Assembly: GCA_964524025.1 (NCBI GenBank) | Contig: CAZGBT010000005.1 | Span: 4,554 to 58,893 of the forward strand | Reading direction: 5' to 3' | Source: an uncultured archaeon | GTDB taxonomy: Archaea; Aenigmatarchaeota; Aenigmatarchaeia; CG10238-14; EX4484-224 | Length of the DNA: 54,340 bases | In this document: piece after piece, positions 1 through 54,340 of the stretch | Layout of the letters: each line of letters starts with the position of its first letter | How positions within the stretch are numbered: the first letter of the stretch is position 1 | Notes under the pieces: model-generated | What the model saw: only the letters and a program-made list of their open reading frames with translations | The model's database searches: none | What the model was told of the DNA's origin: nothing | Translations under genes and position numbers: made by a program

Positions 1-929
1 TCAAAAATTATTTCATCCTTCTTAAGTATAATTCTCATTAAATCGCAAGCTACTTTAGTATTCGGAAAGACTTTTTTAGCTTCTTCTTCTAGTATGCTAA
101 CATCCCTATACCTTCTACTTATATGAGTCAAAACCAACCATTTAACCCCAGCTTTTTTAGCAATTTCGGCCGCTTTTTTTACATCTGCATGAGCTTTGTC
201 TTCTGTTAGTTCTTCTTCTAAAAAAGTACCATCATGAATTAAAACATCAGCATCGGTTGAAATTTTTAGTACATTATCGCAAGGTTTTGTATCTCCTGTA
301 TAAACTATTTTTAGTCCTTTTCTTAAAGTTGCTACTTCTTCTATCCTTACAATCCTTCCCTTATATTTTGCTTCCCCATATTTCTTCAACCTCTTAAGCC
401 AGGCTCCCCTTTTCAATCCGAGCATTTTTAGTGCTTCTACATCGATGCTCCATTTATCTTTTTCCTTAATTGCATAAGCTACAGCCGGGACTGTATGACA
501 AACAGGAATTGAAAATATATCAAAATCTTTAGAAGAATAAATTCTATTAATTACATCGCCTTCAAAATTTACGTCAACCGGAATCACTTTAAAACGAGTG
601 CCAAAATAACCCAAAGATAAGATTAGCTTAGTAAATTTTTCCGCTTCTGGACCATATACTAGTAACTTTCTCTTCCTTTTTTCTAAATTCATAGTAGCAA
701 TTAAAGGTAGCAAACCAGCAAAATGGTCTGCATGCCAATGGGTTATGAAAACTGCATCTACGTCCATAAAGCTTATGCCAGCCTTCATAAGTTGCAATTG
801 GGTTCCCTCTCCGCAGTCAAATAAGAATGTATATTTCTTCTTCCCAAAATATTCTATACAAATTGCAGGATGCATCCTTTCCTTTGTCGGTATACCAGAA
901 ACTGTACCCAAAAAGGTTATTACAATCAT
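1..929 (-). CDS. rnz: Ribonuclease Z (3' end runs off the window)
   Basis: Manual translation from ATG at 929: MIVITFLGTVSGIPTKERMHPA...FDCGEG...THWHADH (metallo-beta-lactamase motif). ATGA overlap with the cca stop. Not in the ORF track. Confidence 0.92.
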   Translation of the reverse strand, partial: MIVITFLGTVSGIPTKERMHPAICIEYFGKKKYTFLFDCGEGTQLQLMKAGISFMDVDAVFITHWHADHFAGLLPLIATMNLEKRKRKLLVYGPEAEKFTKLILSLGYFGTRFKVIPVDVNFEGDVINRIYSSKDFDIFSIPVCHTVPAVAYAIKEKDKWSIDVEALKMLGLKRGAWLKRLKKYGEAKYKGRIVRIEEVATLRKGLKIVYTGDTKPCDNVLKISTDADVLIHDGTFLEEELTEDKAHADVKKAAEIAKKAGVKWLVLTHISRRYRDVSILEEEAKKVFPNTKVACDLMRIILKKDEIIF

Positions 930-2344
930 ACCAATCTTTCTTTTTCAAAATACTTTTTCAAAAAGATTCCAACTTGCTTATTTTCTCTAATCAATTTGCA
1001 TATTTCATTTCCAACCAATATTTCAAAACCTTTAGAAATTTCTTCAGCAATGTAAGACGGTATGCCTTTTGCTTTCAATATTTCAACGGGTTTATTTAAA
1101 CTATCGAAAAGTTTATCTCTTGCCGTTATGAATTTCCTTCTTATTTCAACACACCATCTTATACCTTCTACATAAGGGCCTACGATAGCTTCCTCTCTGT
1201 ATTTATTTAAAAATCTCTCAGAATCCCTTAGGTTAAAAACAGGTGGCCCAACCCTTTTTTGGATAAAAGGCAACCTAAAAACTTCCATTTCTAACAATAC
1301 AAGAGCTATTTCTTTTTCATCCGTAAATACATCCTTCCTTAATACTTTAAATTCATACTTTTTCTCTTCCAAAATATTTTGCAACCTTTCTGCAAATTTC
1401 CTCAGTTGCGGCCATAAGATATCAGGTACAACTTTAGGCGGTTTAAACTTAATCAAAATTATTTCGGTTCCCCTTTCTTTAACCTTCTTTCTAAATTCCG
1501 AAACTCCTATTGGCTTAACACTTTTCTCTCTAAAAAAATCCAAGGAGGGATTTTCCAGAAATCTTGCACATAATTTTTTGAATTTATAAAAATTCTCAAC
1601 TGAAAGCGCAGCAGCTACATTCCTAAACTTATCTACAGGATCTATTATAATAAGTGGCTGCTTCCTAAAAATTTCTTGAACAGGTTCGACTTTGCCTTTC
1701 CATAAATTTTCTATATCTATAATCAAACCAGGTTTCCACTCAATAGCACTTTTTACCAAATTCAGAAAGCTTTGATAATAGAGTATTAAAAGCTCACAAG
1801 CATAACCAGAAAATCCCTGCGTCTTTGCATCTGCACCATAAAGTCCGCTAACTTTTAAAAACTTTTTAAGAAGTCTGATCTCGTCGCATAGCTTTTTATT
1901 TAATTTTTGCTTAAGATAAGCCAAATGAAAAGGAGTTCTATCAACTGCAGATTTTATTTCATAAGCACTTTTTACACCAAAACAAGGAACTATATCTATT
2001 TCTACTCCTCTAAAATCAATTCTTACATAAGGATGCTCTGCATATTCAATCCTCCATTTGCCGCCAAGTTTTTCTGCAACTTTCTTTCCTATCTCCAAAC
2101 CTTTCTCTTCCAGTTCTTTTCGTGAGATAGATGAATCGAAAACTAAAAAAATATCGAATTCACTTTTTTCTGGAAGCCAAGTATCCCTTGCAAAACTACC
2201 CGTTAGAATAGGTTTTGCTTCTCCTGCAGAAATCTCCTCACATGCCTTTAAAAACAATTGAGAAATTTCTTCAATCTTCTTCCTTAATTCCTCTGGAGGC
2301 CTTACCAAGTTCTTAGCTTCTTCCAAAACCTTTTCGATTTCCAT
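926..2344 (-). CDS. cca: Archaeal class I CCA-adding enzyme
   Basis: GSFARDTWL..EFDIF, YAEHPY, SAVDRTPFH and GFSGY motifs. ATG 2344 is a more likely start than 2377. Confidence 0.95.
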   Translation of the reverse strand: MEIEKVLEEAKNLVRPPEELRKKIEEISQLFLKACEEISAGEAKPILTGSFARDTWLPEKSEFDIFLVFDSSISRKELEEKGLEIGKKVAEKLGGKWRIEYAEHPYVRIDFRGVEIDIVPCFGVKSAYEIKSAVDRTPFHLAYLKQKLNKKLCDEIRLLKKFLKVSGLYGADAKTQGFSGYACELLILYYQSFLNLVKSAIEWKPGLIIDIENLWKGKVEPVQEIFRKQPLIIIDPVDKFRNVAAALSVENFYKFKKLCARFLENPSLDFFREKSVKPIGVSEFRKKVKERGTEIILIKFKPPKVVPDILWPQLRKFAERLQNILEEKKYEFKVLRKDVFTDEKEIALVLLEMEVFRLPFIQKRVGPPVFNLRDSERFLNKYREEAIVGPYVEGIRWCVEIRRKFITARDKLFDSLNKPVEILKAKGIPSYIAEEISKGFEILVGNEICKLIRENKQVGIFLKKYFEKERLV

Positions 2345-2440
2345 AAATTGATATAGTTTTTTAGCAACATATACCAATCTTTATTAAATTGCAATCAAGA
2401 AGTAGTGACATTTATAAATATTAACTACTTAAAAGTAATT

Positions 2441-2578
2441 ATGAATACACAGTTGATAGAAGAACAACTTCAGAGGACTTTAAAAGCACTAGCTAAAGCT
2501 AGAAGCGTTAGGGAAGTAAAAGCTTTACAAGACAGAGTCAGGTTCTTAAGGAAGTTACTGGAAAGGTGTAAAGCTTAG
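2441..2578 (+). CDS. Putative 45-aa helical microprotein
   Basis: MNTQLIEEQLQRTLKALAKARSVREVKALQDRVRFLRKLLERCKA; TTTATAAATA box about 25 bp upstream. Confidence 0.45.
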   Translation: MNTQLIEEQLQRTLKALAKARSVREVKALQDRVRFLRKLLERCKA

Positions 2579-3329
2579 TGATATAGTTTGGATCCATTAG
2601 CCTAACAAATAAAATCCCCCTTATGAAATCAGGAAATTCTTGAACAGCGAATTGGAGAAAAGAGGAAAGTGGTTTATTTAAAATTCTTTTAACACGCAAA
2701 AGGAGTTGTGGGATGTTAAAATGAATAGATTCGCCTTTTATTTCTACTCTAGAAACCTCCCACCAATCCGTACTAACCTTTTTTGCTACTCCTTTCTTTT
2801 CTAAAAAGTAAAAAACAGGCAAATAGGTTTGCTTAATTAAAAAAGGGTCTACTTCTCTGATAAATCTATAATTATGCCGCGCCCTCCAAGGTCTTCTGGC
2901 AGATTCCCTTACAAGGTATAGGTAAAGAGGATAACATACATGCATTTTCACCATGTCACAACCCCAGAATTCAATAGCATATCTTATAGCGTCGTAAACC
3001 AATGGTAGCTTCGCAGCAAGTATATATTTACGAAGAAATGCGTAACCCTCGAGTATTCTTACTGGCCTTTCTAGACCGAGGAAAAAATCATACCTTACTA
3101 TCATGCGTGGAGGTACTGCAATTATATCAATTGGCTTGCCTTCGAAGCTAAACTCGTCTTTAATTCGATACATCTTGGATCCTTTTGGTAATACAACACA
3201 AACATCTATATCCGAATCGTCCCTTGATAAACCGACTACATTCGAACCGTAAATGTAAACAGCCTCTCTTTTAGGAAAACATTCGTCTATTATATCCATC
3301 AAAAATTTCTCTAATCGACCAAAATCCAC
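2538..3329 (-). CDS. Pol-beta-like nucleotidyltransferase-domain protein
   Basis: YGSNVVGLSRDDSDIDV = GS...DxD motif at the N-terminus; C-terminal part not recognised. Confidence 0.75.
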   Translation of the reverse strand: MDFGRLEKFLMDIIDECFPKREAVYIYGSNVVGLSRDDSDIDVCVVLPKGSKMYRIKDEFSFEGKPIDIIAVPPRMIVRYDFFLGLERPVRILEGYAFLRKYILAAKLPLVYDAIRYAIEFWGCDMVKMHVCYPLYLYLVRESARRPWRARHNYRFIREVDPFLIKQTYLPVFYFLEKKGVAKKVSTDWWEVSRVEIKGESIHFNIPQLLLRVKRILNKPLSSFLQFAVQEFPDFIRGILFVRLMDPNYITKLYTFPVTSLRT

Positions 3330-3371
3330 GGTTAACTCTACTTACTTTAAAAATTTAAAACTGAACAAGAA

Positions 3372-3444
3372 TAGCCCCGCCCGGATTCGAACCGGGGTCT
3401 CCGGGTCCAGAGCCCGGCATCCTTGGCCGCTAGACGACGGGGCT
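3372..3444 (-). tRNA. tRNA-Gln(CTG)
   Basis: Cloverleaf AGCCCCG...CCGGG-CT-CTG-GA-CCCGG...GTTCGAATC; A1:U72 pair; no encoded CCA. Confidence 0.96.
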
Positions 3445-3604
3445 TTCAACCTTACAACTTATATTTTTTACGTAAGTTATTAAACAATCTTCTTACTCTG
3501 ATTTTGCCTAAAACTTGGACGCTTTTAACAGAAAATGGCCAACTTCTTGAATCAATAAAGTCTCTCCAAGCTAATTGAAAACCTGTAGAAGTTAGCTCTA
3601 AAAA

Positions 3605-4423
3605 TTAAAACTTGACCGGCTCTGAGTTTTGCCAGACTAACTCGAAAAGTGGCTCTAAAACATCGCTTGCCGCATGTTCGCTCCTTGACCAAATTGCTAA
3701 TTCTTCTGTTTTATGGACTTCGCCTGGTGAAGTAAGATTCATCAATATCTCTTTTCCATCGATAATTGCAAACCTTCCCTTTACTGGTATTTCTTTTTCA
3801 TTTATATTCCTTATTTCAGCAATTCCAGCAAGAGGTCTAAGAAATTCAAGATATTTCTTGGGGATTTTCGAAGCAATTCTTATTTCAACACCTCTTTCCT
3901 TAGCCTCTCTCAAGTATTTAAGATAATAAGTTGCCAAATCCTTAAGTCCTTCAGGAGTTGTTAATATGTTTATCTTCTTATTGGCGCCTTTAAACATGCT
4001 TTCTAGCTGCCTTTTAAGTAAAATTCCTTTAACGGCGCCTGTTAATTCTTCTGGTTCTACAAACTTTAACCCTTGCGTATACAATTTTTTCAACTCATCC
4101 ATTATGGCCGAATTCTTTATTTCATCTATCCTTGCGATTCTTGCTTTAAATTCTTCTTCGAGTATTTTCTTAGCCCTTTCCAAAGCTTCTTCTGGTGGAA
4201 CAGCAACGAATTTCATCGGTTTACCTCCTTGCGGAAGAGCAAACCCCTTAGCTACTAAACTCTGTAATATATCGTAAGACCTTGATCTAGGGACGTTTGT
4301 TATTTCTGAAAGTTCCCCTGGGCTAGCTACACCTTTAGCTAATAACGCTACCCAGATTTTTCTCTCATAAAGGTTTAATCCAATAGCTTTTAGAGCATCC
4401 ATTACGGCTTGAGACACTAACAT
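3605..4423 (-). CDS. TrmB-family transcriptional regulator
   Basis: GLNLYE..VPRSRSYDILQSL wHTH plus C-terminal PLD-like effector domain. ATG 4423 fits the TATA at 4444-4453. Confidence 0.88.
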   Translation of the reverse strand: MLVSQAVMDALKAIGLNLYERKIWVALLAKGVASPGELSEITNVPRSRSYDILQSLVAKGFALPQGGKPMKFVAVPPEEALERAKKILEEEFKARIARIDEIKNSAIMDELKKLYTQGLKFVEPEELTGAVKGILLKRQLESMFKGANKKINILTTPEGLKDLATYYLKYLREAKERGVEIRIASKIPKKYLEFLRPLAGIAEIRNINEKEIPVKGRFAIIDGKEILMNLTSPGEVHKTEELAIWSRSEHAASDVLEPLFELVWQNSEPVKF

Positions 4424-4472
4424 AATTCTCACTTTCTAGTGGATATTTAAATAGATAATTTTAAATTCTTTA

Positions 4473-6170
4473 TCAACCCGCCTTCCCTTGGGTTTGGAAT
4501 AATCTTTTAAGTCTTTCGATCGTATCAGCTTCCATAGGACTTTTATCGAACCTTACTCTAACCAATCTTGGAAACCTTAAAGCATAGCCAGATTCGTAAT
4601 GTGGGGAAACTTGAATTTCCTGAAAACCTACTTCTACAACTATTTTCGGTTTTACCCAAACTTCCCTCCCCTTTTCTTTTACAATCAAAGGCTTAAGCAA
4701 CCTTGTCATTTCTTCAAATTGTTCTTCAGTTAAACCAGTGCCCATCATTCCACATGTTAAGAGTTTACCTGTATCTGGATCCCTGCATGCTAAAACATAA
4801 GAGCTTAACCATTTTGCCCTTTTTCCTTCCCCCCATGTGGCACCTACTATTACTAAATCCAAAGTTTCGGCTGTTGGTTTAATTTTATACCAACCACCAA
4901 CATGCCTTCCAAAAATGTAAGGAGATTCTGGGTTTTTTAGAAAAACCCCTTCTTGCTTCAAGCTTAAAGCTTTATGATAAAACTCCTCTATCTCTTTCAA
5001 ATCAGAAGTCTCGATCATTTCTGCAAGCATTATTTTACCAGGAACTTGTTCTATTATCGATTCTAGAATTTTCCTCCTTTCCTTAAGCGGTTTATCTATC
5101 AAAAGCTCGCCATTAAGATACACTATATCAAAAAGGTTTAGTTGAACTGGTATTTCCTCTACCATTTTTTCTATATCATACTTTCTCTGAATCCTCTGGC
5201 TCAATTTTTGAAATGGCATAGGTTTTCCAGTTTTCTTATCTATAGGCCAAGCCTCTCCTTCTATAATGCACTCTTCAGCCTTAACATGTTTTCTAATAGA
5301 TTCTACAACATCAGGAAATTGCTTAGTAACTTCTTCTTGCCTTCTAGTAAAAATCCAAACTTCATCTTTCTTTTTATGACATTGCATCCTTAAACCATCA
5401 TACTTAAACTCAACTATAACGCGAGGGTGTCTTTTTAAAACTTCCTCTATACTTTCAGCTTTTAACCCAAGCATAACTTGCATAGGCCTTCCCAAGACAG
5501 GCTTTACTTTTTTCAAACCCTCTATACCTTCTTCTTTTGCTATTAATGCAACTTCCCCAAAATCAGAAAGTATATTCCATGCGTACTCAACCCACTTAAC
5601 ACCTTCTTCTTTCCTAATACCTTTAGGTATCAAAAATGCTTCTACGATAGCGTCCCTCACAATACCCTCAGCAACCCCAATCCTTAATTCGCCTAGAATA
5701 GTTCTTACCAAGTACCTTGCTTCTTTAGGTTCTGCGTTAAGCAACAAACCAGATAGTATAGAAAGTTTTTTATCTTGAGATTTTTCACCAGTTATTCTGC
5801 CCAACTCCTGCAATTTATCAAAAACAAAACTTATAGTTAATTCTTTTTTGAAGAAAGTTTTCTGCCTTTTATTTCTTACGCAATGCTCAGCAGCTAACCC
5901 TAAATCTCCAAATTTTTTGTAAAGTTCTTCTATTTCTTTTGTAGAAAAACCTGTAGCTCTTGTTATAGCTCTTATCATAAGCTGGGTAGCGATGCCAAGT
6001 TCTATTTGTTTATAAGGTGGGTACACCAAAGATTGAGAAAGTAAAACAACTTTATACAGAATTTCTTTAGGAGTTTTCCTAAAAAACTCGGCAAGAATTC
6101 TCGTCTTTCCTATCTTTGAAGAAGTTTTTTCTAGATTTTCATAAACGTTAGCCAAATCTATATATTTCAT
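4473..6170 (-). CDS. lig: ATP-dependent DNA ligase
   Basis: EFKYDG, EG.FLK, WYKIK, DLVIVG and LRFPR motifs. Confidence 0.97.
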   Translation of the reverse strand: MKYIDLANVYENLEKTSSKIGKTRILAEFFRKTPKEILYKVVLLSQSLVYPPYKQIELGIATQLMIRAITRATGFSTKEIEELYKKFGDLGLAAEHCVRNKRQKTFFKKELTISFVFDKLQELGRITGEKSQDKKLSILSGLLLNAEPKEARYLVRTILGELRIGVAEGIVRDAIVEAFLIPKGIRKEEGVKWVEYAWNILSDFGEVALIAKEEGIEGLKKVKPVLGRPMQVMLGLKAESIEEVLKRHPRVIVEFKYDGLRMQCHKKKDEVWIFTRRQEEVTKQFPDVVESIRKHVKAEECIIEGEAWPIDKKTGKPMPFQKLSQRIQRKYDIEKMVEEIPVQLNLFDIVYLNGELLIDKPLKERRKILESIIEQVPGKIMLAEMIETSDLKEIEEFYHKALSLKQEGVFLKNPESPYIFGRHVGGWYKIKPTAETLDLVIVGATWGEGKRAKWLSSYVLACRDPDTGKLLTCGMMGTGLTEEQFEEMTRLLKPLIVKEKGREVWVKPKIVVEVGFQEIQVSPHYESGYALRFPRLVRVRFDKSPMEADTIERLKRLFQTQGKAG

Positions 6171-6208
6171 AATTTCAAAATCTTATTTCGAAAATAAAAG
6201 GGTTAAAA

Positions 6209-6361
6209 ATGAAAATAGCAACTTGGAATTTCAGGGTTTGTGAATATTGTCTCAAAAATTCCCATAAGAAAGTTTTAATGAAAAAGGAGAAGTTAATTTT
6301 TGAGGATAGAGAGATAGAGGTTTGGGTTTGTCCTGAATGTGGAAGCGTAAAAAAATATTAG
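6209..6361 (+). CDS. 50-aa Zn-ribbon microprotein
   Basis: MKIATWNFRVCEYC...VWVCPECGSVKKY; two CxxC; stop 2 bp before the nitroreductase start. Confidence 0.7.
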   Translation: MKIATWNFRVCEYCLKNSHKKVLMKKEKLIFEDREIEVWVCPECGSVKKY

Positions 6362-6362
6362 C

Positions 6363-6992
6363 ATGGACGTTTTTACTTGTTTGAAAAAATTGAGACAAGT
6401 CAGAAAATTTGAGAAGAAAGACGTTGATGATAAACTAATAGGAGTATTGCTTTATCATGCTACCCAATCCATCTGCGCTGGAGATTGCCAGGAATGGAAT
6501 TTCATAGTCGTGAAAGATAAAGAAATAAAAGAAAAACTTTATGAAGCTGCTTTAAAACAATCTTGGATAAAAGAAGCTCCAGTAGTAATTGTAGTTTGTG
6601 TCGACTTGGAGAAAATCGGCCTAAAATATGGAAGGAGGGGCGAGATCCTTTATGCTGTCGAAGATGCCTCTTTTGCAGCTTTGTCCATTGCACTTTGTGC
6701 TGTTGCGCTTGGGTTAGGAACTTATGTCGTTCAGGCTTTTGAAGAAGATTCTGTAAAAATAATCCTTCAATTACCAGATAATATAAGACCTATTTTTCTG
6801 ATAGCTTTAGGCTATCCAACTAAAGAAATATCTGAAAGAAAAAAGGAAAGGATTTGGTTCGAAAATTTAACTTGGGTAGATAGATTCGGCCAAAAGTACC
6901 TTATTTCATATTACATCCAACCAGGAATAAGCATGAGTCCAAGAAATTTGGAAGAAATTTTAGAGGATATAAAGAAAAAGATGAAAAGATAA
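6363..6992 (+). CDS. Nitroreductase family protein
   Basis: RQVRKF, AGDCQEWNFIVV, ALGLGT, IALGYP. Confidence 0.88.
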   Translation: MDVFTCLKKLRQVRKFEKKDVDDKLIGVLLYHATQSICAGDCQEWNFIVVKDKEIKEKLYEAALKQSWIKEAPVVIVVCVDLEKIGLKYGRRGEILYAVEDASFAALSIALCAVALGLGTYVVQAFEEDSVKIILQLPDNIRPIFLIALGYPTKEISERKKERIWFENLTWVDRFGQKYLISYYIQPGISMSPRNLEEILEDIKKKMKR

Positions 6993-6994
6993 TT

Positions 6995-8425
6995 ATGAGA
7001 AAATCTCTCCTTTTTTCTCTAATTTTTTTCATGCTTCTTTTGCAAGTATCGTTTGCCCAAGTTGAAATTTTACCAGAAAAAACTTCCTGTGTTGTTGAAA
7101 CTGGCCAAGTAGTTAAACTTAACGTAACAGTTGAAAATAAACAAACCTTTGATGATACTTTTACGATTTCGCTTTTTCCATCCTCTTTTTTCGGAACATC
7201 AATACTTCCTGAAAGGACTGCAATTTCAATCCCAAGACTTTCCTCAAAATCCTTCTTAATTTTAGTATCATCTTCGCTTGAAGCAAAAGAAGTAACAACT
7301 TTCGTTAAGCTATCGCTAACTTCTCTAATTACTAAAAAAATTTACTCAAAGGATATTTTGATTAAAGTAGTAAGGGCTATTCCGGTACATATTCAGAGCA
7401 TAACTCTATCAAAGTATATTCTAAAACCATCTGAAAGTTTTAATGTAAAAGTAGAAGTTAGGAATTTAGAGGAAAGTATTTCAGAAAAGTACTGGGTAGT
7501 TTTCATGCTTCTTAAAGATAGCAAATTAATCCATAAGGAAGTTAAAGACCTAGAAAACATTCCTCCACTATCCTCTTCATACGTAACCTTTAGTTACAAA
7601 TTCGGAAAATACCAAAGTGCTGGGGATTACAAGGTTAGGATTTTGCTGAAAGATTCTAAAGATAGAGTTATTGATGAGAAAATCGAAACCGTTAAGTTAA
7701 AGGAGGTAAAAATTGAGCCATCGCAGTATATTAGAAAAGAAGTTAAATATGGAATACTTAAGGCGACTGTCATAATTACGATTAAAAACGAAGGAAATGT
7801 TGAGACAGGACCATTCTATTTGACAGAATCTTTGCCAGCATTTGCTAAAAATTTCTTTTTCCCAACTATTGAGCCGGATTTTGAAAAAGCAGTCAACGGA
7901 AGAATTGTCTATGGATGGCTTATTAAAAACATTAATCCTGGTGAATCTGTCCAAATAACTTATACAATTTTTCTAGTACATTTTTGGTTGGCTTTGTTGT
8001 TTATCGTTTTCATAGTCTATTTCTCCATCCGAATAACTTTTGCGCCAACAATTTTGAAAATACCAAAGCATTTTGGTCCTATCACTAAAGAAAAAGAAAT
8101 CAAAATTACTTTATCTGTTAAGAACAAAGGAAGGAGGGAAATGAGAAACGTTAGAGTTGTTGATAAAGTACCTCCTATAGCCAGGGTTCTTAAGAAATTC
8201 GATACATTACCACCTACTAAAATTAAAGCAAGCAAAGAGGGAACCGTTTTAGAGTGGAGGTTCAGAAAGTTAAAACCAAAAGAGGAAAGAATTTTAACTT
8301 ATTACATAAGACCAGTAGTTGACGTTATAGGAGAGCTAAAGTTACCAGCAGCAATTTTAGAAGCTGGAAAGAAGGGAAAAAAGAAAATAATCAAGTCTGG
8401 AACTGTAAGTATTAAATCTGAATAA
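6995..8425 (+). CDS. Membrane-anchored surface protein with Ig-like (CARDB/DUF11-like) domains
   Basis: Signal peptide, repeated V.V.N beta-strands, one internal TM helix followed by another Ig-like domain. Confidence 0.6.
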   Translation: MRKSLLFSLIFFMLLLQVSFAQVEILPEKTSCVVETGQVVKLNVTVENKQTFDDTFTISLFPSSFFGTSILPERTAISIPRLSSKSFLILVSSSLEAKEVTTFVKLSLTSLITKKIYSKDILIKVVRAIPVHIQSITLSKYILKPSESFNVKVEVRNLEESISEKYWVVFMLLKDSKLIHKEVKDLENIPPLSSSYVTFSYKFGKYQSAGDYKVRILLKDSKDRVIDEKIETVKLKEVKIEPSQYIRKEVKYGILKATVIITIKNEGNVETGPFYLTESLPAFAKNFFFPTIEPDFEKAVNGRIVYGWLIKNINPGESVQITYTIFLVHFWLALLFIVFIVYFSIRITFAPTILKIPKHFGPITKEKEIKITLSVKNKGRREMRNVRVVDKVPPIARVLKKFDTLPPTKIKASKEGTVLEWRFRKLKPKEERILTYYIRPVVDVIGELKLPAAILEAGKKGKKKIIKSGTVSIKSE

Positions 8426-8442
8426 GGTAAAAATTTACTTGG

Positions 8443-8556
8443 CCCCCGGTAGCTCAACGGTAGAGCGTCCGGCTGTAGGCGAGTACGGCTGTACTTGCTG
8501 GTAGCCGGTGCTCGACAAATACCGGAAGGTTCCGGGTTCGAATCCCGGCCGGGGGA
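8443..8556 (+). tRNA. tRNA-Tyr(GTA) with 42-nt intron at 37/38 (8479-8520)
   Basis: C1:G72 acceptor; TCCGG-CT-GTA-G[intron]A-CCGGA; relaxed BHB motif. Confidence 0.93.
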
Positions 8557-8589
8557 TTAGTTTTTAATTACTAGTTACAATAAGTTATT

Positions 8590-8714
8590 GGGGTTGGCGG
8601 CCAAAGCGGAGGGGGTACGCCCGGTCTCATTCCGAACCCGGAAGCTAAGCCCTCCAGCGTAGTGGGTAGTACTCTGGCGTTAGGCCAGGGGAAATCCACC
8701 ACGCTGCCAACCCC
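8590..8714 (+). rRNA. rrf: 5S rRNA
   Basis: GGGGTTGGCGG/CTGCCAACCCC terminal helix; CCCGGTCTCATTCCGAACCCGGAAGCTAAG conserved core; T-run after the gene. Confidence 0.95.
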
Positions 8715-8757
8715 CTTTTTACAAATTTTAAAGAAATTACACCAAAAATTAAATACT

Positions 8758-8830
8758 GCCCCGGTCGTCTAGCGGCCTAGGATGCAGGCCTGTCACGCCT
8801 GAGACCCGGGTTCGAATCCCGGCCGGGGCG
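8758..8830 (+). tRNA. tRNA-Asp(GTC)
   Basis: Cloverleaf with CAGGC-CT-GTC-AC-GCCTG and G73. Confidence 0.96.
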
Positions 8831-8860
8831 TTTTTTAAATAAAAAATCGGTTTATAATTT

Positions 8861-9583
8861 ATGCTCTTTCCTCTAACAGAAACTAATAGGACATTCTTTG
8901 CTGGTTACTGTTTATCGAGCATTTTAGCGATTCTTCCCATGCTTTTTGCTTTTATCTTCTACAGAAAATATAAGGAACTTCTTATTCCACTTGTGGCTGG
9001 CTTTCTTATGGTAGTAGCAGAATTGATCCTTTCTAAAATTGGCTTCAGGATTATCTATGGAAATCTACATCCTTTACTTGTTATACTTGCAATAGGTTTT
9101 TCCCCAACTTTTCTTTTCGTTGGAGCGAGTTACATTTCTCTCTTTTACCTCTTTACAAAAAAGGAAAGAAAATTCTGTAAACTAGCTCTTCTTTTATTTG
9201 TAATAAGTTGGATCTTACATCCACTTGGGAATTTCATTCCAGCTTTTGGAGAATCGATTACGATTAGAAGAATAATGCCAGGATGGTGGCATTTGGCTGA
9301 AGTTAGTCTAACTATTTCTTTTTTCCTGTTAAACATTTTTCTCTTAAAACTTTATAAACCAACACTTTTAGCTTTTGCTACAGGAACTTTGCTCGATACT
9401 TTTTTTGAAGGTATTATGGCGGCATTTGGAATAAGATGGTATAAGGGTAATTTTCTTCTTAAATTCCTTCTTCATAGTTTTTTTGAGTTGAATACTGGAT
9501 TGATGCTTTCGTTATTCGTTTATGAAATTTTACTTAGAAGAAAGGGTAAAAGTTTGCTAAATTTTTTCTGTAGTAAAGTTTAA
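8861..9583 (+). CDS. Hypothetical polytopic membrane protein
   Basis: About 7 hydrophobic segments; family not recognised. Confidence 0.65.
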   Translation: MLFPLTETNRTFFAGYCLSSILAILPMLFAFIFYRKYKELLIPLVAGFLMVVAELILSKIGFRIIYGNLHPLLVILAIGFSPTFLFVGASYISLFYLFTKKERKFCKLALLLFVISWILHPLGNFIPAFGESITIRRIMPGWWHLAEVSLTISFFLLNIFLLKLYKPTLLAFATGTLLDTFFEGIMAAFGIRWYKGNFLLKFLLHSFFELNTGLMLSLFVYEILLRRKGKSLLNFFCSKV

Positions 9584-9624
9584 AAATATAATGGTAGCAT
9601 ATTACAATAAGCTAGTTAGGTGAT

Positions 9625-9879
9625 ATGTTGAGGAAGAATGAAGTAAATATTTTGGAGCATGAGTTAGTACCAAAACATGAAATAATTAGCGAAAAGGAGA
9701 AAGAAGAATTGTTAAAAAAATATGGAATAAAATCTTTAAGACAACTTCCGAGAATTTTAAGCTCGGATCCTGTAGTAAAAGCTATTGGAGCCAAAGTTGG
9801 TGATATAATAAAAATAACTAGGAAGAGTCCTACAGCTGGTGAGGCAGTTTATTATAGAATTGTTGTAAGAGGAGAATGA
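9625..9879 (+). CDS. rpoH: RNA polymerase subunit H (Rpo5)
   Basis: HELVPKH...LPRI..SDPV...RKSPTAG..YYR. Confidence 0.97.
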
Positions 9880-11366
9880 ACGAGTTATTCTTAACTTTAT
9901 TAGATGCATTTATCAAAGAAAGGAGTTTAGTAAAGCATCAAATAGATTCTTATAACGACTTTGTTACAAGAAGGATTCCTAAAATTTTAGAAAGTATTGG
10001 GACTATAAAACCAGAAGTTCCTGAGTTAGGTGATTTAAAAATTAAACTTGGGGAATTTAGAATTGGTAATCCATGCGTAAAAGAGGCAGATGGCTCCATA
10101 AGACCAATTCTACCTATGGAAGCTAGGATAAGGAGTCTAACCTATGCGGCCCCTATGTTTGTCGAAATGAAAGCCATATTAAATGGAATTGAAACACAAA
10201 GTGCTTTTGTCAATTTTGGAGACTTGCCAGTTATGGTAAAATCTAAAATATGTCCACTCTCAAAAATGTCAAGAGAGGAATTGATTAAAGTTGGTGAAGA
10301 TCCAGACGATCCAGGTGGTTATTTTATCATAAACGGGACCGAAAGGTTGTTAGTATTAGTAGAAGAAATTACACCTAACAAAATAATAGTAGAAAAGGTC
10401 GACTCTCAGACTGTTTCGGAAATTGCAAGAATACATTCGGAAAAGGATGGTTACGTACAAAAACATCTTTTAGAAAGAAGAAAAAATGGAATAATTACTG
10501 TAACTTTTGCCAATATACCGAGAATCCCCATAGCAATCTTAATTAAAGCCCTTGGGTTAGAAAGCGATAGAGAAATTTTAGAAGCCGTTTCGCTAGATAA
10601 AGAAGTTCAAGAGGAATTTTTAGTAAACTTGTACGAAGCTGGAGTTGCTACAGCAGAAGAAGCTTTTGAAGCTTTGGGGAAGTATTTTAAAATACCGCAA
10701 AAGAGAAGAAGGATGGAAAGAGTAAGAAGATTGTTAGATAGATATCTTTTACCACATTTGGGACAAAAACCAACTAATAGGCTTGAAAAGGCGATTTATT
10801 TAGCAAAAGCTGCAGAAAAACTAATTAAACTCCATCTTGGTAAAATAGAAGAAGACGATGTAGACCACTATTCAAATAAAAGGTTGAGACTAGCTGGTGA
10901 TTTGTTAGAATTACTCTTAAGAGCTATCTTACTAGGAAAATGGGGGCTTATAACAAGAATAACTTATAACTATCAAAAATTAACAAAAAGAGGCAGAATG
11001 CCACCACTCCAAGCAGTTGTAGAATCAAACGTACTTACTAATCAAATAATTTCAGCCATGGCTATTGGAACATGGGTTGGAGGGAGGACAGGAGTTAGCC
11101 AAAGATTAGAAAGAGGGAGTTTTGTCAAAACGATTTCTCACATGAGAAACGTTTTATCTCCTTTGACATCAACTCAGGAGCATTTTGAAGCGAGAGAACT
11201 TCATCCAACTCATTGGGGAAAGTTGTGTCCAAGCGAAACGCCTGAAGGTGCTACGATAGGTCTAAGAAAATACCTAGCTGTAATGGCAGAAGTAACTTAT
11301 GGAATAAGCGATGCTGAAAGGAAAAAGGTCGAAGGAATAATAAATCAATTCATAGTTAGAAGGTGA
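9876..11366 (+). CDS. rpoB2: RNA polymerase subunit B'' (Rpo2N)
   Basis: [34 protein letters not shown]. Confidence 0.96.
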
Positions 11367-11370
11367 AAAT

Positions 11371-14300
11371 ATGAAACTGGCTCATGTATTTTTTGATGGT
11401 AGATTTGTTGGCTATACAGATAAACCTGAAGAATTAGTTAAAAAAATTAGAGAACTAAGAAGAAAAGGAGAGATATCTTATCAAGTTAACGTAGCATACC
11501 ACAAGCATTTAAATGAAGTTAGAATATTCACAGATTCAGGAAGAGTAAGGAGACCGTTAATAATTGTAGAGAATGGGAAATCAAAATTAACCAAAGAATG
11601 GATAGAAAAGCTGAAAAAGGGCAAAGTCACTCTAAAAGATTTGATAAAGAATGGTATTATAGAATTCCTTGACGCAGAAGAAGAAGAAAATGCTTTTATC
11701 GCCCTAAAAGAGGATGAAGTAACAGAAAATCATACACATTTAGAAATTCATCCCTCAACAATTCTCGGTTTATCAGCCTCCCTTATTCCTTATGCTGAAT
11801 TTAACAGAGGCGATCGCGTAAATTATGGAGCTAAAATGGCTGGGCAAGCTATTGGCATGTTTTCCCTTAATTATCTTAGAAGAACTGATACAAAATCAAA
11901 CATTCTGTTATACCCACAAAAACCGCTTGTGCAAACTTTTGGCCACAAATTGATAAAATACGAAAGAAAACCCGCTGGAATTAATGTTACAGTTGCCTTT
12001 ATGCCATTCATGGGCTATAACATAGAAGATGCACTAGTATTTAATAAGGCTTCTATAGAAAGAGGACTTTTCTGGAGTTATATGTTCAGAACCTATACTG
12101 CAGAAGAAAAAAGGTATATGGGAGGACAAGAAGATGTTATCGGCATTCCTCAGCCTGGAATTAGAGGCTATGCTGGAGAAGATGCTTACAAGCATTTGCC
12201 AGAAGACGGAATAGTAAATCCAGAAACTGAAGTCAAAAGCGACCAAGTCTTAGTTGGCAGGATTTCACCTTTAAGATTTTTAGGATCTATAGATAGATTT
12301 ATAACTGGCTTAGAAAATTTAAGGGAAACTTCTATAAGGCTAAGGCATGGTGATAAGGGAATTGTAGATAGAGTTATTATAACAGAAACAGCCGACGGAA
12401 CGAAGCTTGTTAAAGTAATAGTCAGGGATTTGAAAATACCAGAAATTGGTGATAAGTTTGCAACGAGACATGGACAAAAGGGAGTTATAGGATTGGTGGC
12501 GTCACAGGAAGATTTGCCCTTTACGGAAGATGGTACAATCCCAGATATAGTATTCGACCCACATGGGATTCCTTCTAGGATGACGATGGGAAATTTATTA
12601 GAAATTATAGCGGGTAAAGTTGCCGCTCTTTCAGGAAAAATTTTATTTTCACCTCCGTTTTCTCCGATCGAGGAGAGAGAAATTAGAAGAAAACTTAAAG
12701 AACTTCATTATAGGGATGATGGAAAAGAAACTATGTACGAAGGGATGACAGGAAGGCTTTTACCATGCAGAGTTTTTATAGGAAGTTGCTTTTACGAAAA
12801 ACTCGACCATCTAGTTTCGAACAAAATTCATGCAAGAGCAAGAGGACCTGTTACTTTATTAACTAAGCAACCGACTGAGGGAAGGAGCAAAGAAGGAGGG
12901 TTACGATTAGGTGAAATGGAAAAGGACTGTTTGTTAGCTCATGGTGCTGTAATAACTCTTAAAGAAAGATTCGATTCTGATAAAGCTTTATTCCCAGTAT
13001 GCACAGAATGCGGCCTAATCGCTGTCAAAGATCATATAAGAAAGAGGGTCTATTGTCCGGTTTGTGGGGAAAGCAAGATAAGTTGGATAGAAATGAGTTA
13101 CGCTTTCAAACTAATGTTAGATGAACTCAAATGTATGTGCATCTATCCAAAATTAATAGTCAAAGACAATACAGTAGAGAAGATCGAATTTAGCATCCTA
13201 AGCCCCGAGATGATAAAGAAAATGGCAGCAGCTAAGATAACAAAGCCAGATCTTTACGATGAAGAGGGTTATCCTATCGAAGGTGGAGTAGTAGATCCAA
13301 GATTGGGTGTTGTAGACCCAGGTTTAAGGTGCAGAACTTGTGGCGGTAATATGAACGAGTGCAATGGACATTTTGGTTATATAGAATTAACAAGACCTGT
13401 GGTTCATGTTCTTTATGTAAAATTCATTTTGTTCTTACTTAAAATCTTCTGCAGGAAATGCGGAAGGATATTAATTGAACCAGAAGATATCAAAAAACTG
13501 CAAGAAAGGAAAATTACGCTTAAGGAGCTTGTTAAAAAAGTAAAGAAAGAATGTCCTTATTGCAAAGCTAAGCAAAAGAAGATAAAATTAATTAAGCCGT
13601 ATACGTTTGTAGAAGAAAATAGATTTTTAAACCCAATCGAGATTAGAGAAAGATTGGAAAAAATATCAGATGAGGATTTGAGATTACTTAAACTAGGAAA
13701 ATTTAGACCTGAATGGCTTATATTAACCTTATTACCAGTTCCGCCAGTTACTGTTAGACCATCAATTACATTAGAAACTGGAGAAAGAAGCGAAGATGAT
13801 TTAACTCATAAGTTGGTTGATATAGTTAGGATAAATGAGAGATTAAGAGAAAATATAGAACTTGGCGCTCCTGACTTTATTATTGAAGACCTATGGGAAT
13901 TATTACAATACCATGTAGCAACTCTTTTCGATAACGAACTAACTGGAGTTCCTCCAGCGAGACATAGGTCTGGGAGACCTTTAAAGACATTGACTCAAAG
14001 ATTAAAAACGAAAGAAGGAAGGTTTAGAGGTAATTTAGCGGGAAAAAGAGTTAATTTCTCTGCAAGAACGGTAATAAGTCCAGATCCCATGATTGAATTA
14101 GATGAAGTTGGTGTTCCTGTAGAAGTAGCAAAAGAATTAACAATACCTGTTAGGGTAACAAAAGAAAATATAGAAGAACTAAGAAAGCTTATTTTGAACG
14201 GCCCTAACAAGTGGCCTGGCGCTAATTACATTATCAGACCAGATGGTAGGAAAAAGAGAATAACAGATTTGAATAAGGAGGAAATAGCAAAAGAAATAGA

Positions 14301-15660
14301 CGTTGGTTATATAGTTGAAAGGCATTTGCAAAATGGTGATATAGTTCTTTTCAATAGACAACCAAGCCTGCATAGAATGAGCATGATGGCACATCGCGCG
14401 AGAATTATGCCATTTAAGACATTTAGACTCCATCTCTGTGTTTGTCCTCCTTATAATGCTGATTTCGATGGAGACGAAATGAATTTGCATGTACCGCAAA
14501 CGGATGAAGCGAGAGCTGAGGCAGAAATGCTTATGATAGTTCATAAGCATATAAGAAGCCCAAGATTTTCTGGTCCAATCATCGGACTAATAAGAGATTA
14601 TATAGCTGCTCTTTACCTTTTAACCAAAGATGAAACAAAGCTTGATAGAAAGAATTTCGTGAGACTTATTAGGTTTGTAGACAAAGAAATAGAAATACCA
14701 AAGAAAAAAGTAATGAGCGGTAAGGAAATTTTCTCTTTATTTTTACCGAAAGATTTTTCAATAGAATATAGGAATAAAAGTGGTGAACTTGTTGTCATAA
14801 AAAGTGGTAAACTAATAAAAGGTGTTATAGACAAAGCAGGCGTAGGAGCTGAAAGTGGGAAAATATTAGATAAATTGGAAAAAGAATACGGACCTAAGGT
14901 TGTATGTGATTTTATGTCCAAAATTTCGAGGCTTTCTATTTATTTTTTGACGCTTTACGGTTTTTCCATTAGTATTTCAGACCAAGATTTGCCTATAGAA
15001 GCAAGAAAAGCAATCGATAGTATAATAAAGAAAACTGAAAGAGAAGTTAACAAATTAATAGAAGAATTTGAAAGAGGCGAACTAAAAGTATTAGCCGGTA
15101 GATCCCCAAAAGAAAGTTTAGAGCATGCCATCAAGATTGTATTAAGGAATTGTTTAAATGAAGCACAAAAGATACTAGTAAAATTCATGAAAGAGAATCC
15201 AACCCTCATAATGGCAAAAAGTGGGGCTAGAGGTGATATAGTAAATATTTTACAAACAGCGGCATTAGTTGGTCAAGAAATGATAATGGGTGAAAGAATA
15301 GAAAGAGGATATTATCACAGAACGTTTCCTCATTTTAAGATAGATGATATGAGCCTAGAATCAAAAGGTTTTGTTAGACATGGCTTTAAAGATGGGCTTA
15401 CACCATTTGAATTTTTCTTCGACGCCATGAATTCAAGAGAATCTTTGATGGACAAATCGCTTAAAACAAGACATTCTGGTTATATGGAAAGAAGACTAGT
15501 AGGCGCTTTAGAAGATTTAAAAGTAGAATATGATGGTACTGTTAGAGATGCTTCTAAAAGGATTATCCAATTTTTAGCTGGAGAAGATGGATTAGATCCT
15601 TCTAAAATAAGAAGAGGTGGTATAAATGTCAGAGAGATCGCAGCTAGATTATTTGGGTAA
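11371..15660 (+). CDS. rpoB1-rpoA1: Fused RNA polymerase subunits B' (Rpo2C) and A' (Rpo1N)
   Basis: aa 1 to ~599 carry [12 protein letters not shown] and GGLRLGEME; aa ~600-1429 carry [18 protein letters not shown] and [10 protein letters not shown]; no stop between them. Confidence 0.93.
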
Positions 15661-16759
15661 GATTGAGTTACCAAAGAAAATTTTGGATGAAATAGAAGAG
15701 GTCTCCAAAGAACTGAAACTAAATAGAAAACAGAAGGAAAAATTGATAGAAGAAGTAAAAAAAGAGTATTTAAAGTCATGCTTCGAGGCGGGGGAAGCTA
15801 TAGGACTTTTGGCTGCACAAAGCATCTCCGAGCCGGCCACCCAAATGACAATGCGAACATATCACTTCGCTGGAATCGCTGGAATAAAGGTAACTCTTGG
15901 TTTACCAAGACTCATAGAAATTTTTGACGCAAAAAAAGAACCAGAAACGCCCTCTATGACAATTTATCTCAAAAAAGAATTTAATACTAGAGACAAAGCA
16001 AGAAAAATTGCCAAAATGATAATAGAGAAAAAGATGGAAAGATTCATCGATAAAACTATTATAAAATTGGAGACTGGGACTATAGAACTCGAGCCTTCCG
16101 ATAAAAGAAAAATGAATACACTTGCAAGAATAATAGAGGAAAATCTAAAAAATGTGAAAGTAAAAATAAAGAAAAAAACTATCGAAGTTATACCTAGAAA
16201 AGAGTTGGATGTCGTTGAGTTAAGAAAGTTGAGAGAGAAAATATTGGGTCTTCATGTAGAAGGGATAAAAGGTATAGAAAATGCCATTGTAAGAAGGGAA
16301 GGCAACGAATGGATCATAACTACTATTGGCTCTAATCTAAAGGATGTTATGGAATTGCCTCAAGTAAATTGGAAGAAAGTAAGAACTAATAACATACACG
16401 AAACCGCAAAGGTTCTTGGAATAGAAGCAGCTAGAAATTTGATAATAGAAGAAGCCTCAAAAACTCTTCAAGAACAAGGTTTAGATGTAGATATAAGACA
16501 TGTTATGCTAGTTGCTGACATAATGACATTTTATGGAAAAGTGCTGCCTATAGGAAGGTATGGAATTGCGGGGAGGAAAACTTCTGTCCTTTCAAGAGCA
16601 GCATTTGAAGAGACCGTAAAACATTTAGTTAGAGCTTCTATAAGGGGTGAAGTAGACGCGTTTAAAGGAATTTTTGAAAACGTGATGATTGGAAAAGTTG
16701 CTCCAGTCGGTACAGGCATGTTCGAATTAATCACAACTTTAACTAAAGAGAAGTTATGA
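15626..16759 (+). CDS. rpoA2: RNA polymerase subunit A'' (Rpo1C)
   Basis: [37 protein letters not shown]. Confidence 0.96.
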
Positions 16760-17016
16760 TAGAAAAAAAGATTAAGGAGGCCATCAAAAAAGGAAAAGTA
16801 ATTCTTGGTTTTAGGGAATCGCTAAAAGCTATTAAAAATGGTAAAGCTAAGGAAATAGTAATTGCTGAAAACATACCTGAAAACCTTAGGGAAGTAATTG
16901 AATATAATGCAAAAATAGGCAAGATTAAGATTGAAGTTTTTAATGGGAGTAGTGTAGAGCTAGGAAGGCTATGCGGCAGACCATTTCCGGTCTCCACGCT
17001 AGTTATTAAAAGATAA
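16756..17016 (+). CDS. rpl30e: Ribosomal protein L30e
   Basis: [16 protein letters not shown]; conserved position after rpoA''. Confidence 0.93.
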
Positions 17017-17017
17017 T

Positions 17018-17437
17018 ATGATAACCTTTGACACAGAAACCATAAGATTGATAAATATGTTTGAAAACTTAGCCCAAGTTACAGTTAAGGATTGTGTCTT
17101 AGATAAAGAAAACAACACGGTTATATTCATAGTAGGCGAAAATGAAGCTGGATATGCTATAGGAAGAGGTGGGAATAAAATTAGGATTATCGAGAAGCTT
17201 ATCAATAAAAAGATCAAAGTCTTTGAGTATTCACCCAACTTGAAAAAATTTGTAAAAAACCTCATCCCTTATGCTACAAACATTTCAATAGAAGAAAAAG
17301 ACGGCGGCAAAATAGTTAAAATTTGGGTTGATAAGCTAAATAAATTCCACGTAATAGGAAGAAATAAAAGGAATCTTAAACTCTACAAACTAATATTGGA
17401 GAGAAATCATAGAGTTAAAGATTTAATAGTAAAATAG
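17018..17437 (+). CDS. nusA: Archaeal NusA (KH domains)
   Basis: AIGRGG and [10 protein letters not shown] loops; synteny. Confidence 0.92.
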
Positions 17438-17450
17438 CAAAGATAGAAAA

Positions 17451-17876
17451 ATGGCAAGAGGAGAATTTGCTGCTAGAAATTTAAAAAGGAAGAGGAAAAA
17501 GTTTAGATGGTCGAAGGAATCCTACAAAAGGAGAGTTCTCCAGCTTTGGAAGAAAGATCCATTAGAGGGAGCTCCTATGGCTAGAGGGATTGTAATAGAA
17601 AAGAGAGTTGTTGAACAAAGAAAACCATCTTCTGGTTTGATTAAGTGCGTTAGAGTTCAACTTATTAAAAACAATGCATTAGTAACAGCTTTCGTACCTG
17701 GAGAAGGTGCCATAGATTTCATAGACGAGCATGATGAAGTTATAATAGAGAAAGTTGGAGGAAGTCAGGGTGGCTCTTTAGGAACCATGGTCGGTATCAA
17801 ATACAAGGTAACCATGGTTAATGGAGTAGCCTTAAGTGAAATACTGAAAGGGAAAAAACAAAAACCAACTAGGTGA
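17451..17876 (+). CDS. rps12: Ribosomal protein S12 (uS12)
   Basis: [35 protein letters not shown]. Confidence 0.95.
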
Positions 17877-17881
17877 AATGA

Positions 17882-18490
17882 ATGGATAAGCCGAATTTTA
17901 AAATATTTGGAAGGTGGGATTCTTCTGGAATTAAAGTTAAAGACCCTGGATTAGCACCTTATATAAATCTCTCTCCGGTTTTAATACCTAAATCAAGAGG
18001 TAGACATGCCAAAACTCAGTTTCACAAATCTAAAATGCACATAGTTGAAAGGCTTATAACAAGGCTTATGGTCCCTGGTCATCGAGGAAAAAAACACGTT
18101 ATAAGCTCTGGCAGATGTACAGGTCATTATTTGAAAAAATGCAAGATTGTGATGAAAGCTTTTGAAATTATAGAAAAAAAGACTGGAAAAAATCCTATAG
18201 AAGTGTTAGTTAGAGCAATTGAAAATGCTGCAATAAGAGAAGAAATAGCAAGTTATCAGGTTGGTGGCATAATAGTTAGGAGGGCTGTCGTTACAAGCCC
18301 TCAAAGAAGAGTTGATTTGGCCTTAAGGTTAATGGTACAAGCAGCTTATAGGAAGGCTCATAACACCAAATTAACGATGGCTGAAGCATTGGCCCAAGAG
18401 ATTATAGGAGCTTATGAAAACAACCCTGCCAAAAGCGAGGCTATAAGAGAAAAAGAGAGGATAGAAAGAGAGGCCGAAGCTGCAAGATAA
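17882..18490 (+). CDS. rps7: Ribosomal protein S7 (uS7)
   Basis: NPIEVLVRAIENAA.REE, SPQRRVDLAL. Confidence 0.96.
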   Translation: MDKPNFKIFGRWDSSGIKVKDPGLAPYINLSPVLIPKSRGRHAKTQFHKSKMHIVERLITRLMVPGHRGKKHVISSGRCTGHYLKKCKIVMKAFEIIEKKTGKNPIEVLVRAIENAAIREEIASYQVGGIIVRRAVVTSPQRRVDLALRLMVQAAYRKAHNTKLTMAEALAQEIIGAYENNPAKSEAIREKERIEREAEAAR

Positions 18491-18520
18491 TAAAGTTTTT
18501 TTACTAAATTTTGTATTAAC

Positions 18521-21500
18521 ATGAAAAAGTCAATGATAGAAAGGATCAAGGAAGTTATGAAACATCCAGAAAGAATTAGAAACGTCGCTACAAGTTCACA
18601 TGTACACCATGGAAAATGTGTAGATCCCGATTCCCTTATTTTTACTCTAGAAAAAGTAATAAAAGCTAAGGAATTGTTTGAATTGGCAAAAAGATATGGA
18701 AAGCCAATTAAGAAAACAAGAGAAGAAGAAATTTATGAAATTTCCAACCTTAACCTGCACACTCTTTCGGTTTCAAATAATGGAATTGAAATAAGAAAAA
18801 TCGTCTATGCTTGGAAACTCTTCAACGAAGATCCGCTAATAGAGGTACAACTATTGGATGGGAGGAAGGTTAAGGTAACTCCTATGCATAAGTTTATTTG
18901 CTTTAAAAATGGAAGATTTTGCGAAATAGAAGCAAAAGATTTAAAGATAGGAGACAGGGTTTTGGCCCCAAGAAAAATATTAACCAAAGAAATGAGTTTA
19001 GATGATATTAAAAGACTTTTCCTAGAAATTTTAAGCAAAGACTATGGATTTTTAGTTTACTTAGAGCCAAATTTTGGAAAGGAGTTGCATAAAAAAATAA
19101 TTCAAAATGGTAGGAAACAAATTTGGAGGACGATTGGTTCGAAGCTTAAATTTTTATCGTTTTACCACGGGGTTTGGAGGGGGAGATATAGGCTTAGGGA
19201 TTATGTTAGGCTGCTCGAAATATTTGGTTATGATAAGGCTTTTGGATACGAAAAAATTGAAAAGATTAGTTATAGAAAGGGTCTAAAAAGATTTGGAAGC
19301 AGAACTTCTAATAAGTTAAAGATTCCAAAAACCTGGCAAGAATTTTTAGAGTTATTTTATTTAGTTGGAGCATTATTTGGTGATGGTAGTGTAAACCTAA
19401 CCTTTGACAACGAAAATGATCTATTGCTTAATAGGGTTTCCGAAATTTGTAAGAACGTGTTCAATATTGATTGTACTCTCAAAAAGTATAAAGAAAGATG
19501 CAAAAGGCTTTACCTAAACGGCGGCTTAACTCTTAAGAAAATCTTCCAACATCTTTTCCTTTACAAGAATAAAGAAAAATCAAGAAATTTAGACTTACCA
19601 AATTATTTCTTCAACTTACCATTGTCTATTGTTTCTATGTTTCTAAAGGGTTATTATGATACCGATGGCTATGTTCATCAACAAGTCTGTTTAACTTCTG
19701 CTAGCAAGGAAATCATAAGAAAGCTTCAGCTCTTATTGTTAAGGTTCGGAATTTTTTCGTACATAAGAGAGAAGAATGGTTATTATTATCTGAAAATTTC
19801 AGGAAAGACGCACTTAAATTCTTTCGAGAAGAACATAAGTTTTTCGATTCCTTATAAAAACAAGAAGCTTCTTATGTTAGTATTAAATGCTTCTTATTCG
19901 AAAATATATTCGAAAGCGATTGATTTGGGGTACTTTCTTGCAATCCCTGTTGCTAGTATAAAAGTTGTAGATAATGTAAGAGAAGTTTATGATTTTACAG
20001 TTGAAGGAACACACAACTTCATTGCTGATGGATTTTTTGTTCACAACACAACTCTAACTGACAATTTAATGGCAGGGGCAGGAATGATAGCAGAAGAATT
20101 AGCAGGAAAAATCATGTTTACATGGTTCGATGAGCAAGAGAGAAAAAGACAACTAACAATCTATGGAGCAAACGTATCGATGGTCCACAATTATAAAGGT
20201 AAAGATTATCTTATAAACCTTGTTGATACACCTGGGCATGTAGATTTTGGTGGTGATGTAACAAGAGCTATGAGGGCTGTTGATGGAACTATTGTTTTAG
20301 TATGTGGTGTAGAAGGAGTAATGCCACAAACAGAAACTGTTTTTAGACAAGCGTTAAGGGAGTATGTCAAACCTGTTTTATTCATAAATAAAGTTGATAG
20401 GTTAATTAAGGAATTAAAGTTAACTCCAGAGATGATGCAAAAAAGATTCGAAAAAATAATCAAAGACGTTAACGATTTAATAAAAAAGTATGCACCAAAA
20501 GAATTTAAAAACGAATGGTTAGTAAGCGTTAAAGATGGTAGTGTAGCTTTTGGGTCTGCATTTAAGAGGTGGGCAATTTCCATACCATTCATGCAAGAAA
20601 GTGGCATTACATTTAAGGAAATTATTAAACTAACGCTTGAAGGGAGAGAGGATGAACTAGCTAAATTAGCCCCCTTACATAGAGTGGTTCTTGATATGAT
20701 AATTAAGCACTTACCATCGCCTGTAGAAGCGCAGAAATATAGAGTACCAAAAATTTGGTCTGGTGATGTAAATAGCGAAATTGGAAAACAAATGATAAAT
20801 TGTGATGCAAACGGAAGGCTTGCAGCCATAGTAACAAAAGTTGTTCCAGACCCGCATGTTGGATTTGTCGCTACAGTTAGAATTTTCTCAGGTAAATTGT
20901 ATAAAGGAAAAGATGTGTTTTTGGTCTCGCTAAATAAGAAAAGAAAAATTCAACAAGTAGCTGTCTATAAAGGAATTCAAAGAATACCAGTAGAAGAAAT
21001 AGTAGCTGGTAATATAGCAGCTGTAGTGGGTATACCTGAGGCTTTTACAGGAGAGACAGTTTGTGATGCGGATTATATAATAGAACCGTTTGCTGAGATA
21101 AAGCATTTATTCGAGCCTGTTGTCACAAAATCTATTGAACCAAAAAATCCAATGGAACTTACTAAATTAGTTGAGGCTTTAAAGAAGATTGCAAAGGAAG
21201 ATATAACCTTGCAAGTTAAAATAAACCAAGAAACTGGCGAATACTTAGTTTCTGGTTTAGGCGAGTTGCATCTAGAAGCTAAAGTAGAGAATAAACTCAA
21301 AGAGATGGGAATTGATGTAATAATGTCAAAACCTATTGTTGTTTACAGAGAAACTATAACCAAAAAATCTCCAGTAATCGAAGGGAAGTCGCCAAATAAG
21401 CACAACAAACTTTACATAACTGTAGAACCACTGGAAGAAGGTGTTTATCAAGCTATGCTTAATGGAGAAATCCCAGATTGTATAGAAATAAAGAAAAAAC

Positions 21501-22144
21501 GCTTAGATTTGTTTAAGAAATTAGCCGAATGCGGGATGCCTTATGATGAAGCAAAAAACGTTAAAGTTATTCACCATAAAAACGTTTTTATAGATCTCAC
21601 AAAAGGTGTACAATTTTTGAACGAAGTCATCGAAATGATAAAAGCTGCTTTCAAAGAAATAATGGAAGAAGGTCCTCTCGCTAAAGAACCTTGTACAAAG
21701 GTTAAGGTAAAGCTTATAGATGCAGAACTTCATGAAGATCCAGTTCACAGAGGTCCAGGGCAAATAATGCCAGCAACTCGTTATGCTATAAAGAAAGCAA
21801 TGCTTTCTGCAGGTATTCAATTGCTTGAGCCAAAACAGATAATTAGGATAGATACGCCTAGCGATCTAATAGGAAACGTTATAAGGGAAGTTGAGAGGAG
21901 AAGGGGTCAGATTCTTAACATAAGCGAACATGAAGGGGCTACCGTTGTAACAGCAAAAATACCTGTTAGCGAAATTTTTGGTTTTGATGCAAGCCTAAAA
22001 TCGGCTACCAGTGGAAGAGGTTTTTACAGCTTAGTCGATATAGTTTTCGAAAGGCTTCCGCAAGACTTATTCACTAAAACTGTTTTGGAAATAAGAAGAA
22101 GGAAAGGAATGAAAGAAGAAATACCAACCCCTGAAAGTTTATAG
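18521..22144 (+). CDS. fusA: Elongation factor EF-2, intein-containing
   Basis: DTPGHVDF, NKVD, GLGELHLE and HEDPVHRG (diphthamide His retained). Confidence 0.96.
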   Translation: MKKSMIERIKEVMKHPERIRNVATSSHVHHGKCVDPDSLIFTLEKVIKAKELFELAKRYGKPIKKTREEEIYEISNLNLHTLSVSNNGIEIRKIVYAWKLFNEDPLIEVQLLDGRKVKVTPMHKFICFKNGRFCEIEAKDLKIGDRVLAPRKILTKEMSLDDIKRLFLEILSKDYGFLVYLEPNFGKELHKKIIQNGRKQIWRTIGSKLKFLSFYHGVWRGRYRLRDYVRLLEIFGYDKAFGYEKIEKISYRKGLKRFGSRTSNKLKIPKTWQEFLELFYLVGALFGDGSVNLTFDNENDLLLNRVSEICKNVFNIDCTLKKYKERCKRLYLNGGLTLKKIFQHLFLYKNKEKSRNLDLPNYFFNLPLSIVSMFLKGYYDTDGYVHQQVCLTSASKEIIRKLQLLLLRFGIFSYIREKNGYYYLKISGKTHLNSFEKNISFSIPYKNKKLLMLVLNASYSKIYSKAIDLGYFLAIPVASIKVVDNVREVYDFTVEGTHNFIADGFFVHNTTLTDNLMAGAGMIAEELAGKIMFTWFDEQERKRQLTIYGANVSMVHNYKGKDYLINLVDTPGHVDFGGDVTRAMRAVDGTIVLVCGVEGVMPQTETVFRQALREYVKPVLFINKVDRLIKELKLTPEMMQKRFEKIIKDVNDLIKKYAPKEFKNEWLVSVKDGSVAFGSAFKRWAISIPFMQESGITFKEIIKLTLEGREDELAKLAPLHRVVLDMIIKHLPSPVEAQKYRVPKIWSGDVNSEIGKQMINCDANGRLAAIVTKVVPDPHVGFVATVRIFSGKLYKGKDVFLVSLNKKRKIQQVAVYKGIQRIPVEEIVAGNIAAVVGIPEAFTGETVCDADYIIEPFAEIKHLFEPVVTKSIEPKNPMELTKLVEALKKIAKEDITLQVKINQETGEYLVSGLGELHLEAKVENKLKEMGIDVIMSKPIVVYRETITKKSPVIEGKSPNKHNKLYITVEPLEEGVYQAMLNGEIPDCIEIKKKRLDLFKKLAECGMPYDEAKNVKVIHHKNVFIDLTKGVQFLNEVIEMIKAAFKEIMEEGPLAKEPCTKVKVKLIDAELHEDPVHRGPGQIMPATRYAIKKAMLSAGIQLLEPKQIIRIDTPSDLIGNVIREVERRRGQILNISEHEGATVVTAKIPVSEIFGFDASLKSATSGRGFYSLVDIVFERLPQDLFTKTVLEIRRRKGMKEEIPTPESL
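18617..20047 (+). mobile_element. 477-aa intein with LAGLIDADG endonuclease in the EF-2 P-loop
   Basis: HGK|CVDPDS...VTPMHKF...GALFGDG...GYYDTDG...YDFTVEGTHNFIADGFFVHN|T. Confidence 0.95.
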
Positions 22145-22192
22145 CTAAAAATTTAAATTTAGATGAATTAAAGCTAAGTAATTGGTGAGATA

Positions 22193-23470
22193 ATGCCTGA
22201 AAAGCCGCATCTTAACATAATAACAGCTGGACATGTTGATCATGGTAAATCAACGTTAATGGGCAGACTCTTATTCGAAACAGGTGCAGTAAGGAAAGAA
22301 GAGCTTGAAAAACTAAAAGCAATAGCTAAGGAGTACGGAAAAGAAGGATGGGAGTTTGCCTATTTGCTAGACAAGGAAAAAGAGGAAAGAATGAGAGGTT
22401 TGACTATAGACGTAATGCATAGACCATTTGAAACGAAGAAATACTTCTTTACTATCATAGATTGTCCTGGTCATAGGGACTTTGTCAAAAACATGATAAC
22501 AGGAGCTTCTCAAGCAGACGGAGCTATCCTAGTAGTTTCTGCAAAAACAGGAGAAGGCGTTCAAGAACAAACAAAAGAACATACATTCTTGTTAAAAGTG
22601 CTAGGAATAAATCAAATAGTAGTCGCTATATCAAAAATGGATACTGTCGACTACAGCAAAGAAAGATTTGAAGAGGTTAAAAAGGATGTAATAAATTTGC
22701 TAAAACCTTTAGGCTTCAATGTCGATAAAATAAGATTTGTACCGGTTTCGGGAATTTACGGTGATAACCTAGTTAAAAAATCTGAGAAAACTCCCTGGTA
22801 CGATGGACCAACTTTAATCGAGGCTTTAGACGAATTTGAAGTACCACCAAGACCGATAGATAAACCATTAAGAATTCCTATCCAAGATGTATATTCAATA
22901 ACAGGCGTTGGAACCGTACCAGTTGGAAGAGTAGAAACAGGAGTATTAAGAGTTGGTGACACAGTAATCTTCGAACCTGCTGGAGTTAAAGGCGAAGTAA
23001 AATCGATAGAAATGCACCATCAACCAATCCAAGAAGCTAAACCGGGTGATAATATAGGTTTTAACGTAAGAGGTATTTCTAGAGATCAGCTAAGAAGGGG
23101 GGACGTTGCTGGGCACCCTGATAATCCACCAACTGTTGCAGAAGAATTCACTGCACAGATAATAGTTCTCCAACACCCAACTGCTATAGCTGCTGGTTAT
23201 ACTCCTGTATTTCATTGTCACACGGCTAGCGTTGCCTGTACTATAACAGAAATTCTAGCTAAGATAGACCCAAAGACTGGACAAGTAATTCAAGAGAAAC
23301 CAGATTTTATAAAAACTGGCGATGCGGCAAGGATTAAAGCTAAACCAATTAAACCAATGGTAATAGAGAAATACTCAGAATTCCCAGGATTAGGAAGGTT
23401 TGCAATCAGGGATATGAGCATGACAATAGCAGCAGGAATCTGTCTGGACGTCAAAAAAGCTTCTAAGTAA
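22193..23470 (+). CDS. tuf: Elongation factor EF-1alpha
   Basis: [32 protein letters not shown]. Confidence 0.97.
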
Positions 23471-23607
23471 CTTTTTATTTTTTTAATTCTTCCTCACAAT
23501 TTGTTTAAATTTTTTGATACCATCTCTGAATTTGAACTTCCTTAGATTTTTTCTCAACGCTTCCTCTTTTTCAAAAAAATTTTTAAGGCTTAAATTTTCA
23601 GAAAAGG

Positions 23608-24489
23608 CTAAATCTGCAAAAATCCCTCTTTATAGAGTATATAAGAATTGCAATAATGCTCTATATGATTTGGTAATGGTATTAAAAGCATAGGTTTTTT
23701 GAATTGCAATGCCAAAGCTATATGACTATAGCTTGGTGTTCCTATAAATCCTTGCAGTTCTTCATTAGGCAAACAAATTTTTCTAGGGTATCCATTCATA
23801 TGCAATTAGATTAGGAATGTTTGTAGGTACGCCTAACCAGCCTTTAGAAATCACAAATGTTTCGTTAGGAAACCTGCGTATTTCGCTCAGAATCTTTAAA
23901 AGAATCGAACGACCACGTAATGAATCTCCAATTGACACTACATTGCTCTTTATAACAGATGTTGGGGTAAAAAGTCCTATATTTTCCATCAACTTATAGG
24001 AAGGAAAAATGATGTGAAAACTATCCTAGCTCTTCTCTTCGCAATGCCATATAGTTTAGATAGAAGTAGATAGCTTACTTTTAACTTTAAATTATTACGC
24101 AAAAAGCTCGGTAGTTTGTTAAAATCCTCTAGGACACTGAAAACATTCTGAAGCAGAATACATTTTATCTTACTTTTAGAGGAAGCGGCAACACTAGCTG
24201 GTTCTGATTCGCTTATAATAATTCATAGCCAAATTTTTTGAATATCGTAGAAAACCTTTTTTACCATGATTTTGTAGACCATGTAGTTATAAGGAATGTG
24301 GAAAGCTAAGTCCAGCCAATTCTTTCCTTTAAACTGAAATGGTAAAAGAAAGGATCTTATACCACGTTCAAGGAAAAATTGATGTGCCTTTTGATTATAT
24401 GTAAAAATCTCACTTGTGATTGTCTTTGCTATAATAAACGCCCTCTCTGCATGACCAAAGCCGTAACAAAGTTCGCATATAGCAATCAT
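23608..24489 (-). pseudogene. Frameshifted GT-B glycosyltransferase (GT28/MJ1255-like)
   Basis: Colinear fragments in different frames: CYGFGHAERA; IISESEPASVAA..IKCILL; NLIAYEWIP; ALALQFKKPMLLIPLPNHIEH..N. At least 3 frameshifts; 3' boundary approximate. Confidence 0.7.
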
Positions 24490-24529
24490 TACATTAACTT
24501 TAAAAACTGTTTGAATTAATAATTCAAAC

Positions 24530-24850
24530 ATGCAGGTTGCCAGGATAAAGCTGAGCGGAAGAGACCCAAAAGTACTCGATTCTATATGTAGAGAAATTAA
24601 GGAGATAGCAAAAAAGTTTGGTGTAGATTTTAGAGGACCTATACCTTTACCAACCAAAAGACTTAGGGTTGTAACTCTCAAAACGCCATGCGGAGATGGT
24701 TGCGGACATGGAAATGCTACTTATGATAGATGGGAACTTAGAATTCATAGAAGAATAATAGACGTACAGGCTGACGAAAGAACTTTACGCCACATAATGA
24801 GAATAAACATACCCCACGATGTTCATATGGAAATAAAACTCATTGGTTAA
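24530..24850 (+). CDS. rps10: Ribosomal protein S10 (uS10)
   Basis: GPIPLPTKRL, DRWELRIHRR. Confidence 0.96.
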   Translation: MQVARIKLSGRDPKVLDSICREIKEIAKKFGVDFRGPIPLPTKRLRVVTLKTPCGDGCGHGNATYDRWELRIHRRIIDVQADERTLRHIMRINIPHDVHMEIKLIG

Positions 24851-24878
24851 TTCTTAATTAAGTTTATCTAATCTTAAT

Positions 24879-27341
24879 TTGATGAAACTAAAAGTTCAAA
24901 TCTACGATGCCGATTATTTTGTAGAAAGAAACAGACCTATAGTTAGATTATTTTGTCTAACAGAAAATGGTGAAAAAGTAGTTTTATTTGACGATTCTTT
25001 AGCTCCCTATTTTTATGTCTTACCTAAAAAAGGGAGCGAAGAAAAGCTAAGAGAAAAAATCCTTAAATTAGATGAAAAAGTAATTGGAAGTAAAATAATT
25101 GCCGTAAAGCCTGTCAGAAAAATTTTTGGAATGAAAGAAAGAGTTTTTCTAAAAATTTTCGTAGAAAATCCAAGAAAAATAACGAAAGTTAGAGATGCAA
25201 TTAAAGAATGGCCAGAAGTAGAGGAAACATATGAGTATAACATTAATTTTTATAGAAGATTCCTAATAGACAAACGAATTAAACCAATGTGCCTAGTTAC
25301 AGTTGATGTCGAAGAACTTAAGGGAAAACCATATCCTTACAGAACGTATAAGCTTAAAAGAATAGAAGAACGGAATGAGAGCGAAATTAGATACAAAGTT
25401 CTGGCTTTTGACACTGAATGGGTGGAGAAAAATGGAGATTTAGAATTGATAATGCTCAGTTTAGCTAGCTCAGACGGTTTTAAGAGAGTTTTAACAACAC
25501 AGAATTGGGAAAATAAACCAGAGTGGGTTGAAACTCTTTCAAATGAGAGAAAGATACTTGAAAGATTTAACGAGATAGTTAAGGAAATCGATCCTGTTTT
25601 TTTAGTAGGTTATAATTCGGATAATTTTGACTTTGCAAAATTGAGGAAAAAACATGAAAAAACTAAGTTCCCGCTTCAGTTAGGAAAGCTTGGAGAGAAA
25701 GTAAAATTTGTAAGAAGGGGTAGGGAGAGTTGTGCAAGAATAGCTGGTATAGTTCACATCGACATATTTACTTTCATAAATAACATACTTTCAGCCAGTT
25801 TAAAGAGTGAGGTGCTAACACTCGATGAGGTTTCAAAAGAGTTATTAGGAGAAGGTAAAGTTGAAATGGAATATAAGGAAATGGTAGATATATGGAAAAG
25901 TAAGGGTAAGCGACTAACAAAACTTGCTGAGTATAGCTTAAGGGATAGCATACTCACTTTAAAACTTGCAGAATTAATTTTACCACAAATATTCTCTATC
26001 TCTAGGCTAGTAGGCGAAATTCCGTTTGACTGCTCTAGAGAAACTTACTCACAATTGGTTGAGCAGTTTTTTATTAGAAAGTCTTTTGAGGAAAACAGAA
26101 TAATACCCAATTCCCCAAAAACAGAAGAAAAAGAAAGAAGAAGGATGCAACTCCCATACAGGGGTGCTATAGTAATAGAACCAGAAAAGGGGATTCATAA
26201 GAACATTGTAGTATTTGATTTTAGAAGTTTGTATCCAACTATTATAGTAACTCATAATATCTCTCCAGAAACACTCAATTGCGAACATGAAGAATGCAAG
26301 AAAGAGAATAAAGTTCCTTCACTTAATCTTCACTTTTGCAAAAAAGTAGAAGGATTTTTCCCAAGATATCTAAAACTTTTAATAGAGCTAAGAAAACAGA
26401 TAAAGAAAAAAATGAAGAGCGTTGAGAAAAATTCTCCTTTGTATACTTTTCTTAATAACGAACAGTATAGTTTAAAGATAATAGCTAACTCAACTTATGG
26501 TTATTTTGCTTTTATAGGAGCAAGATGGTATTCAAGAGAATGTGCACAAGCTACGGCTGCTTTTGGGAGGTATTACATAACCAAAAGTATTGAATTACTA
26601 AAGAAAGAGGGTTGCAAAGTGATTTATGGAGATACAGATTCGGTTTTCTTTACAATTCCCGGCTTAAAACCAAAAGAATTGCTTAAAAAAAGTCTAGAAA
26701 TATTAGAAAAGGTTAACAAAACGTTTCCGGGTATAATAGAGTTAGAATTTAGAGGTCTTTACAAGACTGGAATTTTCGTTGCAAGAGAAAGAGGTGCAAC
26801 AGGAGCTAAAAAGAGATATGCATTATTAGATGAATCAGGAAACCTCGAAATAAGGGGATTTGAAGTAGTAAGAAGAGATTGGTGCAAATTAGCTAAAGAA
26901 ATACAGAGGAAAGTGCTAGAACTTGTTTTAAAGAATGATGTGAAAGCTGCTATGGAAATCGTTAGAGAAACCATAAGAAAAATAAAAGAAAGAAAAGTTA
27001 GATTGGACGATTTGATAATTTATGAACAAATAACAAGACCTTTAAGTCAATACGAACAAATAGGGCCTCATGTAAAAGCTGCTATGAAAGCTAGAGATAG
27101 AGGAATCCCAGTTGTAGAGGGGCGTGTCATAGGATACATTATAGTCAAAGGTTCTGGAAGCATTTCTGACAGAGCTGAACCAGCGGAATTCGTTAGTTTA
27201 GAAGATTACGATATAGACTATTACATCAATCATCAAATATTACCAGCAAGCATGCGTGTTTTTAAGGCTCTTGGTATTAAAGAAGATCAAATCTTGGCTG
27301 GAGAAAAACAAAAAGGATTATATGAATTTTTCAAAAACTAA
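24879..27341 (+). CDS. polB: Family B DNA polymerase
   Basis: Exonuclease motifs FDTE, YNSDNFD, YSLRD; polymerase motifs DFRSLYP, KIIANSTYGY, YGDTDS; no intein. Confidence 0.96.
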   Translation: MMKLKVQIYDADYFVERNRPIVRLFCLTENGEKVVLFDDSLAPYFYVLPKKGSEEKLREKILKLDEKVIGSKIIAVKPVRKIFGMKERVFLKIFVENPRKITKVRDAIKEWPEVEETYEYNINFYRRFLIDKRIKPMCLVTVDVEELKGKPYPYRTYKLKRIEERNESEIRYKVLAFDTEWVEKNGDLELIMLSLASSDGFKRVLTTQNWENKPEWVETLSNERKILERFNEIVKEIDPVFLVGYNSDNFDFAKLRKKHEKTKFPLQLGKLGEKVKFVRRGRESCARIAGIVHIDIFTFINNILSASLKSEVLTLDEVSKELLGEGKVEMEYKEMVDIWKSKGKRLTKLAEYSLRDSILTLKLAELILPQIFSISRLVGEIPFDCSRETYSQLVEQFFIRKSFEENRIIPNSPKTEEKERRRMQLPYRGAIVIEPEKGIHKNIVVFDFRSLYPTIIVTHNISPETLNCEHEECKKENKVPSLNLHFCKKVEGFFPRYLKLLIELRKQIKKKMKSVEKNSPLYTFLNNEQYSLKIIANSTYGYFAFIGARWYSRECAQATAAFGRYYITKSIELLKKEGCKVIYGDTDSVFFTIPGLKPKELLKKSLEILEKVNKTFPGIIELEFRGLYKTGIFVARERGATGAKKRYALLDESGNLEIRGFEVVRRDWCKLAKEIQRKVLELVLKNDVKAAMEIVRETIRKIKERKVRLDDLIIYEQITRPLSQYEQIGPHVKAAMKARDRGIPVVEGRVIGYIIVKGSGSISDRAEPAEFVSLEDYDIDYYINHQILPASMRVFKALGIKEDQILAGEKQKGLYEFFKN

Positions 27342-27416
27342 TTTTTGCTTCTCTATTTTTGAAACAATATTTTGCATGACGAAAATGGAAATTAAACAAA
27401 AAGATAAAGTTAGAAT

Positions 27417-27584
27417 GTGCCTTATACACCAACTAAGGTTAAATGCCCTAGATGCGAAAAACTTATACCTAAACATGTTTTAAAAGTTACTAATGGTAGA
27501 TGTAACAATTGTGGATATTTGATAGCGTCCCCACTAACAACCTTCTTCGATAATAATGGCAGAGAGGTCAAAAAAGAAGAATAG
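27417..27584 (+). CDS. 55-aa Zn-finger microprotein
   Basis: GTG start: MPYTPTKVKCPRCEKLIPKHVLKVTNGRCNNCGY...; two CxxC. Confidence 0.6.
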   Translation: MPYTPTKVKCPRCEKLIPKHVLKVTNGRCNNCGYLIASPLTTFFDNNGREVKKEE

Positions 27585-28422
27585 TTTCCTCAGCTTGAGC
27601 GACCAATCCATTGCTCTTTTCTTTTAACACCGGATATTCCTTCACAATACCTTCTCTAACAAGCTCATATAGGCCGACTTTATAATTACTTACGTTTAAA
27701 ATCCATCGCTCGGTAAATGGCAATGTTTTAAATTCTTTTAATATGAAACGAAGCAAATTTCTAGCAGCTGACATTCTTATAGGTTTTTCCTTAATTAGTG
27801 AAAAAATCGTACCTGGATAAGAATCTTTAACCCACCCAAGGCCGTTTGTAACAAACACCTCCATAGCTATAGCCTCTCCTTTTTTAAACTCCCTTTCGAT
27901 ATTATTAATACAATTAGGTATTGTCGGTTCAGCGTGCTGAACATATCTTTTTAAACCATGACCGCACAGATTCCTAACTGGATTAAATCCAAAGCTTGAA
28001 ACAACTTCTTCAACTACCTTAGAGACATCACAGACTCTATTTCCTACTTTAATAACCTTTAAAGCTTCTTTTAATGCTTCTTCTGCTGCCTTAATCAATT
28101 CATGGCCTCCTTCGCCAATGCAAACAGTAAAAGCTCTATCGCAAATGTATCCCTCAACGTGCACACCTATATCGATTTTTACTAAATCTCCGTCCTTTAA
28201 TACGGTTTTTTCGTCAATTGTAGGAGTATAGTGTGCAGCTATTTCATTTATCGAAATATTTACTGGAAATGCTGGCTTAGCACCTAGCTCAATAATCTTT
28301 TTCTCTATTTTTTCGGCCAATTCTTTTATATTTATGCCTTCCTTGGCAATCCTTTTTGCAAAGGGAATTACGCGATCAGAAATCTCCATCGCTCTTTTAT
28401 AAAATTTTGCCTTATCTTCCAT
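27568..28422 (-). CDS. map: Methionine aminopeptidase type II
   Basis: AAHYTP, KIDIGVHVEGYICD, NLCGHG, AMEVF, AQAEET. Confidence 0.95.
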   Translation of the reverse strand: MEDKAKFYKRAMEISDRVIPFAKRIAKEGINIKELAEKIEKKIIELGAKPAFPVNISINEIAAHYTPTIDEKTVLKDGDLVKIDIGVHVEGYICDRAFTVCIGEGGHELIKAAEEALKEALKVIKVGNRVCDVSKVVEEVVSSFGFNPVRNLCGHGLKRYVQHAEPTIPNCINNIEREFKKGEAIAMEVFVTNGLGWVKDSYPGTIFSLIKEKPIRMSAARNLLRFILKEFKTLPFTERWILNVSNYKVGLYELVREGIVKEYPVLKEKSNGLVAQAEETILLF

Positions 28423-29233
28423 ACAAACTACCTAATTTTTTCTTTATTTCAAGGTATCTCTTAATACCACTAAGAGTAATCCCATCTTTAAGGTATATAA
28501 AAACTGGAAGGTTTGGTAAGTTTACGTCTGCATCCAATTTCCTTTTTAACGGAACGAATTTAAGGAATTCGCTTATTTCTTTCAACCTCTTTCTAACTAC
28601 AGCAGGACTTAGGTTTAGGTTTCTTGCTATTTCTCTTAAATAACAGCCTGGGTTATTTTTGATAAATTTTACTATAGCTAAAATTTCTTCTATTTCGTTA
28701 GCAAAAGAGGTCTTGCCTTCTCTTTCTTTCACTAAAGCTGCACTCTTATATTTTGCATCCTTGTATCTCCTTTGCCTTTTGGTTAACAAGTCTGGTTCTA
28801 CAAGTAAGTTCTTTATTTCGACTTCTTCTTTAAATCTCAAAAGCTTTGGAAGAGTAGGTAACGGTCTTCCTTCTGCCAAATCTATCGTTTCCAGAAAAGG
28901 CATCATTCTGAGAATGTACCTCCTTACAATTTCGGGATGTAGGTTTAGGTTTCTTGCTATTTCTCTTAAATAACAGCCTGGGTTATTTTTGATAAATTTT
29001 ACTACCTTTTCAAAATCGAAAGTGTAAAAAAATGCAGTCCTCTTATTTATCTTTACTAATCCTTTCTTTCTAGCAACATCCAAAAGTCTATCAGCAGAGA
29101 TATGTGAGAGTTTATCGAGCGCGTAATTTGTAATTTCGATGCTGAATTTCTTTCCTTTTACCACAACCTTGTCTGCCTTCCTTTCTACTATAAGGTTATC
29201 TCCAAATTTTTTCGAAAGCTCTTCTAGTTTCAT
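28412..29233 (-). CDS. Tandem winged-HTH protein
   Basis: Two copies of KFIKNNPGCYLREIARNLNL, each followed by a recognition helix and LP.LP wing. Confidence 0.8.
   Translation of the reverse strand: MKLEELSKKFGDNLIVERKADKVVVKGKKFSIEITNYALDKLSHISADRLLDVARKKGLVKINKRTAFFYTFDFEKVVKFIKNNPGCYLREIARNLNLHPEIVRRYILRMMPFLETIDLAEGRPLPTLPKLLRFKEEVEIKNLLVEPDLLTKRQRRYKDAKYKSAALVKEREGKTSFANEIEEILAIVKFIKNNPGCYLREIARNLNLSPAVVRKRLKEISEFLKFVPLKRKLDADVNLPNLPVFIYLKDGITLSGIKRYLEIKKKLGSLYGR
28610..29004. repeat. Perfect 65-bp direct repeat (28610-28674 and 28940-29004)
   Basis: Identical TAGGTTTAGGTTTCTTGCTAT...GATAAATTTTACTA, 330 bp apart. Confidence 0.95.
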
Positions 29234-29243
29234 AAATAAAATT

Positions 29244-29265
29244 GTGACACGCGTTCTAAAAACTT
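29244..29265 (-). promoter_or_regulatory. Shared promoter-proximal motif, copy 1
   Basis: Minus strand AAGTTTTTAGAACGCGTGTCAC, ending 11 bp before the start; resembles 30176-30196. Confidence 0.45.
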
Positions 29266-29353
29266 TTTTATTAAAAAGATACCAACTTGCCTATGAAGTT
29301 ACTTCTTTCCAGTAGTTAAAAATCTTTATTTCTCTAGTTTTTAATTTTAATTT

Positions 29354-29473
29354 ATGAAACTTACAAAGTTTATGGGAAAACTGCGCGTACCTTGCAAAAA
29401 GTGCGGATCCTTGATAGAAGTTGGACTAGAAGAGAAGTTAAGAAGATGTCCAATTTGTGGAAGTAAGTTATGA
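29354..29473 (+). CDS. 39-aa Zn-ribbon microprotein (loosely Rpo12/RpoP-like spacing)
   Basis: MKLTKFMGKLRVPCKKCGSLIEVGLEEKLRRCPICGSKL. Confidence 0.6.
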   Translation: MKLTKFMGKLRVPCKKCGSLIEVGLEEKLRRCPICGSKL

Positions 29474-30163
29474 AGCGCTTCGAAGCGCTTCAGAGCGCTC
29501 TGAAGCGCCTTTTATCCTAACCCATCCCTCGCCGTTCTTTACGAATCTTTCAATTTCATCTGTCCTTTTTGAAATCTCCGAAAGTAAAGCCCTTATACCA
29601 GAAATAGAACTATACCCTAAATTTCTAGCTAATTCTTTATAACTTATCTCTTTTTTCTCCCTAATCAACTCTAAAACTTTCTGCATACGTGGCGTCAGGG
29701 AAATTTCTTTTCTTATTTCTTCTACCTCCTTTTCTATAGCTTCACGATGGGGCTGGGCCAAATTCTGCGCAACTTCTAAAATTCTAATCAAATGGTAAGC
29801 AATTTTTTCATGAATTTTCTTGGTTGATTCATCGTGTTTTTGTAAAGCAAAAAGAATATCGTCTAATCTCTTTACGACCTCGCTTTGTGCCCACTCTTTG
29901 GTAATAATCTTTTCTTCAAGGCCTCTAACCTTTTCTTCTATCGTCAGTAAAGATTTTCCAGCGTACCCAGCAGCAAAACCTATTGAAAACGCCTCTTTCG
30001 GTTTCTCTTCCAAAACCTCCGATTCAAAGCGCTCTGAAGCGCTTCGAAGCGCTTCAGAGCGCTGTGGAGCGCTCTCTTCTTCCTTCAATTTAAACTTTTC
30101 CTCCAATACTTCAGGCTCACTTTTTCTCTTAAACAATTTTTTCAATTTAGACAGCAAAGACAC
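29468..30163 (-). CDS. Coiled-coil plus C-terminal winged-HTH protein
   Basis: LTPRMQKVLELIREKKEISYKELARNLGYSSISGIRALLSEI wHTH; helical middle region. Confidence 0.8.
   Translation of the reverse strand: MSLLSKLKKLFKRKSEPEVLEEKFKLKEEESAPQRSEALRSASERFESEVLEEKPKEAFSIGFAAGYAGKSLLTIEEKVRGLEEKIITKEWAQSEVVKRLDDILFALQKHDESTKKIHEKIAYHLIRILEVAQNLAQPHREAIEKEVEEIRKEISLTPRMQKVLELIREKKEISYKELARNLGYSSISGIRALLSEISKRTDEIERFVKNGEGWVRIKGASERSEALRSAS
29472..29511. repeat. Array of 4 tandem 10-bp palindromic units
   Basis: GAAGCGCTTC GAAGCGCTTC AGAGCGCTCT GAAGCGCCTT. Confidence 0.93.
30026..30075. repeat. Array of 5 tandem 10-bp palindromic units, including a 36-bp perfect palindrome at 30028-30063
   Basis: AAAGCGCTCT GAAGCGCTTC GAAGCGCTTC AGAGCGCTGT GGAGCGCTCT. 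Confidence 0.93.
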
Positions 30164-30175
30164 ATATTAATTTTC

Positions 30176-30196
30176 GTCACACCGTTAAAAAAACTT
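30176..30196 (-). promoter_or_regulatory. Shared promoter-proximal motif, copy 2
   Basis: Minus strand AAGTTTTTTTAACGGTGTGAC, ending 13 bp before the GTG start. Confidence 0.45.
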
Positions 30197-30597
30197 CAAA
30201 CAAACCTCAAAGAATTCTCACTCTCTTTGCAGCAGAAATCCATTCAAAACCCACACTTCCCAAACTTTAGTGGAAAAGGTCTTTACTGTTTTTGTTCAGG
30301 TAAATTACTATCAGTTAGTAAATACTTCTGCGAACAACTCTCACTTTTTAAATATATCCACTATAAAACAACTAAAAGATAAAATGTAAAATAAAATATT
30401 TTTCATAATAAACACTTTAAGTTAATTATTCACTCTAAAGTATGTAATAAGGTATATTTTTTGGAAAACACGACGAATTTAACGATTAATCGGGGTTAAA
30501 TACAATTTTCTGCTTGATTTATTATTTTTAGAACTATATTAATAAAATAATTCCCTAATTTTTTATTATTAAAAAACAAACAATTTTTTTGAGGAAA

Positions 30598-30625
30598 CTT
30601 TGAGATAAGGAATATTATCTCAAAG
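30598..30625. other. dif-like Xer recombination site
   Basis: CTTTGAGATAA-GGAATA-TTATCTCAAAG: perfect 11-bp inverted arms, 6-bp spacer, inner ATAA/TTAT as in known dif sites; lies in the largest intergenic gap of the window. Confidence 0.75.
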
Positions 30626-30892
30626 CTAACCCCAAACTTGCTTTAAGACCGATAAAACTAGGAATTTAAAAAAAATATGCTGTTTAGATTCTGGATAAGA
30701 GGTTAGCATGGAGTGTTGAAGAATGTAAAGTCACAAAGATAGCTAAAAAATAAGTCAACGGCTTTCTTGAGTTGCAACTTGAGTGGAACTTGCTATCGCC
30801 GACTCTGCGGAAAATACTAAGGTAAAAGTTGTGCAACTTTTTAAAAATCGAAAAGCCAAAGGAGTATATTCACTTTGTAATAATAAATAACT

Positions 30893-32152
30893 ATGACGCT
30901 AATAGAACCCGATAGACGGCTAACAGAAGCATATGGAGAAGCTACATCTTGGTTAGAGGAGTTAGGAGGAGAAGTTATTCCAACAGAAACATTCCCTTCT
31001 TCTTGGCTTACAGAGGATTTCTATAAGTTAATATTAAATCGAGATGTATTATCTTTCCTAGGAATACCTTATAAAGTTGCTGAAGAAGTATATTGCGACG
31101 AAGGTAGTGATAGAAGTATATTTTTACCCAAATATAGTTCAAAGATAGGAGTACAAAATCGTAAGGGTGTTGGGTGCAGAAGTGGGATAGGGCTAGCAAC
31201 GGTGGGATACGACGATGGTGATAATAGACCTTATGGAGGGTGTTCTGCCCCGGCTGCTACATATGAACAAACTATATCAGCTTTAGGAGAATGGAAACCT
31301 AACGAACCATATGTCCAATTTCCTCTAACAACTTTCGATAAGGAAGAAATAAAACTTTCTTTAGTACCGGTTGTGGCTACTCAGAAATTGCCTACCGATT
31401 GGAGCGAGAAACTTCTTCCTGAGGGTGAGAAACCGTTTTGGAGAGGATACTCCGACTATCCAGTAGAACTAGGAATTTTGATAAGATGGTTTCCTCCATA
31501 CCCTATTCGTATATACCGTTTAGGAAGGGCGATAGCAAAGACGATTCCGTATAGGAAAAACAAAGATACTCTTCTACGTTATCTTAACCAAAAGGTGTTT
31601 GTGGAAAATTCGATGAGATCTTGTGCAGATTGGTTAGCAGCTATTTTAAAAGTAGTTAAAAGAAGAGGAAGTGAGTACGAAGCACTCCAACTTTACGAGG
31701 TAGATATAGATAAGGATGGTGTAACTTCTCTCCCTCTTCAACCTGAACTTATGTGGGACGGATTGGAGTTCTCTCTACCTGATTACCATCTTGAAATTGC
31801 AAAGAGAGTACAAGGAAAAATAGTCTTTGTCGACTTAGAAGGCTTTATTCCTGGGGATTATACTCTTTCTTACTTCGGCTTGCTTGCAAGGAAGGAGCGA
31901 GAGGTCAAAAAAGTTTTCTTTGCTGTGGCTGATTTAGCAGCTTTTATAAGAAGCGTTTGGGGCAAAGAAGCATGTATAGATGCCATCGACTTATTTTTGG
32001 AATATTTGAGAGGTTATGGTATTAAAATTTGCCGGGAAAGCGCAACGATAGGAGTTGAAGGAAAATACCCTATTAAAGTTAGGTGCATATTTCTACTCTC
32101 TCCACTTTTTCGCTATTCTTTAACTAACATTTTATTTCGTCTCGAATCGTAA
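30893..32152 (+). CDS. Orphan protein, possibly SelO/kinase-like fold
   Basis: GSDRSIFL..RKGVG..RPYGG..TYE..PIRI..FVDLE; 419-aa open frame. Confidence 0.45.
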   Translation: MTLIEPDRRLTEAYGEATSWLEELGGEVIPTETFPSSWLTEDFYKLILNRDVLSFLGIPYKVAEEVYCDEGSDRSIFLPKYSSKIGVQNRKGVGCRSGIGLATVGYDDGDNRPYGGCSAPAATYEQTISALGEWKPNEPYVQFPLTTFDKEEIKLSLVPVVATQKLPTDWSEKLLPEGEKPFWRGYSDYPVELGILIRWFPPYPIRIYRLGRAIAKTIPYRKNKDTLLRYLNQKVFVENSMRSCADWLAAILKVVKRRGSEYEALQLYEVDIDKDGVTSLPLQPELMWDGLEFSLPDYHLEIAKRVQGKIVFVDLEGFIPGDYTLSYFGLLARKEREVKKVFFAVADLAAFIRSVWGKEACIDAIDLFLEYLRGYGIKICRESATIGVEGKYPIKVRCIFLLSPLFRYSLTNILFRLES

Positions 32153-32253
32153 AAACCTACAAATTTTCGCGTAGCATAAAACTACGTAACATCCTTACCG
32201 CAATTTAGAAAGACAAAAACGATGAGCAGAAAATTCTAAAACTAGGAAGCACT

Positions 32254-32691
32254 TCAAAAACTTTTGGACATCAATTCTTTTGGCAATTTTCCATCCACAG
32301 TTAAAGGCATTGAACTTAGAGCTCCTAGAATTTCTTTTATTCTAGCTTTTTTATCCTTAGCTAAACTTTCGTATTTTTTAATCTCAGCAAGCCATTCCAC
32401 AAAACTAAAAGGCAGATCTCCAACTATAGTTTGTCCTTCTGGCGGTTTCAGTTTATCTACTCCTAATTTTTGCTTAACCAGTTCAGCTATGGGTGGCGTC
32501 TCTACTTCTATATAAAAACTTCCATCGTCTTCTACAAAAATTTTCAGCTCAAAATCCACATCTTTTAAATCTTCTGCTATTTTTTTGGCTTCTTCCTTAA
32601 TTTTTTCCAAATTTCCTAAACCTTTTAATTCTTCATCTAACGCTTTCTCGTCAAACTTTCCCTTTTTCACGCTTAATTTTATAACTCTCAT
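32254..32691 (-). CDS. rpl11: Ribosomal protein L11 (uL11), divergent N-terminal domain
   Basis: IEVETPPIAELV, VGDL, KEILGALSSMPLTVDG; follows spt5. Confidence 0.88.
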   Translation of the reverse strand: MRVIKLSVKKGKFDEKALDEELKGLGNLEKIKEEAKKIAEDLKDVDFELKIFVEDDGSFYIEVETPPIAELVKQKLGVDKLKPPEGQTIVGDLPFSFVEWLAEIKKYESLAKDKKARIKEILGALSSMPLTVDGKLPKELMSKSF

Positions 32692-33131
32692 CCTTCCTCC
32701 ACTTTCTTTACTAATCTTACTAGATCAGCCGAAATCGTTACAGGAATAGGAACTGAAACTTCTAGCAACTCGATGGTAACCTCTCTTTTAGTTTTATCAA
32801 ACCTTTTGATCTTGCCTTTTTCTCCTTTAAACGGACCTCCTACAACTTCTACTATGTCACCAACGTTAAACTCAATCTCAACTTCTCTAGGCTTTAAAAA
32901 TCTGCTTATTTCTTTTAATTCTATAGGTTTTCTTATTATACCTCTAGCATGCGGTATATCTCTAATTGCCTTTTCTATATCACTAAGTTCTCCTTCAACC
33001 AAAATATAACCCTTGAGTTCCTCTGGATGCACTAAAGCTTTTATATCCAAACCTTGAACTTTTGCTTTCGCGGCCAAAGCCTCTAAAACTACCTTTTCTC
33101 TCCCAACTATTGTTTTTACGCTGTATATCAT
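32688..33131 (-). CDS. spt5: Transcription elongation factor Spt5
   Basis: LKGYILVE and KOW motif GDIVEVVGGPFKGE. Confidence 0.96.
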   Translation of the reverse strand: MIYSVKTIVGREKVVLEALAAKAKVQGLDIKALVHPEELKGYILVEGELSDIEKAIRDIPHARGIIRKPIELKEISRFLKPREVEIEFNVGDIVEVVGGPFKGEKGKIKRFDKTKREVTIELLEVSVPIPVTISADLVRLVKKVEEG

Positions 33132-33132
33132 A

Positions 33133-33312
33133 CTAACCTATAAAAAGAGTTGAAAAGATATAAATTAAAAAACCTAAAAAGCCAAGCAAGAGCAATCCTA
33201 TGGCACAGACTTTAACCATAAATTTATAATCTTCTAAACTAGGCTTTTTAGCAACTCTCAAGACGGCTAAATACTCTTTTACACTTTTTCTTGCTCTTTC
33301 AAAAACTCCCAT
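33133..33312 (-). CDS. secE: Protein translocase SecE/Sec61-gamma
   Basis: Manual translation MGVFERARKSVKEYLAVLRVAKKPSLEDY + TM helix; ftsZ-secE-spt5 synteny. Confidence 0.92.
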   Translation of the reverse strand: MGVFERARKSVKEYLAVLRVAKKPSLEDYKFMVKVCAIGLLLLGFLGFLIYIFSTLFIG

Positions 33313-33317
33313 AAAAT

Positions 33318-35525
33318 TTACTTAATGAATTCTAGTCCTAAAATCCTTTCTATTTCTTTTTTCTGTTCTTCAGTCCATTTTTTCTCTTTTCCAAAAATTT
33401 GTGGAGATTTTACACCAGTAACAACAACCAAAGTTCTTACAGTTTCTCCCAGCGATTTATCGATTTGAGCTCCCCATATTATTTTTGCATCAGGTGCTAG
33501 TCTGCTAGAAATGGTTTCTACTATTTGTTGGGCTTCTCTTATAGTTAAGTCAGGTCCTCCAGTTATATTTATAAGAGCTCCTCTTCCATTAGTTATATCA
33601 ACCGAGAGAAGAGGATTATTTAAGGCCTTTTGGACAGATTCAAAAGCCCTATTTTCGCTGTCGCTCTCTCCCATTCCAATCATAGCTAAACCACCTTCAT
33701 TCATAACAGCTCTTACATCTGCGAAATCCAGGTTTACAAGACCTGGTTTTGTAACCATTTCAGCAATACCTTTGACAGCATTTACCAAAATTTCATCGGC
33801 AATTTTGAATGCAGTTAAAAGAGAAACGTCAGGAACTATTTCCAACAGCTTATCATTAGGTATAACTATCAAAGTATCAACTGCGTCTTCCAACAATTCT
33901 AAACCCCATCTCGCATTTTCCATTCTTTTCTTACCTTCCATGGAAAAAGGCAAAGTAACGATGGCTACTGTTAAAGCTCCTAACTTTTTAGCAACTTCAG
34001 CTATGACGGGTAAACTTCCTGTCCCAGTATTGTGAACAACGAATCCTTCTGCAATAAAATTATGGCTTCCTTCTACGATTATGTCGTAGACTTCTTTTTT
34101 ACCTATATATTTTACGGATTTAATCCTAGCAAAACCGAAATACTTGAAGAATTCGGCATTTGTTGGGCCCCTATATCCATAAAGGAATCCTAGTCCTCTT
34201 CTCTTTGCTTTTTTGTTTAGATTCTCATCGAGCTGGTAAACTCTGTAAATCCTGAGTGACCACGTGTCGAAGAACCTGGCCTTTTTTGAATTTGGTGGTT
34301 TAATTTTTCTTCTCCTATGCAAAACGTTTCCTGTTCTTAAACCTATACTATCACAAAGCACTTTTAGCTGCCTTATTAATTTCTCACTAGCCATTTCAAA
34401 CCTAAGCTCTACTTTCTCCTTATTTCCCTTCTTAACTCTATAATAACTTCCATCAGCATCAGCCAAACCTAGGATAAATGCTTTTTTCTGGGATTCGGGT
34501 AAACTAAAAACCCAAGTTGGTATTTCTTTTTCTCTTGCTTTCTTATCAAGTCCTAACCTCTCTAATAATTCATAGGCTCTTTTAGAATTGGCATAGAACC
34601 AATTTTTCGATCTTTTAACTTTGACTTTTAGCTTTTTCTCAAGAAGCTTCCTGTAGTACTCATTTTTCTTTTCATCTTGCGATGGTGAGAAAAATACCTT
34701 CCAGCTCTTTTTCGATTTACTAATCCAACCGTCACCTAAAAGAAAGCCAAATAGCCTACAAAATTCTTCATCTGTAAAGCTTCCGTCAGGTAACTTATAA
34801 GGTCTTCCCTCGTCTGGAACCTTCCTTAATATAACAACTAAATCTCCTTCTTTTAGATCTCTAGCCTCTACCCATTCTAATGCAAATTTAGAGAAACGAC
34901 CGTTACTTAAATTGTTAAGTTTAACCACTTTTAAGAATGGATGATCAAAAGATGCGTATAGCGTTCTGTTATTAGTTTTTACTTCGTAAACAGGTTTTAT
35001 TCCAGTTTTCACAGAAGCGAGAACTCTCTTCTTAATCAGTCTGCCATCATTATCTATACAATACACCATACTACCAGGTTTTATCGAATCTATCCTTACA
35101 GGACCCTCAGGATTCGTTAAAATTAATGAATCTCCGACAAGGCATCCTCCGCCGAGGCCTGCAGTTAAAAATACCATATCAGCCCCTTGTAATGCTTTCT
35201 TTATTTCTTCCTTACTTTCCTTGGCAGCCTCCATTCCTAGTTGAGGGTCTGCACCAGCACCTAAACCTCCGGTCAACTCTCTTCCTATAAGGATTTTTTT
35301 ATCTGCATCTGTGTACAGCAAATCTTGGGCGTCTGTGTTGATGGCAATAGTTTCTGCACCAACTATACCAACTTGCATTAATCTAGTAATTGTATTATTG
35401 CCAGCACCCCCTGCGCCTACAACTTTTATCTGAGTTTTCCTTCTTTCAAGAATTTCTCTTAATTCTTCATCTATATCCTTAGTTTTTGATTCAAAAGTGC
35501 TGCTTACAAGGTGCTTTATTCCCAT
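33318..35525 (-). CDS. ftsZ: Cell division protein FtsZ (FtsZ1-type context), intein-containing
   Basis: [18 protein letters not shown]|intein|TGTG, NLDFADV. Confidence 0.96.
34029..35144 (-). mobile_element. 372-aa intein with LAGLIDADG endonuclease in the FtsZ signature motif
   Basis: GGG|CLVGDS...ASFDHPF...GFLLGDG...GLADADG...[20 protein letters not shown]|TGTG. Confidence 0.95.
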
Positions 35526-35562
35526 CTATTAATTATTAGCTACCAGAAGATAAAAGCGAAAA

Positions 35563-35717
35563 TGCAGGGGGTGGGATTTGAACCCACGAAGGCTCTACGC
35601 CACAGGGTCTCTCATCCAGCTCGTCGAAGCTTAAGATTTAGCCGAGCTGGCATCTTAAGCCTCGCAAGGCGCATGGAGCGCCTTCCTGCGCCTTTGACCA
35701 GGCTCGGCCACCCCTGC
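35563..35717 (-). tRNA. tRNA-Leu(TAA) with two introns (30/31: 35661-35684; 37/38: 35609-35653)
   Basis: Removing both introns restores CAGGG-CT-TAA-GA-CCCTG with a long variable arm; both junctions form BHB motifs. Confidence 0.9.
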
Positions 35718-35751
35718 CTAAAAAATGTTGAGAAAAGCAAGTTTAAAAATT

Positions 35752-36531
35752 TTAAACCTTATCCACCTTTTCCCTTAGTTCCACTACTTTTTCCTTAAGA
35801 GTTTTTATAGCAAGTTTAATCAAATCAACCACGTTAAGACCGCATGCGCTTTCAACATAGAAAATAAATGTATCTTCTACTGGTGTAACAGAAATTGCGC
35901 CGTCTGTTAATTCAACACATTTATTGCATAAGTTACAACTTAACTCATCCACTACTTTCAACTTTCCGTTCTCTATTTTAAACACATTTTTAGGGCACCA
36001 TCTAACAACTTCTTCTGGATTTTTAACATCGCCCACCTTTATTTTGGCAAGGTTCCTATAACCAACTATCCCACCCTGCCATCTTGCATGATCCTTTCCA
36101 AAACCTAGCTTAGCTGTAGCCACTAGTTCTATTTCTTCATCGTTAAATAATTCTACAATTGGTATTTTATCAAAGACTGGTCTAACATCTTTGGCTGTTG
36201 ACTTCAAATCTCCTGAATAAACCATCGCAGGTCCTTTCTTCTTCAACAAGAGTTTGACTTGACATCTTGCACATCCCTTACCTTTACAACTGCATTTTTC
36301 TGGTAAATTGTAGAAATATGGATCAAAAGTTAGAGGAACTAAGCCCAAGCGGTGGGCAATAATCTCATCTGGCAGAACCGAATCGTTCTTTTTTACTTCT
36401 ATTTCATAAATAGCCATCGTAGGAACTTCTGATAATATAGTTCTCCTTAAAGCAGAAGCAAAAGCATGTGTTATACCTTTAACTATAAACCTTATCTCTC
36501 TCTCGCTCAACTCTAGTATTTTAATTTCCAT
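35752..36531 (-). CDS. rpoD: RNA polymerase subunit D (Rpo3)
   Basis: ALRRTILSEVPTMAI, IAHRLGLVPL, G.GKDHARW, ferredoxin-like Cys region. Confidence 0.96.
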   Translation of the reverse strand: MEIKILELSEREIRFIVKGITHAFASALRRTILSEVPTMAIYEIEVKKNDSVLPDEIIAHRLGLVPLTFDPYFYNLPEKCSCKGKGCARCQVKLLLKKKGPAMVYSGDLKSTAKDVRPVFDKIPIVELFNDEEIELVATAKLGFGKDHARWQGGIVGYRNLAKIKVGDVKNPEEVVRWCPKNVFKIENGKLKVVDELSCNLCNKCVELTDGAISVTPVEDTFIFYVESACGLNVVDLIKLAIKTLKEKVVELREKVDKV

Positions 36532-36557
36532 TTAAATCACATTACAATTAGATCTAC

Positions 36558-38096
36558 TTATTTTTTAGCTTTAGCTAGCATTAAGTTAGGTCCTAAAGCT
36601 TTAAGAAGTTTAAGTAAAACTATAGATCCTACTCTAAACTTACCTTTAGCTATTACGTTGGGCCCTCTTTTTAAAGGATATGCAAAATACCTATTTTTCT
36701 TAATCTTTTGGGCTATGATATATGGCAACTTGCAACCTACCAATTTTTTCTTGAGCTGAAAGTTTATTTCATTTACAAACTCTATCAGCAATTTATTCAA
36801 TTTTTCTTTAGGATTTCCAGCTCTAAAGTTTTCGAATGCAGTTCCTTTTAAGGGTAAAAATTTATAAATATGAATTTTTTCTGCCCCAGCTTCTACGCAT
36901 TTTTTAATCATAGAAATTGTTTGGAAAACAGTTTCCCTACTCTGAAATGGAAGACCATAGATAAAGTAAACACCACAAAAAATGCCATTCTTTCTTAGCA
37001 ATTTTATGGCTTTTAAAACATCTTTTGGACCAAAAGGTCTTCCTATTTTTTTGCAATGCTTTTCACTTCCAGTCTCACAACCTAAGTTTAAAGATGTACC
37101 CCTTAAATAGGATCCCAAAAGATCGGCTACATCTTCCGTTAGAAGATTTGCTTTTATGTTCTCTACATTTATAGAAGCTTTTCTATCCTTTACTTCTTTT
37201 AACTTAAAAAGTGAAGAAAGCAACTTTTTTATAGCTTTTAAATTAGCTGGTGGTTCTTTGGGGTTTGTTAGCGGAGTAGCTAGTTGCTCTCTTCCATAAT
37301 CAAGAAAATCTGGAGCTTCTAAGAATATTCTCCTAACACCAATTTTTATTAACTCCTTTACCTCCTCAACTATGTAACTAGCTGGTAAAGACCTAGCTGG
37401 ACCAAAGAATGAAGGTACAGAACAATAACCACAACCCGGTGGAATGCCAACTGGACAAAAAAGTCTCTTCTTTAAATCCTCGCTCTCGCAATTTCCACAT
37501 TTTATGCAATTTCCAATTTTTGGACGTAAAAAATTGCTACATCCTCTAACAACTTCAACATAAACCTTAGATGCAAAATAAAGTGGGTACTTTCTAACAA
37601 CTTGATTATAATTATTTATTTCTATTATTTCCTTAACCTTACAAAACCTTCTCTCAGAAAAGAAGATTCTGCTGTCTTTTTTAAAAACCAAATTTGGTAC
37701 ATCTCTGAGCTTATGCATGTCAAAATTAATTCTAAATAACTGCTGAAGTGCTATCTCTCCTTCTCCTATAATAGCAAAGTCAAAACCATTTCTAAAGCAA
37801 ACATTAAAATCTGTCGCTATAGGACCTCCAATAATCTTATAACCAGCTGAATACTTTGACCAAATCTTTGATACCGCTCTAACGTTATTTAAATCAATTC
37901 TCATTCCACTTACTAAAAGCAAGTTAAATTTCCTGCACTCTTTTCTTTTTCTTTTGAACTCATAGAAATGCATAAACTCAAAATCGACACCAATTTTCTC
38001 CAGGATACCACAAACTCTCCTGGGTGCTATTGGTATTGCCTCTCTCCAGCTCTCTTTCTTTCTTGTGTTCAAGCAATCTACGAAAAGAGCTTTCAT
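36558..38096 (-). CDS. B12-binding-domain radical SAM protein with TRAM-like C-terminus
   Basis: IIGGP..GEGE, EVVRGC..(insert)..GCGYC, LGCETGS, YFIYGLP. Confidence 0.82.
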   Translation of the reverse strand: MKALFVDCLNTRKKESWREAIPIAPRRVCGILEKIGVDFEFMHFYEFKRKRKECRKFNLLLVSGMRIDLNNVRAVSKIWSKYSAGYKIIGGPIATDFNVCFRNGFDFAIIGEGEIALQQLFRINFDMHKLRDVPNLVFKKDSRIFFSERRFCKVKEIIEINNYNQVVRKYPLYFASKVYVEVVRGCSNFLRPKIGNCIKCGNCESEDLKKRLFCPVGIPPGCGYCSVPSFFGPARSLPASYIVEEVKELIKIGVRRIFLEAPDFLDYGREQLATPLTNPKEPPANLKAIKKLLSSLFKLKEVKDRKASINVENIKANLLTEDVADLLGSYLRGTSLNLGCETGSEKHCKKIGRPFGPKDVLKAIKLLRKNGIFCGVYFIYGLPFQSRETVFQTISMIKKCVEAGAEKIHIYKFLPLKGTAFENFRAGNPKEKLNKLLIEFVNEINFQLKKKLVGCKLPYIIAQKIKKNRYFAYPLKRGPNVIAKGKFRVGSIVLLKLLKALGPNLMLAKAKK

Positions 38097-38145
38097 AATT
38101 TTTGAAAGAGCTACGAATTTAACTTTTTAATTTAAAATTAAGCTG

Positions 38146-38304
38146 ATGAAAAGAGAGCCTTACCAAGGAATAAAAATCACAATAACAAAGAAAGGTTGGG
38201 AAGCTTTGGAATATGTAAAAATTGCTCGGGAAATTGTTAAAATATTTCCTCTTTTATCCTTATTAGATGAAGTTGGTTATAAAAAATGTAAAGAAAAAAT
38301 TTAA
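38146..38304 (+). CDS. Possible 52-aa protein or wHTH remnant
   Basis: [22 protein letters not shown]...; fills the gap; ITxKG resembles a wHTH wing end. Confidence 0.35.
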
Positions 38305-38690
38305 ACTCTTCTTCCCCTCCTTCCTCCTTTAGGTCTCATATAGCCGTGCGGTATTGGTGTAACATCTTCTATCATTAGAATTTTAAGGCCAGCTTTTGCT
38401 AGAGCTCTTATAGCGGGTTGAGCTCCTAATCCTGGAAATTTAGACTTAGCACCTCCAGGGCCTCTCACTCTTACGTAAACAGCCGTTATACCTTTAGCCA
38501 AAGCTTCTTCTGCAGCTTTTTTCGCTGCTAGCATAGCTGGAAACGGCATACCACCCTCTCTATCTTTATCTGTCATCATTCCAGCTGAATATCTAGCGAT
38601 AGTTTCGCTTCCAGTTATATCAGTTATGTGAACTATTGTGTTATTTTTTGTGGAAAGTATATGAGCTATGCCTATTCTTTCCTTAGGCAT
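38301..38690 (-). CDS. rps11: Ribosomal protein S11
   Basis: [26 protein letters not shown]. Confidence 0.97.
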
Positions 38691-39154
38691 TATTTCACCT
38701 TAATCCTTACCTCTATTTTATCTTCTTCGTTTCTAGGTACCAAATAACTTGGCCATATAACCTTTCTACCATTGATAAAAACATGACCATGGACTATAAA
38801 CTGTCTTGCTTGCTTTATAGTATTAGCCAAACCTTTTCTATAAATTACTGTCTGCAACCTTCTTTCCAAAATATCTTCTACAGTTAAGCTTAACACATCA
38901 TCGAGAGTTGCGTTTGGTGATTGTAAAATTCCAAGCCTATAAAGTTTGTTTATAAGCATCTTCTCCATCTTTTCGTTCCTCCTAGCATTAAGCTCTCTAG
39001 CCATTCTTCTGTATTTTCTTAAAATAGCTTCAGCCCTCCAAATTTCCCTCTTTCTCCTTAACCCATATTCTTTCATCAATTGCTTCTCCCTTTCTATCCT
39101 TGCCTTATCCCATCTTTTAAAAGGTTTCTCGTATTTCTTTCTTAATCTTCTCAT
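38690..39154 (-). CDS. rps4: Ribosomal protein S4
   Basis: [26 protein letters not shown]. Confidence 0.97.
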
Positions 39155-39714
39155 TACTTGCCTCCTTTCTGTGCTTTCTTTCTAACAACACCAACTGTCC
39201 TACCTTTCCTAAAATGGCTTCTAGTTTTCTGTCCTCTTACAGGCAATCCCAACTTATGCCTCCACCCTCTGTAAGTTCCTAGCTCGATTTCTCGCTGAAT
39301 ATCCAAATTCATCCTTATTTTAACGTCCTCTCCAGTTAAGTGTATATTTTCTCCTGTTTCTGGATCTCTTCTCCTATTGAAAAGAAAAGGTGGTATTCCG
39401 TATTTTCCTGGATTCCTTATTATATCTTCTAATTTTTTCAAATCTTCTTCGCTAAGTTCCTTTAACCTTACGTTAGGGTCGAAACCTCCAGCCACACAAA
39501 TTGCTTTACTCATAGCAAAACTAATCCCTTTTATTCCTAACAAAGCCCATCTTAATCTTTTATTTCCGTCTAGATCTGCATCGGCTAATCTAATTATGAC
39601 TTTCTTCTTCTCCTTAACCAAAAGCTTCTTTAATTTTTCCTTTTCTTCCCTCTCTTTTTTAAGCTCTTCTTTCAGCTTTTCTTTGTATTCATCCTTTACT
39701 CTTGATATTCCCAT
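39154..39714 (-). CDS. rps13: Ribosomal protein S13 with Lys/Glu-rich N-terminal extension
   Basis: [25 protein letters not shown]. Confidence 0.96.
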
Positions 39715-39749
39715 GGTATTTCAAGTTTAGGTTAAGAAATTTAAATTTC

Positions 39750-40271
39750 TTAACCAATTAACTTCTGTATTTCGTCCAGCGTTATTATAGTGTTACAAAA
39801 TGGACATCTTAAATAAATCTCCTTTTCATATTCGATTACCTCGAACTCACGATGAACATGCACCCCAAAATGTTTTTGCTCTCTTACGTCGTTAGTAATG
39901 CAATTAGGATGGGGGCATTTTAAGAAATATGTAGAAAAGCTCTTCGGGAGTTGTGGTTTGTATTTCTTAACTACTTCGTAATTCTTAATGATATTGACAG
40001 TAGGCGGATCATGAGGTCGCAGTAAAGCTATAACAACTTCTACATCTGGAGGTAGTTCTGTTAAACCTTCGGATTTTAAAATGTCCTTCTTTATGTATTG
40101 TGTGCTATCCGTATTTATAAGTAAGACTATTCTCTTCGAATAAAGGTCAAAACCACTATTTTCACTATATTTCTGTAAAGCTGCCAATACTATCATACCA
40201 CGACCAGGAGGTAGGTGATCTATCACTATTCCATCCTTTATCTTGCTTACTATCAGTCTTCTATTATCCAT
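39750..40271 (-). CDS. pyrI: Aspartate carbamoyltransferase regulatory subunit
   Basis: IKDGIVIDHL, KKDILK, CPHPNCITN, RCPFC. Confidence 0.93.
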   Translation of the reverse strand: MDNRRLIVSKIKDGIVIDHLPPGRGMIVLAALQKYSENSGFDLYSKRIVLLINTDSTQYIKKDILKSEGLTELPPDVEVVIALLRPHDPPTVNIIKNYEVVKKYKPQLPKSFSTYFLKCPHPNCITNDVREQKHFGVHVHREFEVIEYEKEIYLRCPFCNTIITLDEIQKLIG

Positions 40272-41205
40272 AATTCTCCTCCACTAGCCACTCTATTAAC
40301 CCAATCCTTACCCAATATCCGTTTTCTGCCTGTTTCCAATATGCCGCATAAGGAGTTTGGTCGATTCTAAGGTCTATTTCGTCAATCCTTGGTAGTGGAT
40401 GAAGAATTATTAAATTGTCTTTTGCTCCATCCAGCGATTCCAAAGTTAATCTATAACTTCCCTTAACCCTTTCGTATTCAAGCGGATCTGAAAATCTCTC
40501 TTTCTGAATTCTGGTTACATACAAAACATCCATTTCTTTGATAATTTCCTTCCATTCTGTAATTGAAGCATACCTGTAACTTACTCCTGCCATTTTTAAT
40601 CTCAACTCATAATAAAAAGGTAAACGAAGCGTCTCAGGACAAATTAAAATTATCTCGTTAATGTCGTAATTCAATAAGGCCAGGAGATTAGAATGATAAA
40701 CCCTGCTGTTACGAAGGTCTCCCATAAAGCCAACAATTAAGCCATCAATTTTTCCATGAAGTTCCTTTATAGTATACAAATCTAACAAGGCTTGGGTAGG
40801 ATGTTCGTTGGCACCATCACCAGCGTTAATTATACAAGCTTCATCTCCTACTAGTTTCATAAAGTACCTAGCAACTCCTCTTTCTTTAGATCTAACTACG
40901 ATAAAGTTGCAACCATAACTTTTTACGTAAAGCATTACTGTATCCCCTTTACTTTCCCCCTTTTCTATAGAAGTTCCAGCAGACGAGGCAAAACCCATCG
41001 TTTCTATTCCTAGCTCTTTAAAAGCGTTCTCAAAGCTCTGACGAGTTCTTGTAGAAGGTTCAAAAAATAATAAACCAGCTTTCAAACCTAACTCATCGTA
41101 CTTTCTAATATGTCCATTTTTAGCATCATCCGTAAGCCCAAAAACTTCTTCTATTTCCTCTCTACTAAGATCTTCTATACTGACTAAATGCCTCAAAAGA
41201 CCCAC
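40264..41205 (-). CDS. pyrB: Aspartate carbamoyltransferase catalytic subunit
   Basis: FFEPSTRT, NAGDG.NEHPTQ, RIQKERF, HPLPR. Confidence 0.96.
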   Translation of the reverse strand: MGLLRHLVSIEDLSREEIEEVFGLTDDAKNGHIRKYDELGLKAGLLFFEPSTRTRQSFENAFKELGIETMGFASSAGTSIEKGESKGDTVMLYVKSYGCNFIVVRSKERGVARYFMKLVGDEACIINAGDGANEHPTQALLDLYTIKELHGKIDGLIVGFMGDLRNSRVYHSNLLALLNYDINEIILICPETLRLPFYYELRLKMAGVSYRYASITEWKEIIKEMDVLYVTRIQKERFSDPLEYERVKGSYRLTLESLDGAKDNLIILHPLPRIDEIDLRIDQTPYAAYWKQAENGYWVRIGLIEWLVEENYG

Positions 41206-41242
41206 CTAAAATTAGGAAGATTAGAATTTTAAAGTTAACGAG

Positions 41243-41314
41243 TGGACCGGCCGGGATTCGAACCCGGAGCCTCCCGGTTGCAAGCCGGGCGTTCTACCAT
41301 TGAACTACCGGCCC
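41243..41314 (-). tRNA. tRNA-Ala(TGC)
   Basis: G3:U70 acceptor pair; CCCGG-CT-TGC-AA-CCGGG. Confidence 0.96.
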
Positions 41315-42342
41315 TTGTTTCCTCTATAAATCCTTAGTTTCATAACTTTTTCTAAATTTTCACAAGCAGGTCTTACATGGCACCCTTTACAAACTCTTCT
41401 CCTAAAATTTGGAAGTTTAGACTTAGGCGGTACTCTTTGCGATCTGTAAGTTTCTTCAATTTTTCTTTTTAAATTCAAGAATTCCTTTTTCATTCGTTCC
41501 GTAATTTCGACCTTAACAAGTATTTTTGAGCCATAATAGACTAGCACACATTCTGAAACTTCTCTTCTGAAAAAATTTTCGACAAGCAAAGCTTCTCCTA
41601 TACTCTGCAAAAGATGCTCCTTTTTAATATCCTTACCTAACTTTCCAGCTTTTATGTCTATGGTTACTATGCTACCATCATTCCTAAAGCAGATCAAATC
41701 TGGCGTTCCATCCAACCCAATTTTAAAACTCTCCAAAAATTTTTCTGGATAAATTTCTGAAAAGTTCTCTTCGATAAAAAAACCATAAAGGCTTTTTAAA
41801 AATTCAACTAAATCGCTCTCTTTGATTTCAACAGTTTTACCTTCAAATTTTTTAATAGCCTCCCTTGCTGATCTTTTTAAATTTTCTTCTAGAGACAATC
41901 TCTTAAGTCTACTTACGAATAGCCTAACAGCAAGATGAATCACTTCACCATCCCAGACCTTTCCTTTCTCCTCTTTAAACTGCTTCGACAAAACTATTTT
42001 TTCTAGCCATAATCTTCGAGGACATTGAAAAAATTTCGATACCTCAAGCGGTGTGACAAAAATCTTTTTAATCCTAGCGATCCTTCTTTTCACAATTTCC
42101 TTAACTTTCACCAAATCTCCTTCTTCAAGTTTTAATATCCTAACTTTACCTCTTTTTCCTTCTATCTTTCCTAATTTTTTCAAACAATCTAAAATTATGA
42201 AAAAAAGATCAGAATTCGGAACGTTTTTAACAAAAATTTCGTGCAAAAGCTTTCTTATTTCAACCTCTTTCTCGCTAAACCTTTTAATTATCCTCAAAAC
42301 GTTTACAATTTCCTTACTCCTATCTCCAACTTCCCATCTCAC
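41305..42342 (-). CDS. Solo Cas4-like PD-(D/E)xK nuclease with 4-Cys Fe-S motif
   Basis: FQCPRRLW..G..IH..GTPDL..DIK..Q..CKGCHVRPAC. Start moved to GTG 42342 because L24e occupies 42347-42496. Confidence 0.8.
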   Translation of the reverse strand: MRWEVGDRSKEIVNVLRIIKRFSEKEVEIRKLLHEIFVKNVPNSDLFFIILDCLKKLGKIEGKRGKVRILKLEEGDLVKVKEIVKRRIARIKKIFVTPLEVSKFFQCPRRLWLEKIVLSKQFKEEKGKVWDGEVIHLAVRLFVSRLKRLSLEENLKRSAREAIKKFEGKTVEIKESDLVEFLKSLYGFFIEENFSEIYPEKFLESFKIGLDGTPDLICFRNDGSIVTIDIKAGKLGKDIKKEHLLQSIGEALLVENFFRREVSECVLVYYGSKILVKVEITERMKKEFLNLKRKIEETYRSQRVPPKSKLPNFRRRVCKGCHVRPACENLEKVMKLRIYRGNKGR

Positions 42343-42346
42343 GCAA

Positions 42347-42496
42347 TCAACTTCTAGCCCAGTAAGGCTTTTTCTTCTTCCTCCAGAAATATCTTTCGCA
42401 TTTCTTTGAGCAAAAATAATAGATTGAGCCATCTAGCTTAACAAACATCTTTCCCTTTCCCTTAGGTATTTCTTGTCCACAAAAGGAACACTTCAT
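42347..42496 (-). CDS. rpl24e: Ribosomal protein L24e
   Basis: Manual translation MKCSFCGQEIPKGKGKMFVKLDGSIYYFCSKKC; L7Ae-S28e-L24e synteny. Confidence 0.95.
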   Translation of the reverse strand: MKCSFCGQEIPKGKGKMFVKLDGSIYYFCSKKCERYFWRKKKKPYWARS

Positions 42497-42497
42497 C

Positions 42498-42704
42498 TTA
42501 CCTGCTTTCTAACCTCATTGCGACCTCCATCTCAGTTTCCCTAAGCATTAGCACGTCACCAACTCTAACAGGACCCATCACATTCCTAATTAAAACTCTC
42601 CCTTTATTAGGGCCGTCTAAGACTTTGCACCTTACTTGAGTTACTCCCTTAACACCGCTTCTCCCAAGTATCTCTATAACTTCAGCTGGCCATGCATCAG
42701 CCAT
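42498..42704 (-). CDS. rps28e: Ribosomal protein S28e
   Basis: [22 protein letters not shown]. Confidence 0.96.
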
Positions 42705-42705
42705 G

Positions 42706-43074
42706 CTATTTCTTTATTTTTTCTAGTTCTTTGACGATTTCTTCTACAAGTTTTTTAGCTTCACCAGGTTCAACTATACAAGCTGATGCAGCAGCAACTT
42801 CTATTCCACAATACCTCCCTAATTCAAGCTTGCTTGGGACATAAAGATAAGGAACTCCTTTTTCTTCGCATAGAGGTGGTAAATGCATAACAATTTCTTC
42901 TGGATCTACATCTTCTGCTATATAAACGAGCTTAGCTTGTCCTCTCTCTATAGCTTTTGTAGTTTCGTTAGTACCTTTTTTAATCTTACCGGTAGCTCTG
43001 GCCAATTCTATAGCTTGCAATGCTTTTTCTACTAACTCTTTTGGAGTCTCAAATTTTACGTACGACTTTGGCAT
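42706..43074 (-). CDS. rpl7ae: Ribosomal protein L7Ae
   Basis: [21 protein letters not shown]. Confidence 0.97.
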
Positions 43075-43116
43075 ATTCTCAGCTTTTTAATAATTAAATA
43101 GACAGTTTAAAAAATG

Positions 43117-44757
43117 TTAGGGGTGGGAAAAATAAAAAATTCCGTCTGCTTTTCTACAAAATCCAACCCTAAATAATTGAATTATTTCACCCTTTTTCAC
43201 ATTTTTGATAGAAGGCTCTGCTAAAGCTGTTATCTCTTCTCCGTTTGGCATTAATATTTTTATTTCCTCAAATGGCTCAGAAACCCAATGAATCTTAGGA
43301 ACTTCAAATTTTACTTTTGGAGAAACAATTTCAGAGATTTCATTTAGTTTTATCGTACAAAAATAGGCAAGCCCTACTTCCTTCCCTTTATACTTCTCGA
43401 AATCTTCTTTCTCTACATAAATAGCTTCGGGGTTTATTTTAATCACAGTTTCTCCCCTTTCTGGGAAGTTAGGATGGAGCTTCTTTTTAATTTCCTTCGC
43501 TTTTAGACCTTTTATTCTAATTTTTCTCGGATTGAAAACACAGAAGTATCTATTTGCTTTTGGGTCTATTATTTTTCTGTTTTCCGCGTACAATATTTCA
43601 GCAGGTACCTCAACATCTGCCAAACTCAAGCCCATCTTAATTATAAAATTCCTTAAAGCTTCTGGTTGGATTCCCCTTTCCATCAAAGATTGTAAGCTCC
43701 AAGTTCTTGGATCTTTCCATCCTTTAAGCAAACCCTTTTCTATAGCTTTTCTAGCCTTACTTTTGCTTAATTTTGCTTCTTTAATTCTTAACATTCCATA
43801 ATGTATGAAAGGTATAAGCGGCCAACCAAAAACTTTCCATATAAATTCTTCGACCCTATCTTCTATCACTAAATCCTTTCCTCTTAAAATATGAGTAATT
43901 CCTAGCAAATGATCGTCTATAGCCCAAGAAAATTCTAATAGAGGCCATACTATGTATTTATTTCCAACCCTAGGATGTTCTCTTTCGCATATCCTAAGCA
44001 ATACCCTATCTCTAAAGGCTGGGTCAGGATGCTTCATATCGGTTTTTAATCTTACAACCGCCTCTCCCTCTCTAAATTTACCTTCTAGCATTTCTTCAAA
44101 TTTTTCTAAATTATCTTCTATACTTCTTGACCTACATTTGCATTCAACTCCAAGTTTCCTATTCTTTCTTAAAACTTCAACGGGACATTCACAAACATAA
44201 GCAAAACCTTTTTCTATAAGTTTCTTTGCATATTTGTAAAAGATTTCTAATCTATCAGACTTGTAGTATATCTTATGAAATTTTACACCAAGCCATTCAA
44301 GACCTTCTAGTATGAGATCGTAAGCCTCTGGTAATAATCTTTTTTCTTCACTGCCTATAGTATCGTCAAAAACCAGTAACAATTTCCCTTTATACATCTT
44401 TACATATTCATCGTTTAAGATAACCATTCTTGCATTTCCTATATGTAAAGGTCCAGATGGAAAAGGAGCTAGCCTCATAACAACTTTTCCTTCCTCAGCG
44501 AGAGGCAATGGTGGTAATTTGAATTCCTTACCTTTTACTTCTAATGTTATGCCAAGCAACTGGGCTTTTTCAATTATCTCATCATAACTCAGCTTGTTAA
44601 CTTCTTCAACAACTTCTTTACATACCTTAATAACTTCCTTAATTTTTTCTCGAAGCTGAGGAAGTTCTCCTAAAACTTTCTTAATTACTGCATCCTTCCT
44701 TGCCTTCCCAAATTTGAGTGCATTTTTTATAGCATATTTAAACGCAATTTCTCTCAT
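43117..44757 (-). CDS. gltX: Glutamyl-tRNA synthetase
   Basis: RLAPFPSGPLHIGN, THILRGKD, LSKSK. Confidence 0.96.
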   Translation of the reverse strand: MREIAFKYAIKNALKFGKARKDAVIKKVLGELPQLREKIKEVIKVCKEVVEEVNKLSYDEIIEKAQLLGITLEVKGKEFKLPPLPLAEEGKVVMRLAPFPSGPLHIGNARMVILNDEYVKMYKGKLLLVFDDTIGSEEKRLLPEAYDLILEGLEWLGVKFHKIYYKSDRLEIFYKYAKKLIEKGFAYVCECPVEVLRKNRKLGVECKCRSRSIEDNLEKFEEMLEGKFREGEAVVRLKTDMKHPDPAFRDRVLLRICEREHPRVGNKYIVWPLLEFSWAIDDHLLGITHILRGKDLVIEDRVEEFIWKVFGWPLIPFIHYGMLRIKEAKLSKSKARKAIEKGLLKGWKDPRTWSLQSLMERGIQPEALRNFIIKMGLSLADVEVPAEILYAENRKIIDPKANRYFCVFNPRKIRIKGLKAKEIKKKLHPNFPERGETVIKINPEAIYVEKEDFEKYKGKEVGLAYFCTIKLNEISEIVSPKVKFEVPKIHWVSEPFEEIKILMPNGEEITALAEPSIKNVKKGEIIQLFRVGFCRKADGIFYFSHP

Positions 44758-44758
44758 G

Positions 44759-45598
44759 CTAAACAAAAATTATTGAAGCATACCCAACAACAGAACTTTT
44801 ATCGCCAGTTATATCACCAGAAGTTTTGTAACAAAGCAACTTTCCTTTTTTCGCTCCTAATTCCTTGCAGCAAGAAATTGCTATTAAAATAGGGCCAAAA
44901 CCACAAACAGAAGCGTTAAGCTTTACTAAATTTTCATAAAATTTCCTTTCGTCCATTTTTTCTATAAACTTTATAAGTTTTGTATCAGCCTCCTTAGCTT
45001 TTTTATGAGGAATGTAATGAGAAAAATCTGACGATGCAAGCAAAATCCATCTTTCGCTTGCTTTCTTTATGCAATCAGCTATAAACTTTCCTACTTCTAT
45101 GCATTGGTTAAAAAATTCTTCGCTCGGAAACGGATGCAAAACCGAAATTGGAACAAACCTAAAATCGTTACCAAATCTAAACTGTAAAAATGGCAGCTGA
45201 ACTTCTATTGAATGCTCGCTTTCATGCGGTATAGCGTCTAATTCTATCCATCTACACTTTAATAAGCAACTAGCAAATTTTGTATCTATTAGAATCTCTC
45301 CTAGAGGAGTTTTCCACAAACCTTCTTTTAAGATAGCAAATGGTGAACCCAAACCATAATGGTTTGGTCCTATGATAACATAATTTGCCTTTTTAATCCT
45401 CGAATATACCCAAGCGGCTGTCGTTCCAGAATATACATAGCCAGCATGTGGTACTATTGCACCATAAAATTCCTCTTCTTTTATAAATTTAGGGCCAAAC
45501 TTGTGGTTAATCAATTCTTTTATAAGTTTAATTAACTCATCTGGATCACTAGGATAGAATGAACCTGCAAATCTTGCCTCCCTTATTTTAATCATCAA
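44759..45598 (-). CDS. MEMO1-family protein
   Basis: AGSFYP, PHAGYVYSG, GPNH, EHSIEVQLPFLQ, SSDFSHY, CG.GP. Confidence 0.93.
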   Translation of the reverse strand: MMIKIREARFAGSFYPSDPDELIKLIKELINHKFGPKFIKEEEFYGAIVPHAGYVYSGTTAAWVYSRIKKANYVIIGPNHYGLGSPFAILKEGLWKTPLGEILIDTKFASCLLKCRWIELDAIPHESEHSIEVQLPFLQFRFGNDFRFVPISVLHPFPSEEFFNQCIEVGKFIADCIKKASERWILLASSDFSHYIPHKKAKEADTKLIKFIEKMDERKFYENLVKLNASVCGFGPILIAISCCKELGAKKGKLLCYKTSGDITGDKSSVVGYASIIFV

Positions 45599-45691
45599 TT
45601 AAAATTGCAAAATTTCCATTAAAATTATATAATTTGCGGGTTAACCTTATTAAAGCTACTAAAGATAAATTAAATAGACTGGAGGTAAAAC

Positions 45692-45973
45692 GTGAGGGGA
45701 AAACGCTTAATGAAGTTGTTCTTCCATACTAAACCAGTAAAGATATTATTAGAATTATTAACTGGTCCAAAATACGCAACCATTATAGCAAAAAAAATAG
45801 ATTGTACTTATTCGCATACGGTAAAACTTTTAGATGTTTTTAACGACTATGGGATTGTTAGTTTCGAAAAGAAGGGAAGGATCAAAATAATTAAATTAAC
45901 GCCAAAAGGAGAGGAACTAGCGACTGCTCTTCATAAGTTAGTTTCTTTGTTGGAATCTATTAGGAGAAAATAG
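45692..45973 (+). CDS. Small winged-HTH regulator
   Basis: YATIIAKKIDCTYSHTVKLL...KKGRIKIIKLTPKG. Confidence 0.85.
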   Translation: MRGKRLMKLFFHTKPVKILLELLTGPKYATIIAKKIDCTYSHTVKLLDVFNDYGIVSFEKKGRIKIIKLTPKGEELATALHKLVSLLESIRRK

Positions 45974-46877
45974 TTAAAGCTTCCTCCCCTTTCTTATACC
46001 ATTTTTTAAGTTGGCTCTCTGTATAAAGTTCGTATTCTGTAGCTAAATATCTTGCATGGCCAGCCAACCTATCAACTATAGGTCCTGGCAAGCCTGCAGA
46101 TATAAGTTGCGTTTTGAAAAATTTTCTTAGTACGTGAGGATGTAAATTATATCTTTTACCCACTTTCTTTGAGAAATTCTTAAATGCTTTGCTTAGTATA
46201 AACTGAAGGTTTTGGTAGGACATCTTCTTTCCGCTTTTCGTTGCAAAAATATAAGATTCTTCAGTTAGTTTTTCACCCCTTTTCTTCCTTTCCTCTAAAT
46301 AAAGTTGTAAGTATTTTTTAGCTTCGTTCGTTATGAAAGTTATCCTTCCTTTTCTATGCTTTGAAATAAGAGACTTTACTTTAACCTTAGGTGGGTTCGT
46401 ATTTAAATCCACATCTTTTAACCTCAACTCTAATAGCTCGCTTGCTCTTAATCCTGAAGATAAAAGAAAAAGTATGATAGCTTTAGTTCTTAGATTTGCC
46501 CTAAGCAAAATTTCTTTTAAATCATCTTTTGAAGGAAGGTAATCCTCATGAATAGCATACTGCCTTAGCTTAATTTTTTCCTTTATTTCTATTCCATTTG
46601 CCTCGAAGAACTTTTTTAAAGAAAATGCCCAAGTTGCCACAGTCTTAGGAGCTAAATTCCTTGATGCCATCTTTATTAAAAAATCTTTGTAAAGTTGATT
46701 AGGATCTACAAGGCCTTTCTTTATATCTTCAACCAACTTATCTAAATTGTCAAATTCCATAACTTTTGAAAAATACTTCAGACCTTTTAGGTAAGTATTT
46801 TTAGTGTTAATACTTCTCGTTAAAAGCAAAAGTTCACCAAGCATCCTTTTGACCGAGCTAAATTTTTCTATTTCCAC
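45960..46877 (-). CDS. Tyrosine recombinase (XerA/integrase family)
   Basis: SGLRASEL (R), HVLRK (HxxR), LAGH and a C-terminal Tyr; no flanking mobile-element genes. Confidence 0.92.
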   Translation of the reverse strand: MEIEKFSSVKRMLGELLLLTRSINTKNTYLKGLKYFSKVMEFDNLDKLVEDIKKGLVDPNQLYKDFLIKMASRNLAPKTVATWAFSLKKFFEANGIEIKEKIKLRQYAIHEDYLPSKDDLKEILLRANLRTKAIILFLLSSGLRASELLELRLKDVDLNTNPPKVKVKSLISKHRKGRITFITNEAKKYLQLYLEERKKRGEKLTEESYIFATKSGKKMSYQNLQFILSKAFKNFSKKVGKRYNLHPHVLRKFFKTQLISAGLPGPIVDRLAGHARYLATEYELYTESQLKKWYKKGEEALTIFS

Positions 46878-46912
46878 ATTATTGATTTAAAATTTTACGA
46901 GGAAAAAGTTGT

Positions 46913-47353
46913 ATGAGACTGCCATTTGCTATAAAAGATCGTGTATATGGAATAGCAGGGGAGTTTGAAGAACGTATCGATTCTTTCCTTAGGAATGAAC
47001 TAGGATTAACCCCTATATTGGATTACGGGAGGGAGCGTGAATTATTTAAATTTTACATGGATGAGCATGGCGACATAATAGTATTGAAAATAAAACGTTC
47101 GGAAAGGCCGCTCATCTTAGATTTAAGAGTATCAGGAGAAAAAGTTAGATGTAAATTATTTGGCTATCTTGTTGAACCAGAAATCTACACCTCTGACGAT
47201 TGCTCACTAAATAAATTAGATTTACGAGTATTATTCAGTTACTTTAAAAGTTCTTTTGAAGAAGAAGTTAAAAAAATAATTAAAGAAAGGGAGGAAGAAA
47301 TAATCAGATTATACGAAGAAAAGAAAGCCATTCGTTCCTCTTACATAGTTTAA
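46913..47353 (+). CDS. Hypothetical protein
   Basis: 146-aa ORF filling the gap; no recognised motif. Confidence 0.55.
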   Translation: MRLPFAIKDRVYGIAGEFEERIDSFLRNELGLTPILDYGRERELFKFYMDEHGDIIVLKIKRSERPLILDLRVSGEKVRCKLFGYLVEPEIYTSDDCSLNKLDLRVLFSYFKSSFEEEVKKIIKEREEEIIRLYEEKKAIRSSYIV

Positions 47354-47386
47354 AACTTTTAATTTTTCTAATCCAAGTTAGGAAAC

Positions 47387-48019
47387 ATGGAAAAATTGAG
47401 AGGGGCCTTGCTTAAATCGTTAAAACAACTTAGAGAAATCTCTAAAAAAAGAAAATTCGAACAGTCTGTAGAACTTATAATAAATCTTAAGGGAATAGAT
47501 TTGAGAAAGCCAGAAAATAGGATAAAAGAGGATATTATATTACCGCATGGTAGAGGAGATGAAGCAAAAATCGTTGTATTTTCTGATACTTTTAAAGATT
47601 TGCCCTGCCCTGTGTTAGGAAGCAAAGAAATAGAAGCGTTAGGAAAGAATAAAAGGGAAGCTAAAAAATTAGCAAGAAAGACAGATTTTTTCCTAGCAGA
47701 GCCAAGGCTTATGCCGTTAATAGGAAGGAATTTAGGAAAGGTATTAGCACCAAGAGGAAAAATGCCAAGATTAATTAAGGGAGACCCGAAGAGTATGATA
47801 GAAAAATATAAGAAAGCTATTATGATAAAAACAAAGGATAACCCAGTTATCCAATGCAAAATTGGAAAAGAGAGCATGAAAGACGAAGATATTGCTGAAA
47901 ATGCTATGGAAGTTATAAATACAGTAATTTCAAAATTACCAAAAGGTAAAGTTAACATAAAAAGTATTTTTCTGAAGTTTACGATGAGCAAACCTGTAAG
48001 GGTTGAAATAAAATGGTAA
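47387..48019 (+). CDS. rpl1: Ribosomal protein L1
   Basis: RKFEQSVELIINLK, LGKVLAPRGKMP, K.TMS. Confidence 0.96.
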   Translation: MEKLRGALLKSLKQLREISKKRKFEQSVELIINLKGIDLRKPENRIKEDIILPHGRGDEAKIVVFSDTFKDLPCPVLGSKEIEALGKNKREAKKLARKTDFFLAEPRLMPLIGRNLGKVLAPRGKMPRLIKGDPKSMIEKYKKAIMIKTKDNPVIQCKIGKESMKDEDIAENAMEVINTVISKLPKGKVNIKSIFLKFTMSKPVRVEIKW

Positions 48020-48756
48020 GCGAAAGAAAAATCCAAATGGCTGAAGAAATTAAAAAGCTTCTAAAAGATTATAGAAGTTTTGGTGTTTTTGACTTGTTCA
48101 AGCTTACAACAAGAGAGTTCCAAATTATTAAGAGAAGATTAAATGATCTGAAATTTAAAGTAGTGAAAAAGAAGATATTCATAAAAATTTTAGAAGAGTT
48201 AGGAAAGAAGGAAATAGAAAAATATTTGCCTAATCAAATTGGTTTATTTTTTTCGAACGAAACCAATCCATTCAATCTTTTCAGAAAAATCGAGAGATGC
48301 ATAGTCTATAGATTTGCGCTTCCAGGTGATACTGCACCTAGCGATATAATAGTGCCTCCAGGACCTACTAAGTTAAAGCCTGGACCTGTCATAAGCGAAT
48401 TTGCCAGGGCTAAAATACCAGCAAGAGTTGAAAAAGGCGTCATAACCGTAGTAAAGGAAGTTACTGCAGCAAAAAAAGGTGATGTTATAACAAAAGAATT
48501 GGCTTCCATTTTAAGGAAGCTTGAAATAAAACCAATTCCAGTTAAGTTAAAAGTAAGCGTTATTTGTTGCGATGGGGATATTTATCCGAGAAATGTTTTA
48601 GAACTTGTTTTTGAATATCCAAACTTACTCAAACGATGCATACAATATGCGTTCAACCTTTCGATAAACATAAATTATCCAACTAAAGAAACTATAAGAT
48701 ATTTAATTATGAAAGCATATTATCATGCTAATGCGTTGAATAGGGTGATGAAATGA
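48013..48756 (+). CDS. rpl10: Ribosomal protein L10/P0 (short C-terminus)
   Basis: PGDTAP.DI.VP.GPT..KPGP, L.KLEIKP; located between L1 and L12. Confidence 0.92.
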
Positions 48757-49043
48757 AGGAAGTTTATGCAGCTTTATTATTGCATAGCGCCGGTATAGAA
48801 ATAAACGAAGAAAACATCAAGAAAGTGTTAAGTTCAGTAGGAATAGAAATAGACGAAAATAAAATAAAAGCCTTAGTTGCTTCTTTAGAAGGAGTTAATA
48901 TAGATGAAGTTATCCAGCAAGCTCAGACGATTCCTACGGCTGCAGCAGCTCCTGCTGAAGAGAAAAAGGAGGAAGAAAAGAAGGAAGAGGAGGAAAAAAG
49001 AGAAGAGGAGGCTATAGCAGGGTTAGGAGCCTTATTCGGATAA
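48753..49043 (+). CDS. rpl12: Ribosomal stalk protein L12/aP1
   Basis: YAALLLH, acidic hinge, GLGALFG. Confidence 0.97.
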
Positions 49044-49642
49044 TGGAAAGATTGCTTAAACTAGCAGAAAAGATTAAAGATAAGAATCTAAGGAAAAAAG
49101 TAATAGAACTTCTAAAAAATCCTAGTTTACAGCATCCAGAATTTAATAAATATCCTAAAGAAAAGCTTGAAAATGCCATCTCACTTTTTACAGTAACAAC
49201 ACCCTCAGGCCCTATTACGGTACCAAGAGATGTTTTAAATCATACTATAGCTGTAACCAAAGCTTGCATTTGCCTATCTCAGATATTAAAAGATACTTTT
49301 GGATTAAAGCTAAACGAAGATTATCTCATAGCAGCTGCTTTGTTGCATGATGTTATGAAAGTCTTTGAGTGGAAGAGAGATGAAAAGGGTATTGAGCCAA
49401 CTGGAATTCTTTTAGACCACTCTATGCTAGCTGTAGCAGAGCTTTATAGAAGAGATTTTCCAGAAGAGGTTATCCATATAGTAGCGTCGCATATAGGAGA
49501 AAGTGGGCCGACGCCGCCAAGAACTTTCGAAGCTTTGCTGCTTTCTCAAGTAGATTCGATGCTCTCCTTAATAGAATTTAGAATAGCCCAACAAGCTTCA
49601 TACTACCTTCTGTCACAGCAATCGAAAAAGGATGAAAAATAG
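49043..49642 (+). CDS. HD-domain phosphohydrolase
   Basis: NHT..LLHD..DH..SH..D. Confidence 0.85.
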   Translation: MERLLKLAEKIKDKNLRKKVIELLKNPSLQHPEFNKYPKEKLENAISLFTVTTPSGPITVPRDVLNHTIAVTKACICLSQILKDTFGLKLNEDYLIAAALLHDVMKVFEWKRDEKGIEPTGILLDHSMLAVAELYRRDFPEEVIHIVASHIGESGPTPPRTFEALLLSQVDSMLSLIEFRIAQQASYYLLSQQSKKDEK

Positions 49643-50672
49643 GAAAATAGCAGAAAAGGTAGGAAAAGAATTAGCTCTTTTTCTTGAAAACTTAAAAATA
49701 AAGAATGCCTTGCTTATTCACGACGAGGATTGTGATGGAATAAGTTCAGCTAGTATCTTAGCTAAATTATTGAGAAAAAAAGATATAGAGATAGAGTTTT
49801 TAGCTGGACATGCAGGAGAAGATATCAAGATAAGCAGAAAGTTTGATTTTTACTTTATCTTAGACATACCAGATCTTAAGCTCAAAACCAAAAATTATGC
49901 CATATTAGACCATCATCTACCGACTAAAGTTAACGTTCCTTATTTCAATCCGAGATGCATAGACAAAGAAGCCTATATACCAGTTTCTTGCTTTGTTTAT
50001 GAAGCTTATAAGGAAATTGTAAAAAAAAGGGATGCCTGTTGGTTAGCTGGAATCGGTATTTTAGGAGATTTTGCGATTAAAAGCTGTAAATACGTTCTAA
50101 AAGAAATAAAAAAGGAATTTCCAGAATTGATTAGTGGTTTTTCTCGAGAGTTACTTTTCGAAAAGTCGTTACTAGGAACTTTAACAAAAATAATTAACAG
50201 CTCAAGAATTGTAGCAGGGAAAAGAGGAGCTTCTATGGCTGCAAGCTTTTTGTCTAAAATAAATGATTGGAAAGAAGTTTTCAAGTTTAAAAAGAAAGAA
50301 AGCAAACTTTTGCTAAAATGGTACTTCAAATATATCGAGGAGATGGAGAAAATATTAAAGGTTTTTGAAAAGGAGAAGCTTGAGAATGAAAAGTTTGTCT
50401 TCTTTTTAGCGGAATCTAAATACAACTTAAGGTCTACCCTAGCATCTTACTTAACAAAGTTTTACAAGGGTAAGGTAATAGTGATAGGGCAAACTATTGG
50501 AAAGTTTATTCATTTTAGTGCAAGATGCGAAGGTTGTAGAATTAATCTAGTAAAGTTTATAGAAAAATTAAAGAAAAGCGTAAACGCTGAGGGGGGAGGT
50601 CATAGGCAAGCTGCTGGGTTTAGAATAAGAGAGGATAAGCTGAATGATTTGTTATCTATTTTGAAATTTTGA
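49632..50672 (+). CDS. DHH/RecJ-like phosphoesterase
   Basis: HDEDCDG, LDHH, SAR, GGGHRQAAG. Confidence 0.9.
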   Translation: MKNRKIAEKVGKELALFLENLKIKNALLIHDEDCDGISSASILAKLLRKKDIEIEFLAGHAGEDIKISRKFDFYFILDIPDLKLKTKNYAILDHHLPTKVNVPYFNPRCIDKEAYIPVSCFVYEAYKEIVKKRDACWLAGIGILGDFAIKSCKYVLKEIKKEFPELISGFSRELLFEKSLLGTLTKIINSSRIVAGKRGASMAASFLSKINDWKEVFKFKKKESKLLLKWYFKYIEEMEKILKVFEKEKLENEKFVFFLAESKYNLRSTLASYLTKFYKGKVIVIGQTIGKFIHFSARCEGCRINLVKFIEKLKKSVNAEGGGHRQAAGFRIREDKLNDLLSILKF

Positions 50673-50720
50673 AATGACCCCCTTCGTAACCAGTAAGTTT
50701 TTAAGAGAAAAGTTAAATTC

Positions 50721-50888
50721 ATGAGATGCATTAGATGCGGATCTCCTCGAATAATAAGATTTCTTGATGGAATGGGGGAGAGAAGAATTTACTGCAAGGA
50801 TTGCAGGGGAAGTTATCTAGAAGAAGCTGTTCTGGAGTTCGGAATAAAACCATTAAAGGAATTCATTTATACAAATCCACGAATCTGA
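50721..50888 (+). CDS. 55-aa Zn-ribbon microprotein
   Basis: MRCIRCGSPRIIRFLDGMGERRIYCKDC...; TTTTTAA box about 22 bp upstream. Confidence 0.7.
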   Translation: MRCIRCGSPRIIRFLDGMGERRIYCKDCRGSYLEEAVLEFGIKPLKEFIYTNPRI

Positions 50889-50978
50889 ATATGAAGGTTA
50901 ATATTAATATCATAAACGACAGAGATGTAAAGAAATTGCTTGTAAGTGTAAAACTAGGCAACAAAATTTTTGGATTTA

Positions 50979-51644
50979 TCAAACCAATTGTGTAACAAAA
51001 AATCCATGGTCAGCTTGATAAGGGTCTAATCTAACAAAGTCCAAAACTTTAAAGTTTTCCTCTAATTTTTCTCTAGCTTCCCTAAAGACTATTGAAGGTC
51101 TTTTAGTTACATCAATACTCCTAGATTTAATAGCAACCATGCCAAACCCTCCTTTTCTAAGGAATTCTAAACAATTTTTAGTAAAAATTTCGACCTCCTG
51201 CGGGTCTGCAACATCGCAATAGACCAAGTCTACCTCAAACGGAACTAGATCTCTGTATTCCTCAACTTTCCTAGCGTCAGCCAAGATTGGCATTATATTC
51301 TTCCTCTTTTCAGCTATCGGAACCAATTCTCTAAGGACTCTACTGCTAATTTCTACTCCAAAGATTATACCTTTTCTTCCAACTATATCGCTAAAATGTG
51401 AAATTGTAGTTCCAGTAGCAGCACCTAGATATAAAATTTTAAATCCTTTTTTTAGCGGAAACTTCTTGAGCCCATTCTTTATAGCTGCTGCTGGCTTGCT
51501 TCTCCATTTATCCCAAATCCTGTACTCAACATTGCCTATCTTTATCAACTTTTCTCCATAAACCTTTTCGCCAGGAACCAAGTTTATAGTAGCTAAATCT
51601 TTTCCTATCTTATAAACACCTTCAAACTTTTCTTTTACCTTCAT
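50979..51644 (-). CDS. flpA: Fibrillarin
   Basis: VYGE, RSK.AAAI, LYLGAATGTTISH, PILADAR. Confidence 0.96.
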   Translation of the reverse strand: MKVKEKFEGVYKIGKDLATINLVPGEKVYGEKLIKIGNVEYRIWDKWRSKPAAAIKNGLKKFPLKKGFKILYLGAATGTTISHFSDIVGRKGIIFGVEISSRVLRELVPIAEKRKNIMPILADARKVEEYRDLVPFEVDLVYCDVADPQEVEIFTKNCLEFLRKGGFGMVAIKSRSIDVTKRPSIVFREAREKLEENFKVLDFVRLDPYQADHGFFVTQLV

Positions 51645-52692
51645 ATTCCTCCATTATTTCTTTAATCCTTTCTTCTAAGTCTTGCTTAAGTTTAGGTCTT
51701 AGTTCTTTAGAATAAAAATCTATTTTAGCGGCCATGCTAAGCTTGCTGGCCAAAGCTCTGGCTATTTTCCCTCTCAGTTTTTTAGGAGCTTTTTGGATAT
51801 ATGGATGAATAAAAATTATACCATGCTTTGGAGATTTTCCTCTACCTCTTAAAAATCTGAACAAAGCTTTTTCTGCTCCCATTAGTTGAATTGTAGAAGC
51901 TGCTGCTTTTGCAAGTTTTTCTAAGCTTCCAGCTTTACTTATTAGTTTTGCTGCAAGAATAGTTCCTGCAATATTTTGCAGATTTGGTGCGAACTCTTTC
52001 AAATTCTTCTCCAAATAATCGACAAGTTTACTTCTTAACTCAAAAAGTTTGAGCAAAGTTTTTGAGTATTCTTTTAGAATTTCTTCGTCAAGATCCTTAA
52101 GCTCGGTCCCCATGCTTCTAGATGCTAAATCTTCCATTCCCTCGATTTTCTCTTTTCTTCCAAATTTTGCAACTAACTCAGCAAATTTTTTGTGATCGCT
52201 TACTACTTTTTCCATTTCTGGAAAATGGTATCCATACCATTCTCTTAACCTTTCAACCAAAATATTAATGCTTTTATCCAACTCTTCTACAGCTCTTATA
52301 GCTTGAATTATAAATGGGTCCCTTCCGATGGACTCTTTTATAGCTATCCTTGCCAATTCGGAACCGGCTAAACTTAAAAATTCAAAGAGTTTGGTTATAT
52401 CCTTAAATTCTTCGTAGCAAAATTCTAAAAAATTCTTCTTAAACAGCTTCTCGACTCTCTCATCATATTCAAACGGAAAGTTGTCTTTTTTTACAACAAA
52501 ATAAACATCAACATTTTGTTTTTTCATTTCTTCAAATAATTCCCTTTCTTCTTCTATTAAACCAAACCTTGACTGCCAAAACTTTTTTGCAGAATAAGAT
52601 GGATCTTTACCAAAAAACTTTTTAGCAATAAGCTCTCCCTTATCGCTTACGCAAAAAACTCCAACTAGATTTGTAAAAATATATGCTTTCAT
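51622..52692 (-). CDS. nop5: C/D box RNP subunit Nop5
   Basis: LREWYGYHFPE, STIQLMGAEKALF, PKHGIIF. Confidence 0.96.
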   Translation of the reverse strand: MKAYIFTNLVGVFCVSDKGELIAKKFFGKDPSYSAKKFWQSRFGLIEEERELFEEMKKQNVDVYFVVKKDNFPFEYDERVEKLFKKNFLEFCYEEFKDITKLFEFLSLAGSELARIAIKESIGRDPFIIQAIRAVEELDKSINILVERLREWYGYHFPEMEKVVSDHKKFAELVAKFGRKEKIEGMEDLASRSMGTELKDLDEEILKEYSKTLLKLFELRSKLVDYLEKNLKEFAPNLQNIAGTILAAKLISKAGSLEKLAKAAASTIQLMGAEKALFRFLRGRGKSPKHGIIFIHPYIQKAPKKLRGKIARALASKLSMAAKIDFYSKELRPKLKQDLEERIKEIMEEYEGKRKV

Positions 52693-52723
52693 ACTTTATT
52701 TTTCAAACTAAAAATTATTCAAT

Positions 52724-52951
52724 ATGGAGTACTTATTTTTAGTGGGCATAGCCTTAATTTTTATAGGTTTTTTCCTGATCCTACTATCGGCATTTTTAAT
52801 GGCGAAAAAGACAGAAGCTGCCTTCGTAGGTTTTATAGGGCCTATACCAATAGGGGTTGCGACTAACAAAAAGTTATTGTATTTTGCATCTATTTTATCT
52901 CTAGTTCTGTTTTTAACTTTTATGTTCATGTTCTTAATGGGCAAAACATGA
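52724..52951 (+). CDS. Small membrane protein (DUF131-like)
   Basis: Two TM helices flanking FIGPIPI. Confidence 0.8.
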   Translation: MEYLFLVGIALIFIGFFLILLSAFLMAKKTEAAFVGFIGPIPIGVATNKKLLYFASILSLVLFLTFMFMFLMGKT

Positions 52952-53679
52952 AAAAGTATTTCTTACTAGCTTCTAAGGATGGATGCATAATAGTTAAGAA
53001 AGAGAAAAAGATTTTAAACACGCATTTTGGTAGGATAGACTTGAGCAAAATCAAAATTGGGAGAAAAGTGAAGAGTCATCTTGGGAAAGAATTCATAGTA
53101 TTAAAACCAAGTTTAAGAGATTTTTTGGAAAAGATTGCAAAAAGGGGTGCTCAAGTTATTTTACCAAAAGACATGGCTTTAATCCTTGCTTACACGACAC
53201 CAAAACCTGACAGTCTTATATTAGATGCTGGTACAGGATCGGCTTTTGCAGCTATTTACTTAGCTAATTTTATACCTAAAGGAAAAGTGGTAAGTTATGA
53301 AATAGATGAAAGGTTTTTTAAGTTGGCTAAAGAGAACTTAAAAGAAATAGGGCTGAAAAATGTTGTTCTAAAAAGAAAAGATGCTACGAAAGGGTTTGAC
53401 GAAAAAAATGCAGATTTAATAATTCTTGACCTTAAGGATGTGATAAAAGTTATTCCTCACGCTTTTGAGTCTTTAAAGTCTGGTGGTTATCTTATCATTT
53501 ATTGTCCTACAGTTGATGAGTTGTTATCGGTTTGCAAAGAATTGGAAAAGTATAGTTTTTTCGAGAGAAAAATAGTCGAAAATATAGTTAGGGAATGGCA
53601 ATTTAGAAAAACGTTAAGGCCAAAAACTATGGGCCTTATGCATACTGGTTTTATAGTTATAGCGAGGAAATTAAGTTAA
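52948..53679 (+). CDS. trmI: tRNA m1A58 methyltransferase
   Basis: KRGAQVILPKD, DAGTGS, HTGFI. Confidence 0.92.
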   Translation: MKKYFLLASKDGCIIVKKEKKILNTHFGRIDLSKIKIGRKVKSHLGKEFIVLKPSLRDFLEKIAKRGAQVILPKDMALILAYTTPKPDSLILDAGTGSAFAAIYLANFIPKGKVVSYEIDERFFKLAKENLKEIGLKNVVLKRKDATKGFDEKNADLIILDLKDVIKVIPHAFESLKSGGYLIIYCPTVDELLSVCKELEKYSFFERKIVENIVREWQFRKTLRPKTMGLMHTGFIVIARKLS

Positions 53680-53682
53680 ATT

Positions 53683-54276
53683 ATGGAAACTGAAAAAATT
53701 AAGAATGCTATACCGGAGGAATTACCTGAACCGGCACCGAGTATTACTCCAGAACTTGTTAAAAGTACTTTGGAAATTTTGGAATCAAAAGGGTTAGTTT
53801 ATCTTACGGAAAAAGCTGCTTATATACCTACGCAAAAAGGATGGAGGTTGCTTACAGAAATTAAAACTGTAAAAGAAGAAATAGAAGCAGTAGGACATAA
53901 AAATTTAGATTTAACTTCTGAAGAGTCAATCAGCTTAACTAAAAGTGAGGAAATTAAAAGCTCTACTATAGGAATTAAAGCTAACAAAGCTGCTAAAGAT
54001 TTGAGGGAAGATTTTAAAAACGCGGCAAAGCAAGGGAGAAGAATAGAAATAAAGATTGAAGTCGATGGCTTAACGGAAACGCTTTTTGCTTTTGGGTCTC
54101 CAGCGCTATTGTTTGAAAGTTCTGATGTTTTAGAAATAAGAAAGGATGATGAAATTAACAAAGCTACTGTAGCTATACTTGCTAATAAAAGCGCTAAAAA
54201 TCTAGGAGAAGAAGTTAAGAAAGCGCTCAAAGAAGGGAAAAAAGTCAAAGTAATTCTAATAGTCAGAGCAGATTAG
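53683..54276 (+). CDS. DUF371-like protein with N-terminal wHTH-like segment
   Basis: A.GHKN, IGIKANKA, FGSPAL, IRK, ANKSA. Confidence 0.7.
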   Translation: METEKIKNAIPEELPEPAPSITPELVKSTLEILESKGLVYLTEKAAYIPTQKGWRLLTEIKTVKEEIEAVGHKNLDLTSEESISLTKSEEIKSSTIGIKANKAAKDLREDFKNAAKQGRRIEIKIEVDGLTETLFAFGSPALLFESSDVLEIRKDDEINKATVAILANKSAKNLGEEVKKALKEGKKVKVILIVRAD

Positions 54277-54340
54277 CTTTCGATTATCTTTACCTTAAAA
54301 TACAAAACATATTTCGTATTATAGAAAAGTGCTTATAAAA

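What the first reader, a model, noticed from the sequence alone, without database searches (positions are those of the whole stretch)
28412..30892. Candidate chromosome resolution/segregation module: dif-like site, two wHTH proteins, phased palindrome arrays and a Zn-ribbon microprotein
Seen: within 2.5 kb lie a perfect dif-like site, two uncharacterised wHTH genes with a shared upstream motif, two arrays of 10-bp palindromes, a CxxC microprotein and the only long AT-rich gap in the window. The locus sits near the switch from mostly + genes to mostly - genes. Known: centromere-binding systems (ParB/parS, ParR/parC, MatP/matS) use repeated short palindromes or iterons, often in or beside their own gene. 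Inference: this is a dedicated dif-linked DNA-organising module in a lineage where segregation is poorly understood. No ParA/ParM ATPase is present in the window.
Basis: partly seen in the sequence, partly recalled or inferred. Interest (0 to 1): 0.85.

Follow-up and report, generated by a model that had tools for sequence, protein, structure and literature searches.

The report
Archaeal dif site with linked module
A tiny archaeal genome carries what looks like a genuine chromosome-dimer resolution site beside a conserved, uncharacterised DNA-binding gene that holds genome-unique repeat arrays at both of its ends, a candidate for how these cells handle the end of chromosome replication.

Summary
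The 11-6-11 inverted repeat at 30598-30625 is unique in the 869-kb genome. It matches 16 of 22 arm positions of the tested Pyrococcus abyssi dif, and relatives carry one copy each. An XerA-like recombinase gene lies in the window.

The site is linked to a conserved gene, P2 (29468-30163, minus strand). P2 was found in 25 of 40 related genomes. A dif-like site lies 0.4-1.1 kb upstream of it in 13 of 26 relatives' loci.

Both 10-bp palindrome arrays lie inside the P2 reading frame: one in its disordered linker, one at its 3' end. Relatives have arrays in the same two places. The repeat unit differs by lineage, matches between the two ends within a genome, can lie after the stop codon, and occurs nowhere else in those genomes. 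This points to selection on the nucleic acid, not the peptide.

P2 has a cationic amphipathic N-terminal helix, a predicted dimeric helical stalk and a C-terminal winged helix.

My best reading, about 45%, is that P2 binds its own arrays and marks or anchors the dif region. Binding and function are untested. The zinc-ribbon gene and the second winged-helix gene (P1) are conserved neighbours. P1 and P2 share a promoter-proximal motif found only twice in the genome.

The parts
30598..30625 (.). dif-like site: 11-bp perfect inverted arms around a 6-bp spacer; probable XerA target
   Evidence: Unique in the window and genome. 16 of 22 arm positions match the P. abyssi dif oligonucleotide printed in PMC2958812 Methods. 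One copy per genome in 6 of 40 relatives at up to 3 mismatches, reversed-pattern control 0.
29468..30163 (-). P2: 231-aa protein of an unnamed family. Cationic amphipathic N-terminal helix, disordered repeat-encoded linker, long helical stalk, C-terminal winged helix
   Evidence: AF2 mean pLDDT 81.9. 117 representatives at E<=0.001 among 1.84 billion proteins. Homodimer score 0.50 against a best control of 0.01. Amphipathic N-terminus.
30025..30075 (.). 5' array: five AGCGCT cores at 10-bp phase inside P2 codons 31-46 (linker)
   Evidence: Synonymous recoding gives a mean of 0.31 hexamers and a maximum of 3, against 8 observed.
29471..29510 (.). 3' array: three AGCGCT cores plus one degenerate unit at 10-bp phase. 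It covers the last P2 codons and starts at the stop codon of the convergent zinc-ribbon gene
   Evidence: 37-nt inverted match to the 5' array, 95% complementary. Reproduced in contigs of public runs; one covering run may be the source of this DNA.
29354..29473 (+). Zn39: 39-aa CxxC...CxxC zinc-ribbon protein, convergent with P2 and overlapping it by 6 nt
   Evidence: Found next to P2 in 11 of 26 relatives' loci by profile search. Only a weak likeness to RNA polymerase subunit P (22 bits against a cut-off of 89). A better RpoP candidate lies elsewhere in the genome.
28412..29233 (-). P1: 273-aa protein with two wHTH domains and an internal 70-nt repeat (28605-28674 and 28935-29004, 97% identical)
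   Evidence: Homologues in 13 of 40 relatives, 12 of them on the P2 contig within 0.3-4.5 kb.
30176..30194 (-). Promoter-proximal motif GTTTTTTTAACGGTGTGAC, 12 nt before the P2 start codon
   Evidence: One of only two genome-wide occurrences of the motif.
29244..29263 (-). Promoter-proximal motif GTTTTTAGAACGCGTGTCAC, 10 nt before the P1 start codon
   Evidence: The second of the two genome-wide occurrences. P1 homologues in relatives carry ACACGTGT-like palindromes at the same place.
30164..30892 (.). 729-bp AT-rich intergenic region that holds dif and GTGAGA boxes (30213-30222, 30338-30344)
   Evidence: GC 0.284. No Rfam match at E<=1. GTGAGA boxes and a TATA-like plus CACTC motif recur between dif and P2 in relatives.
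45960..46877 (-). XerA-like tyrosine recombinase, 15.3 kb from the dif-like site
   Evidence: Phage_integrase E 1.7e-25. Best NCBIfam model is recomb_XerA_Arch, E 2.9e-34, 118.8 bits, below the equivalog cut-off of 220. Orthologues at 53-62% identity in 15 of 40 relatives plus one partial.

Best explanation
The 28-bp inverted repeat is the chromosomal dif site of this DPANN-type archaeon, the target of the XerA-like recombinase encoded 15 kb away. Next to it sits a conserved module whose core is P2.

P2 is read as a dimeric winged-helix DNA-binding protein. It carries a cationic amphipathic N-terminal helix, read as a membrane-targeting helix, on a flexible linker.

The P2 gene carries two clusters of short tandem repeats, one in the linker-coding part and one at its 3' end. 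I propose these are the binding sites of P2 itself. That would create one nucleoprotein mark per chromosome, about 0.5-1 kb from dif. The mark would position, insulate or tether the dif/terminus region, and would also feed back on P2 expression.

P1 is a small autoregulatory wHTH repressor that shares an operator-like motif with the P2 promoter. Zn39 is a conserved partner of unknown role.

Shown:
- the anatomy;
- conservation and linkage of dif, P2, Zn39 and P1;
- genome-wide uniqueness of the arrays;
- selection on the arrays at the nucleic-acid level;
- concerted change of the two arrays between lineages.

Predicted only: the fold, the dimer and the amphipathic helix.

Inferred only: that P2 binds the arrays, membrane attachment, and any role in dimer resolution, segregation or domain organisation.
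For: dif site.
- It is unique in the genome.
- 16 of 22 arm positions equal the P. abyssi dif that bound and recombined with XerA in vitro (sequence from PMC2958812 Methods). The G029 variant matches 19 of 22.
- The arms are conserved and the spacers vary in 6 of 40 relatives, one site each, control 0.
- A site with GAGATAA-type arms was found in 12 of the 16 relatives that have an XerA orthologue. It was found in none of the 24 without one.
- Two genomes that have only divergent Xer-like genes carry a different arm, CGTATAA.
- In G030 the recombinase gene starts 52 bp from the site.
- In the 786-kb contig of G027 the site lies on the plateau of the cumulative GC-skew maximum (290-370 kb; minimum at 710 kb). 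In the window it lies 3 kb from the skew maximum.

Linkage.
- The site lies 435-1112 bp on the 5' side of P2 in the window and in 11 of 26 relatives' loci. Two further loci carry the variant site. Three of the 13 loci without a site have under 720 bp of upstream sequence.

Arrays.
- AGCGCT-N3-5-AGCGCT occurs at 31 places in 41 genomes. 30 of these lie in or within about 0.2 kb of a P2 gene. The reversed-pattern control gives 0.
- The other unit types are also confined to P2 loci: CGATACGnATCGATAC with 21 matches in 3 of 5 genomes, and AATCAATCAATCAATCA with 18 matches in 4 of 5 genomes.
- The hexamers fall in all three reading frames.
- They exceed every synonymous recoding in 9 of 9 AGCGCT-type genes.
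- In at least 8 loci the 3' copies lie after the stop codon.
- The 5' and 3' zones of one genome share far more 8-mers than zones taken from different genomes, for example 56 against 2.9 in the window.

Protein.
- AF2 predicts the wHTH at residues 158-217 and a disordered segment at 18-54.
- The symmetric homodimer scores 0.50 against a best of 3 controls at 0.01. The runs agree in at least 73% of contacts and the partner pLDDT is at least 76. In calibration, 20 of 30 proteins solved as pairs reached this mark and 1 of 23 solved as single chains did.
- The N-terminal 12-mer is amphipathic (median hydrophobic moment 0.705, 97th percentile within each protein) and has a net positive charge in 30 of 30 family members.
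- Residues at the start of the recognition helix track the repeat type in 41 of 50 classifiable family members.

Context.
- In Thermococcus kodakarensis a wHTH nucleoid protein, TrmBL2, builds an SMC boundary on the dif-surrounding intergenic DNA (PMC11840125, abstract and section 8 read).
- An SMC-type protein is encoded in this genome.
Against: - No binding data exist, and no tool here models protein with DNA.
- The link between recognition helix and repeat type cannot be separated from shared ancestry. Only 1 independent pair lies on supported branches.
- Repeat units do not all have a 10-bp period and are not all palindromic. Examples are a 12-nt unit in G021 and AATC-based runs in G015 and G033. 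This fits a dyad-symmetric dimer less well.
- In 13 of 26 P2 loci no dif-like site was found.
- 12 genomes have P2 but no XerA orthologue at E<=1e-100.
- The most divergent P2 genes (genus g6) show no clear arrays in the ORF.
- In G027 and G018 the Cdc6-like gene lies only about 196 and 142 kb from P2, not opposite it. The GC skew in G027 is weak and noisy. A terminus position is therefore compatible, not shown.
- Fold search finds only generic wHTH repressors, E>=4e-3.
- The membrane helix is inferred from sequence pattern alone.
Confidence: 0.45

Rival explanations
1. P2 and P1 are ordinary autoregulated transcription factors. The arrays are operators or roadblocks that only control P2's own expression. 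The position next to dif is conserved gene order without functional meaning.
For: - The arrays occur only at the P2 gene, as expected for pure autoregulation.
- P1 and P2 share a promoter-proximal motif found nowhere else in the genome.
- MetAP, PolB and a 55-aa zinc-ribbon gene are also syntenic with P2 in several relatives, so local gene order is conserved in general.
- Fold matches are to MarR, ArsR and BlaI repressors.
Against: - A regulator whose only targets are two arrays inside its own gene would have no output.
- The conserved amphipathic N-terminal helix and long stalk are not typical of simple repressors.
- dif stays on the 5' side of P2 at 0.4-1.1 kb across three families, while other neighbours change.
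Confidence: 0.2
2. The arrays act in RNA. The 5' and 3' repeats of the P2 mRNA pair into a long panhandle, or into local hairpins. This controls translation or stability, or terminates the convergent Zn39 and P2 transcripts.
For: - The predicted fold of the window's P2 transcript pairs the two arrays in a helix of about 33 bp, both in the minimum-energy and in the centroid structure. The z-score is -4.3 and 0 of 20 shuffles fold as well.
- The arms are 37 nt long and 95% complementary.
- The 5' zone to 3' zone duplex energy beats all 100 shuffles in 9 of 24 loci.
- Terminator-like hairpins with T-rich tails are called on the arrays.
Against: - 15 of 24 loci show no duplex beyond the shuffles.
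- In G023 and G021 the shared 8-mers are direct only: 17 and 13 direct, 0 inverted. In G021 the duplex is also no better than shuffles.
- With palindromic units, complementarity between the two ends is automatic, so it is not separate evidence.
- There are no expression data.
Confidence: 0.15
3. The module is a replication fork trap. P2 bound to the two arrays arrests forks near dif. This would work like the terminator proteins RTP and Tus, whose genes sit beside their own Ter sites (recalled knowledge, not checked here).
For: - The protein-plus-sites unit is unique in the chromosome and lies next to dif.
- It lies near a cumulative GC-skew maximum in the window and in G027.
- P2 is a predicted winged-helix dimer.
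- There are two site clusters in mutually inverted orientation.
Against: - Palindromic arrays have no polarity, which a fork trap needs.
- No sequence or specific fold relation to RTP or Tus was found.
- The Cdc6-like gene is not opposite the locus in G027 or G018.
- No replication data exist.
Confidence: 0.08
4. The repeats are neutral slippage-prone microsatellites tolerated in a disordered linker and tail. The match between the two ends arises by gene conversion, without function.
For: - The 5' arrays always lie in the low-confidence linker.
- Units and copy numbers vary widely between lineages.
- Some units are simple 4-nt repeats.
Against: - The same feature is kept at two defined positions across at least three families, while its sequence turns over.
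- The 3' copies persist in non-coding DNA.
- The repeats are absent from all other genes in 41 genomes, apart from one two-hexamer match.
- 10-bp units are not a multiple of three, so slippage would frameshift the gene and should be selected against.
Confidence: 0.07

Closest known systems
XerA/dif chromosome-dimer resolution system of archaea (Pyrococcus abyssi; PMC2958812: passages and Methods read)
   Same: - 28-bp site of 11-6-11 with near-perfect arms, intergenic, one per chromosome.
- 16 of 22 arm positions are identical to the tested site.
- A single XerA-like recombinase gene that is not adjacent to the site (15 kb away).
- The site lies near a skew extreme.
   Different: - The lineage differs (a DPANN-type order).
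- The arm sequence differs (GAGATAA rather than GATATAA).
- The recombinase scores below the NCBIfam equivalog cut-off (118.8 against 220 bits).
- No recombination was tested.
TrmBL2-dependent SMC boundary on dif-surrounding DNA in Thermococcus kodakarensis (PMC11840125: abstract and section 8 read)
   Same: - dif sits in an unusually long intergenic region.
- A winged-helix protein, not XerA or the 28-bp site, organises DNA around dif.
- An SMC-type gene is present in this genome.
   Different: - P2 gives no TrmB Pfam match.
- P2 is encoded next to dif and has discrete repeat arrays in its own gene. The paper describes TrmBL2 as a genome-wide filament-forming nucleoid protein.
- No conformation data exist here.
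Plasmid and chromosome centromeres with repeated sites beside or inside the binding protein's gene: ParR/parC, ParB/parS, AspA of pNOB8 (recalled, except the AspA fold hits)
   Same: - Clusters of short repeats phased at about one helical turn.
- The repeats are placed at the gene of a small dimeric DNA-binding protein.
- The locus is unique in the replicon.
   Different: - No ParB or ribbon-helix-helix domain is present.
- AspA is only a generic wHTH fold match (rank 16, E 9e-3).
- No ParA- or ParM-type ATPase is linked.
- The sites are coding sequence and lie next to dif, not next to an origin.
Noc of Bacillus subtilis, and MatP/matS and FtsK/KOPS of E. coli (recalled knowledge)
   Same: The logic is the same: a sequence-specific DNA binder ties a chromosome region to the membrane or divisome. 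Noc uses an N-terminal amphipathic helix. MatP and FtsK act on the terminus and dif.
   Different: - There is no homology.
- P2 has one site cluster per chromosome rather than many sites.
- P2 has no translocase domain.
- The resemblance is functional speculation only.

Membership tests
Archaeal Xer/dif site | Two 11-bp inverted arms separated by 6 bp, in non-coding DNA | tested here: met
   30598-30625 has perfect arms and lies in the 729-bp intergenic gap.
Archaeal Xer/dif site | Single copy per chromosome; arms conserved and spacer variable among relatives | tested here: met
   Unique in the genome. One site each in 6 of 40 relatives at up to 3 mismatches, with different spacers.
Archaeal Xer/dif site | Sequence likeness to an experimentally validated archaeal dif | tested here: met
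   16 of 22 arm positions (window) and 19 of 22 (G029) equal the P. abyssi dif oligonucleotide.
Archaeal Xer/dif site | A cognate XerA recombinase is encoded in the genome | tested here: met
   45960-46877: best NCBIfam model is recomb_XerA_Arch over its full length, E 2.9e-34, below the equivalog cut-off. The arm type tracks the recombinase type across relatives.
Archaeal Xer/dif site | Binding and recombination by XerA | not testable with these tools
   Needs biochemistry.
Archaeal Xer/dif site | Location in the replication termination region | tested here: inconclusive
   The site is near the cumulative GC-skew maximum in the window and on the maximum plateau in G027. The Cdc6-like gene is only about 196 kb away in G027.
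ParB/parS partition system | ParB-type N-terminal and HTH domains, and a linked ParA ATPase | tested here: not met
   No ParB family is among the Pfam hits of P1 or P2. No CbiA/ParA-type match lies on the window's contig.
ParR/parC (type II) partition system | Ribbon-helix-helix binder of iterons, and a linked ParM actin-like ATPase | tested here: not met
   P1 and P2 are wHTH proteins. ParM was not sought by family.
TrmB / TrmBL2 family | TrmB-type N-terminal wHTH (Pfam PF01978) | tested here: not met
   PF01978 is not among the hits at E<=0.1. The wHTH of P2 is C-terminal. The Atlas likeness to MarR/TrmB clusters is only 0.85, below the level that counts.
MarR/ArsR-type winged-helix repressors | Winged-helix fold with a dimerisation element | tested here: met
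   Foldseek top hits are NolR, BlaI, MecI and MarR, at E 4e-3 to 2e-2 over the wHTH only. A dimer is predicted. The sequence is below the family cut-offs except for a borderline HTH_24 hit.
RNA polymerase subunit P (for Zn39) | Match to the RpoP models above their cut-off, including the C-terminal tail | tested here: not met
   22.1 bits against a cut-off of 89, and only model positions 11-38 of 53 are matched. A better candidate lies at G000:C9:26857-26946.

The most novel reading that the evidence does not exclude
P2 is the missing spatial regulator of archaeal Xer recombination in this lineage. It would be a membrane- or divisome-tethered, dimeric winged-helix protein that nucleates on repeat arrays written into its own gene. 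It would hold the dif region at the division site, doing the positional job that FtsK, MatP or Noc do in bacteria. Binding specificity and arrays would co-evolve so fast that each lineage has a private terminus mark. In some lineages a fused PD-(D/E)xK nuclease-like domain would add a DNA-processing activity.
Probability: 0.2. Interest if true: 0.9.

Novelty: new variant of a known kind. Interest (0 to 1): 0.7.

Why it matters
Archaea have XerA and dif but no FtsK. How dimer resolution is coupled to cell division and to chromosome organisation is still open. The one worked case, T. kodakarensis, points to a winged-helix protein acting on the DNA around dif.

This locus offers a compact, conserved candidate in very small genomes:
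- a dif site;
- a neighbouring DNA-binding gene with a membrane-type helix;
- cis-repeats that are unique in each genome.

It also gives clear handles for experiment:
- a 28-bp site;
- 10-bp units that differ between lineages, which amounts to natural specificity swaps;
- two small partner proteins.

Apart from function, repeat arrays kept inside a protein's own coding sequence at both gene ends, evolving in concert, are an unusual case of DNA-level selection overriding peptide sequence.

Tried and rejected
- Rfam: nothing in 30100-30950 at E<=1. At the gathering threshold the window holds only tRNAs and 5S rRNA.
- The sigma-70-type promoter scan is uninformative for an archaeon.
- Naming P2: no Pfam or NCBIfam family above cut-off, no solved relative by sequence (best E 0.037), only generic wHTH fold hits, and Atlas scores of 0.86 or less.
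- ORF 30893-32152: no family, no homologue in the syntenic loci, and uninformative Atlas hits.
- Covariation of recognition helix and repeat type on a tree: only 1 independent pair on supported branches, so no test was possible.
With a relative's P2 it found one record titled only 'uncultured archaeon'. The only name seen is 'Candidatus Aenigmatarchaeota archaeon', on a distant family member.
- Expression: no RNA holder was listed for the stretch. Contigs of the four runs laid break at the 5' array, as repeats do, and no contig joins across it.
- Origin reading of the AT-rich gap: the only check made was of two relatives, G027 and G018, where the Cdc6-like gene lies about 196 and 142 kb from P2. 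The window and its own genome were not searched for Cdc6. I did not search for origin-recognition boxes.
- Literature: three searches found no paper that links DPANN or Aenigmarchaeota with Xer/dif, or that describes such a dif-linked protein. Supplementary figures of PMC2958812 (dif logos and flanking repeats) could not be seen and may bear on the comparison.

Full report
WHAT IS THERE

The window is part of a 58.9-kb contig of an 869-kb, 37-contig genome that is 88.6% complete. Its gene content is archaeal: family-B DNA polymerase, split RNA polymerase subunits, EF-2, EF-1alpha, FtsZ, L11 and Spt5. The only taxon name seen is 'Candidatus Aenigmatarchaeota archaeon', on a distant member of the P2 family.

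Between 27.5 and 30.9 kb the minus strand carries three genes in order:
- methionine aminopeptidase (27568-28422);
- P1 (28412-29233, 273 aa, two wHTH domains);
- P2 (29468-30163, 231 aa, GTG start, C-terminal wHTH).

A 39-aa zinc-ribbon ORF, Zn39, lies on the plus strand (29354-29473). It is convergent with P2 and overlaps it by 6 nt.

A 729-bp gap at GC 0.284 follows (30164-30892). It holds the perfect 11-6-11 inverted repeat at 30598-30625.

All items of the finding are present. Two corrections apply:
- both palindrome arrays are coding sequence of P2;
- a second long gap exists at 23471-24222.

THE 28-BP SITE IS MOST LIKELY A TRUE DIF

Uniqueness and likeness:
- The site is unique in the genome: arm score 22 of 22, next best 17.
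- Its arms match 16 of 22 positions of the P. abyssi dif oligonucleotide that XerA bound and recombined (PMC2958812, Methods).

Conservation in relatives:
- At up to 3 mismatches, 6 of 40 related genomes hold exactly one copy. The arms are conserved and the spacers differ. The reversed pattern gives none.
- A local scan of the P2 neighbourhoods raises this to 11 of 26 loci. Two of these are weakly symmetric.
- Two more loci carry a variant arm, CGTATAA. One of them is a perfect 11-6-11 repeat.

The recombinase:
- A tyrosine recombinase gene lies at 45960-46877. Its best model is the archaeal XerA equivalog, matched over its full length at 118.8 bits, below the cut-off of 220.
- Orthologues at 53-62% identity occur in 15 relatives, plus one partial copy.
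- The GAGATAA-type site was found in 12 of these 16 genomes. It was found in none of the 24 genomes without the orthologue.
- The two CGTATAA-type genomes have only divergent Xer-like genes.
- In G030 the recombinase gene starts 52 bp from the site.

Position on the chromosome:
- The window's cumulative GC skew peaks at 26-27 kb.
- In the 786-kb contig of G027 the site (359.6 kb) lies on the plateau of the maximum (290-370 kb). The minimum is at 710 kb.
- The Cdc6-like gene of G027 lies only 196 kb away.
- A terminus position is therefore compatible but not shown.

P2 IS A CONSERVED, UNNAMED FAMILY LINKED TO DIF

- P2 homologues occur in 25 of 40 relatives (15 of 25 high-quality genomes, own genome included).
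- A profile search of 1.84 billion representative proteins finds only 117 at E<=0.001.
- No Pfam or NCBIfam family reaches its cut-off.
- The dif-like site always lies on the 5' side of P2, 435-1112 bp from its start.
- Zn39 is a convergent neighbour in 11 of 26 relatives' loci. It is not RNA polymerase subunit P.
- P1 homologues occur in 13 of 40 relatives, and 12 of them lie on the P2 contig within 0.3-4.5 kb.
- xerA lies within 19 kb of the site in 10 of the 12 relatives in which both a site and an XerA orthologue were located, and 15.3 kb away in the window.

Predicted structure of P2:
- AlphaFold (30-row alignment, mean pLDDT 81.9) gives a short N-terminal helix (3-12), a disordered segment (18-54), long helices (55-153) and a winged helix (158-217).
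- Fold search returns only generic winged-helix repressors.
- A symmetric homodimer through the helices is supported. The score is 0.50 against a best of 3 controls at 0.01. The runs agree in at least 73% of contacts and the partner pLDDT is at least 76. In calibration, 20 of 30 proteins solved as pairs reached this mark and 1 of 23 solved as single chains did. My own alignment was used, so these counts hold only roughly.
- The first 12 residues form a cationic amphipathic helix in 30 of 30 aligned members. I read this, by analogy only, as a membrane-targeting helix.

THE ARRAYS ARE CIS-ELEMENTS UNDER NUCLEIC-ACID-LEVEL SELECTION

In the window, eight AGCGCT cores sit at an exact 10-bp phase. 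Five lie in codons 31-46 and three in codons 222-230. They fall in all three reading frames.

Synonymous recoding of P2 with the window's codon usage gives a mean of 0.31 such hexamers and a maximum of 3 in 3000 trials, against 8 observed. All 9 AGCGCT-type genes exceed their maxima.

Relatives carry repeats at the same two places, but the unit differs by lineage:
- AAGCGCTT variants;
- CGATTC/ATCGAT;
- CGATACGAAT;
- AATC-based runs.

Within a genome the two ends match. In the window they share 56 8-mers, against a mean of 2.9 with other genomes' 3' zones. About 14 of 24 loci show the same pattern.

In at least 8 loci the 3' copy lies after the stop codon. A tandem 10-bp unit encodes the same 10-aa repeat in every frame, so the peptide likeness of the N- and C-terminal tails is a by-product.

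The repeats are essentially confined to the P2 locus:
- AGCGCT-N3-5-AGCGCT occurs at 31 places in 41 genomes. 30 of them are at P2. The exception is one hexamer pair in a Kae1-like gene.
- The CGATAC-type and AATC-type patterns occur only at P2 loci in the genomes searched.

Contigs of four public runs reproduce the arrays without listed insertions or deletions. One run may be the source of this DNA.

WHAT READS THE ARRAYS?

P2 itself is the simplest candidate: it is a dimeric wHTH encoded by the DNA that carries the sites. Residues at the start of its recognition helix track the repeat type. [IVLM]-S goes with AGCGCT-type linkers, and E/Q/T-D/N/E with the others. This holds in 41 of 50 classifiable members out of 84 with a near-complete core. 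The tree offers only one independent contrast on supported branches, so this remains a lead.

P1 more likely reads the promoter-proximal element. GTTTTTnnAACG(n)GTGTsAC occurs only twice in the genome, before P1 and before P2. P1 genes of relatives carry ACACGTGT-like palindromes at the same place.

An RNA reading is possible for this genome. The P2 transcript is predicted to close into a panhandle of about 33 bp between the arrays, with z -4.3. It does not generalise: 15 of 24 loci show no duplex beyond shuffles, and two lineages have direct-only repeats.

MOST LIKELY MECHANISM AND ITS LIMITS

I commit, at about 45%, to the following. P2 dimers bind the two arrays and form a single nucleoprotein mark about 0.5-1 kb from dif. 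Through the N-terminal helix and stalk, this mark positions, tethers or insulates the dif region, and it also feeds back on P2 expression.

The nearest worked precedent is T. kodakarensis. There the DNA around dif, not XerA or the 28-bp site, recruits the wHTH protein TrmBL2 to stall SMC (PMC11840125, abstract and section 8). An SMC-type gene exists in this genome.

The steps stand as follows:
- Shown: anatomy, linkage, uniqueness and selection at the DNA level.
- Predicted only: fold, dimer and amphipathic helix.
- Inferred only: array binding, membrane attachment and any role in resolution or segregation.

Against this reading:
- the units are not uniformly 10-bp or palindromic;
- half of the P2 loci lack a detected site;
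- 12 genomes have P2 without the XerA orthologue;
- the most divergent P2 genes lack clear arrays.

COMPARISON AND NOVELTY

The dif site is a new member of a known kind.

The module resembles centromere and terminus systems in layout only. It fails the membership tests for ParB/parS, ParR/parC and TrmB.

I found no paper that links DPANN or Aenigmarchaeota to Xer/dif, or that describes such a dif-linked protein. I rate it a new variant of a known kind: a DNA-binding protein with cognate repeats at its own gene. Its unusual features are repeats embedded in the ORF at both ends, rapid concerted turnover of the units, and a fixed position beside dif.

Noticed in passing
window 11371-15660 (+): One 1429-aa ORF joins Rpb2 domains 4-7 (residues 6-597) to Rpb1 domains 1-5 (600-1407). 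RNA polymerase subunits B' and A' appear fused in one reading frame.
   Followed up: no
window 18521-22144 (+) and 33318-35525 (-): EF-2 and FtsZ each carry an intein with a LAGLIDADG domain. The FtsZ gene lies 2.7 kb from the dif-like site.
   Followed up: no
window 28605-28674 and 28935-29004: A 70-nt stretch, 97% identical, encodes the start of both wHTH domains of P1. This suggests gene conversion or a recent duplication. In relatives P1 has either one domain (open frames of 97-103 aa) or two (open frames of 279-307 aa).
   Followed up: partly
window 30893-32152 (+): A 419-aa ORF directly beside the dif gap has no family and no homologue in the syntenic loci of relatives. Local GC is higher (0.396 for 31-32 kb). 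It may be a lineage-specific insertion next to dif.
   Followed up: partly
L039 (G040) and proteins P0002, P0011, P0016, P0022, P0026, P0060, P0073, P0074, P0076, P0078: About 10 of the 117 P2 representatives carry a C-terminal extension of about 110 aa with a conserved PD...E-x-K motif. The model's best fold matches are AF2093, FokI, NucS and Cdn1-type nucleases, E 4e-5 to 1e-3.
   Followed up: partly
window 30213-30222, 30338-30344; L038-L061 between dif and P2: GTGAGA(A/G)TT boxes, often two, lie upstream of P2 in many relatives. A TATA-like run next to CACTC/CACAC lies 20-50 bp from dif on the P2 side in most aligned loci. The box is not enriched genome-wide: 14 observed against 16.7 expected.
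   Followed up: partly
L041 (G009) 511 bp and L052 (G021) 669 bp upstream of P2: A second dif arm type, (T)TCGTATAA-N6-TTATACGAA, occurs in genomes whose only Xer-like genes are about 30% identical to the window's XerA.
   Followed up: partly
window 23471-24222: A 752-bp gap (GC 0.320) holds no ORF that I accepted and no Rfam family at the gathering threshold.
   Followed up: no
window 8443-8556 (+): Rfam calls a 114-nt tRNA (61.1 bits) that ARAGORN does not report. It is probably an intron-containing tRNA next to the 5S rRNA gene.
   Followed up: no
run X2, record 7, laid on window 29472-29508: A 480-nt contig from another run matches only the 37-nt 3' array, with 2 differences, and continues with unlike sequence that again holds AGCGCT units. 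It is probably the P2 locus of a related organism.
   Followed up: no

What the first reader, a model, noticed from the sequence alone, without database searches (positions are those of the whole stretch)
29471..30075. Two arrays of 10-bp palindromes in helical phase embedded in a wHTH coding sequence
Nine AGCGC(T)-centred units at an exact 10-bp period (4 at 29472-29511, 5 at 30026-30075) in an AT-rich genome. They include a 36-bp perfect palindrome and a 29-bp sequence shared by both arrays. A period of 10 is not a multiple of 3, and both strands translate to EALRSASER, so the pattern appears to be driven by DNA rather than protein. One unit per helical turn suits cooperative binding on one face of the DNA; two arrays about 550 bp apart could loop or extrude as cruciforms. 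The N-terminal array is flanked by a duplicated EVLEEK peptide.
Basis: partly seen in the sequence, partly recalled or inferred. Interest (0 to 1): 0.78.

Follow-up and report, generated by a model that had tools for sequence, protein, structure and literature searches.

The report
Gene carrying its own binding-site arrays
A small archaeal DNA-binding protein gene has rows of short repeats, spaced one per DNA turn, written into both ends of its own coding sequence; relatives keep such rows with different repeat sequences, so they look like docking sites for the protein the gene encodes.

Summary
Nine 10-bp units sit at 29472-29511 and 30026-30075, at the 3' and 5' ends of a minus-strand gene (29468-30163, 231 aa).

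The protein is predicted to have an N-terminal cationic amphipathic helix, a linker, a dimeric helical core and a C-terminal winged helix.

The family is confined to one order of small-genome archaea (48 of 301 class genomes, all in that order). I examined 56 loci.
- 41 of 56 repeat the 5'-array words again in the distal gene or within 130 nt past the stop.
- Unit spacing peaks at 10 bp, also in 17 held-out loci.
- Units are read in all three frames.
- Synonymous sites are frozen in the arrays (88% same codon against 56% in the core).
- Each lineage's unit occurs almost only in this gene within its genome.
- Unit sequence changes between lineages (AGCGCT, ATCGAT, CGATACGAAT, CAATCA and others) along with the protein's recognition helix. 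The conserved neighbouring wHTH keeps a constant helix.

Best reading: the arrays are DNA sites for the gene's own dimeric product, forming one genome-unique nucleoprotein landmark, possibly tethered to the membrane. Binding and function are not shown. I rate it a new variant of centromere- or operator-like repeat arrays.

The parts
29468..30163 (-). Focal gene, 231 aa, GTG start. Predicted layout: N-terminal amphipathic helix, low-complexity linker, helical dimerisation core, C-terminal winged helix, short tail.
   Evidence: ORF. AF2 model (pLDDT 78.6). Orthologues in 40 of 61 relatives and 48 of 301 class genomes. No Pfam or NCBIfam family above cut-off.
30026..30075 (.). 5' array (array B): five 10-bp units with an AGCGCT core, holding the 36-bp perfect palindrome 30028-30063. 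It encodes linker residues of about 30-46 (SAPQRSEALRSASERF).
   Evidence: Logan contigs of X2 and X3 hold it.
29472..29511 (.). 3' array (array A): four 10-bp units, the last one degenerate. It encodes the C-terminal tail GASERSEALRSAS and ends one base from the stop codon. It overlaps the stop codon of the convergent 39-aa ORF.
30125..30160 (-). Codons 2-13, SLLSKLKKLFKR: a cationic amphipathic helix and putative membrane-targeting or partner-binding peptide.
   Evidence: hydrophobic moment 0.73, net charge +5, and no other 12-mer of the protein is as amphipathic. All 39 orthologues scored have a positive net charge (median moment 0.68, median charge +3). Modelled as a helix at residues 3-12.
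29705..30001 (-). Helical core (residues 55-153): long helical hairpin plus a third helix, forming the predicted homodimer interface.
   Evidence: pLDDT 88.3. Only generic coiled-coil matches, Z up to 6.6. Homodimer model score 0.48 against best control 0.00.
29513..29692 (-). Winged helix-turn-helix domain (residues 158-217). The recognition helix starts at SISGIRALLSE.
   Evidence: VIA-align Z 9.0-9.6 to SelB, MarR, SmtB-type and other winged helices. Foldseek E about 1e-2 to MarR, MecI and AspA. HTH_24 E 3e-4, below cut-off. Helix table.
28412..29233 (-). Downstream partner gene: 273-aa protein made of two copies of a small wHTH module. That module is found as an 87-109 aa protein beside the focal gene in most relatives.
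   Evidence: HTH_24 E 5.6e-9. A partner was found in 27 of 39 loci, and its recognition helix is nearly constant.
29354..29473 (+). Convergent 39-aa CxxC...CxxC zinc-ribbon ORF whose TGA stop lies inside array A. It is uncertain whether this is a real gene.
   Evidence: Read. Only weak zinc-ribbon Pfam hits, all below cut-off.
30164..30892 (.). 729-bp non-coding stretch upstream of the focal gene, with a very AT-rich block (16-23% GC in 100-bp bins). A comparable 12-20% GC block lies upstream in most of the 18 orthologous loci that have upstream sequence.
   Evidence: No Rfam match at E up to 1. No direct repeats.

Best explanation
The two arrays are cis-acting DNA sites written into, and in relatives just beyond, the coding sequence of a lineage-specific DNA-binding protein. 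That protein is most likely what binds them.

The proposed mechanism runs as follows. The protein dimerises through its helical core and presents two winged helices to short, mostly dyad-symmetric units set one per helical turn. Several dimers can therefore load side by side on one face of each array. The 5' array (+88 to +137 from the start) and the 3' array (the last 40 nt) then bracket about 510 bp of gene body and could be bridged. Because the unit clusters occur nowhere else in the genome, the result is a single marked locus on the chromosome. The conserved N-terminal cationic amphipathic helix would tie this complex to the membrane or to a partner. The most likely role is therefore a chromosome landmark or anchor (centromere-like), with repression of its own transcription as a by-product.

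Shown here: nucleotide-level constraint on the arrays, their phasing, their uniqueness in the genome, change of unit sequence together with the recognition helix, and the predicted fold and dimer.

Inferred: binding by the gene's own product, bridging of the two arrays, membrane attachment, and the cellular role.

My rough odds: DNA-level selected element 0.95; protein-binding arrays 0.7; the binder is the gene's own product 0.55; anchoring or segregation role 0.25-0.3.
For: (1) The constraint is on DNA, not protein.
- The core A[GT]CG[AC]T is read in all three frames (72, 45 and 91 sites in frames 0, 1 and 2).
- Words repeated in the 5' array recur within 130 nt past the stop in 17 of 55 loci. 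They recur in the last 100 nt of the CDS in 30 of 55, against 4 of 53 in the 260 nt upstream (38.5, 14.7 and 0.29 hits per kb).
- Among identical aligned residues, the same codon is kept in 288 of 327 cases (0.88) in the array zone against 864 of 1544 (0.56) in the core. The array zone exceeds the core in 14 of 14 pairs.

(2) Phasing.
- Neighbour spacing of core sites in the first 20 loci: 10 bp x80, 11 x21, 9 x17, 20-22 x18, 30-32 x6, 40-42 x7.
- In 17 held-out loci, with the motif fixed beforehand: 10 x36, 11 x14, 9 x6. Site density was 6.9 per kb in the gene against 0.88 per kb outside.

(3) Uniqueness in each genome.
- 7 of 15 RRAGCGCTYY sites in G000 lie in this gene.
- AAGCGCTT: 10 of 11 in G001, 7 of 12 in G060, 6 of 30 in G048, 6 of 19 in G009, all clustered only at the focal locus.
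- CGATACGWAT: all 10, 10 and 9 matches (both strands counted) in G020, G029 and G023.
- AATCAATCAATCA: 2 of 2, 3 of 3, 10 of 10 and 3 of 3 in G021, G045, G015 and G033.

(4) Matching specificity.
- The start of the recognition helix follows the unit type. AGCGCT goes with S-[IVT]-S-[AGS]-[LI]-R. ATCGAT or CGATAC goes with an Asp (T-D-G-LRG in one family, I-S-D-LRS in another). CAATCA goes with [TS]-E-x-x-LRG, and GCTTAAGC with S-x-S-Y-LRA.
- One genome (G003) has two paralogues, each with its own unit and its own helix.
- One genus (g12) holds five unit types with five different helices.
- The syntenic partner wHTH keeps LHHKTVSRLI across unit types.
- Monophyly of the ATCGAT-core loci is marginally rejected (AU p 0.029).

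(5) Protein.
- Winged-helix fold, Z 9.0-9.6.
- Symmetric homodimer model: score 0.48, best of 3 controls 0.00. That mark was reached by 20 of 30 proteins solved as pairs of one chain and by 1 of 23 solved as single chains. The three runs agree in at least 70% of contacts, and partner pLDDT is at least 73 (my own alignment was used, so the counts hold only roughly).
- The N-terminal amphipathic cationic helix is conserved in all 39 proteins scored.

(6) Precedents read in papers.
- Plasmid centromeres are tandem repeats bound cooperatively, and they also act as operators. R1 parC has two sets of five 11-bp iterons with about one ParR dimer per iteron (PMC2241845, passages). tubC and TubR are described in PMC7762940 (passages).
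- The archaeal wHTH protein AspA binds a palindrome beside its own gene and spreads (PMC5120986, passages).
- DNA-binding domain plus coiled coil plus amphipathic helix proteins bridge DNA to the membrane: RicO (bioRxiv 10.64898/2026.03.06.710092, abstract and section 8) and TubY (PMC7762940).
- Cis sites can sit inside coding sequence in repABC replicons (PMC9040568, passages).
Against: - No binding was measured, and no tool here models protein-DNA recognition.
- The link between helix and unit type is confounded by shared descent. The tree backbone is unresolved (14 of 36 inner branches open). Monophyly of the CAATCA loci is not rejected (p 0.055). Both groups were named after seeing the tree.
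- The two-array layout is not universal. 15 of 56 loci show fewer than 2 recurrences of 5'-array words in the distal part of the gene. By a stricter shuffle test only 21 of 39 loci exceed all 200 shuffles. One genus (g6) has its GCTTAAGC units only mid-gene or after the stop.
- Several lineages use 4-bp microsatellite-like units with periods of 12, 16 or 19, so 10-bp phasing is common but not constant.
- A winged-helix dimer usually covers more than 10 bp. How dimers would pack on contiguous 10-bp units is therefore unclear.
- Sites lie downstream of the start codon, an unusual place for an operator.
- No motor protein (ParA, ParM or TubZ type) was seen among the neighbours scanned.
- The family was not found in 11 of 12 genomes of family f4 of the same order, so it is not indispensable.
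- Membrane binding rests on a hydrophobic-moment calculation only.
Confidence: 0.5

Rival explanations
1. The arrays are plain operator arrays. The protein, or another regulator, binds them only to throttle transcription of this gene and of the adjacent partner wHTH gene, and has no structural role on the chromosome.
For: Centromere-type repeat arrays double as operators in R1 parC and in tubC (PMC2241845 and PMC7762940, passages). In some orthologues units start only 13-23 nt after the start codon (L007, L008, L010, L013, L021). In tandem arrangements the 3' array lies about 200-250 nt upstream of the partner gene.
Against: A regulator whose only clustered sites lie in its own gene would have nothing else to regulate. 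Operators are expected over the promoter, yet the 260 nt upstream carry almost none of the array words (4 of 53 loci). This reading does not explain the conserved terminal amphipathic helix. In 19 of 27 loci the partner gene is convergent, so the 3' array is at the ends of both genes and not at a promoter.
Confidence: 0.15
2. The arrays are binding sites, but for some other protein (the partner wHTH or an unlinked factor). The focal gene merely hosts them.
For: The partner wHTH is syntenic in 27 of 39 loci. No experiment ties the focal protein to the units.
Against: The partner's recognition helix is almost invariant (LHHKTVSRLI and close variants) across AGCGCT, AGCGAT, ATCGAT, CAATCA and ACATCG loci, while the focal helix changes with the unit. 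The partner was not found in 12 of 39 loci that still have arrays (the flanks there are short, so this means not found rather than absent). The two G003 paralogues each carry different units.
Confidence: 0.12
3. The arrays are a simple-sequence contingency locus. Units of 10 or 4 bp (not multiples of 3) in the 5' coding region slip during replication and switch the gene on and off, or vary the linker length.
For: Unit lengths are not multiples of 3, and several lineages have true tetranucleotide runs such as (CAAT)n, (TCAC)n and (AACG)n. Close relatives differ by a 30-nt in-frame block (L016 against L017 and L018) or by unit period (12 against 16; L027 against L026). Contigs often end at or just upstream of the gene (12 of 31 loci), and Logan contigs break inside array B. 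Both fit population heterogeneity.
Against: None of the 56 loci examined has a frameshift at an array; the one split copy, L042, which was left out of the counts, is broken mid-gene. Slippage does not explain the same unit recurring at or after the stop codon. It does not explain conservation of AAGCGCTT across families at 35-45% protein identity. It does not explain the 10-bp spacing of non-contiguous units at 20, 21 and 31 bp.
Confidence: 0.07
4. The locus is an iteron-type replication origin. The protein would be an initiator or origin-binding factor, the arrays its iterons, and the AT-rich block upstream the unwinding element.
For: A 100-300 bp block at 12-20% GC lies about 100-400 bp upstream in most of the 18 loci with upstream sequence (in the window it is part of a 729-bp non-coding stretch). 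Winged-helix initiators bind phased repeats in plasmids (recalled, not checked here). oriV can sit inside a gene in repABC replicons (PMC9040568, passage). The DNA polymerase B gene is 2 kb away.
Against: The genome has an Orc1/Cdc6 gene on another contig, where archaeal origins usually lie (general knowledge). The upstream stretch has no direct repeats. The units are 10-bp palindromes inside the gene, not 17-22 bp direct repeats beside the AT-rich block. The protein has one winged helix plus a coiled coil, not the two-domain Rep fold. The family was not found in most f4 genomes of the order.
Confidence: 0.08
5. The arrays act at the RNA level or through recombination. Options are hairpins or 5'-3' pairing in the mRNA, a terminator between convergent genes, or inverted and direct repeats that let the gene body invert or excise.
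For: Both arrays fold strongly as single strands (-15.9 and -23.0 kcal/mol, z -4.2 and -4.9). The arms 29471-29507 and 30020-30056 are 95% complementary. Array A sits between convergent ORFs. Some family members carry a C-terminal extension of about 110 aa with a PD...ELK motif and weak XisH and AHJR-like hits.
Against: Non-palindromic units occur in direct orientation in L027, L029 and L036 and inverted in L020, so neither pairing nor one type of recombination is conserved. The same exact 8-mer is kept across distant genera, instead of drifting with compensating changes. The inverted gene body would not be coding, since the plus-strand ORFs cover only 29457-29642 and 29820-30170. No joints were seen in the contigs laid, though contigs are weak evidence on this point.
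Confidence: 0.05

Closest known systems
Plasmid R1 parC-ParR (type II partition centromere)
   Same: Both have two separate blocks of about five short units, repeated about once per helical turn (11 bp in parC). In parC about one dimer binds per unit, and the complex also represses its own operon (PMC2241845, passages).
   Different: ParR is described in the literature as a ribbon-helix-helix protein (recalled), whereas this protein is a winged helix with a coiled coil. parC is intergenic, its blocks are 39 bp apart around the promoter, and its repeats are direct. Here the blocks lie inside the coding sequence about 510 bp apart and are mostly palindromic. No ParM-like gene was seen nearby. 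This locus is chromosomal and archaeal.
TubR-tubC with TubY (type III partition)
   Same: The centromere-binding protein is a winged helix, and the centromere is made of blocks of direct or inverted repeats. Centromere sequences are not conserved between systems. TubY combines an HTH, an oligomerising coiled coil and an amphipathic membrane-binding tail (PMC7762940, passages). That is the same set of parts predicted here in one protein.
   Different: No sequence relationship was detected. tubC lies upstream of the operon. The amphipathic helix here is N-terminal. The tubulin-family gene 3 kb away is an ordinary FtsZ (Tubulin plus FtsZ_C domains, with an intein) and not a TubZ.
AspA (pNOB8) and SegB (Sulfolobus) archaeal centromere-binding proteins
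   Same: Both are archaeal, dimeric, site-specific binders of palindromic sites placed beside their own genes. AspA is a winged helix that spreads into a protein-DNA superhelix (PMC5120986, passages). AspA chains appear among the weak Foldseek hits (E about 2e-2).
   Different: They use one or two sites upstream of the gene, not phased arrays within it. They work with ParA- and ParB-type partners encoded next to them, and none was found here.
DNA-membrane tethers: RicO (Staphylococcus aureus); Noc (recalled)
   Same: RicO has a sequence-specific DNA-binding domain, a coiled coil and a terminal amphipathic helix that bridge chromosome and membrane (bioRxiv 10.64898/2026.03.06.710092, abstract and section 8).
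   Different: RicO has nine dispersed 18-bp sites over about 700 kb around the origin. Here there is one locus with arrays, inside the protein's own gene. The two are unrelated in sequence, and the order of domains is reversed.
Simple-sequence contingency loci of bacteria, such as (CAAT)n in Haemophilus lic genes (recalled)
   Same: Short tandem units whose length is not a multiple of three lie in the 5' coding region. Some lineages here even use (CAAT)n.
   Different: No out-of-frame alleles were seen in 56 loci. The units recur at or after the stop codon. Non-contiguous units keep a 10-bp register.

Membership tests
[quoted passage not shown] | Three-helix bundle with a beta-hairpin wing. 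| tested here: met
   The AF2 model shows H158-170, H175-182, H187-200, E204-209 and E212-217, with block-mean pLDDT 93-97 over residues 161-220. VIA-align Z 9.0-9.6, rmsd 1.9-2.8 A, over 62-70 residues to SelB, Mb0332, DsrD and SmtB-type domains.
[quoted passage not shown] | Sequence match to a curated HTH family above its cut-off. | tested here: not met
   HTH_24 scores 20.6 bits against a cut-off of 21.9, E 3e-4. NCBIfam gives only Sul12a at E 7e-4, far below cut-off. The fold is met; membership of a named family is not.
Type II partition (ParR/parC/ParM) | Two blocks of units of about 11 bp repeated once per turn. | tested here: met
   Blocks of 4 and 5 units at a 10-bp period. The spacing peak at 10 bp holds across the family.
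Type II partition (ParR/parC/ParM) | An adjacent actin-like ParM motor gene and a small ParR adaptor. | tested here: not met
   No actin-like ATPase among the window ORFs scanned or among the neighbours in 20 loci. The binder candidate is a 231-aa winged-helix protein.
Type III partition (TubR/tubC/TubZ) | A TubZ GTPase encoded with the winged-helix adaptor, and a centromere upstream of the operon. | tested here: not met
   The nearest tubulin-family gene (33318-35525) has Tubulin plus FtsZ_C domains. It is 10-26 kb from the focal gene in 4 other genomes. The arrays are intragenic.
Iteron-type replicon (Rep plus iterons plus AT-rich unwinding element) | Direct repeats of about 17-22 bp beside an AT-rich region, and an initiator with two winged-helix domains. 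| tested here: not met
   The units are 10 bp and mostly palindromic, and lie inside the gene. The protein has one winged helix plus a coiled coil. An AT-rich block does exist upstream, so the resemblance is partial.
Simple-sequence contingency locus | Alleles differing by single units, giving frameshifted (off) copies. | tested here: not met
   0 of 56 loci examined have an array-linked frameshift; the split copy L042, left out of the counts, is broken mid-gene. The only length difference seen between close relatives is 30 nt and in frame. Populations were not sampled with raw reads, so rare variants are not excluded.
DNA-membrane tether (RicO, Noc or TubY-like, by function) | A sequence-specific DNA-binding domain, an oligomerisation region and a terminal amphipathic helix in one protein. 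| tested here: met
   By prediction only.
DNA-membrane tether (RicO, Noc or TubY-like, by function) | Membrane binding of the helix, and membrane-proximal localisation that depends on the DNA sites. | not testable with these tools
   This needs liposome binding assays and microscopy.

The most novel reading that the evidence does not exclude
This is a self-encoded point centromere or anchor of a DPANN-type archaeal chromosome. The coding sequence of the gene doubles as the loading platform for its own dimeric product. That product bridges the two arrays and ties this one locus to the membrane or division site through its N-terminal helix. Protein and site specificity co-diversify quickly, as in plasmid incompatibility groups. 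On this reading, the two paralogues in one genome, and neighbouring lineages, would stay orthogonal.
Probability: 0.25. Interest if true: 0.9.

Novelty: new variant of a known kind. Interest (0 to 1): 0.72.

Why it matters
Nothing is known about how the tiny, mostly uncultured DPANN-type archaea position or segregate their chromosomes. A review of archaeal segregation lists the nature of archaeal centromeres as an open question (PMC5120986, 'Outstanding Questions' passage).

This locus offers a compact and directly testable pair: one 231-aa protein and two 40-50 bp arrays. It also comes with dozens of natural specificity variants, including two paralogues in one genome.

It is also a clear case of a dual-use coding sequence. 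A phased DNA signal is threaded through all three reading frames, and it is tolerated because it sits in a disordered linker and a tail.

If binding is confirmed, the family would give a set of orthogonal thermophile-derived protein-site pairs. It would also serve as a model for how DNA-binding specificity and target sites change together.

Tried and rejected
- **Protein-level repeat.** Rejected: units are read in three frames, lie beyond stop codons, and keep their synonymous sites.
- **EVLEEK as a target-site duplication.** Rejected: only 13 of 18 nt are identical, and it is absent from the aligned orthologues.
- **Invertible coding cassette.** Rejected: the opposite strand is not open across the gene body.
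- **ESCRT-III or PspA-like N-terminal domain** (suggested by the MGFFD-type N-terminus). There is no Pfam hit at E up to 0.1. The isolated core (model mf07cf6e4f768) gave only generic coiled-coil matches, Z up to 6.6. This is inconclusive and was not used.
- **Z-DNA binding** (Z-alpha domains appear among the winged-helix hits). Not pursued, because most units are not alternating purine-pyrimidine.
- **Restriction-site avoidance or enrichment.** AGCGCT is at expectation genome-wide.
- **Regulon.** No second cluster of units exists in G000 or in the 12 other genomes searched with their own units.
- **RNA evidence.** No RNA holder is listed among the public runs, so nothing can be said on expression.
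- **Reads.** The runs are Logan contigs only, so starts, ends, rare length variants and inversions could not be assessed.
- **Rfam.** Nothing in or around the gene.
- **Mobile elements.** No tblastn hit in the plasmid collection, and no relative among viral contigs with the single-protein query. The alignment query was unusable.
- **Nuclease-like C-terminal extension of L009.** Not found in G000 with that one query.
- **Protein atlas.** Best score 0.86, below the 0.9 level, so leads only.
- **PDB sequence search with the core profile.** Only coiled-coil noise.
- **Literature.** Four searches listed no paper on this family or on intragenic arrays in these archaea. This covers only the held library.
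Full report
**What is there**

On the plus strand, 29472-29511 holds GAAGCGCTTC, GAAGCGCTTC, AGAGCGCTCT and a degenerate GAAGCGCCtt. The stretch 30026-30075 holds AAAGCGCTCT, GAAGCGCTTC, GAAGCGCTTC, AGAGCGCTGT and GGAGCGCTCT. Tandem Repeats Finder gives period 10 for both.

All 7 exact RRAGCGCTYY matches in the 54-kb window are in these arrays; shuffles gave a mean of 0.75 and a maximum of 4. The window's genome (G000; 869 kb, 37 contigs, 88.6% complete) has 15 such sites, 7 of them here. Bare AGCGCT is at expectation (72 seen, 75.9 expected), and there is no second cluster.

The 36-bp perfect palindrome is 30028-30063. A 29-nt stretch is shared by the arrays, and 37-nt arms are 95% complementary.

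Logan contigs from three coded runs hold the arrays: X1 (possibly the source), X2 and X3. These are contigs, so they show presence but not rare variants. They break inside array B, as expected for a repeat.

**The gene**

Both arrays lie in one minus-strand ORF, 29468-30163 (231 aa, GTG start). Array B encodes residues of about 30-46 and array A encodes the last 14 residues.

AlphaFold2 with a 28-row alignment (pLDDT 78.6) gives this layout:
- an N-terminal helix (residues 3-12);
- a disordered stretch (13-35);
- a helix at 35-50;
- a long helical hairpin and a third helix (55-153);
- a winged helix (158-217);
- a short C-terminal helix.

The winged helix is confirmed by fold (Z 9.0-9.6). No curated family is reached. 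The helical core alone models well (pLDDT 88.3) but matches only generic coiled coils.

A two-copy model gives a symmetric dimer through residues 72-157. The score is 0.48 against a best control of 0.00. That mark was reached by 20 of 30 proteins solved as pairs of one chain and by 1 of 23 solved as single chains. The runs agree in at least 70% of contacts and partner pLDDT is at least 73. This supports a dimer but does not show one.

Residues 2-13 form a cationic amphipathic helix. All 39 orthologues scored have one (median hydrophobic moment 0.68, median charge +3).

**Context**

The surrounding genes are ordinary core archaeal chromosome genes: RNA polymerase subunits, ribosomal proteins, EF-2 and EF-1alpha, DNA polymerase B, methionine aminopeptidase, and an FtsZ gene 3 kb away. 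A relative in the same order carries the source label 'Candidatus Aenigmatarchaeota archaeon' (P0010; its sequence in the alignment matches the ORF read from locus L034).

**The family**

Relatives occur in 40 of 61 related genomes. They occur in 48 of 301 genomes sampled from the class, and every one of those is in the window's own order: f2 35 of 44, f5 10 of 11, f6 1 of 1, f4 1 of 12, and 0 in the other families. A profile search of 1.84 billion representatives found only 123 proteins at E up to 1e-3.

I read 56 loci:
- 20;
- 19 of the 20 fetched (L042, a gene split mid-way, was left out);
- 17 new ones kept as a hold-out.

The other loci returned repeat genomes already examined, so I did not analyse them again. 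L001-L004 are pattern hits that I did not use.

**The arrays are a family trait and a DNA-level one**

Every orthologue first printed has a repeat zone just after the N-terminal helix and a second one at the end of the gene or mid-gene.

*Density and spacing.* I defined a core, A[GT]CG[AC]T, after looking at the first 20 loci. Those loci hold 221 sites in the gene (11.8 per kb) against 24 in the flanks (0.5 per kb). Neighbour spacing is 10 bp x80, 11 x21, 9 x17, 20-22 x18, 30-32 x6 and 40-42 x7. The sites fall in frames 0, 1 and 2 at 72, 45 and 91.

Because that motif was chosen post hoc, I applied it unchanged to the 17 held-out loci. These gave 6.9 per kb against 0.88 per kb, with spacing 10 x36, 11 x14 and 9 x6. 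Of the 30 'outside' sites, 21 lie in two loci whose start I had mis-set.

*A motif-free test.* I took 8-mers occurring at least twice in the 5' zone and counted where they recur, on either strand.

| Zone | Loci with a hit | Hits per kb |
|---|---|---|
| Last 100 nt of the CDS | 30 of 55 | 38.5 |
| 130 nt after the stop | 17 of 55 | 14.7 |
| Mid-gene | 20 of 55 | 8.0 |
| 260 nt upstream | 4 of 53 | 0.29 |
| 130-390 nt downstream | 8 of 55 | 1.8 |

Tallying the rows by hand, 41 of 56 loci have at least two such recurrences. A noisier version of the test passed in 21 of 39 loci.

*Synonymous sites.* Among identical aligned residues, the same codon is kept in 288 of 327 cases in the array zone against 864 of 1544 in the core. 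The array zone exceeds the core in 14 of 14 pairs, though some pairs share loci.

**The unit differs by lineage and is private to the gene**

Units seen:
- AAGCGCTT;
- AAGCGATT hybrids;
- AATCGATT;
- CGATACGAAT and CGATACGTAT (period 10);
- TTACATCG;
- (CAAT)n-based units of period 12, 16 or 19;
- (TCAC)n;
- CAAGCGCTTG with (AACG)n;
- GCTTAAGC, lying mid-gene or after the stop;
- GCGATGCA;
- CAGACAGACG.

Palindromy and an exact 10-bp period are therefore common but not universal. Non-palindromic units are direct at both ends in L027, L029 and L036, and inverted in L020.

Within each genome tested, the unit clusters only at this gene. AAGCGCTT gives 10 of 11, 7 of 12, 6 of 30 and 6 of 19. CGATACGWAT gives all 10, 10 and 9 matches, both strands counted. 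AATCAATCAATCA gives all of 2, 3, 10 and 3.

**Who binds?**

The start of the focal protein's recognition helix follows the unit type. Genome G003 has two paralogues with different units and different helices. Genus g12 alone has five unit types with five helices.

A small wHTH gene is a conserved neighbour. It is found in 27 of 39 loci, on the same strand in 8 and convergent in 19; in the window it is a tandem double at 28412-29233. Its recognition helix stays LHHKTVSRLI-like across unit types, so it is a poor candidate for the specific binder.

I built a tree from core columns, leaving out the arrays and the start of the helix. It places CAATCA loci in at least three positions and ATCGAT-core loci in two. 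AU tests of single origins give p 0.055 and p 0.029. The groups were named after seeing the tree and the backbone is weak. I therefore treat this as suggestive, not proof of independent co-variation.

**Mechanism**

The simplest account is that the arrays are binding sites for the gene's own dimeric product, loaded one unit per turn on one face of the DNA.

They sit in the two parts of the protein that tolerate any sequence: the disordered linker and the tail. This explains how a compact genome can thread a DNA signal through a gene.

The only clusters in the genome are in the gene itself, so a purely regulatory role would leave the protein with nothing to regulate but itself and perhaps its neighbour. 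Together with the terminal amphipathic helix and the coiled coil, this points to a structural landmark: a centromere-like or membrane-anchoring complex.

Precedents come from passages I read:
- R1 parC-ParR has two sets of five 11-bp iterons, about one dimer per iteron, and also acts as an operator (PMC2241845).
- tubC-TubR, and TubY with its HTH, coiled coil and amphipathic tail (PMC7762940).
- AspA and SegB in archaea (PMC5120986).
- RicO (bioRxiv 10.64898/2026.03.06.710092, abstract and section 8).
- Cis sites inside coding sequence in repABC replicons (PMC9040568).

Binding, bridging, membrane attachment and the cellular role are all inferences.

**Against this reading, and the rivals**

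- No motor gene was seen nearby.
- 15 of 56 loci lack a clear second array.
- Some lineages have microsatellite-like units.
- The packing of winged-helix dimers on contiguous 10-bp units is unexplained.
- The family was not found in most f4 genomes.

*Contingency-locus model.* In its favour are unit lengths that are not multiples of three, a 30-nt difference between close relatives, and frequent contig ends just upstream (12 of 31 loci against 4 of 31 downstream). Against it, no array-linked frameshift occurs in any of the 56 loci, and it does not explain units at or past the stop codon.

*Origin model.* It draws on the AT-rich block upstream. But Orc1/Cdc6 is on another contig, the upstream stretch has no repeats, and the protein is not Rep-like.

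*RNA pairing, cruciforms or inversion.* These cannot be general, because unit orientation and palindromy vary between lineages.

**Novelty**

Four literature searches listed nothing on this family or on such intragenic arrays. The library is partial, and supplements were not consulted. I rate it a new variant of a known kind: phased repeat arrays with a cognate binding protein. What is unusual is that the arrays are embedded in the binder's own coding sequence and change together with it.

Noticed in passing
window 33318-35525 (-) and 18521-22144 (+): The FtsZ gene (Tubulin plus FtsZ_C domains) and the EF-2 gene each carry an intein with a LAGLIDADG domain (Intein_splicing and LAGLIDADG_3 hits). 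An intein in FtsZ seems uncommon.
   Followed up: no
window 9876-11366 (+) and 11371-15660 (+): The second ORF (1429 aa) joins Rpb2 domains 4-7 to Rpb1 domains 1-5 in one frame. RNA polymerase subunit B' therefore appears fused to A', while B'' is separate. I did not check whether this is a real fusion or a missed stop or frameshift.
   Followed up: no
window 30164-30892: A 729-bp non-coding stretch, large for this compact genome, with a 16-23% GC block. There is no Rfam hit at E up to 1, no tRNA and no direct repeats, and one 22-nt imperfect hairpin at 30587-30636. A similar AT-rich block lies upstream of most orthologues that have upstream sequence.
   Followed up: partly
window 29354-29473 (+): A 39-aa CxxC...CxxC zinc-ribbon ORF is convergent with the focal gene, and its stop codon lies inside array A. 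It has only sub-threshold zinc-ribbon hits. I did not check whether it is conserved.
   Followed up: no
window 28412-29233 (-); partner genes in L006-L038: The neighbour gene is an internal tandem duplication of a small wHTH module; the motif VKFIKNNPGCYLREIARNLNL occurs twice. The same double form occurs in L016-L018 and L024, while elsewhere the module is a single 87-109 aa protein. Its orientation relative to the focal gene flips between lineages: same strand in 8 loci, convergent in 19.
   Followed up: partly
L009, L063; proteins P0002, P0016, P0017, P0024, P0027, P0060: Some family members are 339-357 aa long. At least L009 and P0002 carry an extra C-terminal domain of about 110 aa with a PD...(I)ELK motif. 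Weak XisH and AHJR-like (Holliday-junction-resolvase-like) hits occur in P0060 only, below cut-off. No match was found in G000 with the L009 extension as the only query.
   Followed up: partly
Loci L006-L012, L017, L021, L047-L049, L058, L063: In 12 of 31 loci fetched with 1500-nt flanks, the contig ends less than 1.2 kb upstream of the gene; four end within 154 nt of or inside the 5' array. Only 4 of 31 end that close on the downstream side. This suggests the arrays or the AT-rich stretch upstream break assemblies, possibly because they vary within populations.
   Followed up: partly
Run X3, record 11, laid on window 29472-29508: A 480-nt contig at depth 34.5 carries the same 37-nt array with 2 differences but has unrelated flanks. 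Its flanks read like the start of another family member. A second organism in that sample seems to share almost the same array.
   Followed up: no
window 41305-42432 (-): A Cas4-like PD-(D/E)XK nuclease (PDDEXK_1 and Cas_Cas4 hits) sits among ribosomal and pyrimidine-biosynthesis genes. No CRISPR array was noticed in the tandem-repeat list.
   Followed up: no
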